From positions 875 through 64,874 of the forward strand of contig JBEBKA010000004.1 in the NCBI GenBank assembly GCA_040079595.1: a stretch of 64,000 bases of DNA, given 5' to 3'. Origin of the DNA: Gallionella sp. (GTDB lineage Bacteria; Pseudomonadota; Gammaproteobacteria; Burkholderiales; Gallionellaceae). Position 1 is the stretch's first letter. Each line of letters starts with the position of its first letter. The notes under the pieces are model-generated. The model ran no database searches. It was given only the letters and a program-made list of their open reading frames with translations, and was not told the DNA's origin. Positions 1 through 64,000 of the stretch are shown one piece after another. Made by a program: the position numbers and the translations under genes.

Positions 1-543
1 CTACCTGGCGTACACAGTCAAATTGGCCAGCATTTCGACAATACAGAACTCAGTGATGAACATTCTGAAAATCTGCTCCCGAATATTGCCGGCATTTATG
101 GTCTTGGTTTATCAATGCACTATTCCCTGAGTTGCGTACTCTATCACGGCTGTTTTCTGAATGAGTTAATTGAGCGTATTCGCGATGGCGATGACAAGGC
201 TTTATTCGATGCTGTCCGTATTGATCCGACTATCATTGGCTGCATATCTGTGAGCTTTAGAATCAGCAAGGCGGCGTTATTGCAGGACAACAGCTTCTTT
301 GCCAAGCTCAAGGCAGCCATAAGCGGCAAAATGGCAAAACGTGAGCAAGCCAACTTCCAGAAGATGCGCCTCGTGTTTGAAGTGCTGCATGAAGCGGGCG
401 CAACCCGTCTAAACGATTTCCAACTCCAACAGTTATTCGTTCAGGAATTAGGCCTATATGCCAGCAATGCCAAAGGTGGCGGCAATACCAAAGCCTTACG
501 CAAATTCGCTGACACTTACATGAAGAAAAGCTCAACCACCTAA
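1..543 (+). CDS. Hypothetical protein of the integrated element (5' truncated by window edge)
   Basis: The frame of ORF 115..543 is open back to base 1 (LPGVHSQIGQ...); no recognisable motif. Confidence 0.6.
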   Translation, partial: LPGVHSQIGQHFDNTELSDEHSENLLPNIAGIYGLGLSMHYSLSCVLYHGCFLNELIERIRDGDDKALFDAVRIDPTIIGCISVSFRISKAALLQDNSFFAKLKAAISGKMAKREQANFQKMRLVFEVLHEAGATRLNDFQLQQLFVQELGLYASNAKGGGNTKALRKFADTYMKKSSTT

Positions 544-646
544 AAGTTCGTTTTTTGGGTGGAAGCTTGTTTGCCTGTCGAAGTATTAAATCCCCAACCG
601 TTGCGGAAAGCATTTGCATGTCCGCCAATGGTCCAGGAGATTTATC

Positions 647-2005
647 ATGCAGCAAAAACCATCAGCTAATGCTTTAGTTGGTTCTGATAGCACATCACCG
701 CCTCAAGTCACCGCAGCCGTGCGAGAGCACGACCGTGTACACGCGCAGCGTGTGCCGGTCGGGCAAGAGCTCGGTGAGGATGGAAAGGGTTCGTCGCCTA
801 CTAACAGAGAACCCTATAACAGCAATAATGATTACTTCAAGCTCTTAAGATTTGGGGTTGATAGTCTGTACCTCTCCTATCAGGGAGATATTTTTCCAGA
901 GGTGCAGGAGCGTTTAACCAAGCTCAAGCAACTCGCACAGCATTCTGAGGCAGATCAGCAAGCTCTTGCGCAATACACCATCGCGGGGCATATCTTCGAG
1001 GTTAAGGATAAAGGCTCGTCGGTGTTCCCCTATGTGCTGGAAGATGGTGCATTTCGCATTCAGCTATCCAGAGCATCCAAGCAGTTGCCTATGGCCTACG
1101 TGAAGCTATCCTCCCGCTATCTGTCCAGCGTCACCCCCAAGGAAGCAGAAGAGCATCTACGCAGCATCCTGAATGAACTTGGCACGCTAACGGATTCGGC
1201 GCATGTCAGCCGCCTCGATCTGTGTGCTGATTTTGTCTCAAATGAGAATATGGAATCATGGGGACGTGAGGCATGGGTAACACGCGGCAAAAATATTGCC
1301 GCTTACGCTGTTAACGAGCAGTTCACAGGCTGGACAGTCGGCTTGGGTGGCGTCATCGCCTGCCGTTTGTATAACAAGCTGCTGGAGATTATTGAAAGTG
1401 GTCGCGATGATCTTCTCCCGTTATGGCTGGCATCAGGATGGCAGGCTGGCGATCCCATCTGGCGGGTTGAGTTTCAATTCAGGCGCGAAGCAATGGCACA
1501 GCATGGCCTTGTCAGCCTCGATAGTGTGATGGCTAATCTAAACGGCTTATGGAGCTATGCTTCAACGGAATGGCTGCGCCTGACCTTACCCAACCCAGAC
1601 GACCAGACACGCTCACGCTGGCCCATCCATCCTTTGTGGGGATACCTATCCTCCGTTGATTGGGAAACCGACGGAGGCCCTCTTTCAAGGTCATTCAATG
1701 CCACCCGATTGCCCGAGGACAAGCGGATATTTTCATTGGGAGCAAGTTCGATTGCTTCGTACATGGCAAGGCATGGCATCACGGACTATAGCCTCGGCCT
1801 TGATCGTTATTTGTTTGACCTATACAGCCATCTGCAAACCAGCGGGCAATTTATGGGCTTGTCTGCGGAAGACTTTCTCCTTGAAAAAGTCCGTCTGCGT
1901 GCGAAGGAATTCAACACGATATTGAATATCTCCGAGGAAGAAGAAAAGTTCTTAGCCTTGGAAAGAGCCACAGCAGCTTATCGCAAGGCCTCGAAGGGCG
2001 GTTAA
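647..2005 (+). CDS. Replication initiation protein, Rep_trans family
   Basis: Motifs GVDSLYLSY, SRLDLCADF, RLYNKLLEI, IWRVEFQFRRE; AGGAG RBS before ATG 647. Confidence 0.75.
   Translation: MQQKPSANALVGSDSTSPPQVTAAVREHDRVHAQRVPVGQELGEDGKGSSPTNREPYNSNNDYFKLLRFGVDSLYLSYQGDIFPEVQERLTKLKQLAQHSEADQQALAQYTIAGHIFEVKDKGSSVFPYVLEDGAFRIQLSRASKQLPMAYVKLSSRYLSSVTPKEAEEHLRSILNELGTLTDSAHVSRLDLCADFVSNENMESWGREAWVTRGKNIAAYAVNEQFTGWTVGLGGVIACRLYNKLLEIIESGRDDLLPLWLASGWQAGDPIWRVEFQFRREAMAQHGLVSLDSVMANLNGLWSYASTEWLRLTLPNPDDQTRSRWPIHPLWGYLSSVDWETDGGPLSRSFNATRLPEDKRIFSLGASSIASYMARHGITDYSLGLDRYLFDLYSHLQTSGQFMGLSAEDFLLEKVRLRAKEFNTILNISEEEEKFLALERATAAYRKASKGG
786..815 (+). other. Candidate rolling-circle nick site (dso/oriT) hairpin inside rep
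   Basis: AGGGTTC...GAACCCT stem enclosing CTAACAG (801-807), the core seen at Rep_trans/MOBT nick sites. Confidence 0.5.
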
Positions 2006-2331
2006 TGATGGACAAGCGCGGCTATAACTGCCAAGAGGCGGCGTATTACCTCGGAATCAAGCGTCGCGCATTCGATAAACATTTTCGTCCGCTTCTTGCT
2101 GGTATCCGCATCGGCACATCGCTGATCTTCGACCGATTTGACCTCGACCGCGTTTTAGAAGAGCATATCCATGGGAACGAGCGGCCTATGGAGAAAGGAG
2201 GTATCACATGGGCCAAGCTCAAACTGGCATCAACCAGGACAAGCAGAACTTCTGGTGTGTCGACCGGATATACAAAGGCACTCGACTTCGCAACCGTTTC
2301 AAGTCGTTTAAAGAAGCCGAAAGCTGGTTGA
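2005..2331 (+). CDS. HTH DNA-binding protein, likely excisionase
   Basis: N-terminal YNCQEAAYYLGIKRRAFDKH HTH; lies between rep and integrase. Confidence 0.6.
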   Translation: MMDKRGYNCQEAAYYLGIKRRAFDKHFRPLLAGIRIGTSLIFDRFDLDRVLEEHIHGNERPMEKGGITWAKLKLASTRTSRTSGVSTGYTKALDFATVSSRLKKPKAG

Positions 2332-3335
2332 TTTATCAACTGGAACAACTTCGACAATTGCACCTGTTCGGGATTCGTCCCAAACGGACGTTTGATGAAG
2401 CTGCCGCAAAATATCTGCTCGACCATCAGGAAAAAGTGTCGATCAATCTCGACATCTATCTGCTGGAAAGGTTGATGCCCTTTATAGGTAAGTTGACGCT
2501 CGATCGGATACACGATGGAACGCTGGCATCTTATGTGAAGGATCGGAAAGCTCGAAAGCTGGCGAATAAAACCATTAACTTGGGGCTGGAGCTGGTTAGA
2601 AGGATTCTTAACCTTGCTGCACGCAGTTGGCGTGATGAGGATGGGATAACGTGGTTAGAAACACCTCCCCTCATCTCCGTCCTGCCGCTCATAGGCTTTC
2701 AGCGCGAACCTCGTCCCATCACCTGGACAGAACAACGGCGCATCATGCCGTTACTGCCGGATCATCTCGCAAAGATGGTCCTGTTCGATTTGAACACGGG
2801 TGCAAGGGATGAGGTGGTGTGTGGTCTGAAATGGGAATGGGAAATCGCCATTCCTGAACTTGGTGTATCAGTGTTTGATATTCCAAGGGAGAACGTCAAG
2901 GGTCGGAAACGTGGTCGCGTTCTGGTCTGCAATACGGTGGCTCAAAGCATCATCGAAGCACAGCGCGGAAAACATCCCGAGTTTGTGTTTCCCTTTCGGG
3001 GTCATCGTGTCGAGACTATGAATAACACCGCATGGCAAAGAACGCGAAGGATTGCAGGAATTCCCGATCTGCATATTCACGATCTGCGCCATACGGTGGG
3101 AATGCGACTACGTGAGGCTGGAGTTAGAGAAGAGACGATTGCAGACATTTTGTGGCATGCCCGACAAGGTATGACAGCTCATTATTCGGTGGTACAGATT
3201 GATGAACTGGTGGAGGCATTAAACCGCATCAATAATGAAGGCAGTCGGATCAATCGTAGCCTTGCAATGATCCGTAGGGAGCAGCTTGATGGTAAAAGTC
3301 ACCCAAAAGTCACCATCAAAAGAAAAATGGGCTAG
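2208..3335 (+). CDS. int: Tyrosine recombinase/integrase
   Basis: LNTGARDE (R), HDLRHT (HxxR), WHA and HYS (catalytic Y); GGAGG RBS; adjacent to tRNA. Confidence 0.9.
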   Translation: MGQAQTGINQDKQNFWCVDRIYKGTRLRNRFKSFKEAESWLIYQLEQLRQLHLFGIRPKRTFDEAAAKYLLDHQEKVSINLDIYLLERLMPFIGKLTLDRIHDGTLASYVKDRKARKLANKTINLGLELVRRILNLAARSWRDEDGITWLETPPLISVLPLIGFQREPRPITWTEQRRIMPLLPDHLAKMVLFDLNTGARDEVVCGLKWEWEIAIPELGVSVFDIPRENVKGRKRGRVLVCNTVAQSIIEAQRGKHPEFVFPFRGHRVETMNNTAWQRTRRIAGIPDLHIHDLRHTVGMRLREAGVREETIADILWHARQGMTAHYSVVQIDELVEALNRINNEGSRINRSLAMIRREQLDGKSHPKVTIKRKMG

Positions 3336-3365
3336 ACCGTTTCTGATCTAACCCATTGACTAATT

Positions 3366-3442
3366 TGGTAGGCACGAATGGACTCGAACCATCGACCCCT
3401 TGGATGTCGACCAAGTGCTCTAACCAGCTGAGCTACGCGCCT
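3366..3442 (-). tRNA. tRNA-Val(GAC)
   Basis: Reverse complement folds as cloverleaf: AGGCGCG/CGTGCCT acceptor, CTTGG-TCGACAT-CCAAG anticodon arm, TTCGAGT T loop, encoded CCA. Confidence 0.95.
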
Positions 3443-3454
3443 AAAACAACGCGC

Positions 3455-3482
3455 ATTGTATCCGAAAGTGTATCGACTTCAA
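3455..3482 (-). promoter_or_regulatory. Sigma70 promoter of tRNA-Val
   Basis: TTGAAG-N16-TACAAT followed by GC-rich discriminator GCGCG. Confidence 0.6.
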
Positions 3483-3543
3483 ACATAATTACGCGATTCT
3501 CAGTATCCACCTGATGCCAAATTATCAACGCTACGAAATTCAC

Positions 3544-4094
3544 CTACTCAGCCTCAGCGTTTGATTCAGGAAATTTTGGAACTGCTGAACATTCAGATTC
3601 GTAATGCTTACTCCATGGCGAACGCTTTGTGGATTTTTTGTTAAGTTCTGGCTTCCAGCGAAGAATGAGGAATTCTTCAAGTTCAGCTCGCCCAAACTGA
3701 ACCTCAATAAACGAAACTACGTAGCATTCCGCCATTGCTGCACTCAGAGCAGCCTCGTCGTTTGCAGGCATCCCCAATTCTTTCGCAACCTTGCGTCTAA
3801 ATGTGTGATTTTTTGTTTTTCCGATATCTCACATGCGAGATTTAAGCGAAGAGGTCTCACCGATATAGGCAAGGTTCTTCTTGATGATGTCCCAAATAGC
3901 ATAGACACCCGGATTTTCGGGTATGCCATCAGCCCACAAGAATCTCGTGGCTTGAACATCTGTCCCGCTCGTTTCTGCTCTAAAGCCTTCCCCATCTCTT
4001 CAAGCTTCTTTAGCACAGCGGCATCTATGCCAACGTCAGGAAGAGCATCCACGCTCAAGATTACATTGGGTTGAGTTAGCTTGTGTGTTCGCAT
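3544..4094 (-). pseudogene. GIY-YIG nuclease pseudogene (one frameshift plus one TGA)
   Basis: Alternate frame reads IPENPGVYAIWDIIKKNLAYIGETSSLKSRM*DIGK...RAELEEFLILRWKPELNK; joins ORFs 3744..4094 and 3544..3777. Confidence 0.75.
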
Positions 4095-4173
4095 ATTTGT
4101 TAGTGATAGCTTTCCACCTGGTTATGGGTTTAAACGGGTTGCAATAAGGCAGGCAGCAATCAGCATGACGAAC

Positions 4174-5556
4174 TCAATATCCACCCGAAGCCAAATTATC
4201 GAAGCGGGTATATTCACCTCGAAATGCAAGTGACACCATTCCAATAGGTCCATTACGCTGCTTACCTATAATGATTTCGGCTTTGCCTTTGTCGGGGGAG
4301 TCGTTGTTATAGACCTCATCGCGGTAAATAAACAAAATTAAATCGGCATCTTGTTCAATCGCGCCGGACTCACGCAAATCGGACATTACGGGGCGTTTAT
4401 TGGGGCGTTGTTCCAAGCTGCGGTTCAATTGCGATAACGCAATGACGGGTACATGTAACTCCTTTGCCAATGCTTTTAGCGAACGAGATATTTCTGAAAT
4501 TTCGGTCGCGCGATTTTCACTCGCCTTGCCTACGTTGGAACTCATCAACTGAATGTAATCGATAACAATTAAGCCCAATCCACCATGCGTCCGATGCAGG
4601 CGGCGTGAGCGCGCGCGCAGCTCCAAGGCAGACAGTGCCGCACTTTCGTCGATAAAGATAGGCGCGTCATTCAGCTTGCCCAGTGCGTGGGTTAAACGGC
4701 CCCAATCGTCATCCTGCAATTTACCCGTGCGCAAATCATGTTGATTGAGCTTGCCCACCGAACCCAACATACGCATCACCAGCTGCGAGCCTCCCATTTC
4801 CATACTGAAAATTGCTACGGGCAATTTGCTGTCCAATGCGACATTTTCGGCGATGTTGATGGAGAACGCCGTTTTACCCATACTGGGACGACCCGCGACA
4901 ATGATCAAATCGCCAGGCTGCAAACCAGAAGTCATGCGATCCAAATCGGTAAACCCCGTCGCCGTGCCGGTTACATCGCTGCTGTTATCGCGCCCGTACA
5001 ATGTCTCGATACGCTCGACCACCTGAGTTAACAGCGGTGGCATCGACATAAATCCTTGCTTGCCTCGCGAACCTGCTTCGGCGATCTCAAATACTTTTTT
5101 CTCGGCTTCATCGAGCAGTTGTGCGGCATCGCGCCCCGTTGGGTTGTAAGCACTACTGGAAATATCGCTACCCACTTCCACTAGTTTTCGCATGATAGAA
5201 CGCTCGCGCACAATCTCGCCATAGCGTCGCACATTGGCAGCAGACGGTACATTCTGCGCCAATCCACCCAAATACGGCAAGCCGCCCACATCCCCTAATT
5301 TCCCTGCAATCTCCAATGCCTCAGCCACCGTGATGACATCAATCGGTTTTGCCAACTCACTCAGACGCACGATTTGTTGATAGATTAAACGATGCTCTTT
5401 GCGGTAAAAATCACTCTCGTTAATCAAGTCGGCAATTTTGTCTAACGCACTCGATTCGAGCAACAGCCCACCCAATACTGATTGCTCCGCTTCTACCGAG
5501 TTTGGAGGTAATTTGATCTCGTCAATCTGTGCGTCTGAGTTAGAAAAATTTTGCAT
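4174..5556 (-). CDS. dnaB: Replicative DNA helicase
   Basis: LPPNSVEAEQSVLG, GRPSMGKT Walker A, IDYIQLM, SDLRESGAIEQDAD. Confidence 0.97.
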   Translation of the reverse strand: MQNFSNSDAQIDEIKLPPNSVEAEQSVLGGLLLESSALDKIADLINESDFYRKEHRLIYQQIVRLSELAKPIDVITVAEALEIAGKLGDVGGLPYLGGLAQNVPSAANVRRYGEIVRERSIMRKLVEVGSDISSSAYNPTGRDAAQLLDEAEKKVFEIAEAGSRGKQGFMSMPPLLTQVVERIETLYGRDNSSDVTGTATGFTDLDRMTSGLQPGDLIIVAGRPSMGKTAFSINIAENVALDSKLPVAIFSMEMGGSQLVMRMLGSVGKLNQHDLRTGKLQDDDWGRLTHALGKLNDAPIFIDESAALSALELRARSRRLHRTHGGLGLIVIDYIQLMSSNVGKASENRATEISEISRSLKALAKELHVPVIALSQLNRSLEQRPNKRPVMSDLRESGAIEQDADLILFIYRDEVYNNDSPDKGKAEIIIGKQRNGPIGMVSLAFRGEYTRFDNLASGGY

Positions 5557-5792
5557 TTTGGGAAATCGGCAGGTTGACCTTTGACTAAGCGGGCATTTTA
5601 ACCTGCCCACTCATAAATACGGAAAACAAAAAGTATCTTCCCCTTCATTTTGAGGTATCGCTAAGAACATGAGATACACGCTTTGCCGCTATGCTGGCTA
5701 TAATGACGAAGCGACGATATATTTTTTGCAGTGTTCGAAGTTGGCTTAGTAAATTTTTGCAAACCCGTTTTAATAATTGATTTGAGATAACG

Positions 5793-7436
5793 ATGTCGAA
5801 ACTCACCCAGTCCTCGGCTTGGCAAGCCCTTAGCTCACATTACACCGTCATCAAGTCACAGCAGATGCGTCAGATGTTTCAAGACGATCCGACACGTTTT
5901 GAAAAATTATCGCTGAAATTGAATGGGTTGCTTTTCGACTATTCAAAAAACCGCATCAATGATGAAACGATCAAACTGTTGCTAACACTGGCTGAACAGG
6001 CTGGATTACCTAGCCATGTCGAACAGATGTTTAGCGGTGACAAAATCAACTCGACCGAGCAGCGTGCCGCACTGCACACCGCATTACGCAACCGTTCTGA
6101 ACAGCCTGTATTAGTCGATGGCACGGATGTAATGCCCGATATACGGCGTGTATTGAAGTTGATGCGAAAATTTTCTGATGCAGTGCGCGGTGGTCAACAT
6201 ATTGGTCACACTGGCAAAGTCATCCGTGACGTTGTGAACATCGGCATCGGCGGCTCAGACCTAGGGCCATTGATGGTATGTGAAGCACTCAAGCCCTTCG
6301 GCAAAGCTGACCTGAAGGTGCATTTTGTTTCCAACATCGACAGCGCGCATCTGCTGGAAACACTCAAGAAGTTAAACGCGGAAACCACCTTATTCATCGT
6401 CAGTTCAAAAACCTTCACCACGCAGGAAACCCTCACCAATGCACGTTCTGCGCGTGCTTGGCTAGTGGAAAAGTTGGGGGATGAAGCATCTGTTGAAAAA
6501 CACTTTGCGGCGATCTCTACCAATCTTGAAGCGACTTCAAAGTTCGGCATCAACCCAGACAATGTATTCGAGTTTTGGGACTGGGTCGGTGGTCGTTACT
6601 CGCTGTGGTCGGCAATTGGTTTGCCCATTGCGCTGTATGTCGGCATGGATAAATTCGAGGAATTGCTGGGTGGTGCGCACGAGATGGATAAACATTTCCG
6701 CACCGCGCCGCTTGAAAAAAACATGCCCGTGCTGATGGGCTTGCTGGGGATATGGTATGGCAATTATTTTGGTGTGGGATCCAACGCGGTGTTCCCTTAT
6801 AGCCAATATTTGCACCGCTTTCCGGCCTATCTGCAACAGCTGGATATGGAGAGCAATGGCAAAGGTGTAGATCGTGAAGGCAATGTGGTGGACTACGATA
6901 CGGGCATGACCGTCTGGGGCGAGCCTGGCACGAATGGGCAGCATGCGTTTTACCAACTCATTCACCAAGGTACGCGCCTGATACCCGCAGATTTCCTCGC
7001 TCCGTTACGCAGTCAAAACTCGTTGGGCGATCATCACGCAATTTTGCTCGCCAATTGTTTTGCGCAAACCGAAGCATTGATGGTAGGCAAAACTTCATCC
7101 GAAGCGCGCGCTGAATTAGTTGCCCAAGGTCTGCAAGGTGCGGCACTGGAAGCGTTGCTGCCGCATAAAGTTTTTGCGGGCAATAAACCGACCAACACCC
7201 TACTCTTTGAACAACTCGATGCGCGCACCTTAGGCATGTTGATTGCGCTGTACGAACACAAAGTATTCGTGCAAAGCGTGGTGTGGAACATCAATCCATT
7301 CGACCAATGGGGTGTGGAATTGGGCAAACAACTGGCAGGTAAAATTTTGCCCGAACTGCTCAACAACACGCCCACAGCCTCACCGCACGATGCTTCAACC
7401 AGCGGATTGATTCGACATTACCAGCAGCGTTCCTGA
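5793..7436 (+). CDS. pgi: Glucose-6-phosphate isomerase
   Basis: [34 protein letters not shown]. Confidence 0.97.
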
Positions 7437-7441
7437 ACTTC

Positions 7442-8455
7442 ATGCTGCCTGATGCGATAGCGACTGCGGAAAAACATCTGCGCGACATTCTGGCATTGGC
7501 GATACAGCACGATGAAGCGCGGTCTGCTTTGGTTGTGTTTGATACCCGTTCCGACCTTGCGGTCACGCTCACCGCCGCCTATCGCCGCTGCCTGCCGACC
7601 GCCGTATTTATTGATTTTGACGCGGTTACTCCCGAAGCGATTTTTACCGAATTTGCCAAGTTAGTTGCTGCCGATTTAGTGGTGCTGATTCAATCCACCA
7701 ACTTTCGCTTGGAAGCATTTCGCATTCGCGTCGAATTGTTCAAACGCGGTTTCAAGGTAATCGAACACCCGCACCTAGGGCGTATGCCAGATAAACAAGC
7801 CGACTATTACATTGAGTCTCTGGCTTATGACCCCGCGTATTTTCGCGGCGTGGGCAACGCTTTGAAGCAGCGTATTGATAGCGCGGTTCATGGCGTGATT
7901 GATAGCGGCGGCGAACAACTGGCATTTGGCTCACCCTTTGAACCCGCCAAGCTCAACGTCGGCGACTACAGCGAGATGAACAACGTCGGCGGGCAATTCC
8001 CCATCGGTGAAGTGTTTACCGAAGCGCAAGACTTGGAAGCCGTGAACGGACGGGTGCGCATTTTTGCCTTTGGCGATACCTCGTTTTCCACTAACAAACC
8101 CACCCAGCCTATTACTTTAGTCATCAGCAAAGGCAAGGTTGTCGATACGCTCAATTCCACGTCGGAATTTGAGCTCGTGCTTGCCAATATCCGCGCCGAC
8201 GAAGGCGAAGTCTGGCTGCGCGAACTCGGCTTCGGCTTGAACCGCGCGTTCACCCAGAACAAAATTGTCAGCGACATTGGCACGTATGAACGCATGTGCG
8301 GTATCCATTTATCGCTTGGCGCGAAACATGGAGTGTACAGCAAAGAGCTGATTAGACGGGCTACTGCGCGGCATCATGTCGATGTGTTTGCAGTTACGGA
8401 ATCGGTTAGCTTGGGTGATGAGGTTGTTTATTGGGATGGGGCTTGGCAGGTCTAA
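7442..8455 (+). CDS. Peptidase M29/leucyl aminopeptidase-like protein
   Basis: PIGEVFT, RELGFGLN, ERMCGIHLSLG and C-terminal HHVDV resemble the thermophilic-metalloprotease (M29) fold. Confidence 0.5.
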   Translation: MLPDAIATAEKHLRDILALAIQHDEARSALVVFDTRSDLAVTLTAAYRRCLPTAVFIDFDAVTPEAIFTEFAKLVAADLVVLIQSTNFRLEAFRIRVELFKRGFKVIEHPHLGRMPDKQADYYIESLAYDPAYFRGVGNALKQRIDSAVHGVIDSGGEQLAFGSPFEPAKLNVGDYSEMNNVGGQFPIGEVFTEAQDLEAVNGRVRIFAFGDTSFSTNKPTQPITLVISKGKVVDTLNSTSEFELVLANIRADEGEVWLRELGFGLNRAFTQNKIVSDIGTYERMCGIHLSLGAKHGVYSKELIRRATARHHVDVFAVTESVSLGDEVVYWDGAWQV

Positions 8456-8474
8456 CACGATGCTGGTGCTGAGT

Positions 8475-9929
8475 TTATTGAGCCAAGATTTTCCTATACA
8501 CCGCTTGATAAGCCTCTGCACTCACTTCCCAACTGAAATTTTTCGTCATACAATTTTTCTGCAAAGCTTGCCACTGGCTAGGCTGATGATAAAGATTCAC
8601 CGCGCGTTGTATCGTGGCAAATAAATTTTCTGCGGTCATAGCATTAAACGAAAAGCCGCTTGCTGAGCCAGCATTAAGCATTTCCTCGGTGCAATCCACT
8701 ACAGAATCTGCTAATCCACCCGTCTCGTGGACAATAGGTGGTGTGCCGTAGCGTTGGCTATAAAACTGGTTCAGCCCACAGGGTTCAAAACGTGATGGCA
8801 TGACGAATATATCCGAACCCGCTTCGATTAGATGTGAAAGTGACTCGCTGAAACCAATATGCGCGGCAATTTTCCCGGCGTAGCGTTTGGACAATTCCAA
8901 TGCGGCATTCTGCATCGCTACATCACCACTACCGAGCATGACTAACTGCACAGGCAATTCAACCAATCGCGGTGCAATCTCCAGCAATACGTCCAATCCC
9001 TTCTGCTGCGTAAAGCGGCTCACTACACCGAGTAGCGGCACGGAGGAGTCAACTCTCAAGCGCATTCGGTATTGCAACAAACCTTTATTTTCAGACTTAT
9101 GAGACAAATTTTGAGCGTCATATGATCGCTTCAAAAACTTATCCGCAGCAGGATTCCATTCATCGGTGTCTATGCCATTGAGTATGCCCGTGAGGCTATC
9201 ATTACGCTCAGTGAGTAAGCCTTGCAACCCGAAACCTAATTCCGCCTGTTGAATTTCTTTGGCGTAAGTTGGGCTGACCGTGGTGATGTGATTAGCGTAA
9301 ACCAAGCCTGCTTTTAGGAAAGATAGGTTGCCGTAAAACTCCACACCCTGCATAGAAAAACATTCGGGGGGTAACTGCAACTCAGCGACGGTTGTTGGCG
9401 GAAAATTTCCCTGAAAGGCAAGATTATGTATCGTCACCACACTAGGTACAGCACCCTGTAAGAAGTGTAAATAAGCTGGCGCAAGCCCCGTTTGCCAATC
9501 GTTGCAATGGATTAAATCGGGATGCCACTCCAGTGGTGATTCGCCGCTGCCCAACACTGCCGCCACTTTAGACAACAAGCCAAAGCGTAGCGCGTTGTCA
9601 GCCCAATCTTGCCCGCTCGTATTTTGATACGGACCACCCTCGCGCCGAAATAAATCAGGACAATCCAGAACCAATAAAGGCAGACCATTAGCCATTTTCG
9701 TGGACAATAATCGTGCAATCGGAAAGCCTGTTAGTGCACCAAACGTAGCGAGTACCTCATACTCCCCAAGTTGATTGAACACTTGTGTGTAACCTGGCAA
9801 CAGCACCTGCACATCTATGCCAATTGCGCGCAATGCAACGGGCAGAGCGGCACTCACGTCTGCCAGACCACCTGTTTTAATCAGTGGCGCGATTTCTGAA
9901 GTTGCAAACAAAACCTTTAATTTTGGCAT
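8475..9929 (-). CDS. glgA: Glycogen synthase
   Basis: KTGGLADV, HCNDWQT, TIHNLAFQG, PSRFEPCGL. Confidence 0.96.
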   Translation of the reverse strand: MPKLKVLFATSEIAPLIKTGGLADVSAALPVALRAIGIDVQVLLPGYTQVFNQLGEYEVLATFGALTGFPIARLLSTKMANGLPLLVLDCPDLFRREGGPYQNTSGQDWADNALRFGLLSKVAAVLGSGESPLEWHPDLIHCNDWQTGLAPAYLHFLQGAVPSVVTIHNLAFQGNFPPTTVAELQLPPECFSMQGVEFYGNLSFLKAGLVYANHITTVSPTYAKEIQQAELGFGLQGLLTERNDSLTGILNGIDTDEWNPAADKFLKRSYDAQNLSHKSENKGLLQYRMRLRVDSSVPLLGVVSRFTQQKGLDVLLEIAPRLVELPVQLVMLGSGDVAMQNAALELSKRYAGKIAAHIGFSESLSHLIEAGSDIFVMPSRFEPCGLNQFYSQRYGTPPIVHETGGLADSVVDCTEEMLNAGSASGFSFNAMTAENLFATIQRAVNLYHQPSQWQALQKNCMTKNFSWEVSAEAYQAVYRKILAQ

Positions 9930-10002
9930 TTCAAAACAAATGACTTCATTCGTGCGCCATCCTAATTGATTCGTTTTTATTTACAACTGAACTTTATGAA
10001 GT

Positions 10003-10428
10003 TTAGTTAATTGTTGCACCCGTTTGCTTCAACAATTCACGCGCTTTACTTGCCATTTCATGCTCGGGATTAAGGTCCAACATTTTCTGCCAAACGGCAC
10101 GCGCACCAACCAAATCACCTTTAGCATTCTGGATGAGGAAACCTAGATTGATATAGGCTTGCCCGAAGCTCGAATCTTTTGCAATCACGTCACGGAAAGC
10201 TTGTTCGGCTTGGCTAAGATTCTCATTGCGCCAATACATCGCACCCAAATCGGTACGCACGCCAGGCAAGTCTGGATTGATGTCCAACGCGATGCGGTAA
10301 TACACAATCGCTTGAGCAGCGTTGCCCTCGTCATAGTAATAATTGCCCAATGCCAAAGCGGCATCAATATCAGATGAATCCGCGTTAAGGCGTTCTTTGT
10401 AAAGTGTAATGGTGATTTGATCGCTCAT
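10003..10428 (-). CDS. TPR repeat protein
   Basis: Repeated A..LG..YY...G....A...Y..AL..NP TPR pattern. Confidence 0.8.
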   Translation of the reverse strand: MSDQITITLYKERLNADSSDIDAALALGNYYYDEGNAAQAIVYYRIALDINPDLPGVRTDLGAMYWRNENLSQAEQAFRDVIAKDSSFGQAYINLGFLIQNAKGDLVGARAVWQKMLDLNPEHEMASKARELLKQTGATIN

Positions 10429-10531
10429 GGTTCTATTCCTAACAAGTTAAATGAAGTTAAAAAATCTAGTACAACTAAAAATCTTACTGCTCTGCATTGA
10501 GTCCCGATTATAGCAAAGCCTCGTTAAATAC

Positions 10532-11104
10532 TCAGCGCAACAATTCACGCACCGGCTTAAAGCTTTTGCGATGCACCGCTGAAACACCATGCTCGCGCAG
10601 TGCGGCGAGATGTGCCGCTGTGGGATAACCTTTGTGATCGGCAAAACCGTAATATGGATATTGATTATGCAACTCCAACATCAGTGCGTCACGCGCCGTT
10701 TTTGCCAAGATAGAAGCGGCAGAAATAGCGGCGACTTTACTATCGCCTTTGACTATCGCTTGGCTGGGAATGCCTGTTTGTGGGCAGTATAGACCATCGA
10801 CCAATACTTGCTGTGGCTGGATGTTGAGTGACAGCACAGCGCGCTTCATCGCTAACAATGTGGCTTGCAGGATGTTGAGTTGGTCAATTTCTTCGACTTC
10901 AGCGTAAGCGACTGCCCATGCCAACGCACGTTCACGAATGATCGAGGCAAGTTTATCGCGCTGTTTTTCGGAGAGTTTTTTGGAGTCGGCTAAACCTTCA
11001 ATTGGATTCGCATCATCGAGTATCACCGCTGCCGCACTGACCGGCCCCGCAAGTGGACCACGCCCGGCTTCATCTACGCCGCAGATGAGTACCAAATTAG
11101 GCAT
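10532..11104 (-). CDS. rnhB: Ribonuclease HII
   Basis: [32 protein letters not shown]; overlaps lpxB stop. Confidence 0.96.
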
Positions 11105-12251
11105 TCGGTAGGTAAGGCAAGATAGCCGCTGCGGCTTTTTGTGCCGTGTTTTGCCGCAAGGTTTGATGCAGTGCCAAGAAAGTCTCTTCAAGTTGCGCAA
11201 CGGCAGTTTTGTCATTCATCAAATTCAACAATGCTTGCGAAATATTTTCAGGTGTCGCATCGTCTTGCATCAACTCTGGCACCACAAAACGTTCGCACAA
11301 TATGTTCGGCAAACCAAAATAGGGCTGATAACTTTTGCGCTTCATCAATCGCCAAGTTAACTTCGGCATACGATAGGTAATCACCATGGGACGCTTAAGT
11401 AGTGCCGCTTCCAACGTCGCCGTACCAGACGCAACCAACACCGCATCGGCTACAATCATGGCATCTTGCGCATGGCCAAACAGCAAGGTAATCGGCAATT
11501 CTTGAGCATCACAATCATACAGTGCTTGCTCAACAATCGCACGCGTTTCACGGCTAATCAACGGCATTAAAAATCGCGCATCGGGGATTTTCTTTAGTAT
11601 CAGCTTTGCGGTTTCGATATAGACATGTGCAAGTTGAGTCACTTCGCTTTGGCGACTACCGGGCAACAATGCAAACACTTTAGCTTGCAATGGAATGCGC
11701 ATCGTCTCGCGCATCTCATCCCGTTTGGGGAAATCAGGCAGCATGTCCGCCAGCGGATGACCTACATATTCGACAGGCACGCCCGCATCTTCATACAGCT
11801 TGGATTCGTGCGGGAACAGTGCCAGTACTTTTGAAACGGCACGCTTGATTTTATGGATGCGCTCACCGCGCCATGCCCATATCGACGGGCTTACATAATG
11901 GATGGTGATAATGCCTTGCTGCTTCAGCGCGAGCTCCAAATCCAAGTTGAAATCGGGCGCATCAATGCCGATGAAAATATTCGGACGGTTCGCCAGAAAA
12001 TGGCTGCGCAGCTTGCGGCGTATACCGATAATTTCCAGATAATGGCGCAACACTTCAACATAGCCGCGCACCGCCAATTTCTCCATCGGGAACAAGCTGT
12101 TCATGCCCGCCGATTGCATCTTCGCACCGCCGATACCAATGAATTCGATGTCGGGTTGGATTGCTTTTAATGCCAACATCAAGTGACTGCCGAGCAAATC
12201 ACCCGATGCTTCGCCCGCGACAATACCGATTACGATTTTTTTTTGCGACAT
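11097..12251 (-). CDS. lpxB: Lipid-A-disaccharide synthase
   Basis: [29 protein letters not shown]. Confidence 0.96.
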
Positions 12252-12263
12252 GTTTTGGGTACT

Positions 12264-13034
12264 CTAACGGACGATGCCGCGATTAGAACTAGCGAGGAAA
12301 TCAACTAGCGGTTGTAACTCAACATGATCACTAACTTCTGATTGAATGGCGAGCTTAGCGGCTTCAAAACTTAACCCTGATTTATACAGCGTTTTGTACG
12401 CGCGTTTAATCGCCATGATCGATGCACTGGAAAATCCGCGCCGCTTCAATCCTTCTGAATTGATGCCATGCGGCGCACAAGGATTGCCTGCAACCAACAT
12501 GTAAGTCGGCACATCCTGAAATAAAATCGACCCCATTCCCGTGATAATGTGCGCGCCGATTTTGACGAACTGATGCACCACCGTAAAGCCGCCCAGAATG
12601 GCGTAATCATTGACCTCCACGTGACCTGCCAATTGCGCATTATTGGCAAAAATGGTGTGGTTGCCCACTTGGCAATCGTGCGCCAAATGCACATACGCCA
12701 TAATCCAATTGTGATTGCCAACACGCGTCACGCCGACATCCTGAGCCGTACCCAGATTAAAAGTGCAGAACTCACGTATGGTGTTGTGGTCGCCAATTTC
12801 CAAGCGCGTGGGTTCATTCGCATATTTTTTATCTTGTGGGATTTCACCCAGCGAACAGAACTGAAAAATGCGATTGTGCTGTCCGATACGGGTATGCCCG
12901 TTGATGACCACATGCGGACCGATGACCGTACCCGCACCGATTTCGACATGCTCGCCGATGATGGAATACGCGCCGACCTCGACATCGTCGGCGAGCTTGG
13001 CATTGGGATGAATGATTGCAGTTGGATGCCGCAT
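12264..13034 (-). CDS. lpxA: UDP-N-acetylglucosamine O-acyltransferase
   Basis: Hexapeptide repeats, PQDKKY, HLAHDC; operon position. Confidence 0.96.
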
Positions 13035-13483
13035 TACGCCACCGTTTTAACCGTACACATCAGCTCTGCTTCTGCGGCTAATTGCCCATCCACTTCGGCT
13101 GCTGCTTTGAACTTGAACACGCCTCGCATACTGCGTGTTAGCGACACTTTGATTATCAGTTGATCGCCTGCTGTGACAGGGCGTTTGAAACGCGCACCAT
13201 CAATGCCTGCAAAGTAATAGACCGATTTCTCGTCAGGCTTAGACTCCATCGAGTTAAACGATAGCAGCGCGGCCACTTGCGCCATCGCCTCAATAATCAA
13301 CACGCCCGGCATCACGGGATGATGCGGATAATGTCCGGGGAAAAATGGCTCATTGATGGTGACGTTTTTTAGCGCGACGATTTCTTTGCCAGGATCAAGT
13401 GACAGCACTCTATCCACCAACAAAAACGGGTAGCGATGCGGCAGGCATTCAAGAATTTCGTGGATGTTCATTTGGATACTCAT
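13034..13483 (-). CDS. fabZ: 3-hydroxyacyl-ACP dehydratase
   Basis: [23 protein letters not shown]. Confidence 0.97.
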
Positions 13484-14508
13484 GCGTCTTTTCCTATCTT
13501 CTTCTCTAATGTTTTAACGCGTTTAACTAACGCTTCTAAGTGACGCAAATGCACCGCGTTGGCACGCCACTCTTCGGTTTTTGAAAATGGGAAAATCGCG
13601 GTGTAAGAACCCGCTTCACGTATTGATTTACCGATCAACGAGAACGCGGAAATTTCAACCCGATCGGCGATTTGCAAATGACCCAAGATACCCGCGCTGC
13701 CACCAATCAAGCAATACTTGCCTATCGTGGTGCTGCCTGCAATGCCCACACAGCCAGCGATTGCGGTATGCGCACCAATGCGAACGTTATGTGCAATCTG
13801 AATTTGGTTGTCCAACTTTACGCCGTCTTCAATCACCGTGTCATCCAATGCGCCACGATCAATTGTGGTGTTCGCACCAATCTCCACATCATTACCTATC
13901 ACCACGCGGCCGATTTGCGGAATCTTGATCCAGCGACCCTCATCCATCGCAATGCCAAAACCATCGCCGCCGATAACCACGCCGGAATGCGCAATCAAGT
14001 TGTTGCCAATCACACAATCGTGATAAATCACCACGCGTGGATACAGGCGCACATGACTACCAATCACTGTGTTATCGCCGACATAACAGCCCGCACCAAT
14101 CACGCTGTGCGCGCCTATTGTCGCGCCCGCACCGATAACTGCCGCCGCTTCTATACAAGCGGTTTTATCTATCGTGGCGGAGTCACTCACCGTTGCCGAG
14201 GGATGCACACCTGCAATCACTTGCGGCAATGGGTTGAGCAAAGCCGACACTTTGGCAAAATAGGCGTAAGGATTATTCGAGATGATGCGCGGCAGCTCGG
14301 TCGCATCGGCATCCGCCTCACCCAATATCACCGCGCCCGCTTTTGTGCTGGCAAGCTGTGCGCGGTATTTGCTGTTGGTGAGGAAACTGATTTGGTTCGC
14401 TTGCGCTTTTTCTAGCGTGGTAACTTGAGCGATGCGCACCGCTGCGTTGCCCAAAATGCGACCACCCAACTGCGCAGCAATTTCAGATAAGGTGTATGAA
14501 ACGGTCAT
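13480..14508 (-). CDS. lpxD: UDP-3-O-acylglucosamine N-acyltransferase
   Basis: [32 protein letters not shown]. Confidence 0.97.
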
Positions 14509-14520
14509 GCGGATACCTGC

Positions 14521-15033
14521 TTATTTGCCCGCTTTATCATCCGCCAAGTGTTGAATCACTTTGTCGGTAATGTCGATTTTAGGGTTGCGGTACACGGCTT
14601 CCTGCAAAATCAAATCGAATTTTTCGGTCTCGGCAATCGCCTGTATGGTTTTATTAGCGCGTTCCAACACGATTGCGAGCTCCTCATTTTTACGCAGATT
14701 CAAATCTTCGCGGAACTCGCGCTGCAAACGTTGCGCGTCCGCATTCATCGTGGTCAGTTCACGTTCTTTATTGCGCTGATCGGCATCGGACAGCGTTACG
14801 CCTTCTTTTTCAAGCAAGGACTGCAAATCCTTGGCTTGCTTCATCAGTGCTTTAATATCCAAATCGCGCCCGGAAAATTCTTTAGTGATGCGCTTCTCCG
14901 CATTCACCGCAGGCGCAGATTCACGCAAAATTCGCTCGGTATCCACCACGCCGACTTTGAAATCTGCCGCTACTGCAACCATGCCAGAACACAACAAAAC
15001 AGAAAGTGCTACACCCTTAAATATCGTCTTCAT
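14521..15033 (-). CDS. skp: Periplasmic chaperone Skp/OmpH
   Basis: Signal peptide, KVGVVD, C-terminal DITDKVI; between bamA and lpxD. Confidence 0.9.
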   Translation of the reverse strand: MKTIFKGVALSVLLCSGMVAVAADFKVGVVDTERILRESAPAVNAEKRITKEFSGRDLDIKALMKQAKDLQSLLEKEGVTLSDADQRNKERELTTMNADAQRLQREFREDLNLRKNEELAIVLERANKTIQAIAETEKFDLILQEAVYRNPKIDITDKVIQHLADDKAGK

Positions 15034-15052
15034 TTTTTGCCTCCCTAAAACT

Positions 15053-17329
15053 TTAGAACAGTGATCCCAAGGTAAATTGAAATCTTTGTATCTTATCCAC
15101 TTCCTGCTTGTTGAGCGGAATGGCATAACTAAATTTAAGCGGCCCCACGGGCGCAAACCATGTTAATGCCGCCCCCGTAGAATAGCGCAAACCAGCACTT
15201 CCGGGCAGGTCTCCCGGACCATAAACCGCACCCGCATCTAAAAATCCGCTCAGCCGTACTGAATTATCCTTGCCCGTCCCAGGAAATGGCGCAAGTAATT
15301 CTACCGCACCCACGGCTCTTCGCGTACCGCCCAACACCGCCCCCGTGGAGTCTTGTGGACCCAGTGTGTTCGGATCAAAGCCTCTTACCGAACCCGGCCC
15401 ACCTGCGTAAAAATTCTTAAAGAAGGGCAACGGTTTGCTGTCATATCCCCCCGCGACACCTAGCTCCGCATTTAGCATTAACGTAACGCTGCTACTCATG
15501 GGGTAAAACAATTGGTGCTGGTAATTTAATTTGTAGTAACGCGCATCCAAAATCGGCATGGCAATTTCGGCAAAAGCCCGCTGCACCGTACCTTGTGTGG
15601 TAAAAATCGCGCTGTCTCGTGTATCTCTACCCCAGCCAATTGTGCCGAGCAAATTATTGTTCTTCGCGCCAAACACATTGACGTACTCAGCTAGCCGATT
15701 AGGTGGAGTCGCTTGTAACCCCAGCTCGGTTCTTTCAATAGCGAGACCGTAGCTAATCGATTCGTCCTCCCCTATCGGCACACCAAACCGCACCCCACCA
15801 CCCAAGGTATGCGAGGAATACTGGCTCACCGAGGTACTTTGCGAATCGGTATTACGTTTATATAAATCAAAGCCACGACTCACACCGTTATCGGTGTAGT
15901 AAGGGTTAGTGTACGATACCGAATACACTTGGTTAACTTTGCCCGTATTTATTTGCGTGGAAAGATAATTGCCGCTGCCAAACAAATTCGCCTGAGTCAC
16001 GCCGCCCGTGAGTACGAACCCTTCTCCGCTGGAGTACCCTGCCCCCGCATTGATGCTGCCCGTGGACTTTTCTTTGACCAACAAATTAACATCCATTTGG
16101 TCGGGCGCACCCTGCACGGCGGGGGTTTCAATGTTCACTTCGGAAAAGAAATCTAATTTATCGACGCGCTGTTTGGATTTTTTAATTTTTTCCACATCAA
16201 ACCAGCCACCTTCCATTTGGCGAAATTCGCGGCGTATCACTTCATCACGGGTTTTGCTATTGCCCGAAATGTTAATACGGCGAATATAAACACGCTGACT
16301 CGGATCAACCACAAAATCAAATGCAACTTGATGCTTGTCTTTATCCAAGCTCGGAATCGCATTCACATTGGCAAACGCATAACCCTCCAACCCCATACGT
16401 TCGCCTATTTAGGCACTGGTAGCGGTTAACTCCTTACGGGAAAAAGTATCACCTATTTTCACTTGCACCAGCTGCTCAATTTCTGCCTTGGGAATAATGG
16501 TCTCTCCCGATACGCCGATTTTGCTCACCGTATATTTCGCACCTTCGATCAAATTGATGGTGATGTAGATGTCTTTTTTGTTAGGCGTAATCGACACCTG
16601 TGTGGAGTTGATATTAAATTCCAGATAGCCGTGATCCATATAAAAAGATCGCAGCTCTTCCAAATCAGCCGACAACTTTTGTTTCGAGTATTGGTCGCTG
16701 CTGCTAAACCAAGTAAACCAGCCTGGTGTTCTCAATTTCATTAAGTTGAGAATCTCTTTTTCTTTGTACGCCTGAGTGCCGATCAAATTGATTTGCTTGA
16801 TTTTCGACACCTCTCCTTCAATCACGTTGAATACCACTTTCACGCGATTGCGCTCTAATTCGGTAACGGTGGTGGAAACGGAAACCGCATATTTGCCATT
16901 GGCAATGTACTGACGCTTCAACTCTTGAGTCGCTTTATCCAGCGCGCCCTTATCTAAAATGCGCGCTTCTGTCAAGCCCACGGCCTTCATGCTTTCTTTG
17001 AGTTGGTCTTTGGGGAAATCTGACGTGCCGTTAAATTCGATACTGGCAATGGACGGGCGTTCTTGCACCTGCACCACCAACACGTTGCCGTCCGCTTTCA
17101 ACGCCACGTCCCTGAAGAAACCCGTCGCATACAAAGCGTGTATCGCGGCAGCGGCTTGTGGATTGTCTAACGTGTCGCCCACTTTGATCGGCAGGTAGCT
17201 GAACACTGTACCCGCTTCCGTGCGTTGTATGCCTTCCACGCGAATATCGTTAACCGTAAACGGCTCAATCGCCCAAGCAGTCGTGATATTTAGCAGCATT
17301 ACCACCCCTGCCCAAAAATTAAATGTCAT
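15053..17329 (-). CDS. bamA: Outer membrane assembly factor BamA, interrupted by an in-frame TAA at 16409-16411
   Basis: POTRA repeats, FYAGGPGSVRGF, C-terminal FQFTLGSLF; the two ORFs are in one frame, separated by TSA*IGERMG. Confidence 0.9.
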
Positions 17330-17334
17330 TATTC

Positions 17335-18690
17335 TTAACTGGAAAATAAACGGGTTACGTCGTTGAAAATTGCAAAAGTCATGAGTGTTCCGAGTATGGC
17401 GATACCAATTTTTTGACCGATTTCCCAAGCCTGTTCAGACACGGGGCTACTCTTAATTATCTCGGCGGCATAATACAACAAGTGACCGCCATCCAATAAG
17501 GGAATAGGCAGTAAATTCATCACGCCCAAGCTGATGCTAATCAACGCCAAGAAGCCTAAGTACGCCGCAATGCCCATGCCGGCAGACTGCCCCGCATAAT
17601 CGGCAATAGTGATTGGACCGCTGATATTTTTTGCGGAAATCTCGCCCATCACCATCTTGCCCATCATTTTCAAGCTCACCACCGAAGTCTGCCAAGTCTT
17701 GTGCACCGCTTCGATTGTCGCCTCAACAGGCGAGTAGCGGACATCCGTAAACATGGCATCCCATTCTGCTTCATTCACGTGTGGTGCAACGCCGATTTTG
17801 CCGATAGTCTTACCAGATTCTTGCGAGGCTTGCGGCACAACCGTCATCGGCAAAGTGACTTCACCGCGCTGTATTTCGAGTTGTACCGCTTGATTAGGAT
17901 GCGTGCGTATCACCTCCACCAGCTCTTGCCACGTTTTCATTTGCACACCATTGGCACGCGAAATTTTATCGCCCTCTTTCAGCCCCGCACGTTGTGCCAC
18001 ACCCACCTCCACCAATTTACCAATCACGGGTAAAACAATCGGCTGGTAAGGCTTTAAACCGAGCTTCTCCAGAAAGCTCCCCTCCAAATCTCTCGCTTCC
18101 AAACTACTCATATTCAGCATGTAAACACGCGTGTCATGTTGAGTGGTGCGTGCTTCAACTTTCACGTCACCTTGCTTCAACGCCGCATCCAGCAACATCC
18201 AGTGCAGCTGCTGCCAACTCGGAATTTTTTCGTCATTGATGCTGAGGATAGTATCGCCCGCTTGCATTTGCGCAACCGCAGCGGGCGTGCCTACTGGCAC
18301 ATCACCCAACACGGGCTTCAAGCCTGGCACGCCGTAAATAAACATTGCCCAATACAACACAATCGCCAACAGGAAATTCGCCACAGGTCCCGCCACCACA
18401 ATCGCCATACGTTGCAACACGGGTTTGCGGTTAAATGCCAGATGCAACTCGGCTGGCGCAACCTCCCCTTCCCGCTCATCCAGCATCTTTACGTAACCGC
18501 CCAATGGAATCGCAGAAATAACCCATTCCGTGTCGCTGTTTGCAAAACGTTTACTGTAGATAATTTTGCCAAAGCCCAAAGAAAAGCGCAGCACTTTTAC
18601 ACCGCAGCGGCGCGCCACCCAATAGTGACCAAACTCGTGAAAGGTCACCAATAGCGCGATTGCGGCAACAAATGCCAGAATAGTCATCAT
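17335..18690 (-). CDS. rseP: RIP metalloprotease RseP
   Basis: HEFGH, two PDZ domains, NLLPIPLLDGG. Confidence 0.96.
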   Translation of the reverse strand: MMTILAFVAAIALLVTFHEFGHYWVARRCGVKVLRFSLGFGKIIYSKRFANSDTEWVISAIPLGGYVKMLDEREGEVAPAELHLAFNRKPVLQRMAIVVAGPVANFLLAIVLYWAMFIYGVPGLKPVLGDVPVGTPAAVAQMQAGDTILSINDEKIPSWQQLHWMLLDAALKQGDVKVEARTTQHDTRVYMLNMSSLEARDLEGSFLEKLGLKPYQPIVLPVIGKLVEVGVAQRAGLKEGDKISRANGVQMKTWQELVEVIRTHPNQAVQLEIQRGEVTLPMTVVPQASQESGKTIGKIGVAPHVNEAEWDAMFTDVRYSPVEATIEAVHKTWQTSVVSLKMMGKMVMGEISAKNISGPITIADYAGQSAGMGIAAYLGFLALISISLGVMNLLPIPLLDGGHLLYYAAEIIKSSPVSEQAWEIGQKIGIAILGTLMTFAIFNDVTRLFSS

Positions 18691-18708
18691 CTCAAAAACC
18701 CTGATTGA

Positions 18709-18792
18709 GCCACAGAGAACACAGAGTTCACAGAGAAGAATCTGCGCCGCAACACGCTCTGTGAACTCTGTGTTCTCTGTGTTCTCTGTGGC
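18709..18792. repeat. Palindromic REP-like element built of 9-nt CACAGAG(AA/TT) units
   Basis: GCCACAGAGAACACAGAGTTCACAGAG ... CTCTGTGAACTCTGTGTTCTCTGTGTTCTCTGTGGC (right arm has one extra unit). Confidence 0.85.
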
Positions 18793-18814
18793 TTGTATTT
18801 GAATTTATCCGAGT

Positions 18815-19990
18815 TCATCGGCATGTTATCCATTGCTGTGCTGCCGCTCGCGCCTGAGCATCCGCTTCTAGCACGTCTTCCAGTTCACGCACCGCCACGA
18901 TATTCATTTCCGCCAACACATCGGCGATAAGTTTGGGAATATCGAGGAAAGCGATTTGCCCATTCAAAAACGCTTCGACAGCAATCTCATTCGCCGCATT
19001 CAACATTGCGGGAGCAGTACCTGCCGCGCGCAATGCTTGATACGCCAACGCCAGGCAAGGGAAGCGTTCAAAGTCTGGCGCGGTAAAATTCATCGTCGCC
19101 ACTTTGAACAAATCCAACGACGCCACACCCGAATCAATGCGCTCTGGATAAGCCAAGCCATAAGCAATCGGCGTGCGCATATCGGGGTTGCCGAGCTGCG
19201 CGATAACCGAGCCATCCACGTATTCCACCAGCGAATGAATCACGCTTTGCGGGTGGATCACCACTTGAATATCGTCCGCACTGGCATTGAATAACCAATG
19301 TGCCTCAATCACCTCCAAGCCTTTATTCATCATGCTCGCCGAGTCAACGGAAATTTTCCGACCCATCACCCAATTGGGGTGCGCGCAGGCTTGATCGGGA
19401 GTCACGTTTTGCAATGCCGCCAGCGGAGTCTCGCGGAACGGTCCGCCCGATGCGGTGAGTAAAATCTTGCGCACACCATTGCCACGCATGTCACCGTTAT
19501 AGGTTTTTGGCAGAGCTTGAAAAATGGCATTGTGTTCGCTATCAATAGGCAACAATGGCGAGCCGCTGGCACGCACGGCATCCATAAACACATTACCTGC
19601 CATCACCAAGGTTTCTTTGTTCGCCAGCAGAATTTTTTTGCCCGCTTTGGCCGCCGCGAGAGTGGGTCGCAAGCCTGCCGCACCGACGATGGCTGCCATC
19701 ACGGAATCCACTTCGGGCAACACACAAACTTGCTCCAAGGCATCCACGCCATGCAGCACTTGCGTGTTCAAACCCGCATCCTTCACCAGAGAACGCAACT
19801 GCCCAACCGCAGCCTCATCCAGCAACACCGCATAACGCGGCTTAAATTGAACACACTGTTTGAACAACACATCGACTTGGCGATTCGCCGTCAACGCGGC
19901 GATTTGAAATTTATCAGGATGACGCGCCACCACATCCAGCGTGCTAGTGCCGATGCTGCCCGTAGATCCCAATATAGTTAAGCCTTGCAT
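18815..19990 (-). CDS. dxr: 1-deoxy-D-xylulose 5-phosphate reductoisomerase
   Basis: [35 protein letters not shown]. Confidence 0.97.
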
Positions 19991-19995
19991 AGAAG

Positions 19996-20787
19996 TTATG
20001 AGTCGTTGCTGCCAGCTTTGACGACCCATTCAAAGGGGTTGCTGATGGAAAGGTATTCGCGGTTGTCGCCAAGTATGGTGTCGATGCACCAGCCGTTGCC
20101 GGAGGCATTGGTATCAAGGGTGATGGCGTTGCCTATGGTTTGTCCGAGTGCGCCGCCTATTAAATCGGCGAAGTTTAGGGTGACACTAGACGTGTCTATG
20201 CCCAAGGTGCTGGCGAAACTGGTGAGGTCTGGCTGGTAGTCGACGGAAGTTACAGTGAGGTTATTGCTAGCACCCAAGATAGAGGAGATTTTCCAAGATC
20301 CCCCTTTCGGACACAGTTTTTTGTATTGCTCCTTCGTGTAATCATCCGCCACGCCATGCAACACTTTGAAGGAAAATTCCACCCTTATTTTTTTGCCATC
20401 CATTTCAACTAGAAAAGTTGCGCTGTCTTGACCGAAGTAGCCAAGTTCTGGTAAATACGAATAAGTGCCATAACCAACAGACGCAGGTTCTAAAACCCCG
20501 TGTTGGGGACTGCGCAACACCGTAACCACGGTAGATCCAAGCACTTCGTGGTGTTCAAAATCTCGAAAATATAATTGCGCTGCTCCTATTGGCTCTACAG
20601 CATTTATTGCTGAATAGCTGCCCTTAGTAAATGGACTAGTAAATGGCGTAGTAAATGTAGTAAATGGGGTCAGACTCGAATTGTTTTCTGGCGCAGCCGC
20701 TACATTCGCAGTAATACCCGCCATGATGGTTAAAATTGCAATCCAGCCTACGCTGCCTGCTGATCCGAATATGATTCGACTTTGCAT
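19996..20787 (-). CDS. Secreted protein fragment with cadherin/Ig-like (Big_9-like) domain; probable truncated giant surface protein
   Basis: Hydrophobic N-terminal signal-like segment; PQHGVL...[17 protein letters not shown]; [15 protein letters not shown] motif. Confidence 0.55.
20625..20669. repeat. Short tandem repeat TAGTAAATG(G) x4 encoding PFT-rich linker
   Basis: Units at 20625, 20637, 20649, 20658. Confidence 0.7.
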
Positions 20788-20792
20788 AAATG

Positions 20793-21614
20793 CTAGCTTA
20801 GTTGCTGCATGGTGATGACCAAGGCGGCAAGCGGTAATGTCGAGGTGAGAGCGTCGATGCGATCCAGCAGCCCGCCGTGACCGGGCAAGAGTGCGCCGCT
20901 ATCTTTGACACACGCCTGCCGTTTGATGGCGGATTCAAACAAATCTCCGATCACCGCCAATCCCACCCACCACCAAGCCGCCAGCAGCAAGATCGGCAAC
21001 ATTGCATACTGTGACAAACTCGGACTCATGCTCCATACCAAAACGATATAGGCCGTCACGCCCAACATCGCGCCCGCCACGCCTTCCCAAGTTTTACCGG
21101 GGCTGATGCTGGGGGCGAGTTTGTTTTTGCCGAATTTTCGCCCCGCAAAATACGCCGCGCTATCCGCGACCCAAACCAGACACATGATGAACAGCAGCAA
21201 CCACGGGCTGACTAAACGCAGATCCAGCATCGCCAAACTGGTGGGAATAATTACCGCCCAGCCGGTCAACGACATCAGCAGGGGTGACTCAACCTTCCAA
21301 CCCACAATCATCCATGTCGGCACGACGATAATCCACAGGAAGGCGGCGATGAGGTAGACAAACAGGTGGATGAGCTGTTGTGGCGCGGTGGTTGAAGCAT
21401 CTACCCAGACCAGCGATAACATGATGAACAGCGTTGCCACCCAATACACGGTAGCTGCACGACCTGTGAGTTTGGACAATCTTGCCCATTCCAAACTGGC
21501 CTGCAACGCCATCAGAATAACCAGTGCCACCCAAGCCGAAGCGGGCAAACCAAAGAGGGCTGCGAGCAATAACACCAGCATGATCAGTGCCGTGATAATG
21601 CGGGATTTAAGCAT
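20793..21614 (-). CDS. cdsA: Phosphatidate cytidylyltransferase
   Basis: SPGKTWEG, GDLFESAIKR, PGHGGLLDRID. Confidence 0.96.
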   Translation of the reverse strand: MLKSRIITALIMLVLLLAALFGLPASAWVALVILMALQASLEWARLSKLTGRAATVYWVATLFIMLSLVWVDASTTAPQQLIHLFVYLIAAFLWIIVVPTWMIVGWKVESPLLMSLTGWAVIIPTSLAMLDLRLVSPWLLLFIMCLVWVADSAAYFAGRKFGKNKLAPSISPGKTWEGVAGAMLGVTAYIVLVWSMSPSLSQYAMLPILLLAAWWWVGLAVIGDLFESAIKRQACVKDSGALLPGHGGLLDRIDALTSTLPLAALVITMQQLS

Positions 21615-22371
21615 CGGCTTTTCCTTGAACTTGCTCACTGGTGCGACCAAAACGTCGCTCACGGTGCTGGTAAGAATCGATCGCTTTCTTTAGTTCCTTG
21701 CCATCAAAAGCGGGCCATAACGTGTCGGTGAAATATAACTCGGTATAAGCCAGTTGCCACAACATGAAGTTGCTCACGCGCTGCTCGCCGCCCGTGCGAA
21801 TAAACAGATCCGGCTCAGGCGCGCCACTCATGGATAAATAAGGTTGCAAATCGGTTTCGGTAAAATTTTGTGCAAGTTTGGGATGATCTTTCAGCATCGT
21901 GTGTACCGCATTTATCACGTCCCACCGCCCGCCGTAATTCGCCGCGATGGTCAGCGTCAGACCATCATTGTTGGAGGTCAACGTCTCGGCATCACGCATA
22001 GATTGCTTGAGCTGCTCATTGAAGCGACTGCGGTCACCAATAATTTTGAGCCGTATATTATTTTGGTGCATCTTGGCTACTTCGCGCTCCAGTGCCTTCA
22101 TAAACAGCGACATGAGAAATGAGACCTCCTCTTCCGGTCTCCGCCAATTTTCACTACTGAAGGCGAACACGGTGAGATATTCCACACCCAAATCGCGGCA
22201 CGTTTTCACAACTTTGCGCAACGCCTCCACGCCCTGCTTATGCCCCATTACGCGCGGCATAAAACGTTGCTTCGCCCAACGCCCGTTGCCATCCATTATG
22301 ACGGCAATGTGGCGCGGAACTGCGGCAGTGTCAAGGATAGTTGAGGTGGAACTAGGAAGAGGATTTGCCAT
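21607..22371 (-). CDS. uppS: Undecaprenyl diphosphate synthase
   Basis: IMDGNGRW, FSSENW, RTGGEQRVSNF, ERRFG. Confidence 0.97.
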   Translation of the reverse strand: MANPLPSSTSTILDTAAVPRHIAVIMDGNGRWAKQRFMPRVMGHKQGVEALRKVVKTCRDLGVEYLTVFAFSSENWRRPEEEVSFLMSLFMKALEREVAKMHQNNIRLKIIGDRSRFNEQLKQSMRDAETLTSNNDGLTLTIAANYGGRWDVINAVHTMLKDHPKLAQNFTETDLQPYLSMSGAPEPDLFIRTGGEQRVSNFMLWQLAYTELYFTDTLWPAFDGKELKKAIDSYQHRERRFGRTSEQVQGKADA

Positions 22372-22393
22372 TATTCCAAATGATTTATTGAAA

Positions 22394-22951
22394 TCAAACA
22401 GCCATCAGGTCAATTTCTTTTGCCGCCAACGCCTTGTCGATTTCAATGACAAAACGATCTGTCAGCTTTTGAATTTCATCTTGAGTGCGACGCTCTTCGT
22501 CTTCTGCAATTTCTTTATTTTTGAGTGCTTCTTTGAGGGTGTTATTGGCATCGCGGCGGATATTACGCACCGCGATTTTGGCATCTTCGCCTTCCGATTT
22601 AATCACCTTAATCAGATCGCGGCGACGCTCTTCAGTCAGCATGGGCATCGGCACACGGATCATGTCGCCATTCGTGGCAGGATTCAATCCCAAGTCGCCA
22701 TCGCGAATCGCGCGTTCAACCGGCCCCACCATGTTCTTTTCCCAAGGCTGAACACCAATAGTACGAGCGTCAATCAATGTCACGTTAGCGACTTGAGTGA
22801 TTAAAGTTGGGCTACCGTAATAGTCCACCATCACGTGATCCAGCAAGCCGGTATGCGCACGGCCTGTGCGCACTTTACCCAAGTCGGCTTTGAGCGAATC
22901 CAGCGACTTGTTCATTTTTTGTTCGGTTGTTTTTTTGATTTCAGTAATCAC
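22394..22951 (-). CDS. frr: Ribosome recycling factor
   Basis: [21 protein letters not shown]; GTG start. Confidence 0.97.
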
Positions 22952-23048
22952 AATCTATCCCCTACGGAACTCATATTTCAAACATCATTGTCCACGAAAT
23001 ACGCGAAAGAACACGAACAAAAAATAAATTCAAGGCAATTTTCCGTCT

Positions 23049-23133
23049 TAAGGAAACATTAAATCAAGTCCCGCCGTTCGTGGTGAGTCCTTTGACAGGC
23101 TCAGGGCGAACGGACTTAATCAGAGCTTCCTTA
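23049..23133. repeat. Palindromic intergenic repeat between pyrH and frr
   Basis: TAAGGAA/TTCCTTA, AAGTCC/GGACTT and CCGTTCG/CGAACGG inverted pairs around GTGAGTCCTTTGACAGGCTCAGGG. Confidence 0.7.
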
Positions 23134-23177
23134 GCTTATTTCGTGCCTTTAATGTTTTTCGTGGACAACATTTTTAA

Positions 23178-23897
23178 TCAACTGACCCGGACTAGCGTGC
23201 CTTCACCCTCACCCATCACCACACGTTTCAAAGCACCCAGCTTGAATATACTGAACACGATGATCGGTAGTTTTTGGTCACGGCACAAGGTCAGTGCGGT
23301 CGCATCCATCACTTGCAAATTCTTGCTGATCGCCTCGTCAAAACTCAGACTTTGATAGCGAATCGCATTCGGATCTTTCTTAGGATCAGCCGTATAAATG
23401 CCATCCACCTTGGTGGCTTTGATCACCACTTCAGCGCACATCTCGACACCCCGCAACGCAGCAGCGGTGTCGGTCGTGAAGAATGGGCTACCAATACCCG
23501 CCGCAAAAATAACGACCTTGCCATCTTCCAGATAACGCAGTGCTTTGCCACGAATAAATGGCTCGGCAACTTGCTCCAGATTCAGTGCAGACTGTACGCG
23601 GCAATCCAACCCCGCGCGTGTCATGGCATCTTGCAACGCCATCGAATTCATCACCGTCGCCAACATGCCCATGTAATCGGCAGTCGCTCTATCCATGCCT
23701 GCCGCAGCGGGCGCGACACCACGGAATATATTGCCGCCACCAATCACAATCGCCACTTGCACGCCCAGCCCAACCACTTCCGCAATTTCCGCCACAATAC
23801 GTTCAATCACAGCGCGATTGATACCATAGCTGTCGTCGCCCATCAGGGCTTCGCCGCTTAGCTTGAGTAGGATACGTTTATAGGCAGGCGTGTTCAT
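23178..23897 (-). CDS. pyrH: UMP kinase
   Basis: [28 protein letters not shown]. Confidence 0.97.
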
Positions 23898-23902
23898 GGC
23901 AA

Positions 23903-24802
23903 TTATCCTTGTAACGCGGCAACAGTCTTAGCAACTTCCGCTGCGTAATCTTCCACTTTTTTCTCGATACCTTCACCGACCACAAACATTTGGAAAGCAG
24001 TCACCGATGCGCCTTTGCTTTTCAGAAATTGCTCAATGGTTTGCTTGCCGTCTTCTGCCTTAACAAACACCTGACCCAGCAGCGTGACTTCTTTGAGGAA
24101 TTTTTGCACCGTACCTTCGGCAATCTTTTCCAACATCTCGGCTGGCTTGCCCGCTTCGCGCGCTTTTTCAATCGCAATACGACGCTCGGTGTCGATGTCG
24201 GCTTGCAACACGCCCGACGCATCTACCGATTTTGGTTTGCTTGCCGCAATGTGCATCGCAATGTCTTTACCCATTGCCTCATCACCGCCAGTGAACTCCA
24301 ACATCACGCCGATTTTGCTGCCGTGCAAATAGCTGGTTAATTTGCCAGCCGATGACGCATAACGCTGGAAGCGGCGAATCGTCAGGTTCTCACCCAACTT
24401 CATCAGCAACGCTTGGCGCGTATCTTCGACACTCGCCGACCCACCTGCAATGTTCATTGAAGACAGGGCAGTCACGTCAGCAGGATTATTTTGGGTAACC
24501 GTTTCTGCAACGCTCTTGGCAAATGCGACGAAATCCGCATTCTTCGCCACAAAATCAGTTTCGCAATTTACTTCAACTACCGCACCTGTTTTGCCATCCA
24601 CCGAGATAAAGGCATTCACTACACCTTCGGCAGTAACACGGCTCGCAGCTTTGCTAGCCTTCGCACCGCTCTTGATACGCATTTGCTCTTCGGCAACCTT
24701 CATATCACCGTTGGCTTCAACTAACGCTTTTTTACATTCCATCATGCCCAAGCCAGTTAGCTCGCGCAATTCTTTAACCATACCTGCTGTTACTTCTGCC
24801 AT
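23903..24802 (-). CDS. tsf: Elongation factor Ts
   Basis: [29 protein letters not shown]. Confidence 0.97.
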
Positions 24803-24834
24803 TTCAAACTCCTAATAAATAAACTTAAATTTTG

Positions 24835-26508
24835 TTAGTCCGTTACCGCGCCTTTGCTAGCTGACGACACAAGCTTTGCATATTTCGCCAACACCCCGCG
24901 TGTATAGCGCGGTACAGGCGGTTGCCAAGCTGCACGACGACGGGCAATTTCCTCATCGGACACATTCAGTTGCAACAAACGCTGATCCGCATCAATGGTC
25001 ACTGAATCGCCTTCGTTCACCAGTGCAATCGTACCGCCTACTGCCGCCTCAGGCGCAACGTGCCCCACCACCATGCCGTAAGTGCCCCCGGAGAAACGAC
25101 CATCGGTAATCAGACCGACTGAATCGCCCAAGCCTTCGCCGATAATCGCCGAGGTGGGAGATAACATCTCGCGCATACCGGGGCCGCCTTTCGGGCCTTC
25201 ATAACGAATAATGACCACATCGCCCGCGTGAATTTTTCTCGCGAGGATAGCCGCCATGCAGGTTTCTTCCGAATCAAATACGCGCGCGGGACCGGTAATT
25301 TTCGCCAACTTCACGCCCGTTATTTTTGCTACTGCGCCCTCGGTGGCCAAATTGCCTTTCAAAATTGCCAAATGACCTTGTGCATAAATGGGGTGATTCC
25401 ACGGACGAATCACATCTTGATCCTTGCGCGGCTCATTCGGCACATCCTGCAAAACTTCCGCAATGGTCTGACCAGTAATCGTCAAACAATCACCATGCAG
25501 CGCGCCATTCGCCAGCAAAATTTTCATCACTTGCGGAATGCCACCCGCTTGATGCAAATCAGTCGCGACATATTTTCCCGAAGGCTTCAAATCACACAAC
25601 ACGGGTACGCGACCACGAATAACTTCCACGTCATCTATCGTCAGCGGCACTTGCGCAGCATGAGCAATCGCCAGCATGTGCAGCACGGCGTTGGTTGAGC
25701 CGCCTGTTGCCATGGTCACCGCAATCGCATTCTCAAATGCTTTACGCGTCAAAATTTGACGCGGCAGAATTTGTTTCTTGATCGCGTTCACCAACACGTC
25801 GGCAGACTGCGCGGTGCTTTCCGCTTTTTCCGCATCTTCCGCCGCCATGGTGGATGAATTCATCAAGCTCAATCCCATCGCTTCGATGATTGAAGACATC
25901 GTATTTGCGGTATACATACCGCCGCACGAACCCGCACCGGGGCATGCACTACGCTCAATCGCCAACAATTCTTCAGCGTCAATTTTGTTCGCCGAAAATT
26001 GCCCGACCGCTTCAAACGCGCTCACGATGGTCAAATCACGCCCCTTGTGATGTCCCGGCTTAATCGTTCCGCCATACACAAAAATCGCAGGAATGTTCAA
26101 ACGCGCAATCGCAATCATCGCACCCGGCATATTTTTGTCGCAGCCGCCGATAGCCAGTACACCGTCCATGCTCTGACCGTTACATACCGTCTCAATAGAA
26201 TCGGCAATCACTTCGCGTGATACCAAGGAGAATTTCATTCCTTCCGTACCCATCGAAATACCATCGGAAATAGTGATTGTGCCGAACACTTGCGGCATCG
26301 CGCCAGCTTCCTTCAAAGCCGATTCCGCGCGGGCAGCCAATGCACCAATCCCCATGTTGCAGGGAGTAATGGTGCTGTGTGCGTTCGCCACACCCACGAT
26401 GGGCTTATCAAAATCTTTATCACCAAATCCCACCGCGCGCAACATGGCGCGATTCGGTGAGCGTTGCACACCCTGGGTAACGGTTTTACTTCTGAGGTTA
26501 TCGGACAT
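24835..26508 (-). CDS. ilvD: Dihydroxy-acid dehydratase
   Basis: [42 protein letters not shown]. Confidence 0.96.
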
Positions 26509-26536
26509 ACTTGTCGCCTCTAAAAAATACTTATAC

Positions 26537-26560
26537 AAAAAGGGGCTCGCGCCCCTTTCT
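26537..26560 (-). terminator. Intrinsic terminator/attenuator downstream of rpsB
   Basis: AAAGGGGC-GCGA-GCCCCTTT followed by TT-GTAT on the minus strand. Confidence 0.65.
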
Positions 26561-26575
26561 GCGAATCACTTGAAA

Positions 26576-27310
26576 TTAAGCGGCGGCTTCAGTTGCCGGT
26601 TCGGCAATCTGTTCAACCAACTCATTCAACGCTTGCGCGCGACCTTCCAATACAGCATCGGCTATACCACGGGCATACAAACGAATCGCTTGAGTAGAGT
26701 CGTCGTTACCCGGAATGACATAATCCACGCCCAATGGTGAGTTGTTTGTATCAACAATACCGATGACGGGAATGCCCAATTTTTGCGCTTCAACAATCGC
26801 GCCTTTTTGGTAGCCAACGTCAATCACGAACAACGCGGATGGCAAACCTGCCATATCCTTGATGCCGCCCAGACTGCGATTCAACTTCTCCAATTCGCGC
26901 GCCATCATCAACGCTTCTTTTTTGGACACTTTTTCATTCGCGCCATCAGCAGTCATTTGCTCCAATTCACGCAAACGCTTGATAGAGAGTTGCACAGTCT
27001 TGTGGTTAGTCAACATGCCACCCAACCAACGGTGATTAACGAAAGGAGAGTCTGCGCGAACCGCTTCTTCTTGCAGAATATCGCGCGCTTGACGCTTGGT
27101 TGCCACGAACAAAATCGTGCCTTTTTTCGCGGACAATTTGCGCACGAAATTTTCCGCTTCGGCAAACAGCGAAACGGTTTTTTCCAAGTTGATGATATGA
27201 ATTTTGTTGCGATGACCGAAGATGAACGGAGCCATCTTGGGATTCCAGAAACGCGTTTGGTGACCAAAATGAACACCCGCTTCCAACATTTGACGCATAG
27301 TTACAGCCAT
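26576..27310 (-). CDS. rpsB: 30S ribosomal protein S2
   Basis: [34 protein letters not shown]. Confidence 0.98.
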
Positions 27311-27413
27311 GATTACTCCACGTGTTAAGGGTTAAAACTACCACTCGCTAGCTTGACTCCGAAGAGCACCCCAACTGGTGCGAGCGGGAAATTTGCCTCG
27401 GACTATTCCGAAG
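27311..27413 (-). ncRNA. rpsB 5' leader (t44-like S2 autoregulatory element)
   Basis: Minus strand has GGGGTG-CTCTTCGGAG-TC hairpin and TAACCC, as in proteobacterial rpsB leaders. Confidence 0.65.
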
Positions 27414-27430
27414 CGGCGCGCATTCTATCA
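27414..27430 (-). promoter_or_regulatory. rpsB extended -10 promoter with GC-rich discriminator
   Basis: TG-A-TAGAAT-GCGCGCCG on the minus strand. Confidence 0.65.
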
Positions 27431-27534
27431 CCAAAGCGGCACTTACCTCAACCCGCGAATCTCCTCCGAATTACCTCAAGATAGATGTTACAGAAGAGTA
27501 GCCGAATGCGTACCGCAGTATTTGGATTGATGTT

Positions 27535-28521
27535 TTATTGGTGCGATGCAAACAATGCCGCGCCATACAATGCCGCTTTGTCATTCAAAATCACCTTCAC
27601 GGGCATGGCTTCCAATAGCGGGCGCATCCGCCCTTTGCTGAAAAATGCCTTTAAGAAAATTCCATTTTGCAAACGCGATAAAATCTTCGGCGCGATGCCA
27701 CCGCCTAGATAAACACCACCGCGACTCATCATCTTGAGTGCCAAATTTCCTGCCTCTGCGCCGTACAACTGCAAAAACCAATCCAAGGTTTCCACACACA
27801 ATTCGTCACGCTCTGACATCGCCGCATTGGCAATCGCCGCTGCCACATCGCCCTTTTCCATTTCTTCATTCAGCCAAGCGGGGACGGTAGCATGATGGTA
27901 ATGACACATAAACTCATACAGCGCGACGATGCCCATGCCCGACACCACGCGCTCCCAACTCACATGTTCATAACGCTGCTGCAAATACTTGAGTAATGCA
28001 AATTCACGGTCATCGCTAGCAGTAAAGCTGGTGTGTCCGCCTTCTGTGGCAAAGGGTTGATGCGCGTGACCATTCCAAAACAAACCCGCCTCTCCTAATC
28101 CCGTGCCAGCCGCAATCACGGCTTGGTTATCCATTGTGTTGGCAGCTCCTTCGTGCAAAGTAAATAAATCCGTCTCACCCAGTGCAGGCAAGCCACATGC
28201 CGTCGCTTCCAAATCATTGAGCAACACACAACGCGCAAAACCAAATTGACGTTGCAACGCACTCGCATCAATCTGCCAAGGCAAATTTGTGGTCTGTACC
28301 ACCCTGCCCTGCACCGGTCCGGCAATGCCGAACCCCGCGCAGCTAGGAATATCCATGCCTTGCAAAAAATTAGCAACCAACTCATCAAAAGTCGGATAAT
28401 TTTGGCTGAGGTAACTCACTTCATGCAGCGTGTTCAACTGCGTGCCATTCACCTCGATGATAGCGAGGCGCGTTTTCGTACCGCCGATGTCGCCACTTAA
28501 AACTGTGCTTTTTGTTTGCAT
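27535..28521 (-). CDS. glk: Glucokinase
   Basis: GDIGGTKTRL, LLNDLEA, GTGLG, EGGH, GGIAPKI. Confidence 0.93.
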   Translation of the reverse strand: MQTKSTVLSGDIGGTKTRLAIIEVNGTQLNTLHEVSYLSQNYPTFDELVANFLQGMDIPSCAGFGIAGPVQGRVVQTTNLPWQIDASALQRQFGFARCVLLNDLEATACGLPALGETDLFTLHEGAANTMDNQAVIAAGTGLGEAGLFWNGHAHQPFATEGGHTSFTASDDREFALLKYLQQRYEHVSWERVVSGMGIVALYEFMCHYHHATVPAWLNEEMEKGDVAAAIANAAMSERDELCVETLDWFLQLYGAEAGNLALKMMSRGGVYLGGGIAPKILSRLQNGIFLKAFFSKGRMRPLLEAMPVKVILNDKAALYGAALFASHQ

Positions 28522-28786
28522 GTTTGACTCCTTGACTCATTACTCGTTACCGAGTTAGCCGTCCAACCATCTACCAGTCCTCCAGCGCGCCAGACTACAA
28601 CAGTTTTTACCGCGAGATAGTGCCAACAAACGCTTTGCCAAGATTCAATATAGCTTAAAACGCCTCGCCAAGGTTAAGTCAAACGTTATAATTCAAAAAT
28701 TGAACCAGCGAAGTCAATAGATTGTTGACAACCTCGTAAAACGGTATCATTTGACTATCTAAAAGCGTTGCAAGTATCCCAAGTAT

Positions 28787-29518
28787 ATGCCACACAAACA
28801 CACCCTCCCCAAGCAGGACAGCTTTAGCGGATCGGATTTATTAGCCGAGCTGGCTGGCGAAGCAACGCAAAAACTTCAGGCACTCAAAACCGAGGAACTT
28901 GACCGCCAAGCAAAATCGCAAAGTTTACATGAGGCATTGGGTCAAATTTTTTATTTCCTAAGCCCATTTTCAACGCACTTAAATCGGATCAAACCTGTCA
29001 TCTCACGCACCTACAGTGTTGACCCCCAGGCTAAGTACATCAACCTTCAGTGGGGCGATGCTTCGGCAGATTTTCGCAAACAAGGTCTTGCTGACACGGC
29101 CTATTACGATCACATTTCATTTCGTGTGAGATTGTCCGCATCCAATCCCGTGTATGTAAAACGCCGCTGGAATGAGGTTGAAAGCCTCAAAATGGATTTG
29201 AATGCGTTTGGTTTGCGCACACTGGATAATCTTGACGAAGTGGTGCGCAGCAAACCCAATCAAGAATTTTTTGAAGTGGCATTGGCTGCCGATTTTTTGA
29301 TGCGCATCCAGTTTCAAGGTAATTACGACACCGGTAAAATTGATTTGCTATGCAATAATTTTGATGGCTTTGGTCTAGCCTCTTACACGCTCGAACCCGA
29401 AACTGTCACGCAGCAGCTGCTGGATGAGATTGGGCGATTCCTACTGGGTAGAGCTGATATCTTGCCCGTACTTTTAAGCAGCACACGCTACCTTCCTAAA
29501 CAGGCGATTTACCGCTAG
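28787..29518 (+). CDS. Hypothetical protein
   Basis: 243-aa ORF co-oriented with the next gene; no motif recognised. Confidence 0.6.
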   Translation: MPHKHTLPKQDSFSGSDLLAELAGEATQKLQALKTEELDRQAKSQSLHEALGQIFYFLSPFSTHLNRIKPVISRTYSVDPQAKYINLQWGDASADFRKQGLADTAYYDHISFRVRLSASNPVYVKRRWNEVESLKMDLNAFGLRTLDNLDEVVRSKPNQEFFEVALAADFLMRIQFQGNYDTGKIDLLCNNFDGFGLASYTLEPETVTQQLLDEIGRFLLGRADILPVLLSSTRYLPKQAIYR

Positions 29519-29525
29519 GTACGCC

Positions 29526-30599
29526 GTGCCGCATCTCGTTGTATCCATTTCTGGTCACGGCTTCGGTCATGTGGCGCAAACTGCGCCGATACTCAATGCC
29601 TTGCACCAACTCATGCCGACGTTACGCATCACGGTGCGCTCCACTGTGCCGCATGCTCATTTACGTTCCCGCATTCATGCACCCTTCATACGCCAGCAAA
29701 GTGAGGGAGATATTGGCATGATAATGGCTTCCGCATTAAAGGTGGATGTCAAAAAAAGTCGCGCTGCATATCAAAATTTCCATGTGAATTGGAGTAAGCG
29801 TGTTGCCGATGAAGCAAAATTATTGAGCGAGCTTAAAGCGGATGTGGTGTTCTCCAACGTGGGTTATTTACCTCTCGCGGGGGCGCAATTGGCTGGCATT
29901 CCCAATGCGGCTTTATGCTCATTAAATTGGGCAGACATCTACCGCCACTACTGTGGTGAAAATAAGATCACCGCGCAAATACACACCTGCTATGCCAATG
30001 CCGACGCTTTTTTTCGCGCCACACCAGGCATGAATATGAATGATTTACCCAACCTTATTCCTGTCTCGCCAATCGCAGACATCGGCACAAACCGTCGTGA
30101 TGAAATCAATCAAAAATTGAATTTATCATCCGATGAGAAATTGGTATTGGTCAGCATGGGTGGCATCACCAGCCGCTTACCAATAGAACGCTGGCAACGT
30201 ATTAACGGCGTGAAATGGCTGGTACAACAAAATTGGGATGTGCAACATCCCGATGTCATCGTACTTGAAACATTAGAAATGAACTTCGGTGATGCACTTT
30301 CCAGTTGCGATGCACTGCTGTGCAAGCCAGGCTACGGCAGCTTTGTTGAAGCCGCGTACAGCGGCATACCTGTGTTGTATATCAACCGTCCCGATTGGCC
30401 AGAAACACCCGCACTAGTGGAATGGCTACAACGACATGGTGTGTGCCGAGAAGTGTCGCAGAGCATCCTCGAAAAACATGAAATTGAAAATATTCTACCA
30501 ACATTATGGAACTCTAATGAATTTAAGCAGGTCACATCGCCAACAAAAAATCGGATCACCGAGTGGCTACTACGAAAATTAGACTCATCCGCAATTTGA
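29526..30599 (+). CDS. GT-B glycosyltransferase-like protein (resembles L-arabinokinase N-terminal domain)
   Basis: ISGHGFGHVAQ, VSMGG, KPGYGSFVEA, WPETPAL. Confidence 0.65.
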   Translation: MPHLVVSISGHGFGHVAQTAPILNALHQLMPTLRITVRSTVPHAHLRSRIHAPFIRQQSEGDIGMIMASALKVDVKKSRAAYQNFHVNWSKRVADEAKLLSELKADVVFSNVGYLPLAGAQLAGIPNAALCSLNWADIYRHYCGENKITAQIHTCYANADAFFRATPGMNMNDLPNLIPVSPIADIGTNRRDEINQKLNLSSDEKLVLVSMGGITSRLPIERWQRINGVKWLVQQNWDVQHPDVIVLETLEMNFGDALSSCDALLCKPGYGSFVEAAYSGIPVLYINRPDWPETPALVEWLQRHGVCREVSQSILEKHEIENILPTLWNSNEFKQVTSPTKNRITEWLLRKLDSSAI

Positions 30600-30652
30600 T
30601 TGATAACGTTTTCTCAATTACATAATTTAACGAAAATTACTACTTTAACTTC

Positions 30653-31690
30653 ATGAATCTTTCATATTCGAGCCTTGATATAGCTCAAGATCCAACATCC
30701 CTTCGCACCTCACCCGAAGCTCTTTTCAAACTAGGTTCAGCTTTTTATCAGCAAGGAAAAGTCGATGAGGCACTGCAACATCTCGAAAGATGCGTGGAAC
30801 TCAAGCCCGATTTGGCTGAAGCATACTTAACGCTCAATAAAATTTATCAGCAACAGAATCGCCCAGACTTTGCTGCTGCCAGCCTGATGTTGTACCTTGA
30901 CTATGTACCCAATTCAATTGCGGTACTGTTTGATTTGGGCAACCTGTTTGCCGCATACAAAGATTATGGAAATGCAACGATTTACTTCCAACGTATTCTG
31001 GAGATTGACCCAGATAATGGGTCTGCACGCCACGCGGTTGCCGCGTTAACAGGTGAAACCACCCTGTCCGCGCCGCGCCAACATGTACAAAATTTATTCG
31101 ATGGCATGGCCGATAGCTTTGAAAGTCACTTAACAGAACTCAGATATTTTGCGCCTGAAAAACTAAAGGAAATGCTGTTTTCCCTATCAAGGGGAAAACC
31201 CCACTTTCATCGCGCTATTGACTTCGGGTGTGGCACAGGCTTGTCGGGTATCCAATTCCGACCACTGGTCACACATTTCACAGGCGTTGATTTATCCCCC
31301 AAAATGATCAACATCGCTCGCGAAAGAAAAATTTATGACGAACTCGCCATAGAGGATGTTTGCCAATTCATCGAATCATCGAATCAACAATACGATTTAT
31401 TTATTGCTACGGATGTCTTCATTTACGTTGGAGATATTGCACATTTATTCCAAATGGTCAGCGCGCATTCATTGCCTGGTGCGCATTTCCTTTTCACCAC
31501 CGAAGTAGCCTCTGAGGAAAAAAACTACGTTTTGCGCCCGACTGGGCGTTATGCTCATTCGCGACATTACATCGAAATGTTAGCAAACACGCATGGTTTC
31601 GACATTCAAGCATCTGTACTCGAAGACCTACGTAATGAAGGACTCCAACCCATCAAAGGTGAATTGTTTGTGTTACGGGTAAAAAAATAA
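30653..31690 (+). CDS. TPR-containing SAM-dependent methyltransferase
   Basis: N-terminal TPRs; LFDGMADSFE, DFGCGTGL, GVDLSPKM, RYAHS. Confidence 0.85.
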   Translation: MNLSYSSLDIAQDPTSLRTSPEALFKLGSAFYQQGKVDEALQHLERCVELKPDLAEAYLTLNKIYQQQNRPDFAAASLMLYLDYVPNSIAVLFDLGNLFAAYKDYGNATIYFQRILEIDPDNGSARHAVAALTGETTLSAPRQHVQNLFDGMADSFESHLTELRYFAPEKLKEMLFSLSRGKPHFHRAIDFGCGTGLSGIQFRPLVTHFTGVDLSPKMINIARERKIYDELAIEDVCQFIESSNQQYDLFIATDVFIYVGDIAHLFQMVSAHSLPGAHFLFTTEVASEEKNYVLRPTGRYAHSRHYIEMLANTHGFDIQASVLEDLRNEGLQPIKGELFVLRVKK

Positions 31691-31700
31691 ACTCGTAACC

Positions 31701-31857
31701 TTAATGAAGATGTGAGTGTCCTTCATCATCATGCACATGCTCTAACTCTTCTGCCGTGGCTGCGCGTATGCCCGTTACGGCGCAGCTAAAAGAGCGTCTT
31801 GCTTGCTAATGGATGGTTGCCATTCACGGTAACTTCATCGTCATTCACTTCAATCAC
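31701..31857 (-). pseudogene. 3' fragment of SlyD-type FKBP peptidyl-prolyl isomerase (frameshifted)
   Basis: VIEVNDDEVTVNGNHPLASKTLF / SCAVTGIRAATAEELEHVHDDEGHSHLH*; NHPLA and His-rich tail. Confidence 0.75.
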
Positions 31858-31975
31858 TGTATGACCATTCAAGATCGGCTTTCAAAAACCATTTAACAAA
31901 GTGCTCGAACTGCTTGCCGCGTTTGGCGGGGTCAGCATTGAGGCTGGTGTATAAATCGGCGAATTGAGCGTTCAT
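31850..31975 (-). pseudogene. 5' fragment resembling the N-terminus of restriction endonuclease/helicase (type ISP/IIG-like) proteins
   Basis: MNAQFADLYTSLNADPAKRGKQFEHFVKWFLKADLEW, stopping after 41 codons. Confidence 0.5.
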
Positions 31976-31991
31976 TTCAACAGATCAGTCA

Positions 31992-32726
31992 TTATTCCAA
32001 CCAAATAAACGTGCCCATCCGCCCTGTCACGCCATCACGGCGGTAAGAAAAAAATCTTTGTGTATCTTTATAAGTGCAGTAATCAGAGCCGTAGATTTGT
32101 GTAATGCCAAGTGCATTCAATCGTATGCGCGCTAACGCATAAATATCGGCTAACCATTTGCCGCCCTGCCCTGCAACAAATGCACTCTCAGCTTTTGGAT
32201 CGGCAGCAATAAAAACTTCACGGACTTCCGCGCCCACTTCAAACGCAGGTTGACTGATTGCAGGCCCCAGCCATGCCATTAAATTTTGTGCGGGAACACT
32301 CATCGTTTGCACAGTGGCTTCGATCACACCCGCCGCCAATCCTTTCCAGCCCGCATGAACCGCGCCGACGACAGTGCCTTGTTGATCGCACAACAACACA
32401 GGCAAGCAATCCGCCGTCATCACCACACACACCGATGCACGTCGTGTGGCAATACACGCATCGGCTTGTGGCAAGCAGCTCGCGTTGCCTGCATTCGCCA
32501 CCAGGATGCCATGCACTTGTTCCAACCAAACTGGCTCACTCGGCATCAGGGTATTAAGCAACATGCGATTGCGCGCAACATCCAACGGTGCATCGCCCAC
32601 ATGGCTGCCGAGGTTGAGGCTATCGTAAGGCGCGCGGCTTACACCGCCCGAACGGGTAGTCTGCAAGGCACGCATATTGGGCGGTGCAGGCCAGTCAGGA
32701 ATAATCAGATGATCACGCAAGCTCAT
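31992..32726 (-). CDS. pgeF: Peptidoglycan editing factor PgeF/YfiH
   Basis: NLGSHVGD, LEQVHG, TADCLPV, HAGWKG, FFSYRR. Confidence 0.93.
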   Translation of the reverse strand: MSLRDHLIIPDWPAPPNMRALQTTRSGGVSRAPYDSLNLGSHVGDAPLDVARNRMLLNTLMPSEPVWLEQVHGILVANAGNASCLPQADACIATRRASVCVVMTADCLPVLLCDQQGTVVGAVHAGWKGLAAGVIEATVQTMSVPAQNLMAWLGPAISQPAFEVGAEVREVFIAADPKAESAFVAGQGGKWLADIYALARIRLNALGITQIYGSDYCTYKDTQRFFSYRRDGVTGRMGTFIWLE

Positions 32727-33726
32727 CGGCTATAGCCTTAATGTCCCGAACAAGTTGCTGCATGTCTTGCGGCATCGCCACATGCCATTCCATCACCTCA
32801 TCAGTGATCGGATGAGCCAATGCCAAACGTGTCGCGTGCAACGCTTGACGGGGAAAGCTATTCAGCAGTACGCGCAGTTGTGGCACGCACTTTTGCGCAC
32901 CTTTGATGTAGATGCTGTCACCCACCAAGGGATATTTGAGATGCGACAGATGCACACGAATTTGATGCGTGCGCCCCGTTTCCAAACGGCAGCGCAGTAG
33001 CGTACAACTGGGAAACTTCATTTCCACTTGGTAATGCGTCACCGCAGGTTTGCCATCTTCCACCACCGCCATTTTTACTCGCTGGCTGGGGTGTCTTCCT
33101 ATTGGCAAATCAATCATGCCACCGTGCAGTAGTTCACCATGCACCAAAGCCAAGTATTCGCGCTTCACGCTGCGTTCTTCTAACTGACGCACCAGCGCGG
33201 TTTGTGCGATAAGCGTTTTCGCCACCACCATCAAACCGCTGGTGTCTTTATCCAGCCGATGCACAATGCCAGCGCGCGGCACATCCTCCAACTGCGGCGA
33301 GTAATGCAGCAAAGCGTTGAGCAGCGTGCCTTCCCAGTTGCCGCTGCCAGGATGTACCACCAAGCCGACAGGTTTGTTAATCACCATCAACGCATCGTCT
33401 TCATACACAATATCCAGTGCGATGTCTTCGGCCAAATATGGTTGTTCAGATAAGTGCAATTGCGGCAGTACCTCCAATGTCTCACCACCCCAAATTTTTT
33501 GTTTCGCAATGGGAAATCCGCCGTCCAGCTTAATTTGATGCTGTGTAATCCACTCTTGCAAACGACTGCGCGAGTATTCTGGCAATAATTTTGCAAGGGT
33601 TTGATCGAGCCGCAAGCCAGCATATTCAATGGGTATAATGAAATTTAAGGTATCGTCTGCGCCAGTCTCTACCTCGTCAATCACTTCATGGGCGTTGAAT
33701 GGCTTGGCTTTGCTATAATTAGGCAT
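32713..33726 (-). CDS. rluD: 23S rRNA pseudouridine synthase RluD
   Basis: S4 domain, HRLDKDTSG, TGRTHQIRVH; divergent from bamD. Confidence 0.95.
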   Translation of the reverse strand: MPNYSKAKPFNAHEVIDEVETGADDTLNFIIPIEYAGLRLDQTLAKLLPEYSRSRLQEWITQHQIKLDGGFPIAKQKIWGGETLEVLPQLHLSEQPYLAEDIALDIVYEDDALMVINKPVGLVVHPGSGNWEGTLLNALLHYSPQLEDVPRAGIVHRLDKDTSGLMVVAKTLIAQTALVRQLEERSVKREYLALVHGELLHGGMIDLPIGRHPSQRVKMAVVEDGKPAVTHYQVEMKFPSCTLLRCRLETGRTHQIRVHLSHLKYPLVGDSIYIKGAQKCVPQLRVLLNSFPRQALHATRLALAHPITDEVMEWHVAMPQDMQQLVRDIKAIADELA

Positions 33727-33745
33727 ATTTTTTTCGGATTGAGTC

Positions 33746-34534
33746 ATGCGCCATAGTTTAGCCTTATTCCTGCTGTTAACGTTAGTCGGATGCAGTACAG
33801 GTGGATCAAAATCTGCCAGTAAAACTCCCGACGGCAAAGTTGTCGCGGAAGCAAAAGTTTCCGCAGATGACATGTACAAAGAGGCGAAAAAAAGCCTCGA
33901 TGATGGCATGTATGAAGAGGCCACCAAGGCTTTTGAATCCTTGCAATCGCTCTATCCTTACGGGCGTTACGCGCAGCAAGCTCAGCTCGAAATCGCTTAC
34001 GCTTACTACAAAAAAAATGAAGTGGAAGCAGCTCTTTCTGCTGCTGAACGCTTCATCAAACAATATCCCAACAACGCGCATGTTGATTACGCCTACTATT
34101 TAAAGGGCTTGGCACACTTTAATGGCGACAACGACATGTTCAGCTCCGTCAGCGGCGAAGACCCCACCGAGCGCGATCCCAAAGCAGCCCAAGATTCTTT
34201 TGTGGCATTCAAAGATTTAGTCACGCGCTTTCCCAATAGTAAATACGCGCCTGATTCAATTTTGCGGATGCAATACTTGGTGAACGCGCTAGCCAAATAC
34301 GAGATACATGTAGCACGTTACTATCTGCGCCGAGGTGCACACATCGCGGCGGTGAACCGCGCTAAAGAAGTGCTTTCACTGTATCCCAACACGATATCTA
34401 CACGTGACGCGCTGATCATCATGGTGCAGGGTTACGAGGCGATGGGCTTAACCAAGTTGCGTGATGATGCTCAGCGCGTAATAGATAAAAATTTCCCTCT
34501 TATTGCGATCAAACCAAAAATCCAACGTCCGTGA
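33746..34534 (+). CDS. bamD: Outer membrane assembly lipoprotein BamD
   Basis: Lipobox LVGC, TPR helices, FPNSKYA, VARYYLRRGA. Confidence 0.95.
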   Translation: MRHSLALFLLLTLVGCSTGGSKSASKTPDGKVVAEAKVSADDMYKEAKKSLDDGMYEEATKAFESLQSLYPYGRYAQQAQLEIAYAYYKKNEVEAALSAAERFIKQYPNNAHVDYAYYLKGLAHFNGDNDMFSSVSGEDPTERDPKAAQDSFVAFKDLVTRFPNSKYAPDSILRMQYLVNALAKYEIHVARYYLRRGAHIAAVNRAKEVLSLYPNTISTRDALIIMVQGYEAMGLTKLRDDAQRVIDKNFPLIAIKPKIQRP

Positions 34535-35094
34535 ATCCGCTTCCCACCATGAATTTTTGCAGCTTGTGCGGCGCAGCCGTCACGCAAAAAATTCCGCCTG
34601 ATGACAATCGCACGCGCCATGTTTGCACCGCATGCGGCGAAATTCATTACCAAAATCCCAAGCTAATTGTTGGCTCGATACCTGTTTGGGAAGATAAAAT
34701 TTTGCTGTGCCGCCGCGCCATCGAACCGCGCTATGGCTTATGGACACTGCCCGCTGGCTTTATGGAAAACAGCGAAACCACCCCAGAGGCGGCAGCCCGT
34801 GAAACGTTAGAAGAAGCCAACGCCCAAGTCGAAATCGGTGAACTATATTCGATATACAACTTGCCTTATATCAATCAAGTGCATCTGCTGTTCCGTGCAA
34901 AATTACTTAATCTGGATTTCTCGCCTGGCGTGGAAAGCCTTGAGGTGCAACTGTTTAGTGAAGCGGAAATACCTTGGGACAGCATCGCGTTTCGCCCTGT
35001 CACATTCAGCTTGCAGCATTTTTTTTCTGATCGCAAAATTGGCGCATTCAAATTTCATATGGGTGATCTCGCCCCCCCCAATCAGCCGCGCTAA
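34531..35094 (+). CDS. Nudix hydrolase with zinc ribbon
   Basis: FCSLCG...CTACG, HYQNPK, GFMENSETTPEAAARETLEE. Confidence 0.9.
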   Translation: MNPLPTMNFCSLCGAAVTQKIPPDDNRTRHVCTACGEIHYQNPKLIVGSIPVWEDKILLCRRAIEPRYGLWTLPAGFMENSETTPEAAARETLEEANAQVEIGELYSIYNLPYINQVHLLFRAKLLNLDFSPGVESLEVQLFSEAEIPWDSIAFRPVTFSLQHFFSDRKIGAFKFHMGDLAPPNQPR

Positions 35095-35150
35095 TTTTTT
35101 TCGCACATGTTTCGCCTATAATCAAATCAAACCGCCCACCATCAATACCC

Positions 35151-35978
35151 ATGAAACCTCGCTGCACTTTAATACTGATTGCCACCTTATTTATCGCAGG
35201 CTGCGCTGGTGCGCACAACCCCGTTGACCCCCTTGAGCCGCTCAATCGTAACATTTACAAATTCAACGACACGCTCGATAAGGCCGTGGTCAAACCCGTC
35301 GCCAAAGGCTACAGCGCGGTCATGCCCTCCCTCGGCAAAATGATGGTGTCCAATTTCTTTTCCAATTTAGATGATGTCTCCGTCACCATCAATGACGTAC
35401 TACAACTCAAATTTGAACAAGCCGCCTCGGACGGTATGCGTTTCATCGTAAATTCCACTATCGGTGTATTCGGCTTGATTGATGTCGCCTCGATGGGACC
35501 GCTCAAAAAACACAACGAAGATTTTGGTCAAACCCTCGGCAAATGGGGCGTGGGCAGCGGGGCTTACCTGATGCTGCCTATACTAGGTCCCAGCTCGGTG
35601 CGGGACGGCATTGGTCGTTATGCCGATAGTATCCCCAGCCCGACCAGCCAAATTAGCGATGTCCCGGTTCGCAATCAAGTCTATATCGCACAGGGCATTA
35701 ACCGTCGTGCGGAATTGCTTGATCAGGAAAAAGTATTAAATGGGGCGATGTTAGACCCGTATGAATTTATCCGAGATGCTTACCTGCAACGTCGCGTCAA
35801 TCTGGTATATGACGGCAACCCGCCACGGACAAAATATGATGATGAAGAGCTGGATAGCGATATAGCTCCCATTGCAATCAATGCAGCGTCCAGCCCCGTC
35901 TCGGCAGAGCTCGATTCTACCCCCGCTGAACCCACGACTGTTGAGCCGAACTCCGCCGCAACCCTTCGTGCTAAGTAA
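35151..35978 (+). CDS. mlaA: MlaA/VacJ lipoprotein
   Basis: Lipobox IAGC, DPLEPLNR, EDFGQTLG, GPSSVRD, DPYEFIRDAY. Confidence 0.93.
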   Translation: MKPRCTLILIATLFIAGCAGAHNPVDPLEPLNRNIYKFNDTLDKAVVKPVAKGYSAVMPSLGKMMVSNFFSNLDDVSVTINDVLQLKFEQAASDGMRFIVNSTIGVFGLIDVASMGPLKKHNEDFGQTLGKWGVGSGAYLMLPILGPSSVRDGIGRYADSIPSPTSQISDVPVRNQVYIAQGINRRAELLDQEKVLNGAMLDPYEFIRDAYLQRRVNLVYDGNPPRTKYDDEELDSDIAPIAINAASSPVSAELDSTPAEPTTVEPNSAATLRAK

Positions 35979-35997
35979 AATTCAGCCCCTGAAAAAC

Positions 35998-36029
35998 AAA
36001 ATCTCCACCGTCATTGGCGGGGATTTTTA
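35998..36029. terminator. Probable bidirectional terminator after mlaA
   Basis: AAAATCTCC...GGGGATTTTT imperfect hairpin between convergent genes. Confidence 0.45.
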
Positions 36030-36170
36030 CGTCAACTCGAAAATTACGCAACCATAAAGTCCGTAGCCGTCACAACTGACACGCACCACAGTCGCAGATA
36101 CCACAGAAGCTGCGCTCAATTCGCATCTTGGCGTAAATTTCAGCTATGAACTCTAAGGCATCCACTCAAC

Positions 36171-37025
36171 TCAAGGCTTCAAACGATACAGCCGCTTAGG
36201 CAAAGTCAGTCCTTTGATTTTGTCAAACCGATCACCCATCGCCGCATCCAGTTTTTGTAACCGTGTGTCGGGGTGCGGGTGAGTTTTGAATAACAAGGCC
36301 ACGTTGCTGTCATCGGCAGCGTAATGCCCGATTTGCTGCAACACGCCGGGCAGTCCAAAAGCATCGTAACCCGCGCGGGCTGTGAGTACCACGGCAATGC
36401 GATCGGCCTCAAACTCGGCATCCTGATCGAGTGAACGCGCAGTGATTTCCGCGCCACTGCCAATCAACTTTTGCACCTTGTCGCTATTGCTGACTTTTTT
36501 GGCGATTGCCTGACCACCCAAATCCAACAGGCGACTCTTCTGCAAAATTTTCAGGTGATGCTTGCTGATGACATGACCGACTTCATGCGCCAACACACCA
36601 GCCAACTCCGCCTCGTTTTGCAACAACGCATACAAGCCGCGAGTTACAAAAATATAACCGCCTGGTGCGGCGAAAGCATTCACATCGGTTGATTCAATTA
36701 CGCCGAAGTGCCACGGAAGATCGGGACGCTCGCTTTGATTCGCCACCCATCGACCCACGCGATTCACATATTGCTGCAAACCTGCATCATTCACCAATGG
36801 CGCAGCCCCCAGCAGATTGCCCGCGATTTGACGACCGATGGCGACTTCATCGTCTTGCGAAGTTTTGCCTAATGCATCCACAACATTGCTCACGCGCTCT
36901 TTGACCTGTTCTGGCAATTGCTCTTTGAGTTTGTCGCGTAATTGCTGACCGAAGTCCAAAGCGAATGAAGTGGTGAATACACTGCACATAAACAATGTGG
37001 ACAAGCCCCGAAATAATGTTCTCAT
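36171..37025 (-). CDS. M48 family metallopeptidase (BepA/Oma1-like)
   Basis: NAFAAPGG, LAHEVGH (HExxH), EFEAD, THP; signal peptide. Confidence 0.9.
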   Translation of the reverse strand: MRTLFRGLSTLFMCSVFTTSFALDFGQQLRDKLKEQLPEQVKERVSNVVDALGKTSQDDEVAIGRQIAGNLLGAAPLVNDAGLQQYVNRVGRWVANQSERPDLPWHFGVIESTDVNAFAAPGGYIFVTRGLYALLQNEAELAGVLAHEVGHVISKHHLKILQKSRLLDLGGQAIAKKVSNSDKVQKLIGSGAEITARSLDQDAEFEADRIAVVLTARAGYDAFGLPGVLQQIGHYAADDSNVALLFKTHPHPDTRLQKLDAAMGDRFDKIKGLTLPKRLYRLKP

Positions 37026-37546
37026 TTCGCACCCTCCTGCAAATAATCCATTGTTCGAGTTTTGAGCTTGCCTTGTGCGGCGAATTGCCGTGCTTGCGCT
37101 TGGCTGACAGTGTATGACTCTGCGAGCGTGAGTTGTTCCGCATTGAATTGAGCAGACTTTAATTCCTCTTCACTCAAACCGCGTATGCCGGTTGTTGCCA
37201 CCACCTTGCCTGTCCCTGCCCGTCCAGAAGCCAGTGCCAACAAGCCGCCCGCGTTATTGGCTGCCTTCCCCGAACCCGTTTTGCGTATGCTCAACATGCG
37301 TACCCAGCCATTACCTTTTTGGCTTTTCACTTTCAACCAGCCACCGTCTTTGGTGAGGATTTCCACCTTGTCACCACTCGCCAGCGAACCCACCTTTTTC
37401 GCGTCACGAAAGGGTTCAGTTTTGATGTCATCCGCCTTCAATGCACTGCCGCTTTCTGTTGTTACAGTGGCAACCTTGGCCTTGGCGGCGATTGCTGGGG
37501 TAACAAACAGCCCCAGCAACAATAATCCTATTCCAATGTTTCTCAT
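37022..37546 (-). CDS. Secreted SH3-domain protein
   Basis: Signal peptide, GDKVEIL...GWLKV...GWV SH3b pattern; ATGA-coupled to M48. Confidence 0.8.
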   Translation of the reverse strand: MRNIGIGLLLLGLFVTPAIAAKAKVATVTTESGSALKADDIKTEPFRDAKKVGSLASGDKVEILTKDGGWLKVKSQKGNGWVRMLSIRKTGSGKAANNAGGLLALASGRAGTGKVVATTGIRGLSEEELKSAQFNAEQLTLAESYTVSQAQARQFAAQGKLKTRTMDYLQEGAK

Positions 37547-37560
37547 TTCGGCGTTTCCTC

Positions 37561-37632
37561 TTGTTTTGATTGTTGCCATGCTATCAAGGCCTCAGCGAAC
37601 ATCACCCGCCAACTTACCTTCGCCTTTTTACC
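37561..37632. repeat. Direct repeat, left copy (relic of the original CHASE2 3' end)
   Basis: 66/72 identical to 42175-42246; first 30 nt identical. Confidence 0.92.
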
Positions 37633-37768
37633 TCAGGGGCGCGTACCAAAAATATATCTCATGCCGTTATCTTCCATGCTGAGTGCGTTGCACCGCAAGG
37701 GTACTCCGATTTGCTAAGTGCTAAAGCACTTGCAAAGTCGTATGCGTCGTTCGCAGCACACTTTGCAC

Positions 37769-37797
37769 TTGCCGTGGTGAAATTATTTCCATAGAAT
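37769..37797 (+). promoter_or_regulatory. Sigma70 promoter of TA operon, probably leaderless
   Basis: TTGCCG-N17-TAGAAT, then 6 nt, then ATG 37804; no Shine-Dalgarno. Confidence 0.6.
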
Positions 37798-37803
37798 CCA
37801 CCC

Positions 37804-38040
37804 ATGACAAAAATGCACGCACAGAATGATTGGCGTATTCGTATCAATGGTGGTGAGTCGCATCCACTGCCCCATGTGCATGTCGAATTTCGTGACGGGA
37901 TGCGGGTATCGGTGGCGATTGAGTCGTTGGCTGTGTTAACGGGTGTGGTGCGCCCGCTCAAGCGGTTGAATGATCCGTTGGCTTGGGTGTCTAGCCACAA
38001 AGAAGAGTTGATTGAAGAATACTGGAGGCTAAACAGATGA
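37804..38040 (+). CDS. DUF4160-family protein, predicted type II toxin
   Basis: HPLPHVHV motif, C-terminal EELIEEYW; ATGA-coupled to DUF2442 gene. Confidence 0.8.
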   Translation: MTKMHAQNDWRIRINGGESHPLPHVHVEFRDGMRVSVAIESLAVLTGVVRPLKRLNDPLAWVSSHKEELIEEYWRLNR

Positions 38041-38477
38041 AAAATCCCCCTGCTATTTTGGCAGTGCGCGTGGTTGATACGCTGACCTTGGAATTGGACT
38101 GGAGTACCAAGGAAACTTTGCGCCTTAACCTTGCGCCGCTGGTGCGTAAGCTCGCTGCCTTCGCGCCGCTTAAAACTCCCGCCGTATTCGCCAAGGTGCG
38201 CGTGGATGATTGGGGACACGCTTTGGAGTGGCCGAAAGGATTGGATATGGGGGCGGACAGGTTGTATGAGTTGAGCCGAGAGCAAGCGGGTTTGCCCACT
38301 GCCAGACAGTTTAACGCGTGGATGGCGCAACACAATCTTTCGTTGACCGATGCGGCGAATGTGCTGGGCATGACGCGCCGCATGATGACCTATTACCGCA
38401 CGGGCAGCCGTCCTATTCCCAAGGTGGTGATGTTGGCGTGCAAGGGCTGGGTTGCCGAGAGTACACGTCGCCACTAG
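38037..38477 (+). CDS. DUF2442 + HTH protein, predicted antitoxin
   Basis: LELDWST...LEWPKGLDMGADRLY, then HTH LSLTDAANVLGMTRRMMTYY. Confidence 0.8.
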   Translation: MKNPPAILAVRVVDTLTLELDWSTKETLRLNLAPLVRKLAAFAPLKTPAVFAKVRVDDWGHALEWPKGLDMGADRLYELSREQAGLPTARQFNAWMAQHNLSLTDAANVLGMTRRMMTYYRTGSRPIPKVVMLACKGWVAESTRRH

Positions 38478-40637
38478 ATTAGTGCCGTCCCCACCGTGCA
38501 GCGTGTCGTCTCTTCCATTGCCCGAAATGGTGTCATTGTTTTGATCTCGGATGTCGTTTGACTTTAACGCCCGCAACAACGCGCTCATGCCCGCCAAATC
38601 AGTGCCAAGTTGATTGCCATATTGCGCCACCCATTTTGTCAGCTCACTCGGAGGGGGCGTGGTATCTGCCTTGACGATTTGACCTTGACCCGCCGCGCTC
38701 GCATCCGCCAATACCACCAGTCCCTGCAAGTCTTGATTTAATTGCTCACCGCCCGCAGAAAAGTTTGCCAAGGTGATTACGCTGGCAGCCATGCTCGCAT
38801 CAATCCCGTCTTGAAACTCCGCCGCCACGCCGTTTACAAAGGCAATACCGATCACCTTGGTGCTGCCCGCATCGGCTTTGTTACTACCCGTGTACTCAAC
38901 CTTCCACACCACCACTCTGCCGTCCGATAGGGTGGTGGTCATGGTGTTATTGGGGTTGAGTGTGGCGGTGAAAGACGGCGGCGCGCCGTTGACGCTGAGG
39001 GTGTATTGGTTGGTGACGGTATCAAATTCGGTTTTGACAAAGTCATTGTTCATGACATCGGTGACCGAGTCGATATGTCCCAGCACATCATGCGAAATCA
39101 CACTGCTATTGCCATTGGGGGCGTAGATCACTTTGATGGCACTTTGGTCAGCCCCCGAATAATTTGATTCGGCAACGCGACCGTTTATGTAAGTATTTGA
39201 ACCGCTGCTGCCCTCAATCGTGTTACTCCACACATCCACCACAGACGAACTATTGGCATCAAGAATCTGGGTGGTGATAAAGCCCTGCCCGTCATCCCTC
39301 ACCACCATCGTGCCATCCACACCCGATTTGGACGTGATGCGCTCCCCAGTCTGGGCGTTATAAACCGATGCCGTAAACGTCCCGTCCAGATTATCCCTCA
39401 AGCGGCTATAACTTCCGTCCGCATTCTCATATTGGGACATCGTCACCACCCCCGTGGTGAGTGACGTTGTAATATGCTCGTAATCGCCGTTAGCCAGCTG
39501 ATAGGTCGTCCGATCATAACCAGCCGCCTTGTTACGTTCGGTCACCACACTGGTCAGGTCGGTGTTATATACCACCTTGGTATAACTGCCGCTGCCAAAG
39601 CTGGTCATCACCTCTGCCACCGTGCCATCCGAGCGGAAAGTCGTAAAATTCGTATGGGTCAATATGCCAGAAACAGGGTCTTTCCATTGGGTGGTTTCCG
39701 TCCAACCGCCCTTGCCCGTTTGGTCGGGCATTTTCCAAACATCGTGATCGGCGTATTTAAGGTAAGTCACCTCGTTCTCGTAAATGCGACCAGTGTAGTT
39801 GGGGCCGTTGAGTTCCAAATAAGTGGAGCCTAGATCGATGTAAGCAGACAATCCGCCAATGAGATTGGGCGAGGCAATGCCTTTGGTGATGCTGACCCCA
39901 GGTATCAACACTTCACCATTAGCGTTGCTGCCAAGTGCGCCACACAAATACTGAATCGTGGAGGAGGGCACGCTGCAAATAGTACTGGTCGGAAATGCGC
40001 CTATGGTTTTACCATTTGCATCATAAACTTGCTTTCCCCAGTTGGTGATAGCCATGATTGAGCCAGGATTTTGGCTTAATAAATCCTGAATGCTTTGGGT
40101 GTAATTTGAAGAGCCACCAACATAATACTCAAACTGCACATCACCCAGCGCAAACACCCCAAACGCTACCAAGCCCGCAAGACCCTTAGCCGTCAGAGCG
40201 AGAAATGGGGCGGCGGCGGCAGGCTGATTGTAGGCAAGATAATTGATAGCAATCAGTAAGTTGCCAGGGAAGTATTCACCAATCCCCTTCTTAGCCCATA
40301 CGTCGTATGCGCCCACAAGCATCGCTTGGTCATCGGGTACTTTGAAGTTTCCATTCCCGTCAGAAACAATTGAATCCATATCTGCTTTTGCAACTTCTCG
40401 AGAGGCCTGCTGAACGCCACCCGGCCAGTACTTCGACAACAACACGTTGTACGCCTCATTACCCGCCCAAGCCCCGCCACCAAACGGGCCGGAAGCAGAC
40501 GAAATTTGCGACATAAACAACGCCGTCGTGCTGCCCGTATATTCATAAAGTGCCACGTAAAATGCCACACGGTTATCGGTGTCGATCAAGTTTTGCAGAT
40601 TGGCACGTTGTTGGGCGGTAATGATGGGATTGAGCAT
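38478..40637 (-). pseudogene. RTX/T1SS-type secreted protein truncated at its first Ca-binding repeat (~720 codons)
   Basis: N-terminal globular domain, hydrophobic helix, T/D/G-rich beta repeats, ends NDTISGNGRDDTLHGGDG at the TA junction; no C-terminal secretion signal. Confidence 0.6.
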
Positions 40638-40660
40638 GATGACCTCTTGTGATTGTACGT

Positions 40661-41422
40661 TTACGGGGTAACAACAAAGGATTGAATCAGAGTTTGTGTT
40701 TTAGCGTGTATATCCGCCCACTGGGGAAGCAAAATTCTTTTATAACTTATGGTCAACGGCAAGCCCCATAAGGTAGAAGTGAATGCAGAACAGCCATATT
40801 TTTGCTCGGTTGCCAAATCAATGTTGTCTTCATACCCACAGTGAATAAAAGTTCGAGGATTGGGTTCTAACGGCAGCAAATACTGAAAACCATGCCAAGG
40901 CTCTTCTAAGTACTGATCCAGTCCGTGCAGTAAATTCGGTACGTGAGATGGCTTGGGCGTACCAAGTGAATAGTTTTTTAGGCTTTCCTTAGCATCGTAT
41001 GCAGTCACGTCCCCCGTAATGGCAATTTCAATTTTGTGTGTGTCCCATCGCTGCCACAGCGGCACACTGTACCAAGGCTGCATACTGGGGTAGGCTACCT
41101 CCAAACCTTGCCTTTCGCCTGCCACATGACGGGAATAATCAAACCGCCCCCCGCCCACAAAATAATCTCGTGGGATTCGGAGTGTCAGGGTTTCGAGACA
41201 CTGATGCTGTGGCGTGCCAAAGTGGATGCTTTTTCCGCAATAACTCAACTCCACTGGGGCAAGTGGCGGTGCGCCTTTCCACAATGCGTATCCACACCAA
41301 CCCAACACCAGCAGCGTGATTAAAAGCATGAACACAATGACAGGGGATAACTTCGCAGCCTTGGGTGCGGACTTGAACTGTTGGTCAGTTAAAGCGGGCT
41401 GATTCGCATCCTGTTTTTTCAT
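40661..41422 (-). CDS. Membrane-anchored periplasmic protein, candidate immunity protein
   Basis: Single N-terminal TM, Cys pairs, TLRIPRDY; 23 bp upstream of the RTX-like gene. Confidence 0.55.
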   Translation of the reverse strand: MKKQDANQPALTDQQFKSAPKAAKLSPVIVFMLLITLLVLGWCGYALWKGAPPLAPVELSYCGKSIHFGTPQHQCLETLTLRIPRDYFVGGGRFDYSRHVAGERQGLEVAYPSMQPWYSVPLWQRWDTHKIEIAITGDVTAYDAKESLKNYSLGTPKPSHVPNLLHGLDQYLEEPWHGFQYLLPLEPNPRTFIHCGYEDNIDLATEQKYGCSAFTSTLWGLPLTISYKRILLPQWADIHAKTQTLIQSFVVTP

Positions 41423-41554
41423 GCTCGTGTTATCCCTTGTTGGGTGTGCTGCTTCGCTTCATTGCTCAATATGAAAAGGTCAGTCAGTTTTCTCATTTCA
41501 CACTTCCTGATTCAACACCCCGCCCAACGCTAAAGTGCTTTGCAATTTGTCGCG

Positions 41555-42160
41555 TTAATAAAAGAACCGCATTCCAATATCCACCGTATTGACCGCAGGA
41601 GCTGAACCACTCTGATTGGACGCAATCCCCGCCATCAATTGAAACTGCGGCATCACCTTAAACCCAAGTTGGAACTTCACGCCTGTCATGGAGGTGGTGG
41701 AGCTGGATGAGCCTACCGTAGAGCTTGCATAACTCACACTGAGTCCGCCTTCAAATTGTGGTGTAAATTCGCTGCGGATGCCTATCCCCAAAATACGGCT
41801 GTCCCCGGTGAGCGATGTACCCGCCGCAGAGGAGGTGATTTTGCGGTAGCGACCCGTGACAATGAAATCGGTGTTGGTTTTAATCGGGGTGTGGTATCCC
41901 GCACCGAGTATCCATCCTTTGGCCGACACATCCCCAAACGATGTGCCTGTGACCTGCTTGCCTGTTTGGTATTCCCCTTCGAGAAACACATTGCTGCTGA
42001 TGCCTTTGGTGAGATTGAAATTGGTCATGTTCAAATCACGCTTGCCACTTTGGCTCATCCTTTCATAGCTGAGTTGGGCGGCATCGTAACTCAGCTCTGC
42101 CAAAGCAATGGCGGGAGTGAGTAAGGTAGCAAGTGCAATTACGGTAGTTAATTTTTTCAT
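41555..42160 (-). CDS. Outer membrane beta-barrel protein
   Basis: Signal peptide MKKLTTVIALATLLTPAIALA, alternating beta strands, C-terminal GMRFFY. Confidence 0.8.
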   Translation of the reverse strand: MKKLTTVIALATLLTPAIALAELSYDAAQLSYERMSQSGKRDLNMTNFNLTKGISSNVFLEGEYQTGKQVTGTSFGDVSAKGWILGAGYHTPIKTNTDFIVTGRYRKITSSAAGTSLTGDSRILGIGIRSEFTPQFEGGLSVSYASSTVGSSSSTTSMTGVKFQLGFKVMPQFQLMAGIASNQSGSAPAVNTVDIGMRFFY

Positions 42161-43866
42161 GATTTTCCTTGAGGTTGTTTTGATTGTTGCCATGCTATCA
42201 AGGCTTCGGCGAACAACACCCGCCAACTTGCCTTCGCCTTCTCACCGCCCGCAATCACGCGCTGATACACAAACCACTCTGCTACATTTTTCGTGTCGGT
42301 CAAATGCTTGCCCAGCAAGGCTGGCAATGCCGCGATGACGACTTCCGCATCTTGGGCAAAAAGAAGGTGCGCGGTACTGTCCTGCGCGGATGATACCCAT
42401 GACACGGCATAAGTTTTTTCCAACAAACCCCACAGTCCTTTTTGCCCGCCGCTCAACACCTCCACACTTTTTGTTTCACTGCTGCATGTTTCCAAGCGAT
42501 AGCGAATATCTTCTATCGACATGTCGATGAGCAAGCCGGAATCGAGGCGTATCAATAATAGCGTGGCTTGCAGCTCGCCTGTTTGCTGCATCGAGGTGCG
42601 CAGCGTATTTTTTTCCAACACTTTCCCGGTGGCAGCGGAATACATCCGCGCAAAGCCAAAGAAGGTCAACGCGAATGAAATAGGTCCGGTCAGATTGATG
42701 TAGGTGGTGCTGAAATTGATGCTGGCGTAAGAAATTCCCAACAAAATAAATTGCGACGCGCCAAACCAGAGATCCACTTTCCCCATACTGAAGCCGCGAT
42801 AAAAGCCCCACGCCGTCACCCAAATAAGTGTCAGTGCCAGTAACAGGTAAGGGATGTGTGCATCGGGGAAGCGCAGGTAATCGTCATGCTTGAAGTTGTC
42901 GATTGCCGTGGCGAGTATCTCCACCCCCGGATGCATCTGGCTCATCGGCGTGGGTTTGATGTCAAACAAACTCGGCGCGGTCGAACCGATGATGATGATT
43001 TTGTCTTTGAACTCATCGGCAGGACGATGCTTTTCTTTGCTGGTTAAATCTTGGAATACATCCGAAAAACTGACAAACTGGTAAGTGAAAGGTTCGCCGC
43101 GCCAGTTCAGCAGCACGCGCTGCGCTTGCGGTGTTGCCCAGTTCAACTCCTTGCCGATACGCGCGGGCAGCGAAGGAATTTTCCAACCGTAATCCGCGCT
43201 ATACACCAGATATTGCCGCGCAACGGCATCGTCGTCAGGATAGATATTGTGCAACCCTAGTCGCCCGCTATTCAACGCCGATTGAAAGTGCGGCAACACC
43301 ATCGCTACCGTGGCATCTTGCTGCACGCCTTGAGTACCCTGCTCCACACCAGGAATCGCAGACGCTTTGATTTGGCTTAACGAATCACTGGAAGGGTCGA
43401 GTCGTAATATCGGAAAAAACGTGTTGTCCGTTTTGGCAATGGCCGCGTCAAAATACGCATCGCTGTCTGCGTTGTACAGGTCGGCATCGCTGAACAGAAT
43501 GTCGAACACGATCGCTTTGGGATGTTGTTTTTCAACCTGCTCGACAAACTCGCCCAACACTTGGCGCGGCCACGGCCAACGACCGTAATCTTTCGCCATC
43601 GCCGCCAGGCTCGCCTCGTTAATGTCCACGATAACGATGTCGGGATCAGGCTTGGGCTTCACGATGCGATAGTGCAACATGCTATCAAACGCCGCCTGAC
43701 GCACCTCCGCCGTGAAATGAAAAAACGAGTTATCTGCCACAGCAAAAATCGTAAACAGCCCAGCGAGGTACAGATAAAAGGTATTTTTCCAATAGCGTGC
43801 CAACAGCGCGGCGACGGCTGCGTAGCTGCGTTTCCAAGTGCTGATGATGAAAATGATGGGGTTCAT
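42157..43866 (-). CDS. CHASE2-domain membrane sensor without a recognisable output domain
   Basis: IVIVDINEASL, GRWPWPR, FDILFSD, IIIGSTA, HPGVEILATAIDN, three TM helices. Confidence 0.88.
   Translation of the reverse strand: MNPIIFIISTWKRSYAAVAALLARYWKNTFYLYLAGLFTIFAVADNSFFHFTAEVRQAAFDSMLHYRIVKPKPDPDIVIVDINEASLAAMAKDYGRWPWPRQVLGEFVEQVEKQHPKAIVFDILFSDADLYNADSDAYFDAAIAKTDNTFFPILRLDPSSDSLSQIKASAIPGVEQGTQGVQQDATVAMVLPHFQSALNSGRLGLHNIYPDDDAVARQYLVYSADYGWKIPSLPARIGKELNWATPQAQRVLLNWRGEPFTYQFVSFSDVFQDLTSKEKHRPADEFKDKIIIIGSTAPSLFDIKPTPMSQMHPGVEILATAIDNFKHDDYLRFPDAHIPYLLLALTLIWVTAWGFYRGFSMGKVDLWFGASQFILLGISYASINFSTTYINLTGPISFALTFFGFARMYSAATGKVLEKNTLRTSMQQTGELQATLLLIRLDSGLLIDMSIEDIRYRLETCSSETKSVEVLSGGQKGLWGLLEKTYAVSWVSSAQDSTAHLLFAQDAEVVIAALPALLGKHLTDTKNVAEWFVYQRVIAGGEKAKASWRVLFAEALIAWQQSKQPQGKS
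42175..42246. repeat. Direct repeat, right copy (current CHASE2 3' end)
   Basis: Matches 37561-37632 with 6 mismatches. Confidence 0.92.
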
Positions 43867-44072
43867 TGGAAAGTGAGTAAATAATTCATTGACTCTTAGC
43901 CAGCAATGATGGTTTTGCCTGTGGTTTGAGCAAAATTATACCCTCGCATTCAATTGGACGAGTGCCAACTTAGAAAAGAATTAGGCTGGTTTTTAACGTA
44001 AATAATGGTTGCGCCACAACTTTACGATTGTTGTGTTTACGAATTGTTGTGAGCGGTTAGATAACAACCTTG

Positions 44073-44088
44073 TGTTAGAATGCGCGCC
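44073..44088 (+). promoter_or_regulatory. typA extended -10 promoter with GC discriminator
   Basis: TG-T-TAGAAT-GCGCGCC. Confidence 0.55.
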
Positions 44089-44112
44089 CTTTGAATTTAG
44101 CAGGTAGTCCAC

Positions 44113-45927
44113 ATGTCTCGCGCACTCCGTAATATCGCCATTATCGCCCACGTTGACCACGGTAAAACCACCATGGTTGATAAACTGCTTACCCAAGCAG
44201 GCTCTTTCTCCGCCCACCAGCACGTCGCTGAACGGGTGATGGACAATAACGATTTGGAAAAAGAACGCGGAATTACCATTCTGGCGAAAAACTGTGCGGT
44301 GGATTACGAAGGCGTACATATCAACATCGTGGATACACCGGGTCACGCCGATTTCGGCGGCGAAGTAGAGCGTGTGTTGGGCATGGTGGACGGCGTGTTG
44401 CTGTTAGTGGATGCGGTTGAAGGGCCGATGCCGCAGACACGTTTCGTGACCAAAAAAGCATTGGCTTTGGGTTTGCGCCCTATCGTGGTTATCAATAAAG
44501 TAGATCGTCCGGGTGCGCGTTGCGACTGGGTGATCAACCAAACTTTCGATTTGTTCGACAAGCTCGGCGCATCGGAAGAGCAGTTGGACTTCCCAGTGGT
44601 TTATGCATCTGCATTGAACGGCTATGCGACCTTGGATTTAGCGAAGCCCAGCACGGATATGCGTCCCTTATTTGACACGGTGTTGAAGAATGTTCCTGCA
44701 CCTGCCGCAGCGGCGATGGATGAGCCGTTACAGCTGCAAATTTCCGCTTTGGAATACTCCAGTTTTGTCGGTCGTATCGGCGTGGGTCGCGTGTTGCGTG
44801 GTCGCATCAAGCCCGGTCAAGAGGTGATGGTCATGAATGGCGAGAAGTCATCCAAGCGCGGCCGTATCAACCAAGTGCTGGGCTTTCAAGGCGTGGATCG
44901 CTATTTAATGGACGAAGCGAAAGCGGGCGACATCGTGTTAATCAATGGTATTGATGAGATCGGTATCGGTGTGACCATTGCCGATATCAACAAGCCGGAA
45001 GCTTTGCCTTTGCCCAAGGTAGATGAGCCAACCTTAACCATGAACTTAATGGTGAATACTTCTCCATTGTGCGGACAAGAAGGTAAGTTCATCACCAGCC
45101 GTCAGATTCGTGATCGCTTGACTAAAGAGTTGTTGGTCAACGTGGCATTGCGTGTTGATGAAACCGATAACACCGACGTGTTCCTATTGGCAGGTCGAGG
45201 CGAATTGCACTTGACCATCCTGTTGGAAAATATGCGCCGCGAAGGTTTTGAGATGGGCGTGGGTAAACCGCGTGTGGTTTACCGCGAAATCAACGGCGAG
45301 AAATGCGAACCGTTCGAAGTGCTGACCGTTGACGTAGAAGATGCCAACCAAGGCGCGATCATGGAAGAGCTGGGTCGTCGTCGCGGCGATTTGCAAGACA
45401 TGCAGCCGGATGGTCACGGTCGCGTGCGTTTGGAATACCGTATTCCAGCGCGTGGTCTGATTGGTTTCCAGTCTGAATTTATGACGTTGACGCGCGGCAC
45501 TGGAATTATGGCGCACGTGTTTGATGACTACGCACCGGTGAAGGCGGATATGCCAGGTCGCCGCAACGGCGTGCTGATCTCTGCCGAGCAAGGCGATGCG
45601 GTAGCTTACGCGTTGTGGAAACTGGAAGATCGCGGTCGCATGATTGTAGTTCCGGGCGACAAATTGTACGAAGGTATGATTATCGGTATTCACAGCCGTG
45701 ACAACGATCTAATCGTTAACCCGATCAAGGGCAAGCAATTGACCAACGTGCGTGCTTCTGGCACCGATGAAGCGGTGCGTCTGACCCCGCCAGTTCGCCT
45801 GACTTTGGAATCGGCTGTCGAATTCATCGACGATGATGAATTGGTCGAGATTACACCAGTATCGATTCGTGTACGTAAACGCTATTTGACTGAAAACGAA
45901 CGTAAGCGTCAGGTTCGCGGTTTGTAA
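44113..45927 (+). CDS. typA: Translational GTPase TypA/BipA
   Basis: [29 protein letters not shown]. Confidence 0.97.
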
Positions 45928-45951
45928 TAGCTGCCGTATCTGAGCAACAAG

Positions 45952-45985
45952 ACGCCGCCCAGTGCTATACTGCGCGGCGTTTTTT
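45952..45985 (+). terminator. Intrinsic terminator after typA
   Basis: ACGCCGC...GCGGCGT followed by T tract. Confidence 0.7.
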
Positions 45986-46185
45986 ATGTTCTTGGAGTCG
46001 GTGGATTTTTGATTAAATGATACCCAAAAGATAGACGGAGAACTTGCCGCAAAACATGTTGTCCGAACGCCGATGCTTCAATTGCTTCACGCCAGACCTG
46101 AATGTTCGGTTAAAATCACCAAAAAATAATAAAAGTGGGGAGCAATGTTCGCTTTGAGTTTAACTGCTCGCGGTAAGGAGAGATT

Positions 46186-46857
46186 GTGAAAAAATTTATT
46201 GTGCATATTGCATGCATAACTTTACTATTCAGTGTGATTAGCGCAAATGCTGGTGAATATACGAATGGAGGTTATTTGGGCGGGAAAATAGGGGTAAATT
46301 ATTCCGGCTCGACTGGTGCAAATAACAGTCCTAACGAAGCCACTTTCGCTTACATTTTGAATGGTGGGTATCTTCAGGGTGGGTACATTTTTACATCGAG
46401 AACATTACTACTAGGAGTGGGCGGATTTTTTGATCAGAATCCTTCTGAAAAGCATGGTAATACTAACGGGATTGAGTACGGCAGCCGTTCTGCAGGCGTG
46501 GACGCAAAAGTGGGGTTGCCATTAGGTTATTGGATGCCTTATGCCAAGCTGGGTTATGGTTATAGCACCGGTACTAAAAATCTGAACGCAGTGGCAGGCA
46601 ATAGCCTAAGTGGGACACTGGGTATTGAATACAAATTTGATACTCAGTGGAGCTTTCTTGGAGAATATAAGGTTGATGGTTTTGGTGGTAAAAATGGTGC
46701 GGGTAACATTTCAAATAAAGCATTGACCTTTGGGTTTAATTATTACTTCAATGCACCAGAAATAATTGTTGCGCCGATTGTGGAAGAGGTGTTTGAGGAG
46801 GAAGCACCTAAGCCGATTGTTATTCCAACTGCGGTAACCGACGCGCCACCGATTTAA
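46186..46857 (+). CDS. OmpA-like transmembrane beta-barrel with Pro/Glu-rich tail
   Basis: Signal peptide, YLGGKIG, GIEYKF, barrel end FGFNYYF; AAGGAG RBS, GTG start. Confidence 0.75.
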   Translation: MKKFIVHIACITLLFSVISANAGEYTNGGYLGGKIGVNYSGSTGANNSPNEATFAYILNGGYLQGGYIFTSRTLLLGVGGFFDQNPSEKHGNTNGIEYGSRSAGVDAKVGLPLGYWMPYAKLGYGYSTGTKNLNAVAGNSLSGTLGIEYKFDTQWSFLGEYKVDGFGGKNGAGNISNKALTFGFNYYFNAPEIIVAPIVEEVFEEEAPKPIVIPTAVTDAPPI

Positions 46858-46885
46858 GAGGTGGTTAATGCTCGGCGGAATTCAG

Positions 46886-46913
46886 AAAACGGGCTTGTTA
46901 TAGCCCGTTTTTT
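46886..46913 (+). terminator. Intrinsic terminator
   Basis: AAAACGGGCT-TGTTAT-AGCCCGTTTTTT. Confidence 0.75.
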
Positions 46914-46976
46914 GTTACCTCTGTTTTGTTGTCAAGGGATAAGATGCACTCCTTCAGTTTTTGATAAGTATTCGTA

Positions 46977-48581
46977 ATGAAAATAGCCGCCTCACAAATT
47001 AACTGTGTACTAGGTGACTTGACTGGCAATCTTGCTAAGGTTTTGAGTCATGTTGAGCAAGCCAAGCAGCAAGGGGTGCAGTTATTGCTCACGCCAGAAT
47101 TGGCTCTGTGTGGCTATCCGCCCGAAGATTTGCTGTTGCGCAAAGGGTTTTATTTGGCGTGTGCGCAAGCCTTGCAAGACCTCGCGGCAAAAATTTTCGG
47201 TATCACGGCGGTGGTGGGGCATCCGCATGAAATCAATGGCAAGCGCTACAACGCCGCTTCTGTTTTGCAAGATGGGAAGGTTCTTGTAACTTACCTGAAG
47301 TATGAGTTACCGAATTACTCTGTGTTCGATGAGAAGCGTTATTTTGAGCATGGTGCTGAGCCATGTGTGTTCAAGATGGGAGCGGTTACTTTTGCTCTGA
47401 ATATTTGCGCGGATGTATGGCAGCCCGAATCTGCACGTCAAGCTCGCGCTGCGGGCGCGCAAGTGTTATTGGTGTTGAATGCTTCACCTTTTGCCGTTAA
47501 CAAACAAGAGGCGCGCTATCAGGCTGTGAAGGCGCGCATCAGCGAAACGGGTATGGCGGTGGTGTATGCCAATATGGTGGGTGGTCAGGATGAACTAGTG
47601 TTTGATGGCGGATCCTTTGCGATGAACAACCAAGGGCAATTGGTCGCGCAAGCCCAGCGTTTCCAAGAAGAACTGCTGTTGCTCGATATTCAGGATGATT
47701 TGCAGTTGAGCGGAAACAAGGTCGCCGAGTTGAGCGAAGAAGCTGCCGTGTATCGTGCTTTGTGTTTGGGTGTGCGCGACTACATTACCAAGAATCGCTT
47801 TTCGGGGGTGCTGCTGGGCATGTCGGGGGGCATTGATTCCGCGCTGACCTTGGCGATTGCCGCTGATGCGTTGGGCGCGGACAAAGTTCACGCTGTGATG
47901 ATGCCTTCACCTTACACCGCACAAATCAGCTTGGATGATGCGCGTGAAATGGTGAAAACGCTGGGTGTACGCTACGATGAGTTTTCAATTCAGTCCCTGT
48001 TTGAAAGTTACCTTTCAACGTTAAGTGAACCCTTCGCTGGTCAAGCGGTCGATACCACCGAAGAAAATTTGCAAGCACGCATACGTGGCACATTACTCAT
48101 GGCATTGTCTAACAAACTTGGCTCAATTGTGCTGACCACGGGGAATAAATCGGAAATGACGGTGGGTTATGCCACATTGTACGGTGATATGGCAGGCGGT
48201 TTTGCGGTGTTAAAAGATGTCAGCAAGACGCTCGTATATCGGCTGGCGCGTTATCGCAACACACTAGGTCAAGTGATCCCGGAGCGCATCATTACACGCC
48301 CGCCGAGTGCCGAATTGCGACCCGATCAGACCGATCAAGACAACCTGCCGCCTTACGATGTATTGGATGCCATCATGGCGTGTTATGTGGAACATAACCT
48401 CAGCATTGTCGAAATTATTGCGCGCGGATTTTCAGAGATGGATGCGCGCCGTGTAGTGCATTTGACGCGCATCAGCGAATACAAGCGCCGTCAATCTGCA
48501 GTCGGTATTCGCATCACCGAACGCAGCTACGGCAAGGATTGGCGGTACCCGATCACAGTAAAGTATCAGGACGATTTTTAA
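46977..48581 (+). CDS. nadE: Glutamine-dependent NAD+ synthetase
   Basis: Nitrilase domain (PEL, ICAD) plus SGGIDS, TGNKSE, PSAELRPDQ. Confidence 0.96.
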   Translation: MKIAASQINCVLGDLTGNLAKVLSHVEQAKQQGVQLLLTPELALCGYPPEDLLLRKGFYLACAQALQDLAAKIFGITAVVGHPHEINGKRYNAASVLQDGKVLVTYLKYELPNYSVFDEKRYFEHGAEPCVFKMGAVTFALNICADVWQPESARQARAAGAQVLLVLNASPFAVNKQEARYQAVKARISETGMAVVYANMVGGQDELVFDGGSFAMNNQGQLVAQAQRFQEELLLLDIQDDLQLSGNKVAELSEEAAVYRALCLGVRDYITKNRFSGVLLGMSGGIDSALTLAIAADALGADKVHAVMMPSPYTAQISLDDAREMVKTLGVRYDEFSIQSLFESYLSTLSEPFAGQAVDTTEENLQARIRGTLLMALSNKLGSIVLTTGNKSEMTVGYATLYGDMAGGFAVLKDVSKTLVYRLARYRNTLGQVIPERIITRPPSAELRPDQTDQDNLPPYDVLDAIMACYVEHNLSIVEIIARGFSEMDARRVVHLTRISEYKRRQSAVGIRITERSYGKDWRYPITVKYQDDF

Positions 48582-48594
48582 GGAAGCTTAGGAA

Positions 48595-48891
48595 ATGAAA
48601 AGAGTTATTACATTAGTTGGTTTAGCCGTATTGCTTGCTGCCTGTGGCGAAAAAGTTGATCCACGTATAGAGCAAGACAAGCTACGTCGCTCGCCTGGGT
48701 TTAGTGAAGCTAGGCGAGTGTGCGCGCAATGCCATGCGCTCCCTAGCCCCAATCAACATCCCCCTGTAGCATGGCCTAGCGTGGTAGCGCGCATGGAAAA
48801 TTACATACGCGGTAGCAATAAGAGAATGCCTACGCAAAGTGAGCACGATGCACTGCTCGGATATTTCCAAAAAAACTCAAGCTGGAAGTAA
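48595..48891 (+). CDS. Monoheme c-type cytochrome lipoprotein
   Basis: Lipobox LLAAC; CAQCH; RM as possible distal Met. Confidence 0.75.
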   Translation: MKRVITLVGLAVLLAACGEKVDPRIEQDKLRRSPGFSEARRVCAQCHALPSPNQHPPVAWPSVVARMENYIRGSNKRMPTQSEHDALLGYFQKNSSWK

Positions 48892-48954
48892 TCGGGGGTG
48901 TTCCAAAGATTCCTAATTTCGCTATCTGGCAGCTCTACTGTAAAATGACGCCCC

Positions 48955-49893
48955 ATGAATCCACTCCAACTTTCCGTCGTCATCCCCGTCTATAACGAAG
49001 AACAGGGCTTGCAGTCCTTGTTTGACCGTTTGTATCCGGCACTCGACAAACTCAACATTCCTTACGAAATTTTGTTCATCAACGATGGCAGTCGTGATCG
49101 TTCGCCTGCGATTTTGCGCGAGCAGTTTCAAAAGCGTCCCGATGTGACGCGGGTGATTCTGTTTAACGGTAACTTTGGTCAGCACATGGCGATCATGGCG
49201 GGCTTCGAGCATAGTCGTGGACAGCGCGTGGTGACGTTGGATGCGGACTTGCAGAACCCGCCCGAGGATACGGGCTTGCTGTTGGCGAAGATGGATGAAG
49301 GGCATGATTACGTTGGCTCGATTCGTCGTCAGCGCAGCGACAGTTGGTGGCGGCATGTGGCATCGCGCGCCATGAACGGTCTGCGTGAAAAAATTACTCA
49401 CATCAAGATGACCGATCAGGGATGTATGTTTCGCGCTTATGACCGCAACATCATTGATGCGATCAATAGTTGCAAGGAAGTCAGTACCTTCATTCCTGCC
49501 TTGGCCTATACATTTGCACGTAATCCAGCTGAGGTGGTGGTGGGGCATGAAGAACGTGCTGCGGGAGAATCGAAGTATTCGATGTACAGCCTGATCCGCC
49601 TGAATTTTGATCTGATGACCAGTTTCTCGCTACTGCCGTTGCAGATGTTCTCCATGCTAGGCATGCTGATCTCGGTGTTCTCGGCGTTCTTCTTCGTGTT
49701 CCTGGTGGTTCGCCGTTTGATTATTGGGCCGGAAGCAGAAGGATTGTTCACGCTGTTTGCGTTGATGTTCTTCCTCATCGGAATCGCGTTGTTCGGCATT
49801 GGTCTGCTTGGTGAATACATTGGGCGCATCTATCAGCAAGTACGGCATCGTCCGCGTTATCTGGTTGATGCTGTGTTGGAAAAAATGGAATGA
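48955..49893 (+). CDS. arnC: Undecaprenyl-phosphate Ara4FN transferase (GT2)
   Basis: VIPVYNE, NDGSRD, NFGQHMA, LDADLQNPPE; arn context. Confidence 0.85.
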   Translation: MNPLQLSVVIPVYNEEQGLQSLFDRLYPALDKLNIPYEILFINDGSRDRSPAILREQFQKRPDVTRVILFNGNFGQHMAIMAGFEHSRGQRVVTLDADLQNPPEDTGLLLAKMDEGHDYVGSIRRQRSDSWWRHVASRAMNGLREKITHIKMTDQGCMFRAYDRNIIDAINSCKEVSTFIPALAYTFARNPAEVVVGHEERAAGESKYSMYSLIRLNFDLMTSFSLLPLQMFSMLGMLISVFSAFFFVFLVVRRLIIGPEAEGLFTLFALMFFLIGIALFGIGLLGEYIGRIYQQVRHRPRYLVDAVLEKME

Positions 49894-50813
49894 GCCGTGC
49901 CGTTGTCTTCGCCTACCACAACGTAGGCTACCGTTGCCTTTCCACGTTGCTGGCGCACGGTGTCGATGTAGCACTCGTTGTCACGCATCTCGATAATCCC
50001 AACGAAACCATTTGGTTTGAAAGTGTTGCCGAATTGGCGGCGTTGCATGGCATTCCCGTCATCACACCCGATGACCCCAGCACACCGGAAGCAGTTGCGC
50101 AGATTCAGGCATTGCAGCCGGATTTCTTTTTTTCATTTTACTACCGACTGATGTTGAAGCCAGCATTGTTGGCGATACCAAAAAATGGCGCGTTCAATAT
50201 GCACGGCTCGCTGCTGCCGAAATATCGCGGGCGGGTTCCGGTAAATTGGGCGATAATTCGCGGCGAGACCGAAACGGGCGCGACACTGCATTACATGACG
50301 GAAAAGCCCGATAACGGCGACATTGTGGCGCAACAAGCCGTACCAATTTTGCCGAATGACACGGCACATGAAGTGTTCCAGAAAGTAACGGTCGCAGCGG
50401 AAATAGCATTGAATAATTGCTTGCCGGGTTTGCTGGCAGGCAAGGCACAAGCGGTTAAACAGGACTTGAGTAAGGGCGCGTATTTCGGTGGGCGCAAAGC
50501 AGAAGACGGCATCATTGATTGGTCACAATCAGCGTTGGAAATACACAATCTAGTTCGTGCGGTTGCGCCACCGTATCCAGGTGCGACAACAAAGCTGAAG
50601 GGCAAAACCATGCGTATTTTGCAAACGCTAGTAACTAAATGCACCGCAGCCAGAAAAGAAGCTCCAGCCTTGTATGTGAAAGAAGGTAGAGCGTATGCGA
50701 TTTGTGGCAGCGGGGTGTTGCGCGTGGTGCGCTTTGAGTTGAATGGGGTGGAGATGAGTGCTGCTGAGTTTGCTACGAATTACGGTGCGGAAAAATTTGA
50801 GTTTGGTATGTAG
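49890..50813 (+). CDS. UDP-Ara4N formyltransferase (ArnA N-terminal module as separate gene)
   Basis: VFAYHNVG, FNMHGSLLPKYRGRVPVNW. Confidence 0.85.
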   Translation: MSRAVVFAYHNVGYRCLSTLLAHGVDVALVVTHLDNPNETIWFESVAELAALHGIPVITPDDPSTPEAVAQIQALQPDFFFSFYYRLMLKPALLAIPKNGAFNMHGSLLPKYRGRVPVNWAIIRGETETGATLHYMTEKPDNGDIVAQQAVPILPNDTAHEVFQKVTVAAEIALNNCLPGLLAGKAQAVKQDLSKGAYFGGRKAEDGIIDWSQSALEIHNLVRAVAPPYPGATTKLKGKTMRILQTLVTKCTAARKEAPALYVKEGRAYAICGSGVLRVVRFELNGVEMSAAEFATNYGAEKFEFGM

Positions 50814-50828
50814 ATGTTTTTAAGGTTT

Positions 50829-51003
50829 CGTCATTGATGAAACAACTAGCTATTCGACTAAGCCCGCAAGCGGGCAAGTCGCTGGTTATCCCGTGCAGGC
50901 GGGAATCCAGCAATAAAAAAGACTCCGCGAAGCGGACAAGAAATGTTGTCCCCGTTGGGGGGAGTTGTTAATTAACTGGATTCCCGCCTGCGCGGGAATG
51001 ACG
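50829..51003. repeat. Inverted pair of GTCATTCCCGC(G)CAGGCGGGAATCCAG (dRS3-like) repeats, left arm interrupted by a second palindromic element
   Basis: Right arm 50976-51003 intact; left arm CGTCATT(50829-50835)+54 nt+CCCGTGCAGGCGGGAATCCAG(50890-50910). Confidence 0.85.
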
Positions 51004-51030
51004 ATGGAATTTAATTATTAAGGAAATGAA

Positions 51031-52071
51031 ATGAAAAAAGTATTGATCCTCGGTGTGAACGGTTTTATTGGTCACCATCTATCCAACCGCATTCTCGCCA
51101 CCACCGATTGGGAAGTGTACGGCATGGACATGAGCACTGACCGTATCTCCGATTTGATCGGTAAGCCGCGCTTCCATTTCTTTGAGGGCGACATCACCAT
51201 CAACAAGGAATGGGTTGAGTATCACGTCAAAAAATGCGATGTGATTTTGCCGCTGGTGGCGATTGCCACACCCTCTACCTACGTGAAGCAACCACTGCGT
51301 GTGTTTGAATTGGACTTTGAAGCCAACTTACCTATCGTGCGTGCGGCTGTGAAATACGGCAAGCATTTAGTGTTTCCTTCTACTTCAGAAGTATATGGCA
51401 TGTGTCATGACGAAGAATTTGACCCAGAGGAATCCGAATTGGTGTGCGGCCCGATCAATAAACCACGTTGGATTTATTCATGCTCCAAGCAGTTGATGGA
51501 TCGCGTGATCTGGGGCTATGGCATGGAGGGCTTGAACTTTACATTGTTCCGTCCGTTCAATTGGATCGGCGCGGGATTGGATTCAATCCATACAGCCAAG
51601 GAAGGCAGTTCGCGAGTAGTCACGCAATTTCTCGGTCACATTGTGCGCGGCGAGAACATTAGCTTGGTGGATGGTGGTCATCAGAAACGCGCTTTCACTT
51701 ACATTGATGACGGAATCAGCGCGCTGATGAAAATCATCGACAATAAAAATGGTGTGGCAACTGGCAAAATTTACAACATTGGCAACCCCACCAACAACTA
51801 TGCAATTTGCGATCTGGCCAACATGATGTTGAAACTGGCGCATGAGTATCCTGAATACCAAGCCTTAGCTAAACAAGTCAAAATCGTTGAAACTACCTCG
51901 GCAGCGTATTACGGCAAGGGCTATCAAGACGTGCAAAATCGCGTACCGAAAATCACCAATACCTGCGAAGAACTGGATTGGAAACCAACCGTCAACATGG
52001 CTGATACCTTGCGCAATATCTTTGATGCGTATCGTGGGCAAGTTGCAGAGGCGCGTGGGTTAGTGGACTGA
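51031..52071 (+). CDS. arnA: UDP-glucuronate oxidase/decarboxylase (ArnA C-terminal module)
   Basis: LILGVNGFIG, PSTSEVYG, RWIYSCSKQ, RPFNWIG. Confidence 0.9.
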   Translation: MKKVLILGVNGFIGHHLSNRILATTDWEVYGMDMSTDRISDLIGKPRFHFFEGDITINKEWVEYHVKKCDVILPLVAIATPSTYVKQPLRVFELDFEANLPIVRAAVKYGKHLVFPSTSEVYGMCHDEEFDPEESELVCGPINKPRWIYSCSKQLMDRVIWGYGMEGLNFTLFRPFNWIGAGLDSIHTAKEGSSRVVTQFLGHIVRGENISLVDGGHQKRAFTYIDDGISALMKIIDNKNGVATGKIYNIGNPTNNYAICDLANMMLKLAHEYPEYQALAKQVKIVETTSAAYYGKGYQDVQNRVPKITNTCEELDWKPTVNMADTLRNIFDAYRGQVAEARGLVD

Positions 52072-52084
52072 GCGCGTACTTTCT

Positions 52085-52648
52085 ATGAATAATCTTCCAG
52101 AAGACATTCGATGTGAATTGTCTGGCACTGAACAAGTGCTTTGGTTTGGTCAGCCGCGCCAAGGTGTTATTGTTCGTGGCTCAGATGTTTTCCTCATTCC
52201 TTTTAGTTTGATGTGGTGTGGGTTTGCTATTTTCTGGGAAATGTCGGTTCTTAAAGCACCTAACGCCTCAGGATTTTTTGTGTTTTGGGGGCTTCCATTC
52301 ATCGCTGTTGGTGTTTATATGGTGGTAGGGCGTTTTTTCGCAGAGTCTAAACAACGCTCACGTACATTCTATGCAGTTACGAGCGAACGGATTTTAATCG
52401 TTTCAGGATTGTTCTCTCGTAAGGTTAAGTCGCTTAGCCTTCGCACACTTGCTGATTTATCTATTGTGGAGAGTGCGAATAGTGAGGGTTCTATATCCTT
52501 TGGTGCTGGGTCGCCTTTTAGCTCAATGTTTGCAAGTATGCCAAATTGGCCGGGCTTGGAAGCGCATGTTGGTCCGCGTTTCGATCTTATAAGCAATGCA
52601 AAATCAGTTTTTGAAATTATTCGAAGCGCACAGCGAACATCTATCTAG
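52085..52648 (+). CDS. Membrane protein with bacterial PH-like domain
   Basis: Two TM helices then YAVTSERILI motif. Confidence 0.6.
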   Translation: MNNLPEDIRCELSGTEQVLWFGQPRQGVIVRGSDVFLIPFSLMWCGFAIFWEMSVLKAPNASGFFVFWGLPFIAVGVYMVVGRFFAESKQRSRTFYAVTSERILIVSGLFSRKVKSLSLRTLADLSIVESANSEGSISFGAGSPFSSMFASMPNWPGLEAHVGPRFDLISNAKSVFEIIRSAQRTSI

Positions 52649-52653
52649 CACGC

Positions 52654-52738
52654 GTAAGTCGGATGATCGATAGTTCTATCCGACGTTAAAAGTGATGTGG
52701 AGTTTGTGTCGGATAACGCTAACGCTCATCCGACCTAC
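52654..52738. repeat. Inverted GTAG-family REP doublet
   Basis: GTAAGTCGGATGATCGATAGTTCTATCCGAC (52654-52684) and reverse complement of GTAGGTCGGATGAGCGTTAGCGTTATCCGAC (52708-52738). Confidence 0.8.
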
Positions 52739-52868
52739 AATTTCCACACAGCGTAACGTGCGAAGCCGAGACAAGGCAAAAGATGATGAGAAACCGAAAA
52801 AAATTTTGGTACATGGGGATTTTGAATAATCTTTTAAAGCCGTAATCAGAAAGTGTAGTAGTTGAGTT

Positions 52869-54062
52869 TTACAACCACCCCATCTTGGGCAATTCGCCCA
52901 CCAACGGCGCAACATAATCCAGCCACGCTTGCGTCACGTCATTGCCCGCCGCGTTGATATATTCATCTTTCATGTGAGTTGCCTCGCGTGCCACGGATGA
53001 TAACGGCGTGATGAAGCATTCACTCTGATACGGCGAACTGCTCAAGCGACGAATTGCCACTGAACCTGGCTCTCCCGTTTTCGCCGCGTGGTTCACCGCG
53101 TGATCACCTACCATGCGCGCTTCCTTGGCATCAATGGGGGAAATAATGGTTGGGAAAGAGCGTTGCAAGTAACCAAATGTGTCGGCACGTACGCGCACTT
53201 TTTGTCCGGCGAACGCATCTTTTACCAACGCAGCAAGTGTGTCACCCAATGCGCCACTGCCAGATAATTGAATGTTACCGTGCGAATCTTTTTCGCCGCT
53301 GGTGGAAATTGGATTGCCGTCTTTGTCGCTGATGCCTTCCGATGCCGCGATGACACAGCGACCATATCTCGCCACGGTATCGCGCACGTCTTGTTTGAAT
53401 TGCTCAATGTTAAATACGCGTTCCGGCAAGTAAATCAGGTGCGGGCCATCGTCGGGTGCTTGTCGCGCCAGTGCCGATGCGGCTGTTAAAAAGCCCGCGC
53501 TGCGACCCATCACTACGTTGACCTTGATGCCTGCTAATGCGCGGTTGTCGCGATCATCGCCCATAAAAGCCAGCGCCACAAAGCGCGCGGCGGAAGCGAA
53601 GCCTGGGCAGTGATCAGTAACTTTCAAATCGTTGTCGATAGTCTTCGGGATATGTACCGTGCAGAAATCGTAATTCGCTTCCTTCGCCATCTCCGCGATT
53701 ATGTGTGCAGTCTCGGCGGAATCGTTACCGCCGATGTAGAAAAAATATCGCACGTCATTTTTCTTGAACACTTCAAATACTTTTTCGCATTCTGCTTTGC
53801 CCGGCTTTAAGCGCACTGAACCAAGTGCGGCAGCCGGTGTGGTCGCCACCAGCTCCAGTTGCTCGACGCTTTGCGTGGTGAGGTCGATGAAATCTTCTTT
53901 CATAATCCCCGCAATGCCGTGATGCGCACCCAGTATGCCGGTGATGTTGGGCTGTTTGCGCGCCGCCAGCACCGCGCCAACCAAGGATTGATTGATAACA
54001 GCAGTAGGTCCGCCCGATTGACCGATTACCATTTTTCCGACTAGCTTTAATTGAATTGTCAT
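52869..54062 (-). CDS. pfp: 6-phosphofructokinase, probably PPi-dependent
   Basis: QSGGPT, GGNDS (Asp at specificity position), PKTIDND, MGRSAG. Confidence 0.85.
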   Translation of the reverse strand: MTIQLKLVGKMVIGQSGGPTAVINQSLVGAVLAARKQPNITGILGAHHGIAGIMKEDFIDLTTQSVEQLELVATTPAAALGSVRLKPGKAECEKVFEVFKKNDVRYFFYIGGNDSAETAHIIAEMAKEANYDFCTVHIPKTIDNDLKVTDHCPGFASAARFVALAFMGDDRDNRALAGIKVNVVMGRSAGFLTAASALARQAPDDGPHLIYLPERVFNIEQFKQDVRDTVARYGRCVIAASEGISDKDGNPISTSGEKDSHGNIQLSGSGALGDTLAALVKDAFAGQKVRVRADTFGYLQRSFPTIISPIDAKEARMVGDHAVNHAAKTGEPGSVAIRRLSSSPYQSECFITPLSSVAREATHMKDEYINAAGNDVTQAWLDYVAPLVGELPKMGWL

Positions 54063-54187
54063 TGCGTCATCCCTCCTGAGTAAGTCACGGCATTCTAAAC
54101 CTAATACGGTGCTGCGGCATCTGGCGGCATCGCTTATAATTACGCGTTTTTAATTCAACCCACTTTCGACACTTTCAAGGAAATCGC

Positions 54188-54730
54188 ATGAGTCTGTTAA
54201 ACGTCCGCCCCGGCAAAAATCTGCCCCACGAATGTAATGTCATTATTGAAATCCCCAAGCACGCTGATCCCGTTAAATACGAAGTCGATAAAGACGCGGG
54301 CGTGTTGGTAGTAGATCGCTTCATCGGTTCACTGATGCGCTACCCTGCCAATTACGGCTTCATCCCGGAAACCATCGCGGACGACGGTGACCCTGTCGAT
54401 GTATTGGTCGTTACGCCCTTCCCTATCGTGCATGGCGCAATCATCGCATGCCGCCCTGTCGGCGTATTGCAAATGTCTGACGAAGGTGGAGACGATGCCA
54501 AAATCATCGCCGTGCCAACTGATAAGCTCACACCACTGTATCACAATGTAAAAACCTATAAAGATTTGCCAGAAATCACGCTGGAACAAATTAAACATTT
54601 CTTTGAGTTGTACAAAGCCCTTGAGCCGGGTAAATGGGTCAAAATCAGAGGCTGGGAAGGGGTAGAAGCCGCCCATGCGGAAATTACCAAGGGTTTAGCG
54701 TTGTATCAAAAATCTATCGCTGGGAAATAA
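54188..54730 (+). CDS. ppa: Family I inorganic pyrophosphatase
   Basis: [32 protein letters not shown]. Confidence 0.96.
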
Positions 54731-54743
54731 TTAGGAGCACATC

Positions 54744-55604
54744 ATGTCCGCACATATCATCGACGGAAAAACCATCGCCCAGCAAGTACGCGCTGAATGG
54801 AAAGTGCGCGCAGATGCACTGAAAGCGCGCGGCATCACACCGGGCATGGCAGTCGTCATCGTCGGCAATGATCCTGCTTCCAAAGTGTATGTTGCCAACA
54901 AAGTGAAAGCCTGTTCCGAGCTGGGGCTATATTCCATACACTGCGAATTGCCTGCGGATGTCACTGAAGCGCAACTATTGGGTGAAGTCGATGCTCTGAA
55001 TAACGATCCAAAGATACACGGCATCTTGGTGCAATTGCCCCTGCCTAAACATCTGGACGCGAACAAAGTCATCGAAGCGATTAACCCAGACAAAGACGTG
55101 GATGGCTTTCATCAGAAAAACGTTGGCGCATTGGTCACAGGCGAAACGCCCTTCCCTTCTTGCACACCCTACGGCGTGATGGTGTTGCTGGAAAAAACCG
55201 GCATCACGATTGAAGGCAAACACGCGGTGATTGTGGGTCGCAGCAACATTGTTGGCAAACCGATGGCACTGATGTTATTGCACAAAAATGCCACCGTCAC
55301 CATCTGCACCTCCAAGACTGTCGACCTCGCCAAACACACCCGCGATGCCGATATTTTGGTCGCCGCAGTAGGCAAAGCAAACTTCATCACCGGAGACATG
55401 GTTAAGCCAGGCTCAACCGTGATTGATGTCGGCATCAACCGCAATGCCGAAGGAAAACTGGTAGGTGATGTGGATTTCAACAGCGTCAAAGAAGTAGCAG
55501 GCCACCTCACCCCCGTGCCGGGTGGCGTAGGGCCGATGACGATTACGATGCTGGTAGCGAATACCGTGAGAGCGGCAGAGCGATTGTCTGAAGTAAGCAA
55601 GTAA
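54744..55604 (+). CDS. folD: Methylenetetrahydrofolate dehydrogenase/cyclohydrolase
   Basis: [32 protein letters not shown]. Confidence 0.97.
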
Positions 55605-55640
55605 GCAGCCCTCGCCTTTCAAATCAATCTAACAACTCGG

Positions 55641-57437
55641 TTGAATGACATGAGAAAAGATTGGAAATCCAACCTGCATTTCGCTTCATACACAGACAGA
55701 GGCAATTTGCTGTTCCTCACCGCGCTCTGGCTGCTCAGTTTGGTGATGGTTAATCCGACAGGTAATTTCCCACTCAATGACGATTGGTCGTATGGCTTGG
55801 CAGTCAAGCAATTAGTCGAAAGTGGTGAATTTCGTCCGACGGGCTGGACATCTATGCCGCTCATCACCCAAGCACTGTGGGGTTATTTGTTCTGTCTTCC
55901 GTTCGGGTTTTCTTTCGAAACACTGCGACTTTCCACGCTCACACTTTCTCTGCTTGGTATTTTTGGAAGTTACTACCTCATCAGGGAGCTACATCCATCC
56001 AGATTGCTTGCGCTGGTTGTCTCACTGATAGTAGCTTTCAATCCCATCTACTACGCGCTGTCCACCACGTTTATGACGGATGTCCCTTTCACGGCAGTCG
56101 CGATAGTTGCTGCAATTTTCTTTGTGCGGCATTTGAAACAAAGCTCTCGTGTGGATTGGATAATCGGTACATTATTTTGCATTGCAGCCACCTTAACCAG
56201 GCAACTTGCTCTTGCCATTCCGATTGCATTCGCCGTAGCGTTTATTCTAAAAAACAGATTTTCAATTCGCCACACCATTCTCGCAATTGCCCCTGCTTTA
56301 CTGTGTATAAGCGCATTGCTGCTTTTCCAATACTGGCTCACCTCCACCGGTCGTTTGCCCGCGCTTTACAATGCCCAAAGTAAAGATTTACTCAATGCGC
56401 TTGAGAGCCCTGGAATAGTTTTCAAAGTGATTGGCAATACTTTCTTGGCCATGCTCTACATGGGTTGGTTTTTATTACCCATGCTTATTCTCAACATGAA
56501 AGAAGTTTTTGAAGCCGTAAGAAATAATACGGGGTTGCGGCTTGCCCTCATCATCGCCACACTGATTTTTTTAACTCTGGCGATATTCGCATGGTTTTCA
56601 GGCTTCCATATTCCCAGTCCACACCAAGGCAACACTATTCACACTGCGGGGATAGGCACACTGACATTGCGCGATACCTATTTTTTGAAACCCGAATTTC
56701 AGTTGCACCAAGATCAGTCTCTTTTTGGCACGCTGTCATTGCACGACACTTATTTTTTGCAACTTCCGCATGTAACGGCATTACCCCTAAGTTTTTGGGT
56801 GCTAATGACCATCGCAGCTTTAATTGGGACAACCATTCTGACACTCGTACTGCTACTCACCGTAAAAAAATTATTCTCAACATCTTCGGATAAAAACAAT
56901 TCCGACCAAGCCATCACTTGCTTTGTATTACTGAGTGTCGCGATTTATATGATTCCGCTGGTGATAGGCGGATTTTTGGATCGCTATCTTGTGCCTGTTA
57001 TACCTTTGGTCGCTGCTGGCGTTGCAAGCCTAAGCGCAAGGTTGCCTGCACTGCCTGACACTCAATCATTGTCTCGTTATGCCACGCCCACATTTATCAT
57101 CGCACTATTTGTTGCACTTACCATTTGCGGCACACACGATTATTTTGCATGGAACAAAGCGCGCTGGACAGCATTGAATGAGTTGACCCAAAGCAAGCTC
57201 GCATCGCCTGGAGATGTGGATGGTGGGTTTGAGTTCAACGGTCTAAATTTGTACGATCCCGAATTTAGAACCACACGCGATAAAAGCTGGTGGTGGGTGC
57301 ATAACGATACTTATCTGCTGACTTTCGGTGCTGTGCAAGGTTATTCAATCGTCAAAGAGTACCCCTACAAAAAATGGATGCCTCCTAGCGATGCGTCCGT
57401 TTATATACTACAGAAGAATAGCCACAATTTTCGGTAG
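55641..57437 (+). CDS. GT-C (ArnT/PMT-like) multi-pass glycosyltransferase
   Basis: NDDWSY loop, MTDVPF, about 12 TM segments, DRYL. Confidence 0.75.
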   Translation: MNDMRKDWKSNLHFASYTDRGNLLFLTALWLLSLVMVNPTGNFPLNDDWSYGLAVKQLVESGEFRPTGWTSMPLITQALWGYLFCLPFGFSFETLRLSTLTLSLLGIFGSYYLIRELHPSRLLALVVSLIVAFNPIYYALSTTFMTDVPFTAVAIVAAIFFVRHLKQSSRVDWIIGTLFCIAATLTRQLALAIPIAFAVAFILKNRFSIRHTILAIAPALLCISALLLFQYWLTSTGRLPALYNAQSKDLLNALESPGIVFKVIGNTFLAMLYMGWFLLPMLILNMKEVFEAVRNNTGLRLALIIATLIFLTLAIFAWFSGFHIPSPHQGNTIHTAGIGTLTLRDTYFLKPEFQLHQDQSLFGTLSLHDTYFLQLPHVTALPLSFWVLMTIAALIGTTILTLVLLLTVKKLFSTSSDKNNSDQAITCFVLLSVAIYMIPLVIGGFLDRYLVPVIPLVAAGVASLSARLPALPDTQSLSRYATPTFIIALFVALTICGTHDYFAWNKARWTALNELTQSKLASPGDVDGGFEFNGLNLYDPEFRTTRDKSWWWVHNDTYLLTFGAVQGYSIVKEYPYKKWMPPSDASVYILQKNSHNFR

Positions 57438-57444
57438 GCTCGCA

Positions 57445-57780
57445 CTACTTTGACACCATCGGTGTAGTCGAAGCAGCTGTCGCCCGCTTTGCTTTTTCCT
57501 GTGCAGTTGAGTCTTCCAGTACTTGATAAAAAACCTCGCCCTGCTTAATCATACCAAGCTCGCTACGTGCGCGTTCTTCGATCGCTTCTGTGCCTTGCTT
57601 GAGGTCGCGCACTTCGGCATCTAATAAGGCGTTGCGTGTTTTGGTTTGCTGGTTCTCGGCTTGCTGTTTTTCGAGCTGACGATTGAGATCCCACACCGTT
57701 AACCAGCTACCTTTGCCCAGCCACAGCGGGTACTGCAAGAGCAATAAGATAATCACCAAAATTATTGTTATGCCTCGCAT
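57445..57780 (-). CDS. ftsB: Cell division protein FtsB
   Basis: TM, WLGKGS, coiled coil, [10 protein letters not shown]; follows eno. Confidence 0.93.
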
Positions 57781-57836
57781 GATTTGAATTCCATTGCATC
57801 GATGAAGATAAAGTACCGATGCAATGGAGAGGTAGA

Positions 57837-59147
<1,311 letters not shown>

Positions 59148-59169
59148 TTACAGGTTCTAAAAATTCAAA

Positions 59170-61718
<2,549 letters not shown>

Positions 61719-61725
61719 TTAAAGC

Positions 61726-61754
61726 AAAACTCCCGCAAATAGCGGGAGTTTTTT
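61726..61754. terminator. Intrinsic terminator after the RTX gene
   Basis: AAAACTCCCGC-AAATA-GCGGGAGTTTT with A/T tracts on both sides. Confidence 0.75.
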
Positions 61755-61776
61755 GGATGTTACGAGCTATGTTTGG

Positions 61777-64000
61777 TTATACCACCATAAAGTCTGCTAA
61801 CGATATTGGAGGCAAACCAGTCAGACTTGCAAAGAAAACTGATGATGCTCCTCCCGCACCATCAACATCGTAAAATAATCCGCCTCCAGTTGTGTTGTAA
61901 ATTATATGTTGATCTATAGTTGCAGCTTCTCTCATGCCAGCACCTGAAGCAAACACTGATGCTGACAACTCACCCACTGCACCAAGCCCACTAAATGCTA
62001 GCAAGGAAAGTTGGATATGGTCTGTACCATGAACAAAATCTAAAATCTGATCATACGTGCCATCTAATGGAGTATCAAATACAAAAGTGTCAGCACCGGC
62101 ACCACCTGTAAGCCTATCGATGTCTTGTCCACCAGCCAAAATATTATCGCCACTATTACCAAACAAATTGTTTCTGAGTTCGTTACCAGTGCCATTGATA
62201 TTCTCTGAACCAGTTAAAGCCAATTGTTCAACGTTCGCACCTAAAGCGTAACTTATGCTACTAAAGACAATATCCGTATCACCTACAAGAGCTGCATTAC
62301 TCTCAATTACCACGTCACCTGTATCATCCACGTAATATACGTCGTTGCCGCCCTTCCCAATCATAGTATCTGCACCAAGACCACCATTTATTACATTGTT
62401 ACCTTTCCCTCCAATAAGAGTATTGCCAAGTTCGTTACCCGTTCCATTAACTCCTATGTAGAGATTTTCGACGTTTGCATCCAAAGTATAATTTACTGCG
62501 GTAGTTTGCACTGTATCTATGCCTTCACCAGCAAATTCCACCACTGTGTCACCTTCACCCGTGAAATAGAAATCGTTGCCCAAGCCACCAGTTAACACAT
62601 TTGCACCTGTGTTAACTCCCCAACCATTTACTTTGGCGAACTGGTTAATTCCGTCTATTACATTGTCTGAGTCATTTCCTGTTCCATTAATAGCATTTGA
62701 GCCAAGCAATACGAGATTTTCTTCGTTGGCATTCAACTGATAGCCAACACTACTAAAAATTTTATCAACGCCCTCACCTGCGTTTTCAATTACAACGTCA
62801 CCTGCATTTTGTATGATGTAAGTATCATCACCCAAGCCCCCAATTAAAGTATTAGTTCCACTATTGCCTATTAGAATATTGTTAAATTCATTGCCAATTG
62901 CGTTGTGATTTGACGTTCCGCTCAAAGTAAGGTTTTCAACATTCGCACCCAAAGAGTAACTGACGCTGCTAATCACAGTATCGACACCAACATTCACCAT
63001 TCCATAAACAAAACTATCCTCAATTACCACATCACCAACATTATCGACATAATAAGTATCATTCCCGATGCCTGCCGACATCGTGTCTGCTCCAACACCA
63101 CCATCTAACACGTCGGAATTGCCACTTATAGAGGAGTTGTCAACAGTTAACACATTATCCAGGTCATTTCCCACTCCATACGCGCGGTAACTAAACCCAT
63201 TTAGTATGGACGTGTGTATCACTAGGTTCTCGACATTGGCACTCAAGGTGTAACTCATCGGAAATACAGTTGAAGGGTAGTGACCAAGTACGTTGCGAAC
63301 AATGACTGTATCTATTCCTTCCCCAACGTTTTCCACCACCTTATCCAGTTGATCAACCCAATAAGTATCGTTACCCACACCGCCCGACAATACATTAGCC
63401 GCAATGGTTCCAATACCGCTAAGAGTGTTATTGAGTAAGTTACCTATGCCGTAAATTGCATTCCCCACCAACGCTAAATTTTCAACGTTGTCATTCAGCG
63501 AGTAACTTATCAATGAACTGTATACAGTGTCCTTTCCACCATCCACGGCTTCGATGATAGTGTCGCCCTCAAAGTCCACGTGGTAAGTGTTATCTAAATT
63601 ATTTCCTATAGCCGTAAGTCCTGCACCTACCAACACCATGTTCTCTACATTCGCACTCAAGGTATAATCGACACTACTAAATATTGTGTCATCTGTACCC
63701 TCGTCTATATTTTCAATCACTGCATCGCCAACACTGTCCACATAATAAGTGTCGCTACCACCAGCTCCCGACATGGTGTCAGCTCCAGCACCGCCGTCAA
63801 TTATGTCAGCACCTCCACCTGAAGCATAGTTACCATTTGCATGAATGATGTTATTCAGTTCATTCCCCACTGCGATCACGTTATAAATGCGGTGGGAGAT
63901 ATTTAAATTTTCTACATTATTCGTCAAAGTGTAGCTTGTTAACTGCGTCTGCACTGTATCAATTCCTTCACCAGCACTTTCTACTACGATGTCGCCAACA
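61777..64000 (-). CDS. RTX calcium-binding repeat protein, 3' part (starts beyond window)
   Basis: Many GGxGxDx repeats alternating with D.V.E...G.D.V.SSV.Y.L.ANVENL units; C-terminal ADFMVV; frame open to window end. Confidence 0.9.
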   Translation of the reverse strand, partial: VGDIVVESAGEGIDTVQTQLTSYTLTNNVENLNISHRIYNVIAVGNELNNIIHANGNYASGGGADIIDGGAGADTMSGAGGSDTYYVDSVGDAVIENIDEGTDDTIFSSVDYTLSANVENMVLVGAGLTAIGNNLDNTYHVDFEGDTIIEAVDGGKDTVYSSLISYSLNDNVENLALVGNAIYGIGNLLNNTLSGIGTIAANVLSGGVGNDTYWVDQLDKVVENVGEGIDTVIVRNVLGHYPSTVFPMSYTLSANVENLVIHTSILNGFSYRAYGVGNDLDNVLTVDNSSISGNSDVLDGGVGADTMSAGIGNDTYYVDNVGDVVIEDSFVYGMVNVGVDTVISSVSYSLGANVENLTLSGTSNHNAIGNEFNNILIGNSGTNTLIGGLGDDTYIIQNAGDVVIENAGEGVDKIFSSVGYQLNANEENLVLLGSNAINGTGNDSDNVIDGINQFAKVNGWGVNTGANVLTGGLGNDFYFTGEGDTVVEFAGEGIDTVQTTAVNYTLDANVENLYIGVNGTGNELGNTLIGGKGNNVINGGLGADTMIGKGGNDVYYVDDTGDVVIESNAALVGDTDIVFSSISYALGANVEQLALTGSENINGTGNELRNNLFGNSGDNILAGGQDIDRLTGGAGADTFVFDTPLDGTYDQILDFVHGTDHIQLSLLAFSGLGAVGELSASVFASGAGMREAATIDQHIIYNTTGGGLFYDVDGAGGASSVFFASLTGLPPISLADFMVV

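Follow-up and report, generated by a model that had tools for sequence, protein, structure and literature searches.

A recombinase-free islet between overlapping operon genes in Gallionella: a probable new case of insertion with long target duplication

The prophages or prophage remnants e14 and phage 21 in the icd gene of E. coli enter the 3' end of a protein gene and substitute a functional ending, leaving the native end as a downstream pseudogene fragment; they carry a tyrosine integrase beside the att site, together with a dedicated substitute for the gene end. At rhs and CDI loci, toxin/immunity cargo enters behind a short homology and the old 3' end becomes a downstream orphan. A different type of event, termed "insertion with long target duplication" (Nobusato et al., 2000; Furuta, Abe & Kobayashi, 2010, PMC2853133), involves inserts of less than 20 kb that have no integrase or transposase and lie between almost identical direct duplicates longer than 30 bp (reported lengths range from 46 to about 420 bp). 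In a related genome, the sequence that became duplicated occurs once and without interruption, and in many cases it overlaps the 3' terminus of a gene (PMC2853133). Cis-mobilizable elements (CIMEs) are decayed ICEs or IMEs (PMC5704250), and the microcin H47 island of E. coli is a small, recombinase-less island with competition-type cargo and extensive imperfect direct repeats (Azpiroz et al., 2011, PMC3191183).

Here, we analyzed a window of 64,000 nucleotides (the whole stretch of DNA presented above) from a Gallionella genome, in which a 4.5-kb islet is a true insertion between two overlapping genes of a conserved CHASE2-SH3-M48 operon, in line with the original prediction of an insertion into the CHASE2 3' end. 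All three genes are on the minus strand. The intact gene for a CHASE2-domain sensor of 569 aa (42157..43866; Pfam CHASE2, E=1.7e-51) is here separated by 4.6 kb from the genes that are its operon partners in relatives (36171..37546), namely an SH3-domain gene (37022-37546; Pfam SH3_3, E=1e-8) and an M48 peptidase gene (36171-37025; Pfam Peptidase_M48, E=4.5e-31). Orthologs of CHASE2 were identified at more than 50 Gallionellaceae loci. The proposed search for empty sites, where CHASE2 is directly followed by SH3, was successful: a near-conspecific metagenome contig (L049) with flanks 95-98% identical to the window contains the CHASE2 tail with the native ending and SH3 immediately behind it, and CHASE2 runs directly into SH3-M48 at about 45 further Gallionellaceae loci. 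The native ending, which consists of the last six codons (EETPK and the stop; 37543..37560, minus strand) with the ribosome-binding site GAGGA and an ATGA overlap with SH3, matches the sequence downstream of the tails in L049, L082 and the relative G008. Furthermore, a contig from the assembly GCA_013141195.1 is 100% identical to positions 38284-43343 of the window and independently carries the junction between the CHASE2 tail and the first inserted gene, which encodes an outer membrane protein (OMP); this contig ends inside the toxin-antitoxin (TA) module, short of the left junction.

The islet is flanked by a direct repeat of 72 nt, the copies of which are located at 37561-37632 (distal copy, DR-L) and 42175-42246 (proximal copy, DR-R), both on the minus strand, with a start-to-start spacing of 4614 nt and an identity of 66/72. 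Repeat finder, MAFFT and translations all agreed with the prediction on this point; the translations, GKKAKVSWRVMFAEALIAWQQSKQEETPK and GEKAKASWRVLFAEALIAWQQSKQPQGKS, each followed by a stop codon, are the C-terminus of CHASE2 in both copies. Homology ends abruptly at either side of the repeat. DR-R is the true 3' end of the 569-aa CHASE2 gene, an unchanged native tail that contains the last conserved CHASE2 block and is identical to the L049 tail at 72/72 positions. DR-L is a displaced pseudo-tail that bears the native ending and the start of SH3. The 3' half of CHASE2 is hypervariable and mosaic, and its phylogenetic signal flips at the 5' edge of DR-R, a breakpoint that a model of illegitimate insertion does not predict and that is a point against it.

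Read on the plus strand, the first 30 nt of the repeat show no mismatch, and the remaining 42 nt hold all six. The six differences, five of them transitions, are private to DR-L, which is otherwise an A-type (L049-like) tail, and are confined to its 5' 42 nt, a clustering in 42/72 nt with p=0.04. Read as codons, four are non-synonymous and two synonymous, and they yield K, V and M, residues that are absent from every CHASE2 ortholog, as would be expected from decay and not from a functional foreign tail. A crossover within the 30-nt identical block would also explain the clustering, which counts against an illegitimate insertion. The repeat divergence of 8.3% is of the same order as the third-position divergence between two copies of the OMP gene (9.9%), which fits a single event.

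The predicted list of cargo (an outer membrane barrel, an immunity-like protein, an RTX-like protein and a TA module, with no recombinase between the repeats) agreed with our analysis. The OMP gene (41555..42160, minus strand) encodes a small outer membrane beta-barrel protein of 201 aa with a signal peptide, which is OmpO/Ax21-like according to matches to Pfam OMP_b-brl (E=0.0037) and the NCBIfam OmpO family (E=2.7e-9), both below the family cut-offs. The new ending of CHASE2, PQGKS and the stop codon (42157-42174), is the leader of this gene, and the ATG of the OMP gene overlaps the new CHASE2 stop codon in an ATGA that derives from the gene's own ATGAAA start, which is shared by a paralog in the same genome (G000:C1:52704-53306; 95% aa and 94.7% nt identity) and a homolog in G008. 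Homology with both begins at 42180, within the repeat; a leader of 65 nt is common to the paralog and the G008 homolog, and the islet copy is cut at -20. At this junction, the CHASE2 tail and position -20 of the OMP leader share a 6-nt microhomology (AAACAA), and a match of 6 nt at a fixed junction has a chance probability of 2.4e-4.

Next to the OMP gene is a gene for a membrane-anchored protein of 253 aa (p253; 40661..41422, minus strand), the AlphaFold2 model of which (pLDDT 74) has an immunity-protein-like fold. The best Foldseek match was 6pdk (Smlt3025, an X-T4SS immunity protein; E=1e-7, TM 0.5), followed by matches with E>0.1, and a profile search of the PDB retrieved 6pdk alone with E=1.1, which suggests that p253 may be a protein with a Smlt3025-like immunity fold. 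Homologs with 81% and 74% identity were identified in metagenomes, where they are located alone between ispF and tsaB. The remnant of a large secreted-protein gene (38478..40637, minus strand, about 720 aa) ends in two RTX nonapeptides (ISGNGRDDT LHGGDGTNL); it is cut in the second, precisely where the TA module has its stop codon, and its open reading frame continues past the cut as the antisense of the TA genes to 37659. A search of 5.8 billion proteins yielded only two homologs, both partial, and 150 genomes of the family contained none; searches of Pfam, NCBIfam and the PDB gave no match, and the N-terminal AlphaFold2 model was unusable (pLDDT 35). A 27-mer within the remnant (38570..38596) is identical to a junction sequence in G008 that adjoins an OMP homolog and a repeat-flanked VapBC insert, and is present in only 2 of 151 genomes of the genus.

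On the plus strand, convergent with the operon, is a DhiTA-type toxin-antitoxin pair (37804..38477), which consists of a DUF4160 toxin (37804-38040; Pfam E=8e-10) and a DUF2442 protein with a C-terminal extension (38037-38477; Pfam E=1.4e-11); the NCBIfam match to toxin_DhiT (E=6.9e-8) is below the cut-off. The DhiTA system has been tested experimentally in Dickeya (PMC8198452). Positions 37758-38463 are 87% identical at the nucleotide level to G000:C76:9061-9766, and this homology stops 14 nt short of the stop codon. Contig C76 is plasmid-like and bears ParM; on it, the paralog and the gene for a tyrosine recombinase of 652 aa lie tail-to-tail. Beyond the TA module are a 58-nt REP-like hairpin repeat (37688..37746), which had no match in Rfam and copies of which are found on C9, C96 and C53 (89-96% identity) in convergent or 3' intergenic spacers, and a distal end of 55 nt (37633..37687), which closes with a TGA directly before the repeat and has no recognizable CHASE2 similarity. 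The cargo is thus pieced together from partial copies that end at arbitrary points, as seen in the OMP leader, the secreted-protein remnant and the TA homology.

By its structure, the islet belongs with the insertions with long target duplication, and it also resembles CIMEs and the H47 island; the proposal of a new class of gene-targeted cargo is not supported. In agreement with the published definition (PMC2853133), the repeat is longer than 30 bp and single-copy where the insert is absent, and the insert is shorter than 20 kb and without mobility genes. Like the described cases, it is an integrase-less block with a long direct duplication at a gene 3' end and an addiction-type module. However, the described cases carry restriction-modification genes instead of a DhiTA-type pair with unrelated cargo, the islet repeat is more diverged (92% identity), and a microhomology of 6 nt to a paralogous source is present at one of the islet's junctions. 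In contrast to CIMEs, the islet has no ICE or IME relic and is not in accretion with another element, and none of about 60 loci has an intact relative at the same site. The attachment sites of the H47 island are widespread among strains and its excision and integration are RecA-independent by experiment (PMC3191183), whereas the islet repeat is simply the tail of a single-copy gene. As with e14 and phage 21, the islet enters a protein gene 3' end, substitutes the ending and displaces the native end, but it lacks an integrase and its new ending is a read-through into the leader of a neighbor. As at rhs/CDI loci, it brings toxin/immunity-type cargo and pushes the old 3' end downstream, but the target is a sensor gene rather than a toxin gene and only six codons are displaced.

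Our best reading, to which we assign a probability of roughly 45%, is that an illegitimate, duplicative insertion occurred once and that decay came afterwards. The accessory DNA (37633-42174, about 4.54 kb) would have been captured at the CHASE2/SH3 junction by recombinase-independent illegitimate joining, through microhomology-mediated end joining or template switching, and 72 bp of the target would have been duplicated in the same event. DR-L may then have decayed across the 42 nt left functionless, while the 30 nt adjoining SH3 were held constant. In favor of this reading, no recombinase domain is located between the repeats, the nearest PF00589 match in the window being about 34 kb away, and searches for plasmid or viral relatives of the insert found none. 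A point against it is that no mechanism for target duplications of 72 bp has been demonstrated in bacteria, and the question was also left open in the description of the class (PMC2853133).

The main rival is a Campbell-type entry of a cargo-only circle, which in all its forms is a real but lesser possibility. One form, which on its own we consider unlikely, is a single crossover in which RecA acted via the 30-nt identical block on a circle with a diverged CHASE2 tail, the source of which could be repeat-by-repeat recombination in a related strain followed by uptake. The minimal identical length for RecA-dependent exchange is about 30 nt, similar to the identical run observed. The proximal repeat should then contain a native 5' part, the shared block and the element arm, and the distal repeat an element 5' part, the shared block and the native ending; the layout fits B-O-P' ... 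P-O-B', with DR-R native, the six differences limited to the 5' part of DR-L and the native ending after DR-L. Similar islets were also identified at other gene ends in this genome. Repeat pairs of the same kind occur at several unrelated gene ends here and in G008 with no shared motif, which favors a homology-driven process over a site-specific one, and the pairs of several islets are all near 86-92% identical, which could mirror donor-recipient divergence and argues against the illegitimate insertion. Likewise, a sister islet at the recJ tail of this genome shows a reciprocal mosaic relative to an outgroup (permutation p=0.015), with clustered changes of the intact copy (p=8e-4), a pattern that suggests exchange by crossover of two diverged tails and not simple decay. 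However, the circle itself would require two illegitimate junctions (the tail with the OMP leader at AAACAA, and the P side with the tail) and thus extra steps, the 5' part of DR-L does not resemble a working foreign tail, the tail-OMP junction and the cargo were found in no other genome, plasmid or viral contig searched, and a 72-bp substrate of 92% identity is very poor for homologous recombination. The layout has the Campbell topology of the original prediction, but a purpose-made circle with the gene tail fits poorly with an OMP gene joined via a leader microhomology and with a mosaic cargo.

The other form, somewhat less probable still, is a decayed, CIME-like site-specific integrative element or an H47-like parasite of a recombinase encoded elsewhere, for which attL and attR would be represented by the two repeats, the integrase having been lost or acting in trans, for example an enzyme like the 652-aa recombinase on C76. 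Long imperfect direct repeats around a recombinase-less island typify CIMEs (PMC5704250) and the H47 island (PMC3191183), the genome encodes 12 tyrosine recombinases, the TA module has its 87% identical counterpart beside one of these enzymes on a plasmid-like contig, and the internal truncations show that decay took place. Yet Pfam and NCBIfam searches of the insert revealed no relics of genes for integration, excision, replication or transfer, none of about 60 orthologous loci has an integrase-bearing element at the site, and the genome has no further attP-like copy of the 30-nt core even with six mismatches allowed. The microhomology at the proximal junction also speaks against it, and one enzyme could not serve all islets since their repeats are unrelated. 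An improbable explanation is that the islet is what remains of a larger rearrangement, such as a tandem or segmental duplication in which a second CHASE2 was later deleted down to the last 90 nt. The mosaic CHASE2 3' half with its flip at the DR-R edge is compatible with this, as are partial gene-end duplicates elsewhere in the genome, such as an argS 5' end 8.4 kb downstream of argS, but the 55 nt upstream of DR-L lack CHASE2 similarity, tblastn recovers 27 tail residues only and no relative examined has two CHASE2 copies at the locus. Least probable is a chimeric join in the assembly, for example at the REP-like repeat or inside the TA module. The genome is a metagenome-assembled genome of 130 contigs and the left junction is present in this contig alone, but six mismatches distinguish the repeat copies, each of which has its own unique flank, the REP and TA paralogs are just 87-96% identical to the islet copies, the CHASE2-OMP junction recurs in the second assembly, and a misjoin would still leave a real tail fragment before SH3 and a real CHASE2-OMP fusion.

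The suggestion of a swappable cassette site was not borne out. No other cargo was found at the CHASE2/SH3 site in any relative examined, the CHASE2 tail is doubled in 1 of 156 genomes of the genus, namely this one, and BLAST identified only two copies of the repeat in the whole 2.5-Mb assembly. The islet would not be an autonomous mobile unit at present, nor would the CHASE2/SH3 site be a hotspot. We hypothesize that the duplication survived because CHASE2 and SH3 overlap in the ATGA, so that only an insertion that duplicates the junction would keep both genes intact, and that the TA module probably stabilizes the insert.

The CHASE2 islet is bounded by a pair of direct repeats at 37561-37632 (the distal repeat) and 42175-42246 (the proximal repeat), which are identical at 66 of 72 positions, are spaced 4614 bp apart and enclose an insert of 4.54 kb (37633-42174). 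The low-coordinate 30 nt of the repeats are free of mismatches, all six differences fall within the remaining 42 nt, and the similarity breaks off abruptly at both edges. Read on the minus strand together with the adjoining 18 nt, both copies translate as the C-terminus of CHASE2, exactly as stated in the original prediction. The proximal copy is the genuine end of a 569-aa CHASE2 protein (Pfam, E=1.7e-51). Ahead of the distal copy come unrelated sequence and a stop codon, and behind it the start of an SH3-domain gene and then an M48 peptidase gene. A search for the same tail elsewhere in the genome recovered only the two flanking copies, with no third copy of the 72-bp repeat in a BLAST search of the whole assembly (130 contigs, 2.5 Mb). 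Scans against Pfam and NCBIfam detected no recombinase domain between the repeats, which bears out the claim that the insert lacks an integrase; all 12 PF00589 matches in the genome lie outside the insert, the nearest at about 2200-3300 in the window. The composition of the insert is ordinary, with no anomaly in GC content or skew, no RNA families were found in 36900-43000, and the 171-nt spacer folds no better than shuffled sequences.

That this DNA was inserted into the 3' end of the CHASE2 gene was also part of the prediction. We looked for the opposite outcome, in which all relatives share the same arrangement and there is no empty site, and found empty sites both in a near-conspecific metagenome contig (CXWL01104232.1, here called L049) and in about 45 further loci. 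CHASE2 is followed directly by SH3 and M48 in 11 of a first set of 12 relatives from the genus and the order, and the same adjacency recurs in metagenomes and GTDB genomes, at about 35 additional loci. L049 has the TypA-CHASE2-SH3 neighborhood in common with the window, its flanks are 92-98% identical to it, and its CHASE2 tail matches the proximal repeat at 72 of 72 positions and runs uninterrupted into SH3. After the tail, L049 reads GAGGGAACGCCAAAATGAGAAAC, the very sequence found behind the distal repeat in the window. The proximal repeat is thus the native tail, and the same comparison identifies the 18 nt after the distal repeat (EETPK and a stop codon, with a GAGGA ribosome-binding site and an ATGA overlap with SH3) as the native ending and the 18 nt after the proximal repeat (PQGKS and a stop codon) as foreign. 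The additional idea of a swappable cassette site is not supported, since no other cargo was found at the CHASE2/SH3 site in any relative (about 60 orthologous loci), and since the tail occurs twice in only 1 of 156 genus genomes, namely this one. Loci of the type found in the relative genome G013, where CHASE2 has no SH3 gene downstream, were considered as alternative cargo and rejected, because the genes found there are ordinary housekeeping genes (alpha/beta hydrolase, FabF-like).

The proximal junction could be placed by means of the first cargo gene, OMP (42160-41555, minus strand), which has a paralogue on contig C1 of the same genome and a homologue in the relative genome G008. The homology of the window to both of these starts at 42180, six nt within the proximal repeat. 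The leaders of the C1 and G008 genes are alike over about 65 nt (...CAATCCAAT..TCACCCTATAAACAACCTCAA..ATG), of which the window retains the last 20 nt only, and CHASE2 tail gives way to OMP leader within AAACAA, a string common to both sequences; the chance of a 6-nt match at a fixed junction is 2.4e-4. The OMP gene also starts with ATGAAA in G008. We rejected the idea of a cargo made to join the host transcript, because the ATGA overlap comes from the ATGAAA with which the OMP gene itself begins, and the coupling of CHASE2 to OMP is no designed feature. On the distal side, the last 55 nt of the insert (37633-37687) are not recognizable as CHASE2: when they are treated as a diverged fragment of that gene, their similarity lies within the shuffled background. 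All six repeat differences are private changes of the distal copy, five of the six are transitions, and read as codons they yield K, V and M where these residues are never seen in the orthologues.

The cargo itself is heterogeneous. OMP encodes a protein of 201 aa with a signal peptide and weak matches to OMP beta-barrel and OmpO/Ax21 families. Its paralogue on C1 (95% aa, 94.7% nt) is located between coq7 and a small islet that also ends in a DUF4160/DUF2442 pair, the G008 homologue is 61% identical, and homologues elsewhere follow genes for an ABC exporter and a GerE regulator. The next gene, p253 (41422-40661, minus strand), encodes a protein with an N-terminal transmembrane helix (residues 27-50). 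Its AF2 model (pLDDT 74) has a single strong Foldseek match, near full length, to 6pdk (E=1e-7, TM 0.5; next E>0.1), which is Smlt3025, the immunity protein of a bacteria-killing T4SS in Stenotrophomonas; a profile search of the PDB also returned 6pdk as the sole match, a very weak one (E=1.1). With this modeled fold and a predicted export to the periplasm, p253 resembles the Smlt3025-like (X-Tfi) immunity proteins. The genome contains no VirB4 that would point to an X-type T4SS, and no XVIPCD effector was found beside p253, the neighboring gene BIG having RTX repeats, a missing C-terminus and no domain matches. Homologues of p253 were also observed alone in the space between ispF and tsaB, only 5-14 nt from their neighbors, on other Gallionellaceae metagenome contigs (L037, 6367-7125, 81%; L038, 2354-3136, 74%), where no repeats of flanking-gene tails were found beside them.

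BIG (40637 to ~38478, minus strand) is an orphan that ends in two RTX nonapeptides; a search of 5.8 billion proteins gave no more than two partial homologues, and 150 family genomes gave none. A search for its function gave no family match in Pfam or NCBIfam and none in the PDB, and the AF2 model of its N-terminus was unusable. It is cut precisely at the stop codon of the adjoining toxin-antitoxin module, and its reading frame remains open only because it reads the antisense of the toxin-antitoxin genes. These genes (37804-38477, plus strand) match DUF4160 and DUF2442 in Pfam (E=8e-10 and 1.4e-11) and belong to the DhiTA family, a type II toxin-antitoxin system demonstrated in Dickeya (PMC8198452). 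DUF4160 comes first and DUF2442 second, the two being adjacent and overlapping by 4 nt at 38037-38040. This gene order makes the pair a candidate DhiTA-type toxin-antitoxin, with a score of 33 bits against the NCBIfam model toxin_DhiT, under its cut-off of 100. The region 37758-38463 is 87% identical to a copy on contig C76, which lies tail-to-tail with a gene for a 652-aa tyrosine recombinase and adjoins ParM-like and HigB-like genes. With this gene content, the 10.4-kb C76 appears plasmid- or ICE-like; it has no terminal overlap and no core-gene fragment able to serve as attP. A REP-like hairpin (37688-37746) beyond the toxin-antitoxin pair has counterparts in 3' intergenic spacers of the ordinary kind. 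The toxin-antitoxin promoter region contains a promoter-like site (37810-37782, minus strand; TTGTCA-17-AATAAT, 10/12, a consensus match only), facing the hairpin, the distal repeat and SH3, and could drive SH3-M48, now apart from CHASE2. None of the cargo was found on plasmids or viral contigs. On these sequence comparisons, the cargo is a mosaic of partial copies with ends that ignore gene boundaries.

Two further patterns concern the surroundings of the islet and its possible links to other genomes. Between near-conspecific genomes, CHASE2 shows a hypervariable, mosaic C-terminal domain, which suggests allele exchange or diversifying selection on the sensor. At positions 1051-1650 of the intact gene the informative sites are G008-like or match neither relative (A:B = 36:100), and the signal switches to L049-like sites (13:0 and onward) almost exactly, to a few nt, where the proximal repeat has its 5' edge. 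A junction at this edge is predicted by neither the insertion nor the crossover model; the 72 nt may be the sole conserved block beside the hypervariable domain, so that one homology boundary limits both the allele exchange and the repeat. As a side observation, the 3' half of CHASE2 in the window (42247-43300) has 57-85% nucleotide identity to L049, against 95-98% in the flanks, and is nearer to the G008 allele. The second pattern is a 27-mer in the BIG remnant (38570-38596) that is identical to the junction between a gspF duplicate and a VapBC insert in G008, where it straddles the repeat/insert boundary at a distance of 220 nt from the OMP homologue. Beyond these two, the 27-mer was found in none of the 151 genus genomes searched, and this genome contains no further attP-like copy of either the 27-mer or the 30-nt identical core of the repeats.

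Repeat pairs were also identified at other gene ends. On contig C63 of the same genome (G000), 144-bp direct repeats that are 92% identical (G000:C63:4976-5119 and 8275-8418) duplicate the last 141 nt plus the stop codon of recJ and flank a 3.2-kb integrase-less insert with genes for a 241-aa membrane protein, a 313-aa MBL-fold lipoprotein and a 170-aa SnoaL-like protein; recJ adjoins prfB in G008 and G013. Compared with the outgroup G008, the intact copy is outgroup-like at its 5' side and the pseudo-copy at its 3' side (site order IIIIII PPPPIP; permutation p=0.015), and all five changes of the intact copy fall in its last 35 nt (p=8e-4). Such a reciprocal mosaic is the mark that a crossover leaves when the two tails have diverged. 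Imperfect pairs of 68-114 bp and 86-91% identity were found for the 5' end of argS (G000:C53:6012-6125 / 14455-14568), part of the 3' region of the cob(I)alamin adenosyltransferase gene (G000:C6:42717-42802 / 44522-44606) and the 5' end of an ABC ATPase gene (G000:C35:19776-19843 / 23402-23469). For argS, the pseudo-copy comes 8.4 kb downstream of where the intact gene begins, and this order is at odds with a simple insertion. In G008, the nearest relative with a complete genome, a duplication of the gspF 5' end (163 bp, 90%) surrounds a VapBC module, and the gspE-gspF islet there (G008:C1:58501-78500, locus L046, 9183-11700) comprises an ORF6N gene, the OMP homologue, the gspF 5' duplicate and VapBC on the opposite strand. 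Taken together, the cob, argS, ABC and gspF pairs span 68-163 bp at 86-92% identity, and their outgroup patterns are noisy or inconsistent. Except for the ordinary REP-like hairpin, no end motif is common to the repeat-flanked islets. In G000, gspE and gspF are found at C2:211-1629 and C14:33159-34373, and the gspE-gspF junction is not one assembled piece. The genome also contains an ordinary island of 9.8 kb as a contrast to the integrase-less islets, with a 92-bp direct repeat of 99% identity (G000:C16:4624-4715 / 14453-14544) beside a gene for a 375-aa tyrosine integrase (3513-4640).

The topology of the CHASE2 islet fits two readings, a duplicative insertion and a Campbell-type crossover. 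We tentatively prefer a duplicative illegitimate insertion with later decay of the distal copy, to which we assign a probability of roughly 45%. Accessory DNA, foreign or paralogous, would have been joined at microhomologies, 72 bp of the target would have been duplicated during the joining, and the functionless part of the distal copy would have decayed afterwards. This reading is favored by the proximal junction with its microhomology, a cargo pieced together as a patchwork, a distal repeat of A-type (L049-like) ancestry with decay-like private changes, the similar age signals of the repeat (8.3%) and the OMP third positions (9.9%), and the complete absence elsewhere of the element, its junctions and the use of the site. 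The original prediction had instead proposed Campbell-type integration of a circle with a copy of the gene tail. On this reading, the circle would already have had a diverged tail and would have entered by a single crossover within the 30 identical nt. The way the six changes cluster within the repeat (p=0.04) and the crossover-like mosaic of the recJ islet in the same genome argue for such an event, but two illegitimate junctions of the same kind would have been needed to make the circle, which makes the duplicative insertion more parsimonious, and we regard a crossover by homologous recombination (RecA) as unlikely.

The same crossover could have been carried out by a lost or trans-acting integrase, in the style of CIMEs or the H47 island (PMC5704250, PMC3191183). 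The gene-end repeat pairs have no common core, which argues against a single site-specific enzyme, and we consider this version rather less plausible still. It is improbable that the islet is the remnant of a larger rearrangement. An assembly artefact is more improbable again, since the right junction is also present in a second assembly accession, although the left junction is covered by this contig alone. The small probability that is left over falls to other mechanisms. Thus, of the original interpretation, the insertion without a recombinase stands and the Campbell topology fits, but a duplicative insertion is preferred, and neither the swappable site nor the new class of element is upheld.

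As to its class, the islet was predicted to represent possibly a new class of gene-targeted cargo, but it fits the already published insertion with long target duplication. This has been defined by a direct repeat of >30 bp, an insert of <20 kb, no mobility genes and a single uninterrupted copy in a related genome (PMC2853133). The CHASE2 islet falls within this operational definition, the type of addiction module excepted: its repeat is 72 bp long (66/72) and occurs in two copies, its insert of 4.54 kb contains no mobility genes, and the uninterrupted copy is present in L049 and about 45 further loci. The published inserts contain both R and M genes, whereas no R-M domains were found in the CHASE2 islet (Pfam, NCBIfam), which has a DUF4160/DUF2442 pair in place of an R-M addiction module. 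Furuta et al. (2010; PMC2853133) left the mechanism open and noted an association with naturally competent species. The layout of the islet is also like that of CIMEs, the H47 island and the e14/icd arrangement, but it lacks what defines these, be it relics of an integrase, a site used recurrently or attachment sites that are widespread. With regard to CIMEs, no insertion of any kind was seen at this target in about 60 orthologous loci, the doubled tail is present in no other of the 156 genus genomes, and no relics of integration, excision or transfer genes and no accretion with an intact element were found. Like the CHASE2 islet, the H47-type island has extensive imperfect direct repeats and no recombinase inside (PMC3191183). 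Excision and integration of the H47 island are RecA-independent, and its attachment sites are widespread among strains. The CHASE2 site is a single-copy gene tail that is occupied in 1 of 156 genomes.

Our findings add a well-resolved example without R-M genes to the poorly understood insertions with long target duplication, for which the empty site, one junction mapped to a 6-nt microhomology and the patchwork origin of the cargo could here be resolved. The presence of several sister islets at core-gene ends in the same 2.5-Mb genome, one of them with a crossover-like mosaic, makes the mechanism testable, and this Gallionella population would therefore be suited to separating illegitimate insertion from homology-guided circle integration. 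A more far-reaching hypothesis, which we consider doubtful, is that there is a recombinase-free, homology-guided traffic of cargo-only DNA in this lineage. If so, recombination between the repeats would release a circle in which one core-gene end is kept and serves as a homing arm. Once taken up by related cells, the circle would return to that gene end through a single crossover, so that toxin-antitoxin, immunity and surface genes spread without an integrase. All of the islets and repeat pairs (CHASE2, recJ, cob, argS, ABC and gspF of G008) would then be products of this traffic. In the organism, the CHASE2 sensor receives different last residues through the insertion and is parted from its SH3 and M48 partners, and a surface barrel and an immunity-like gene are gained.
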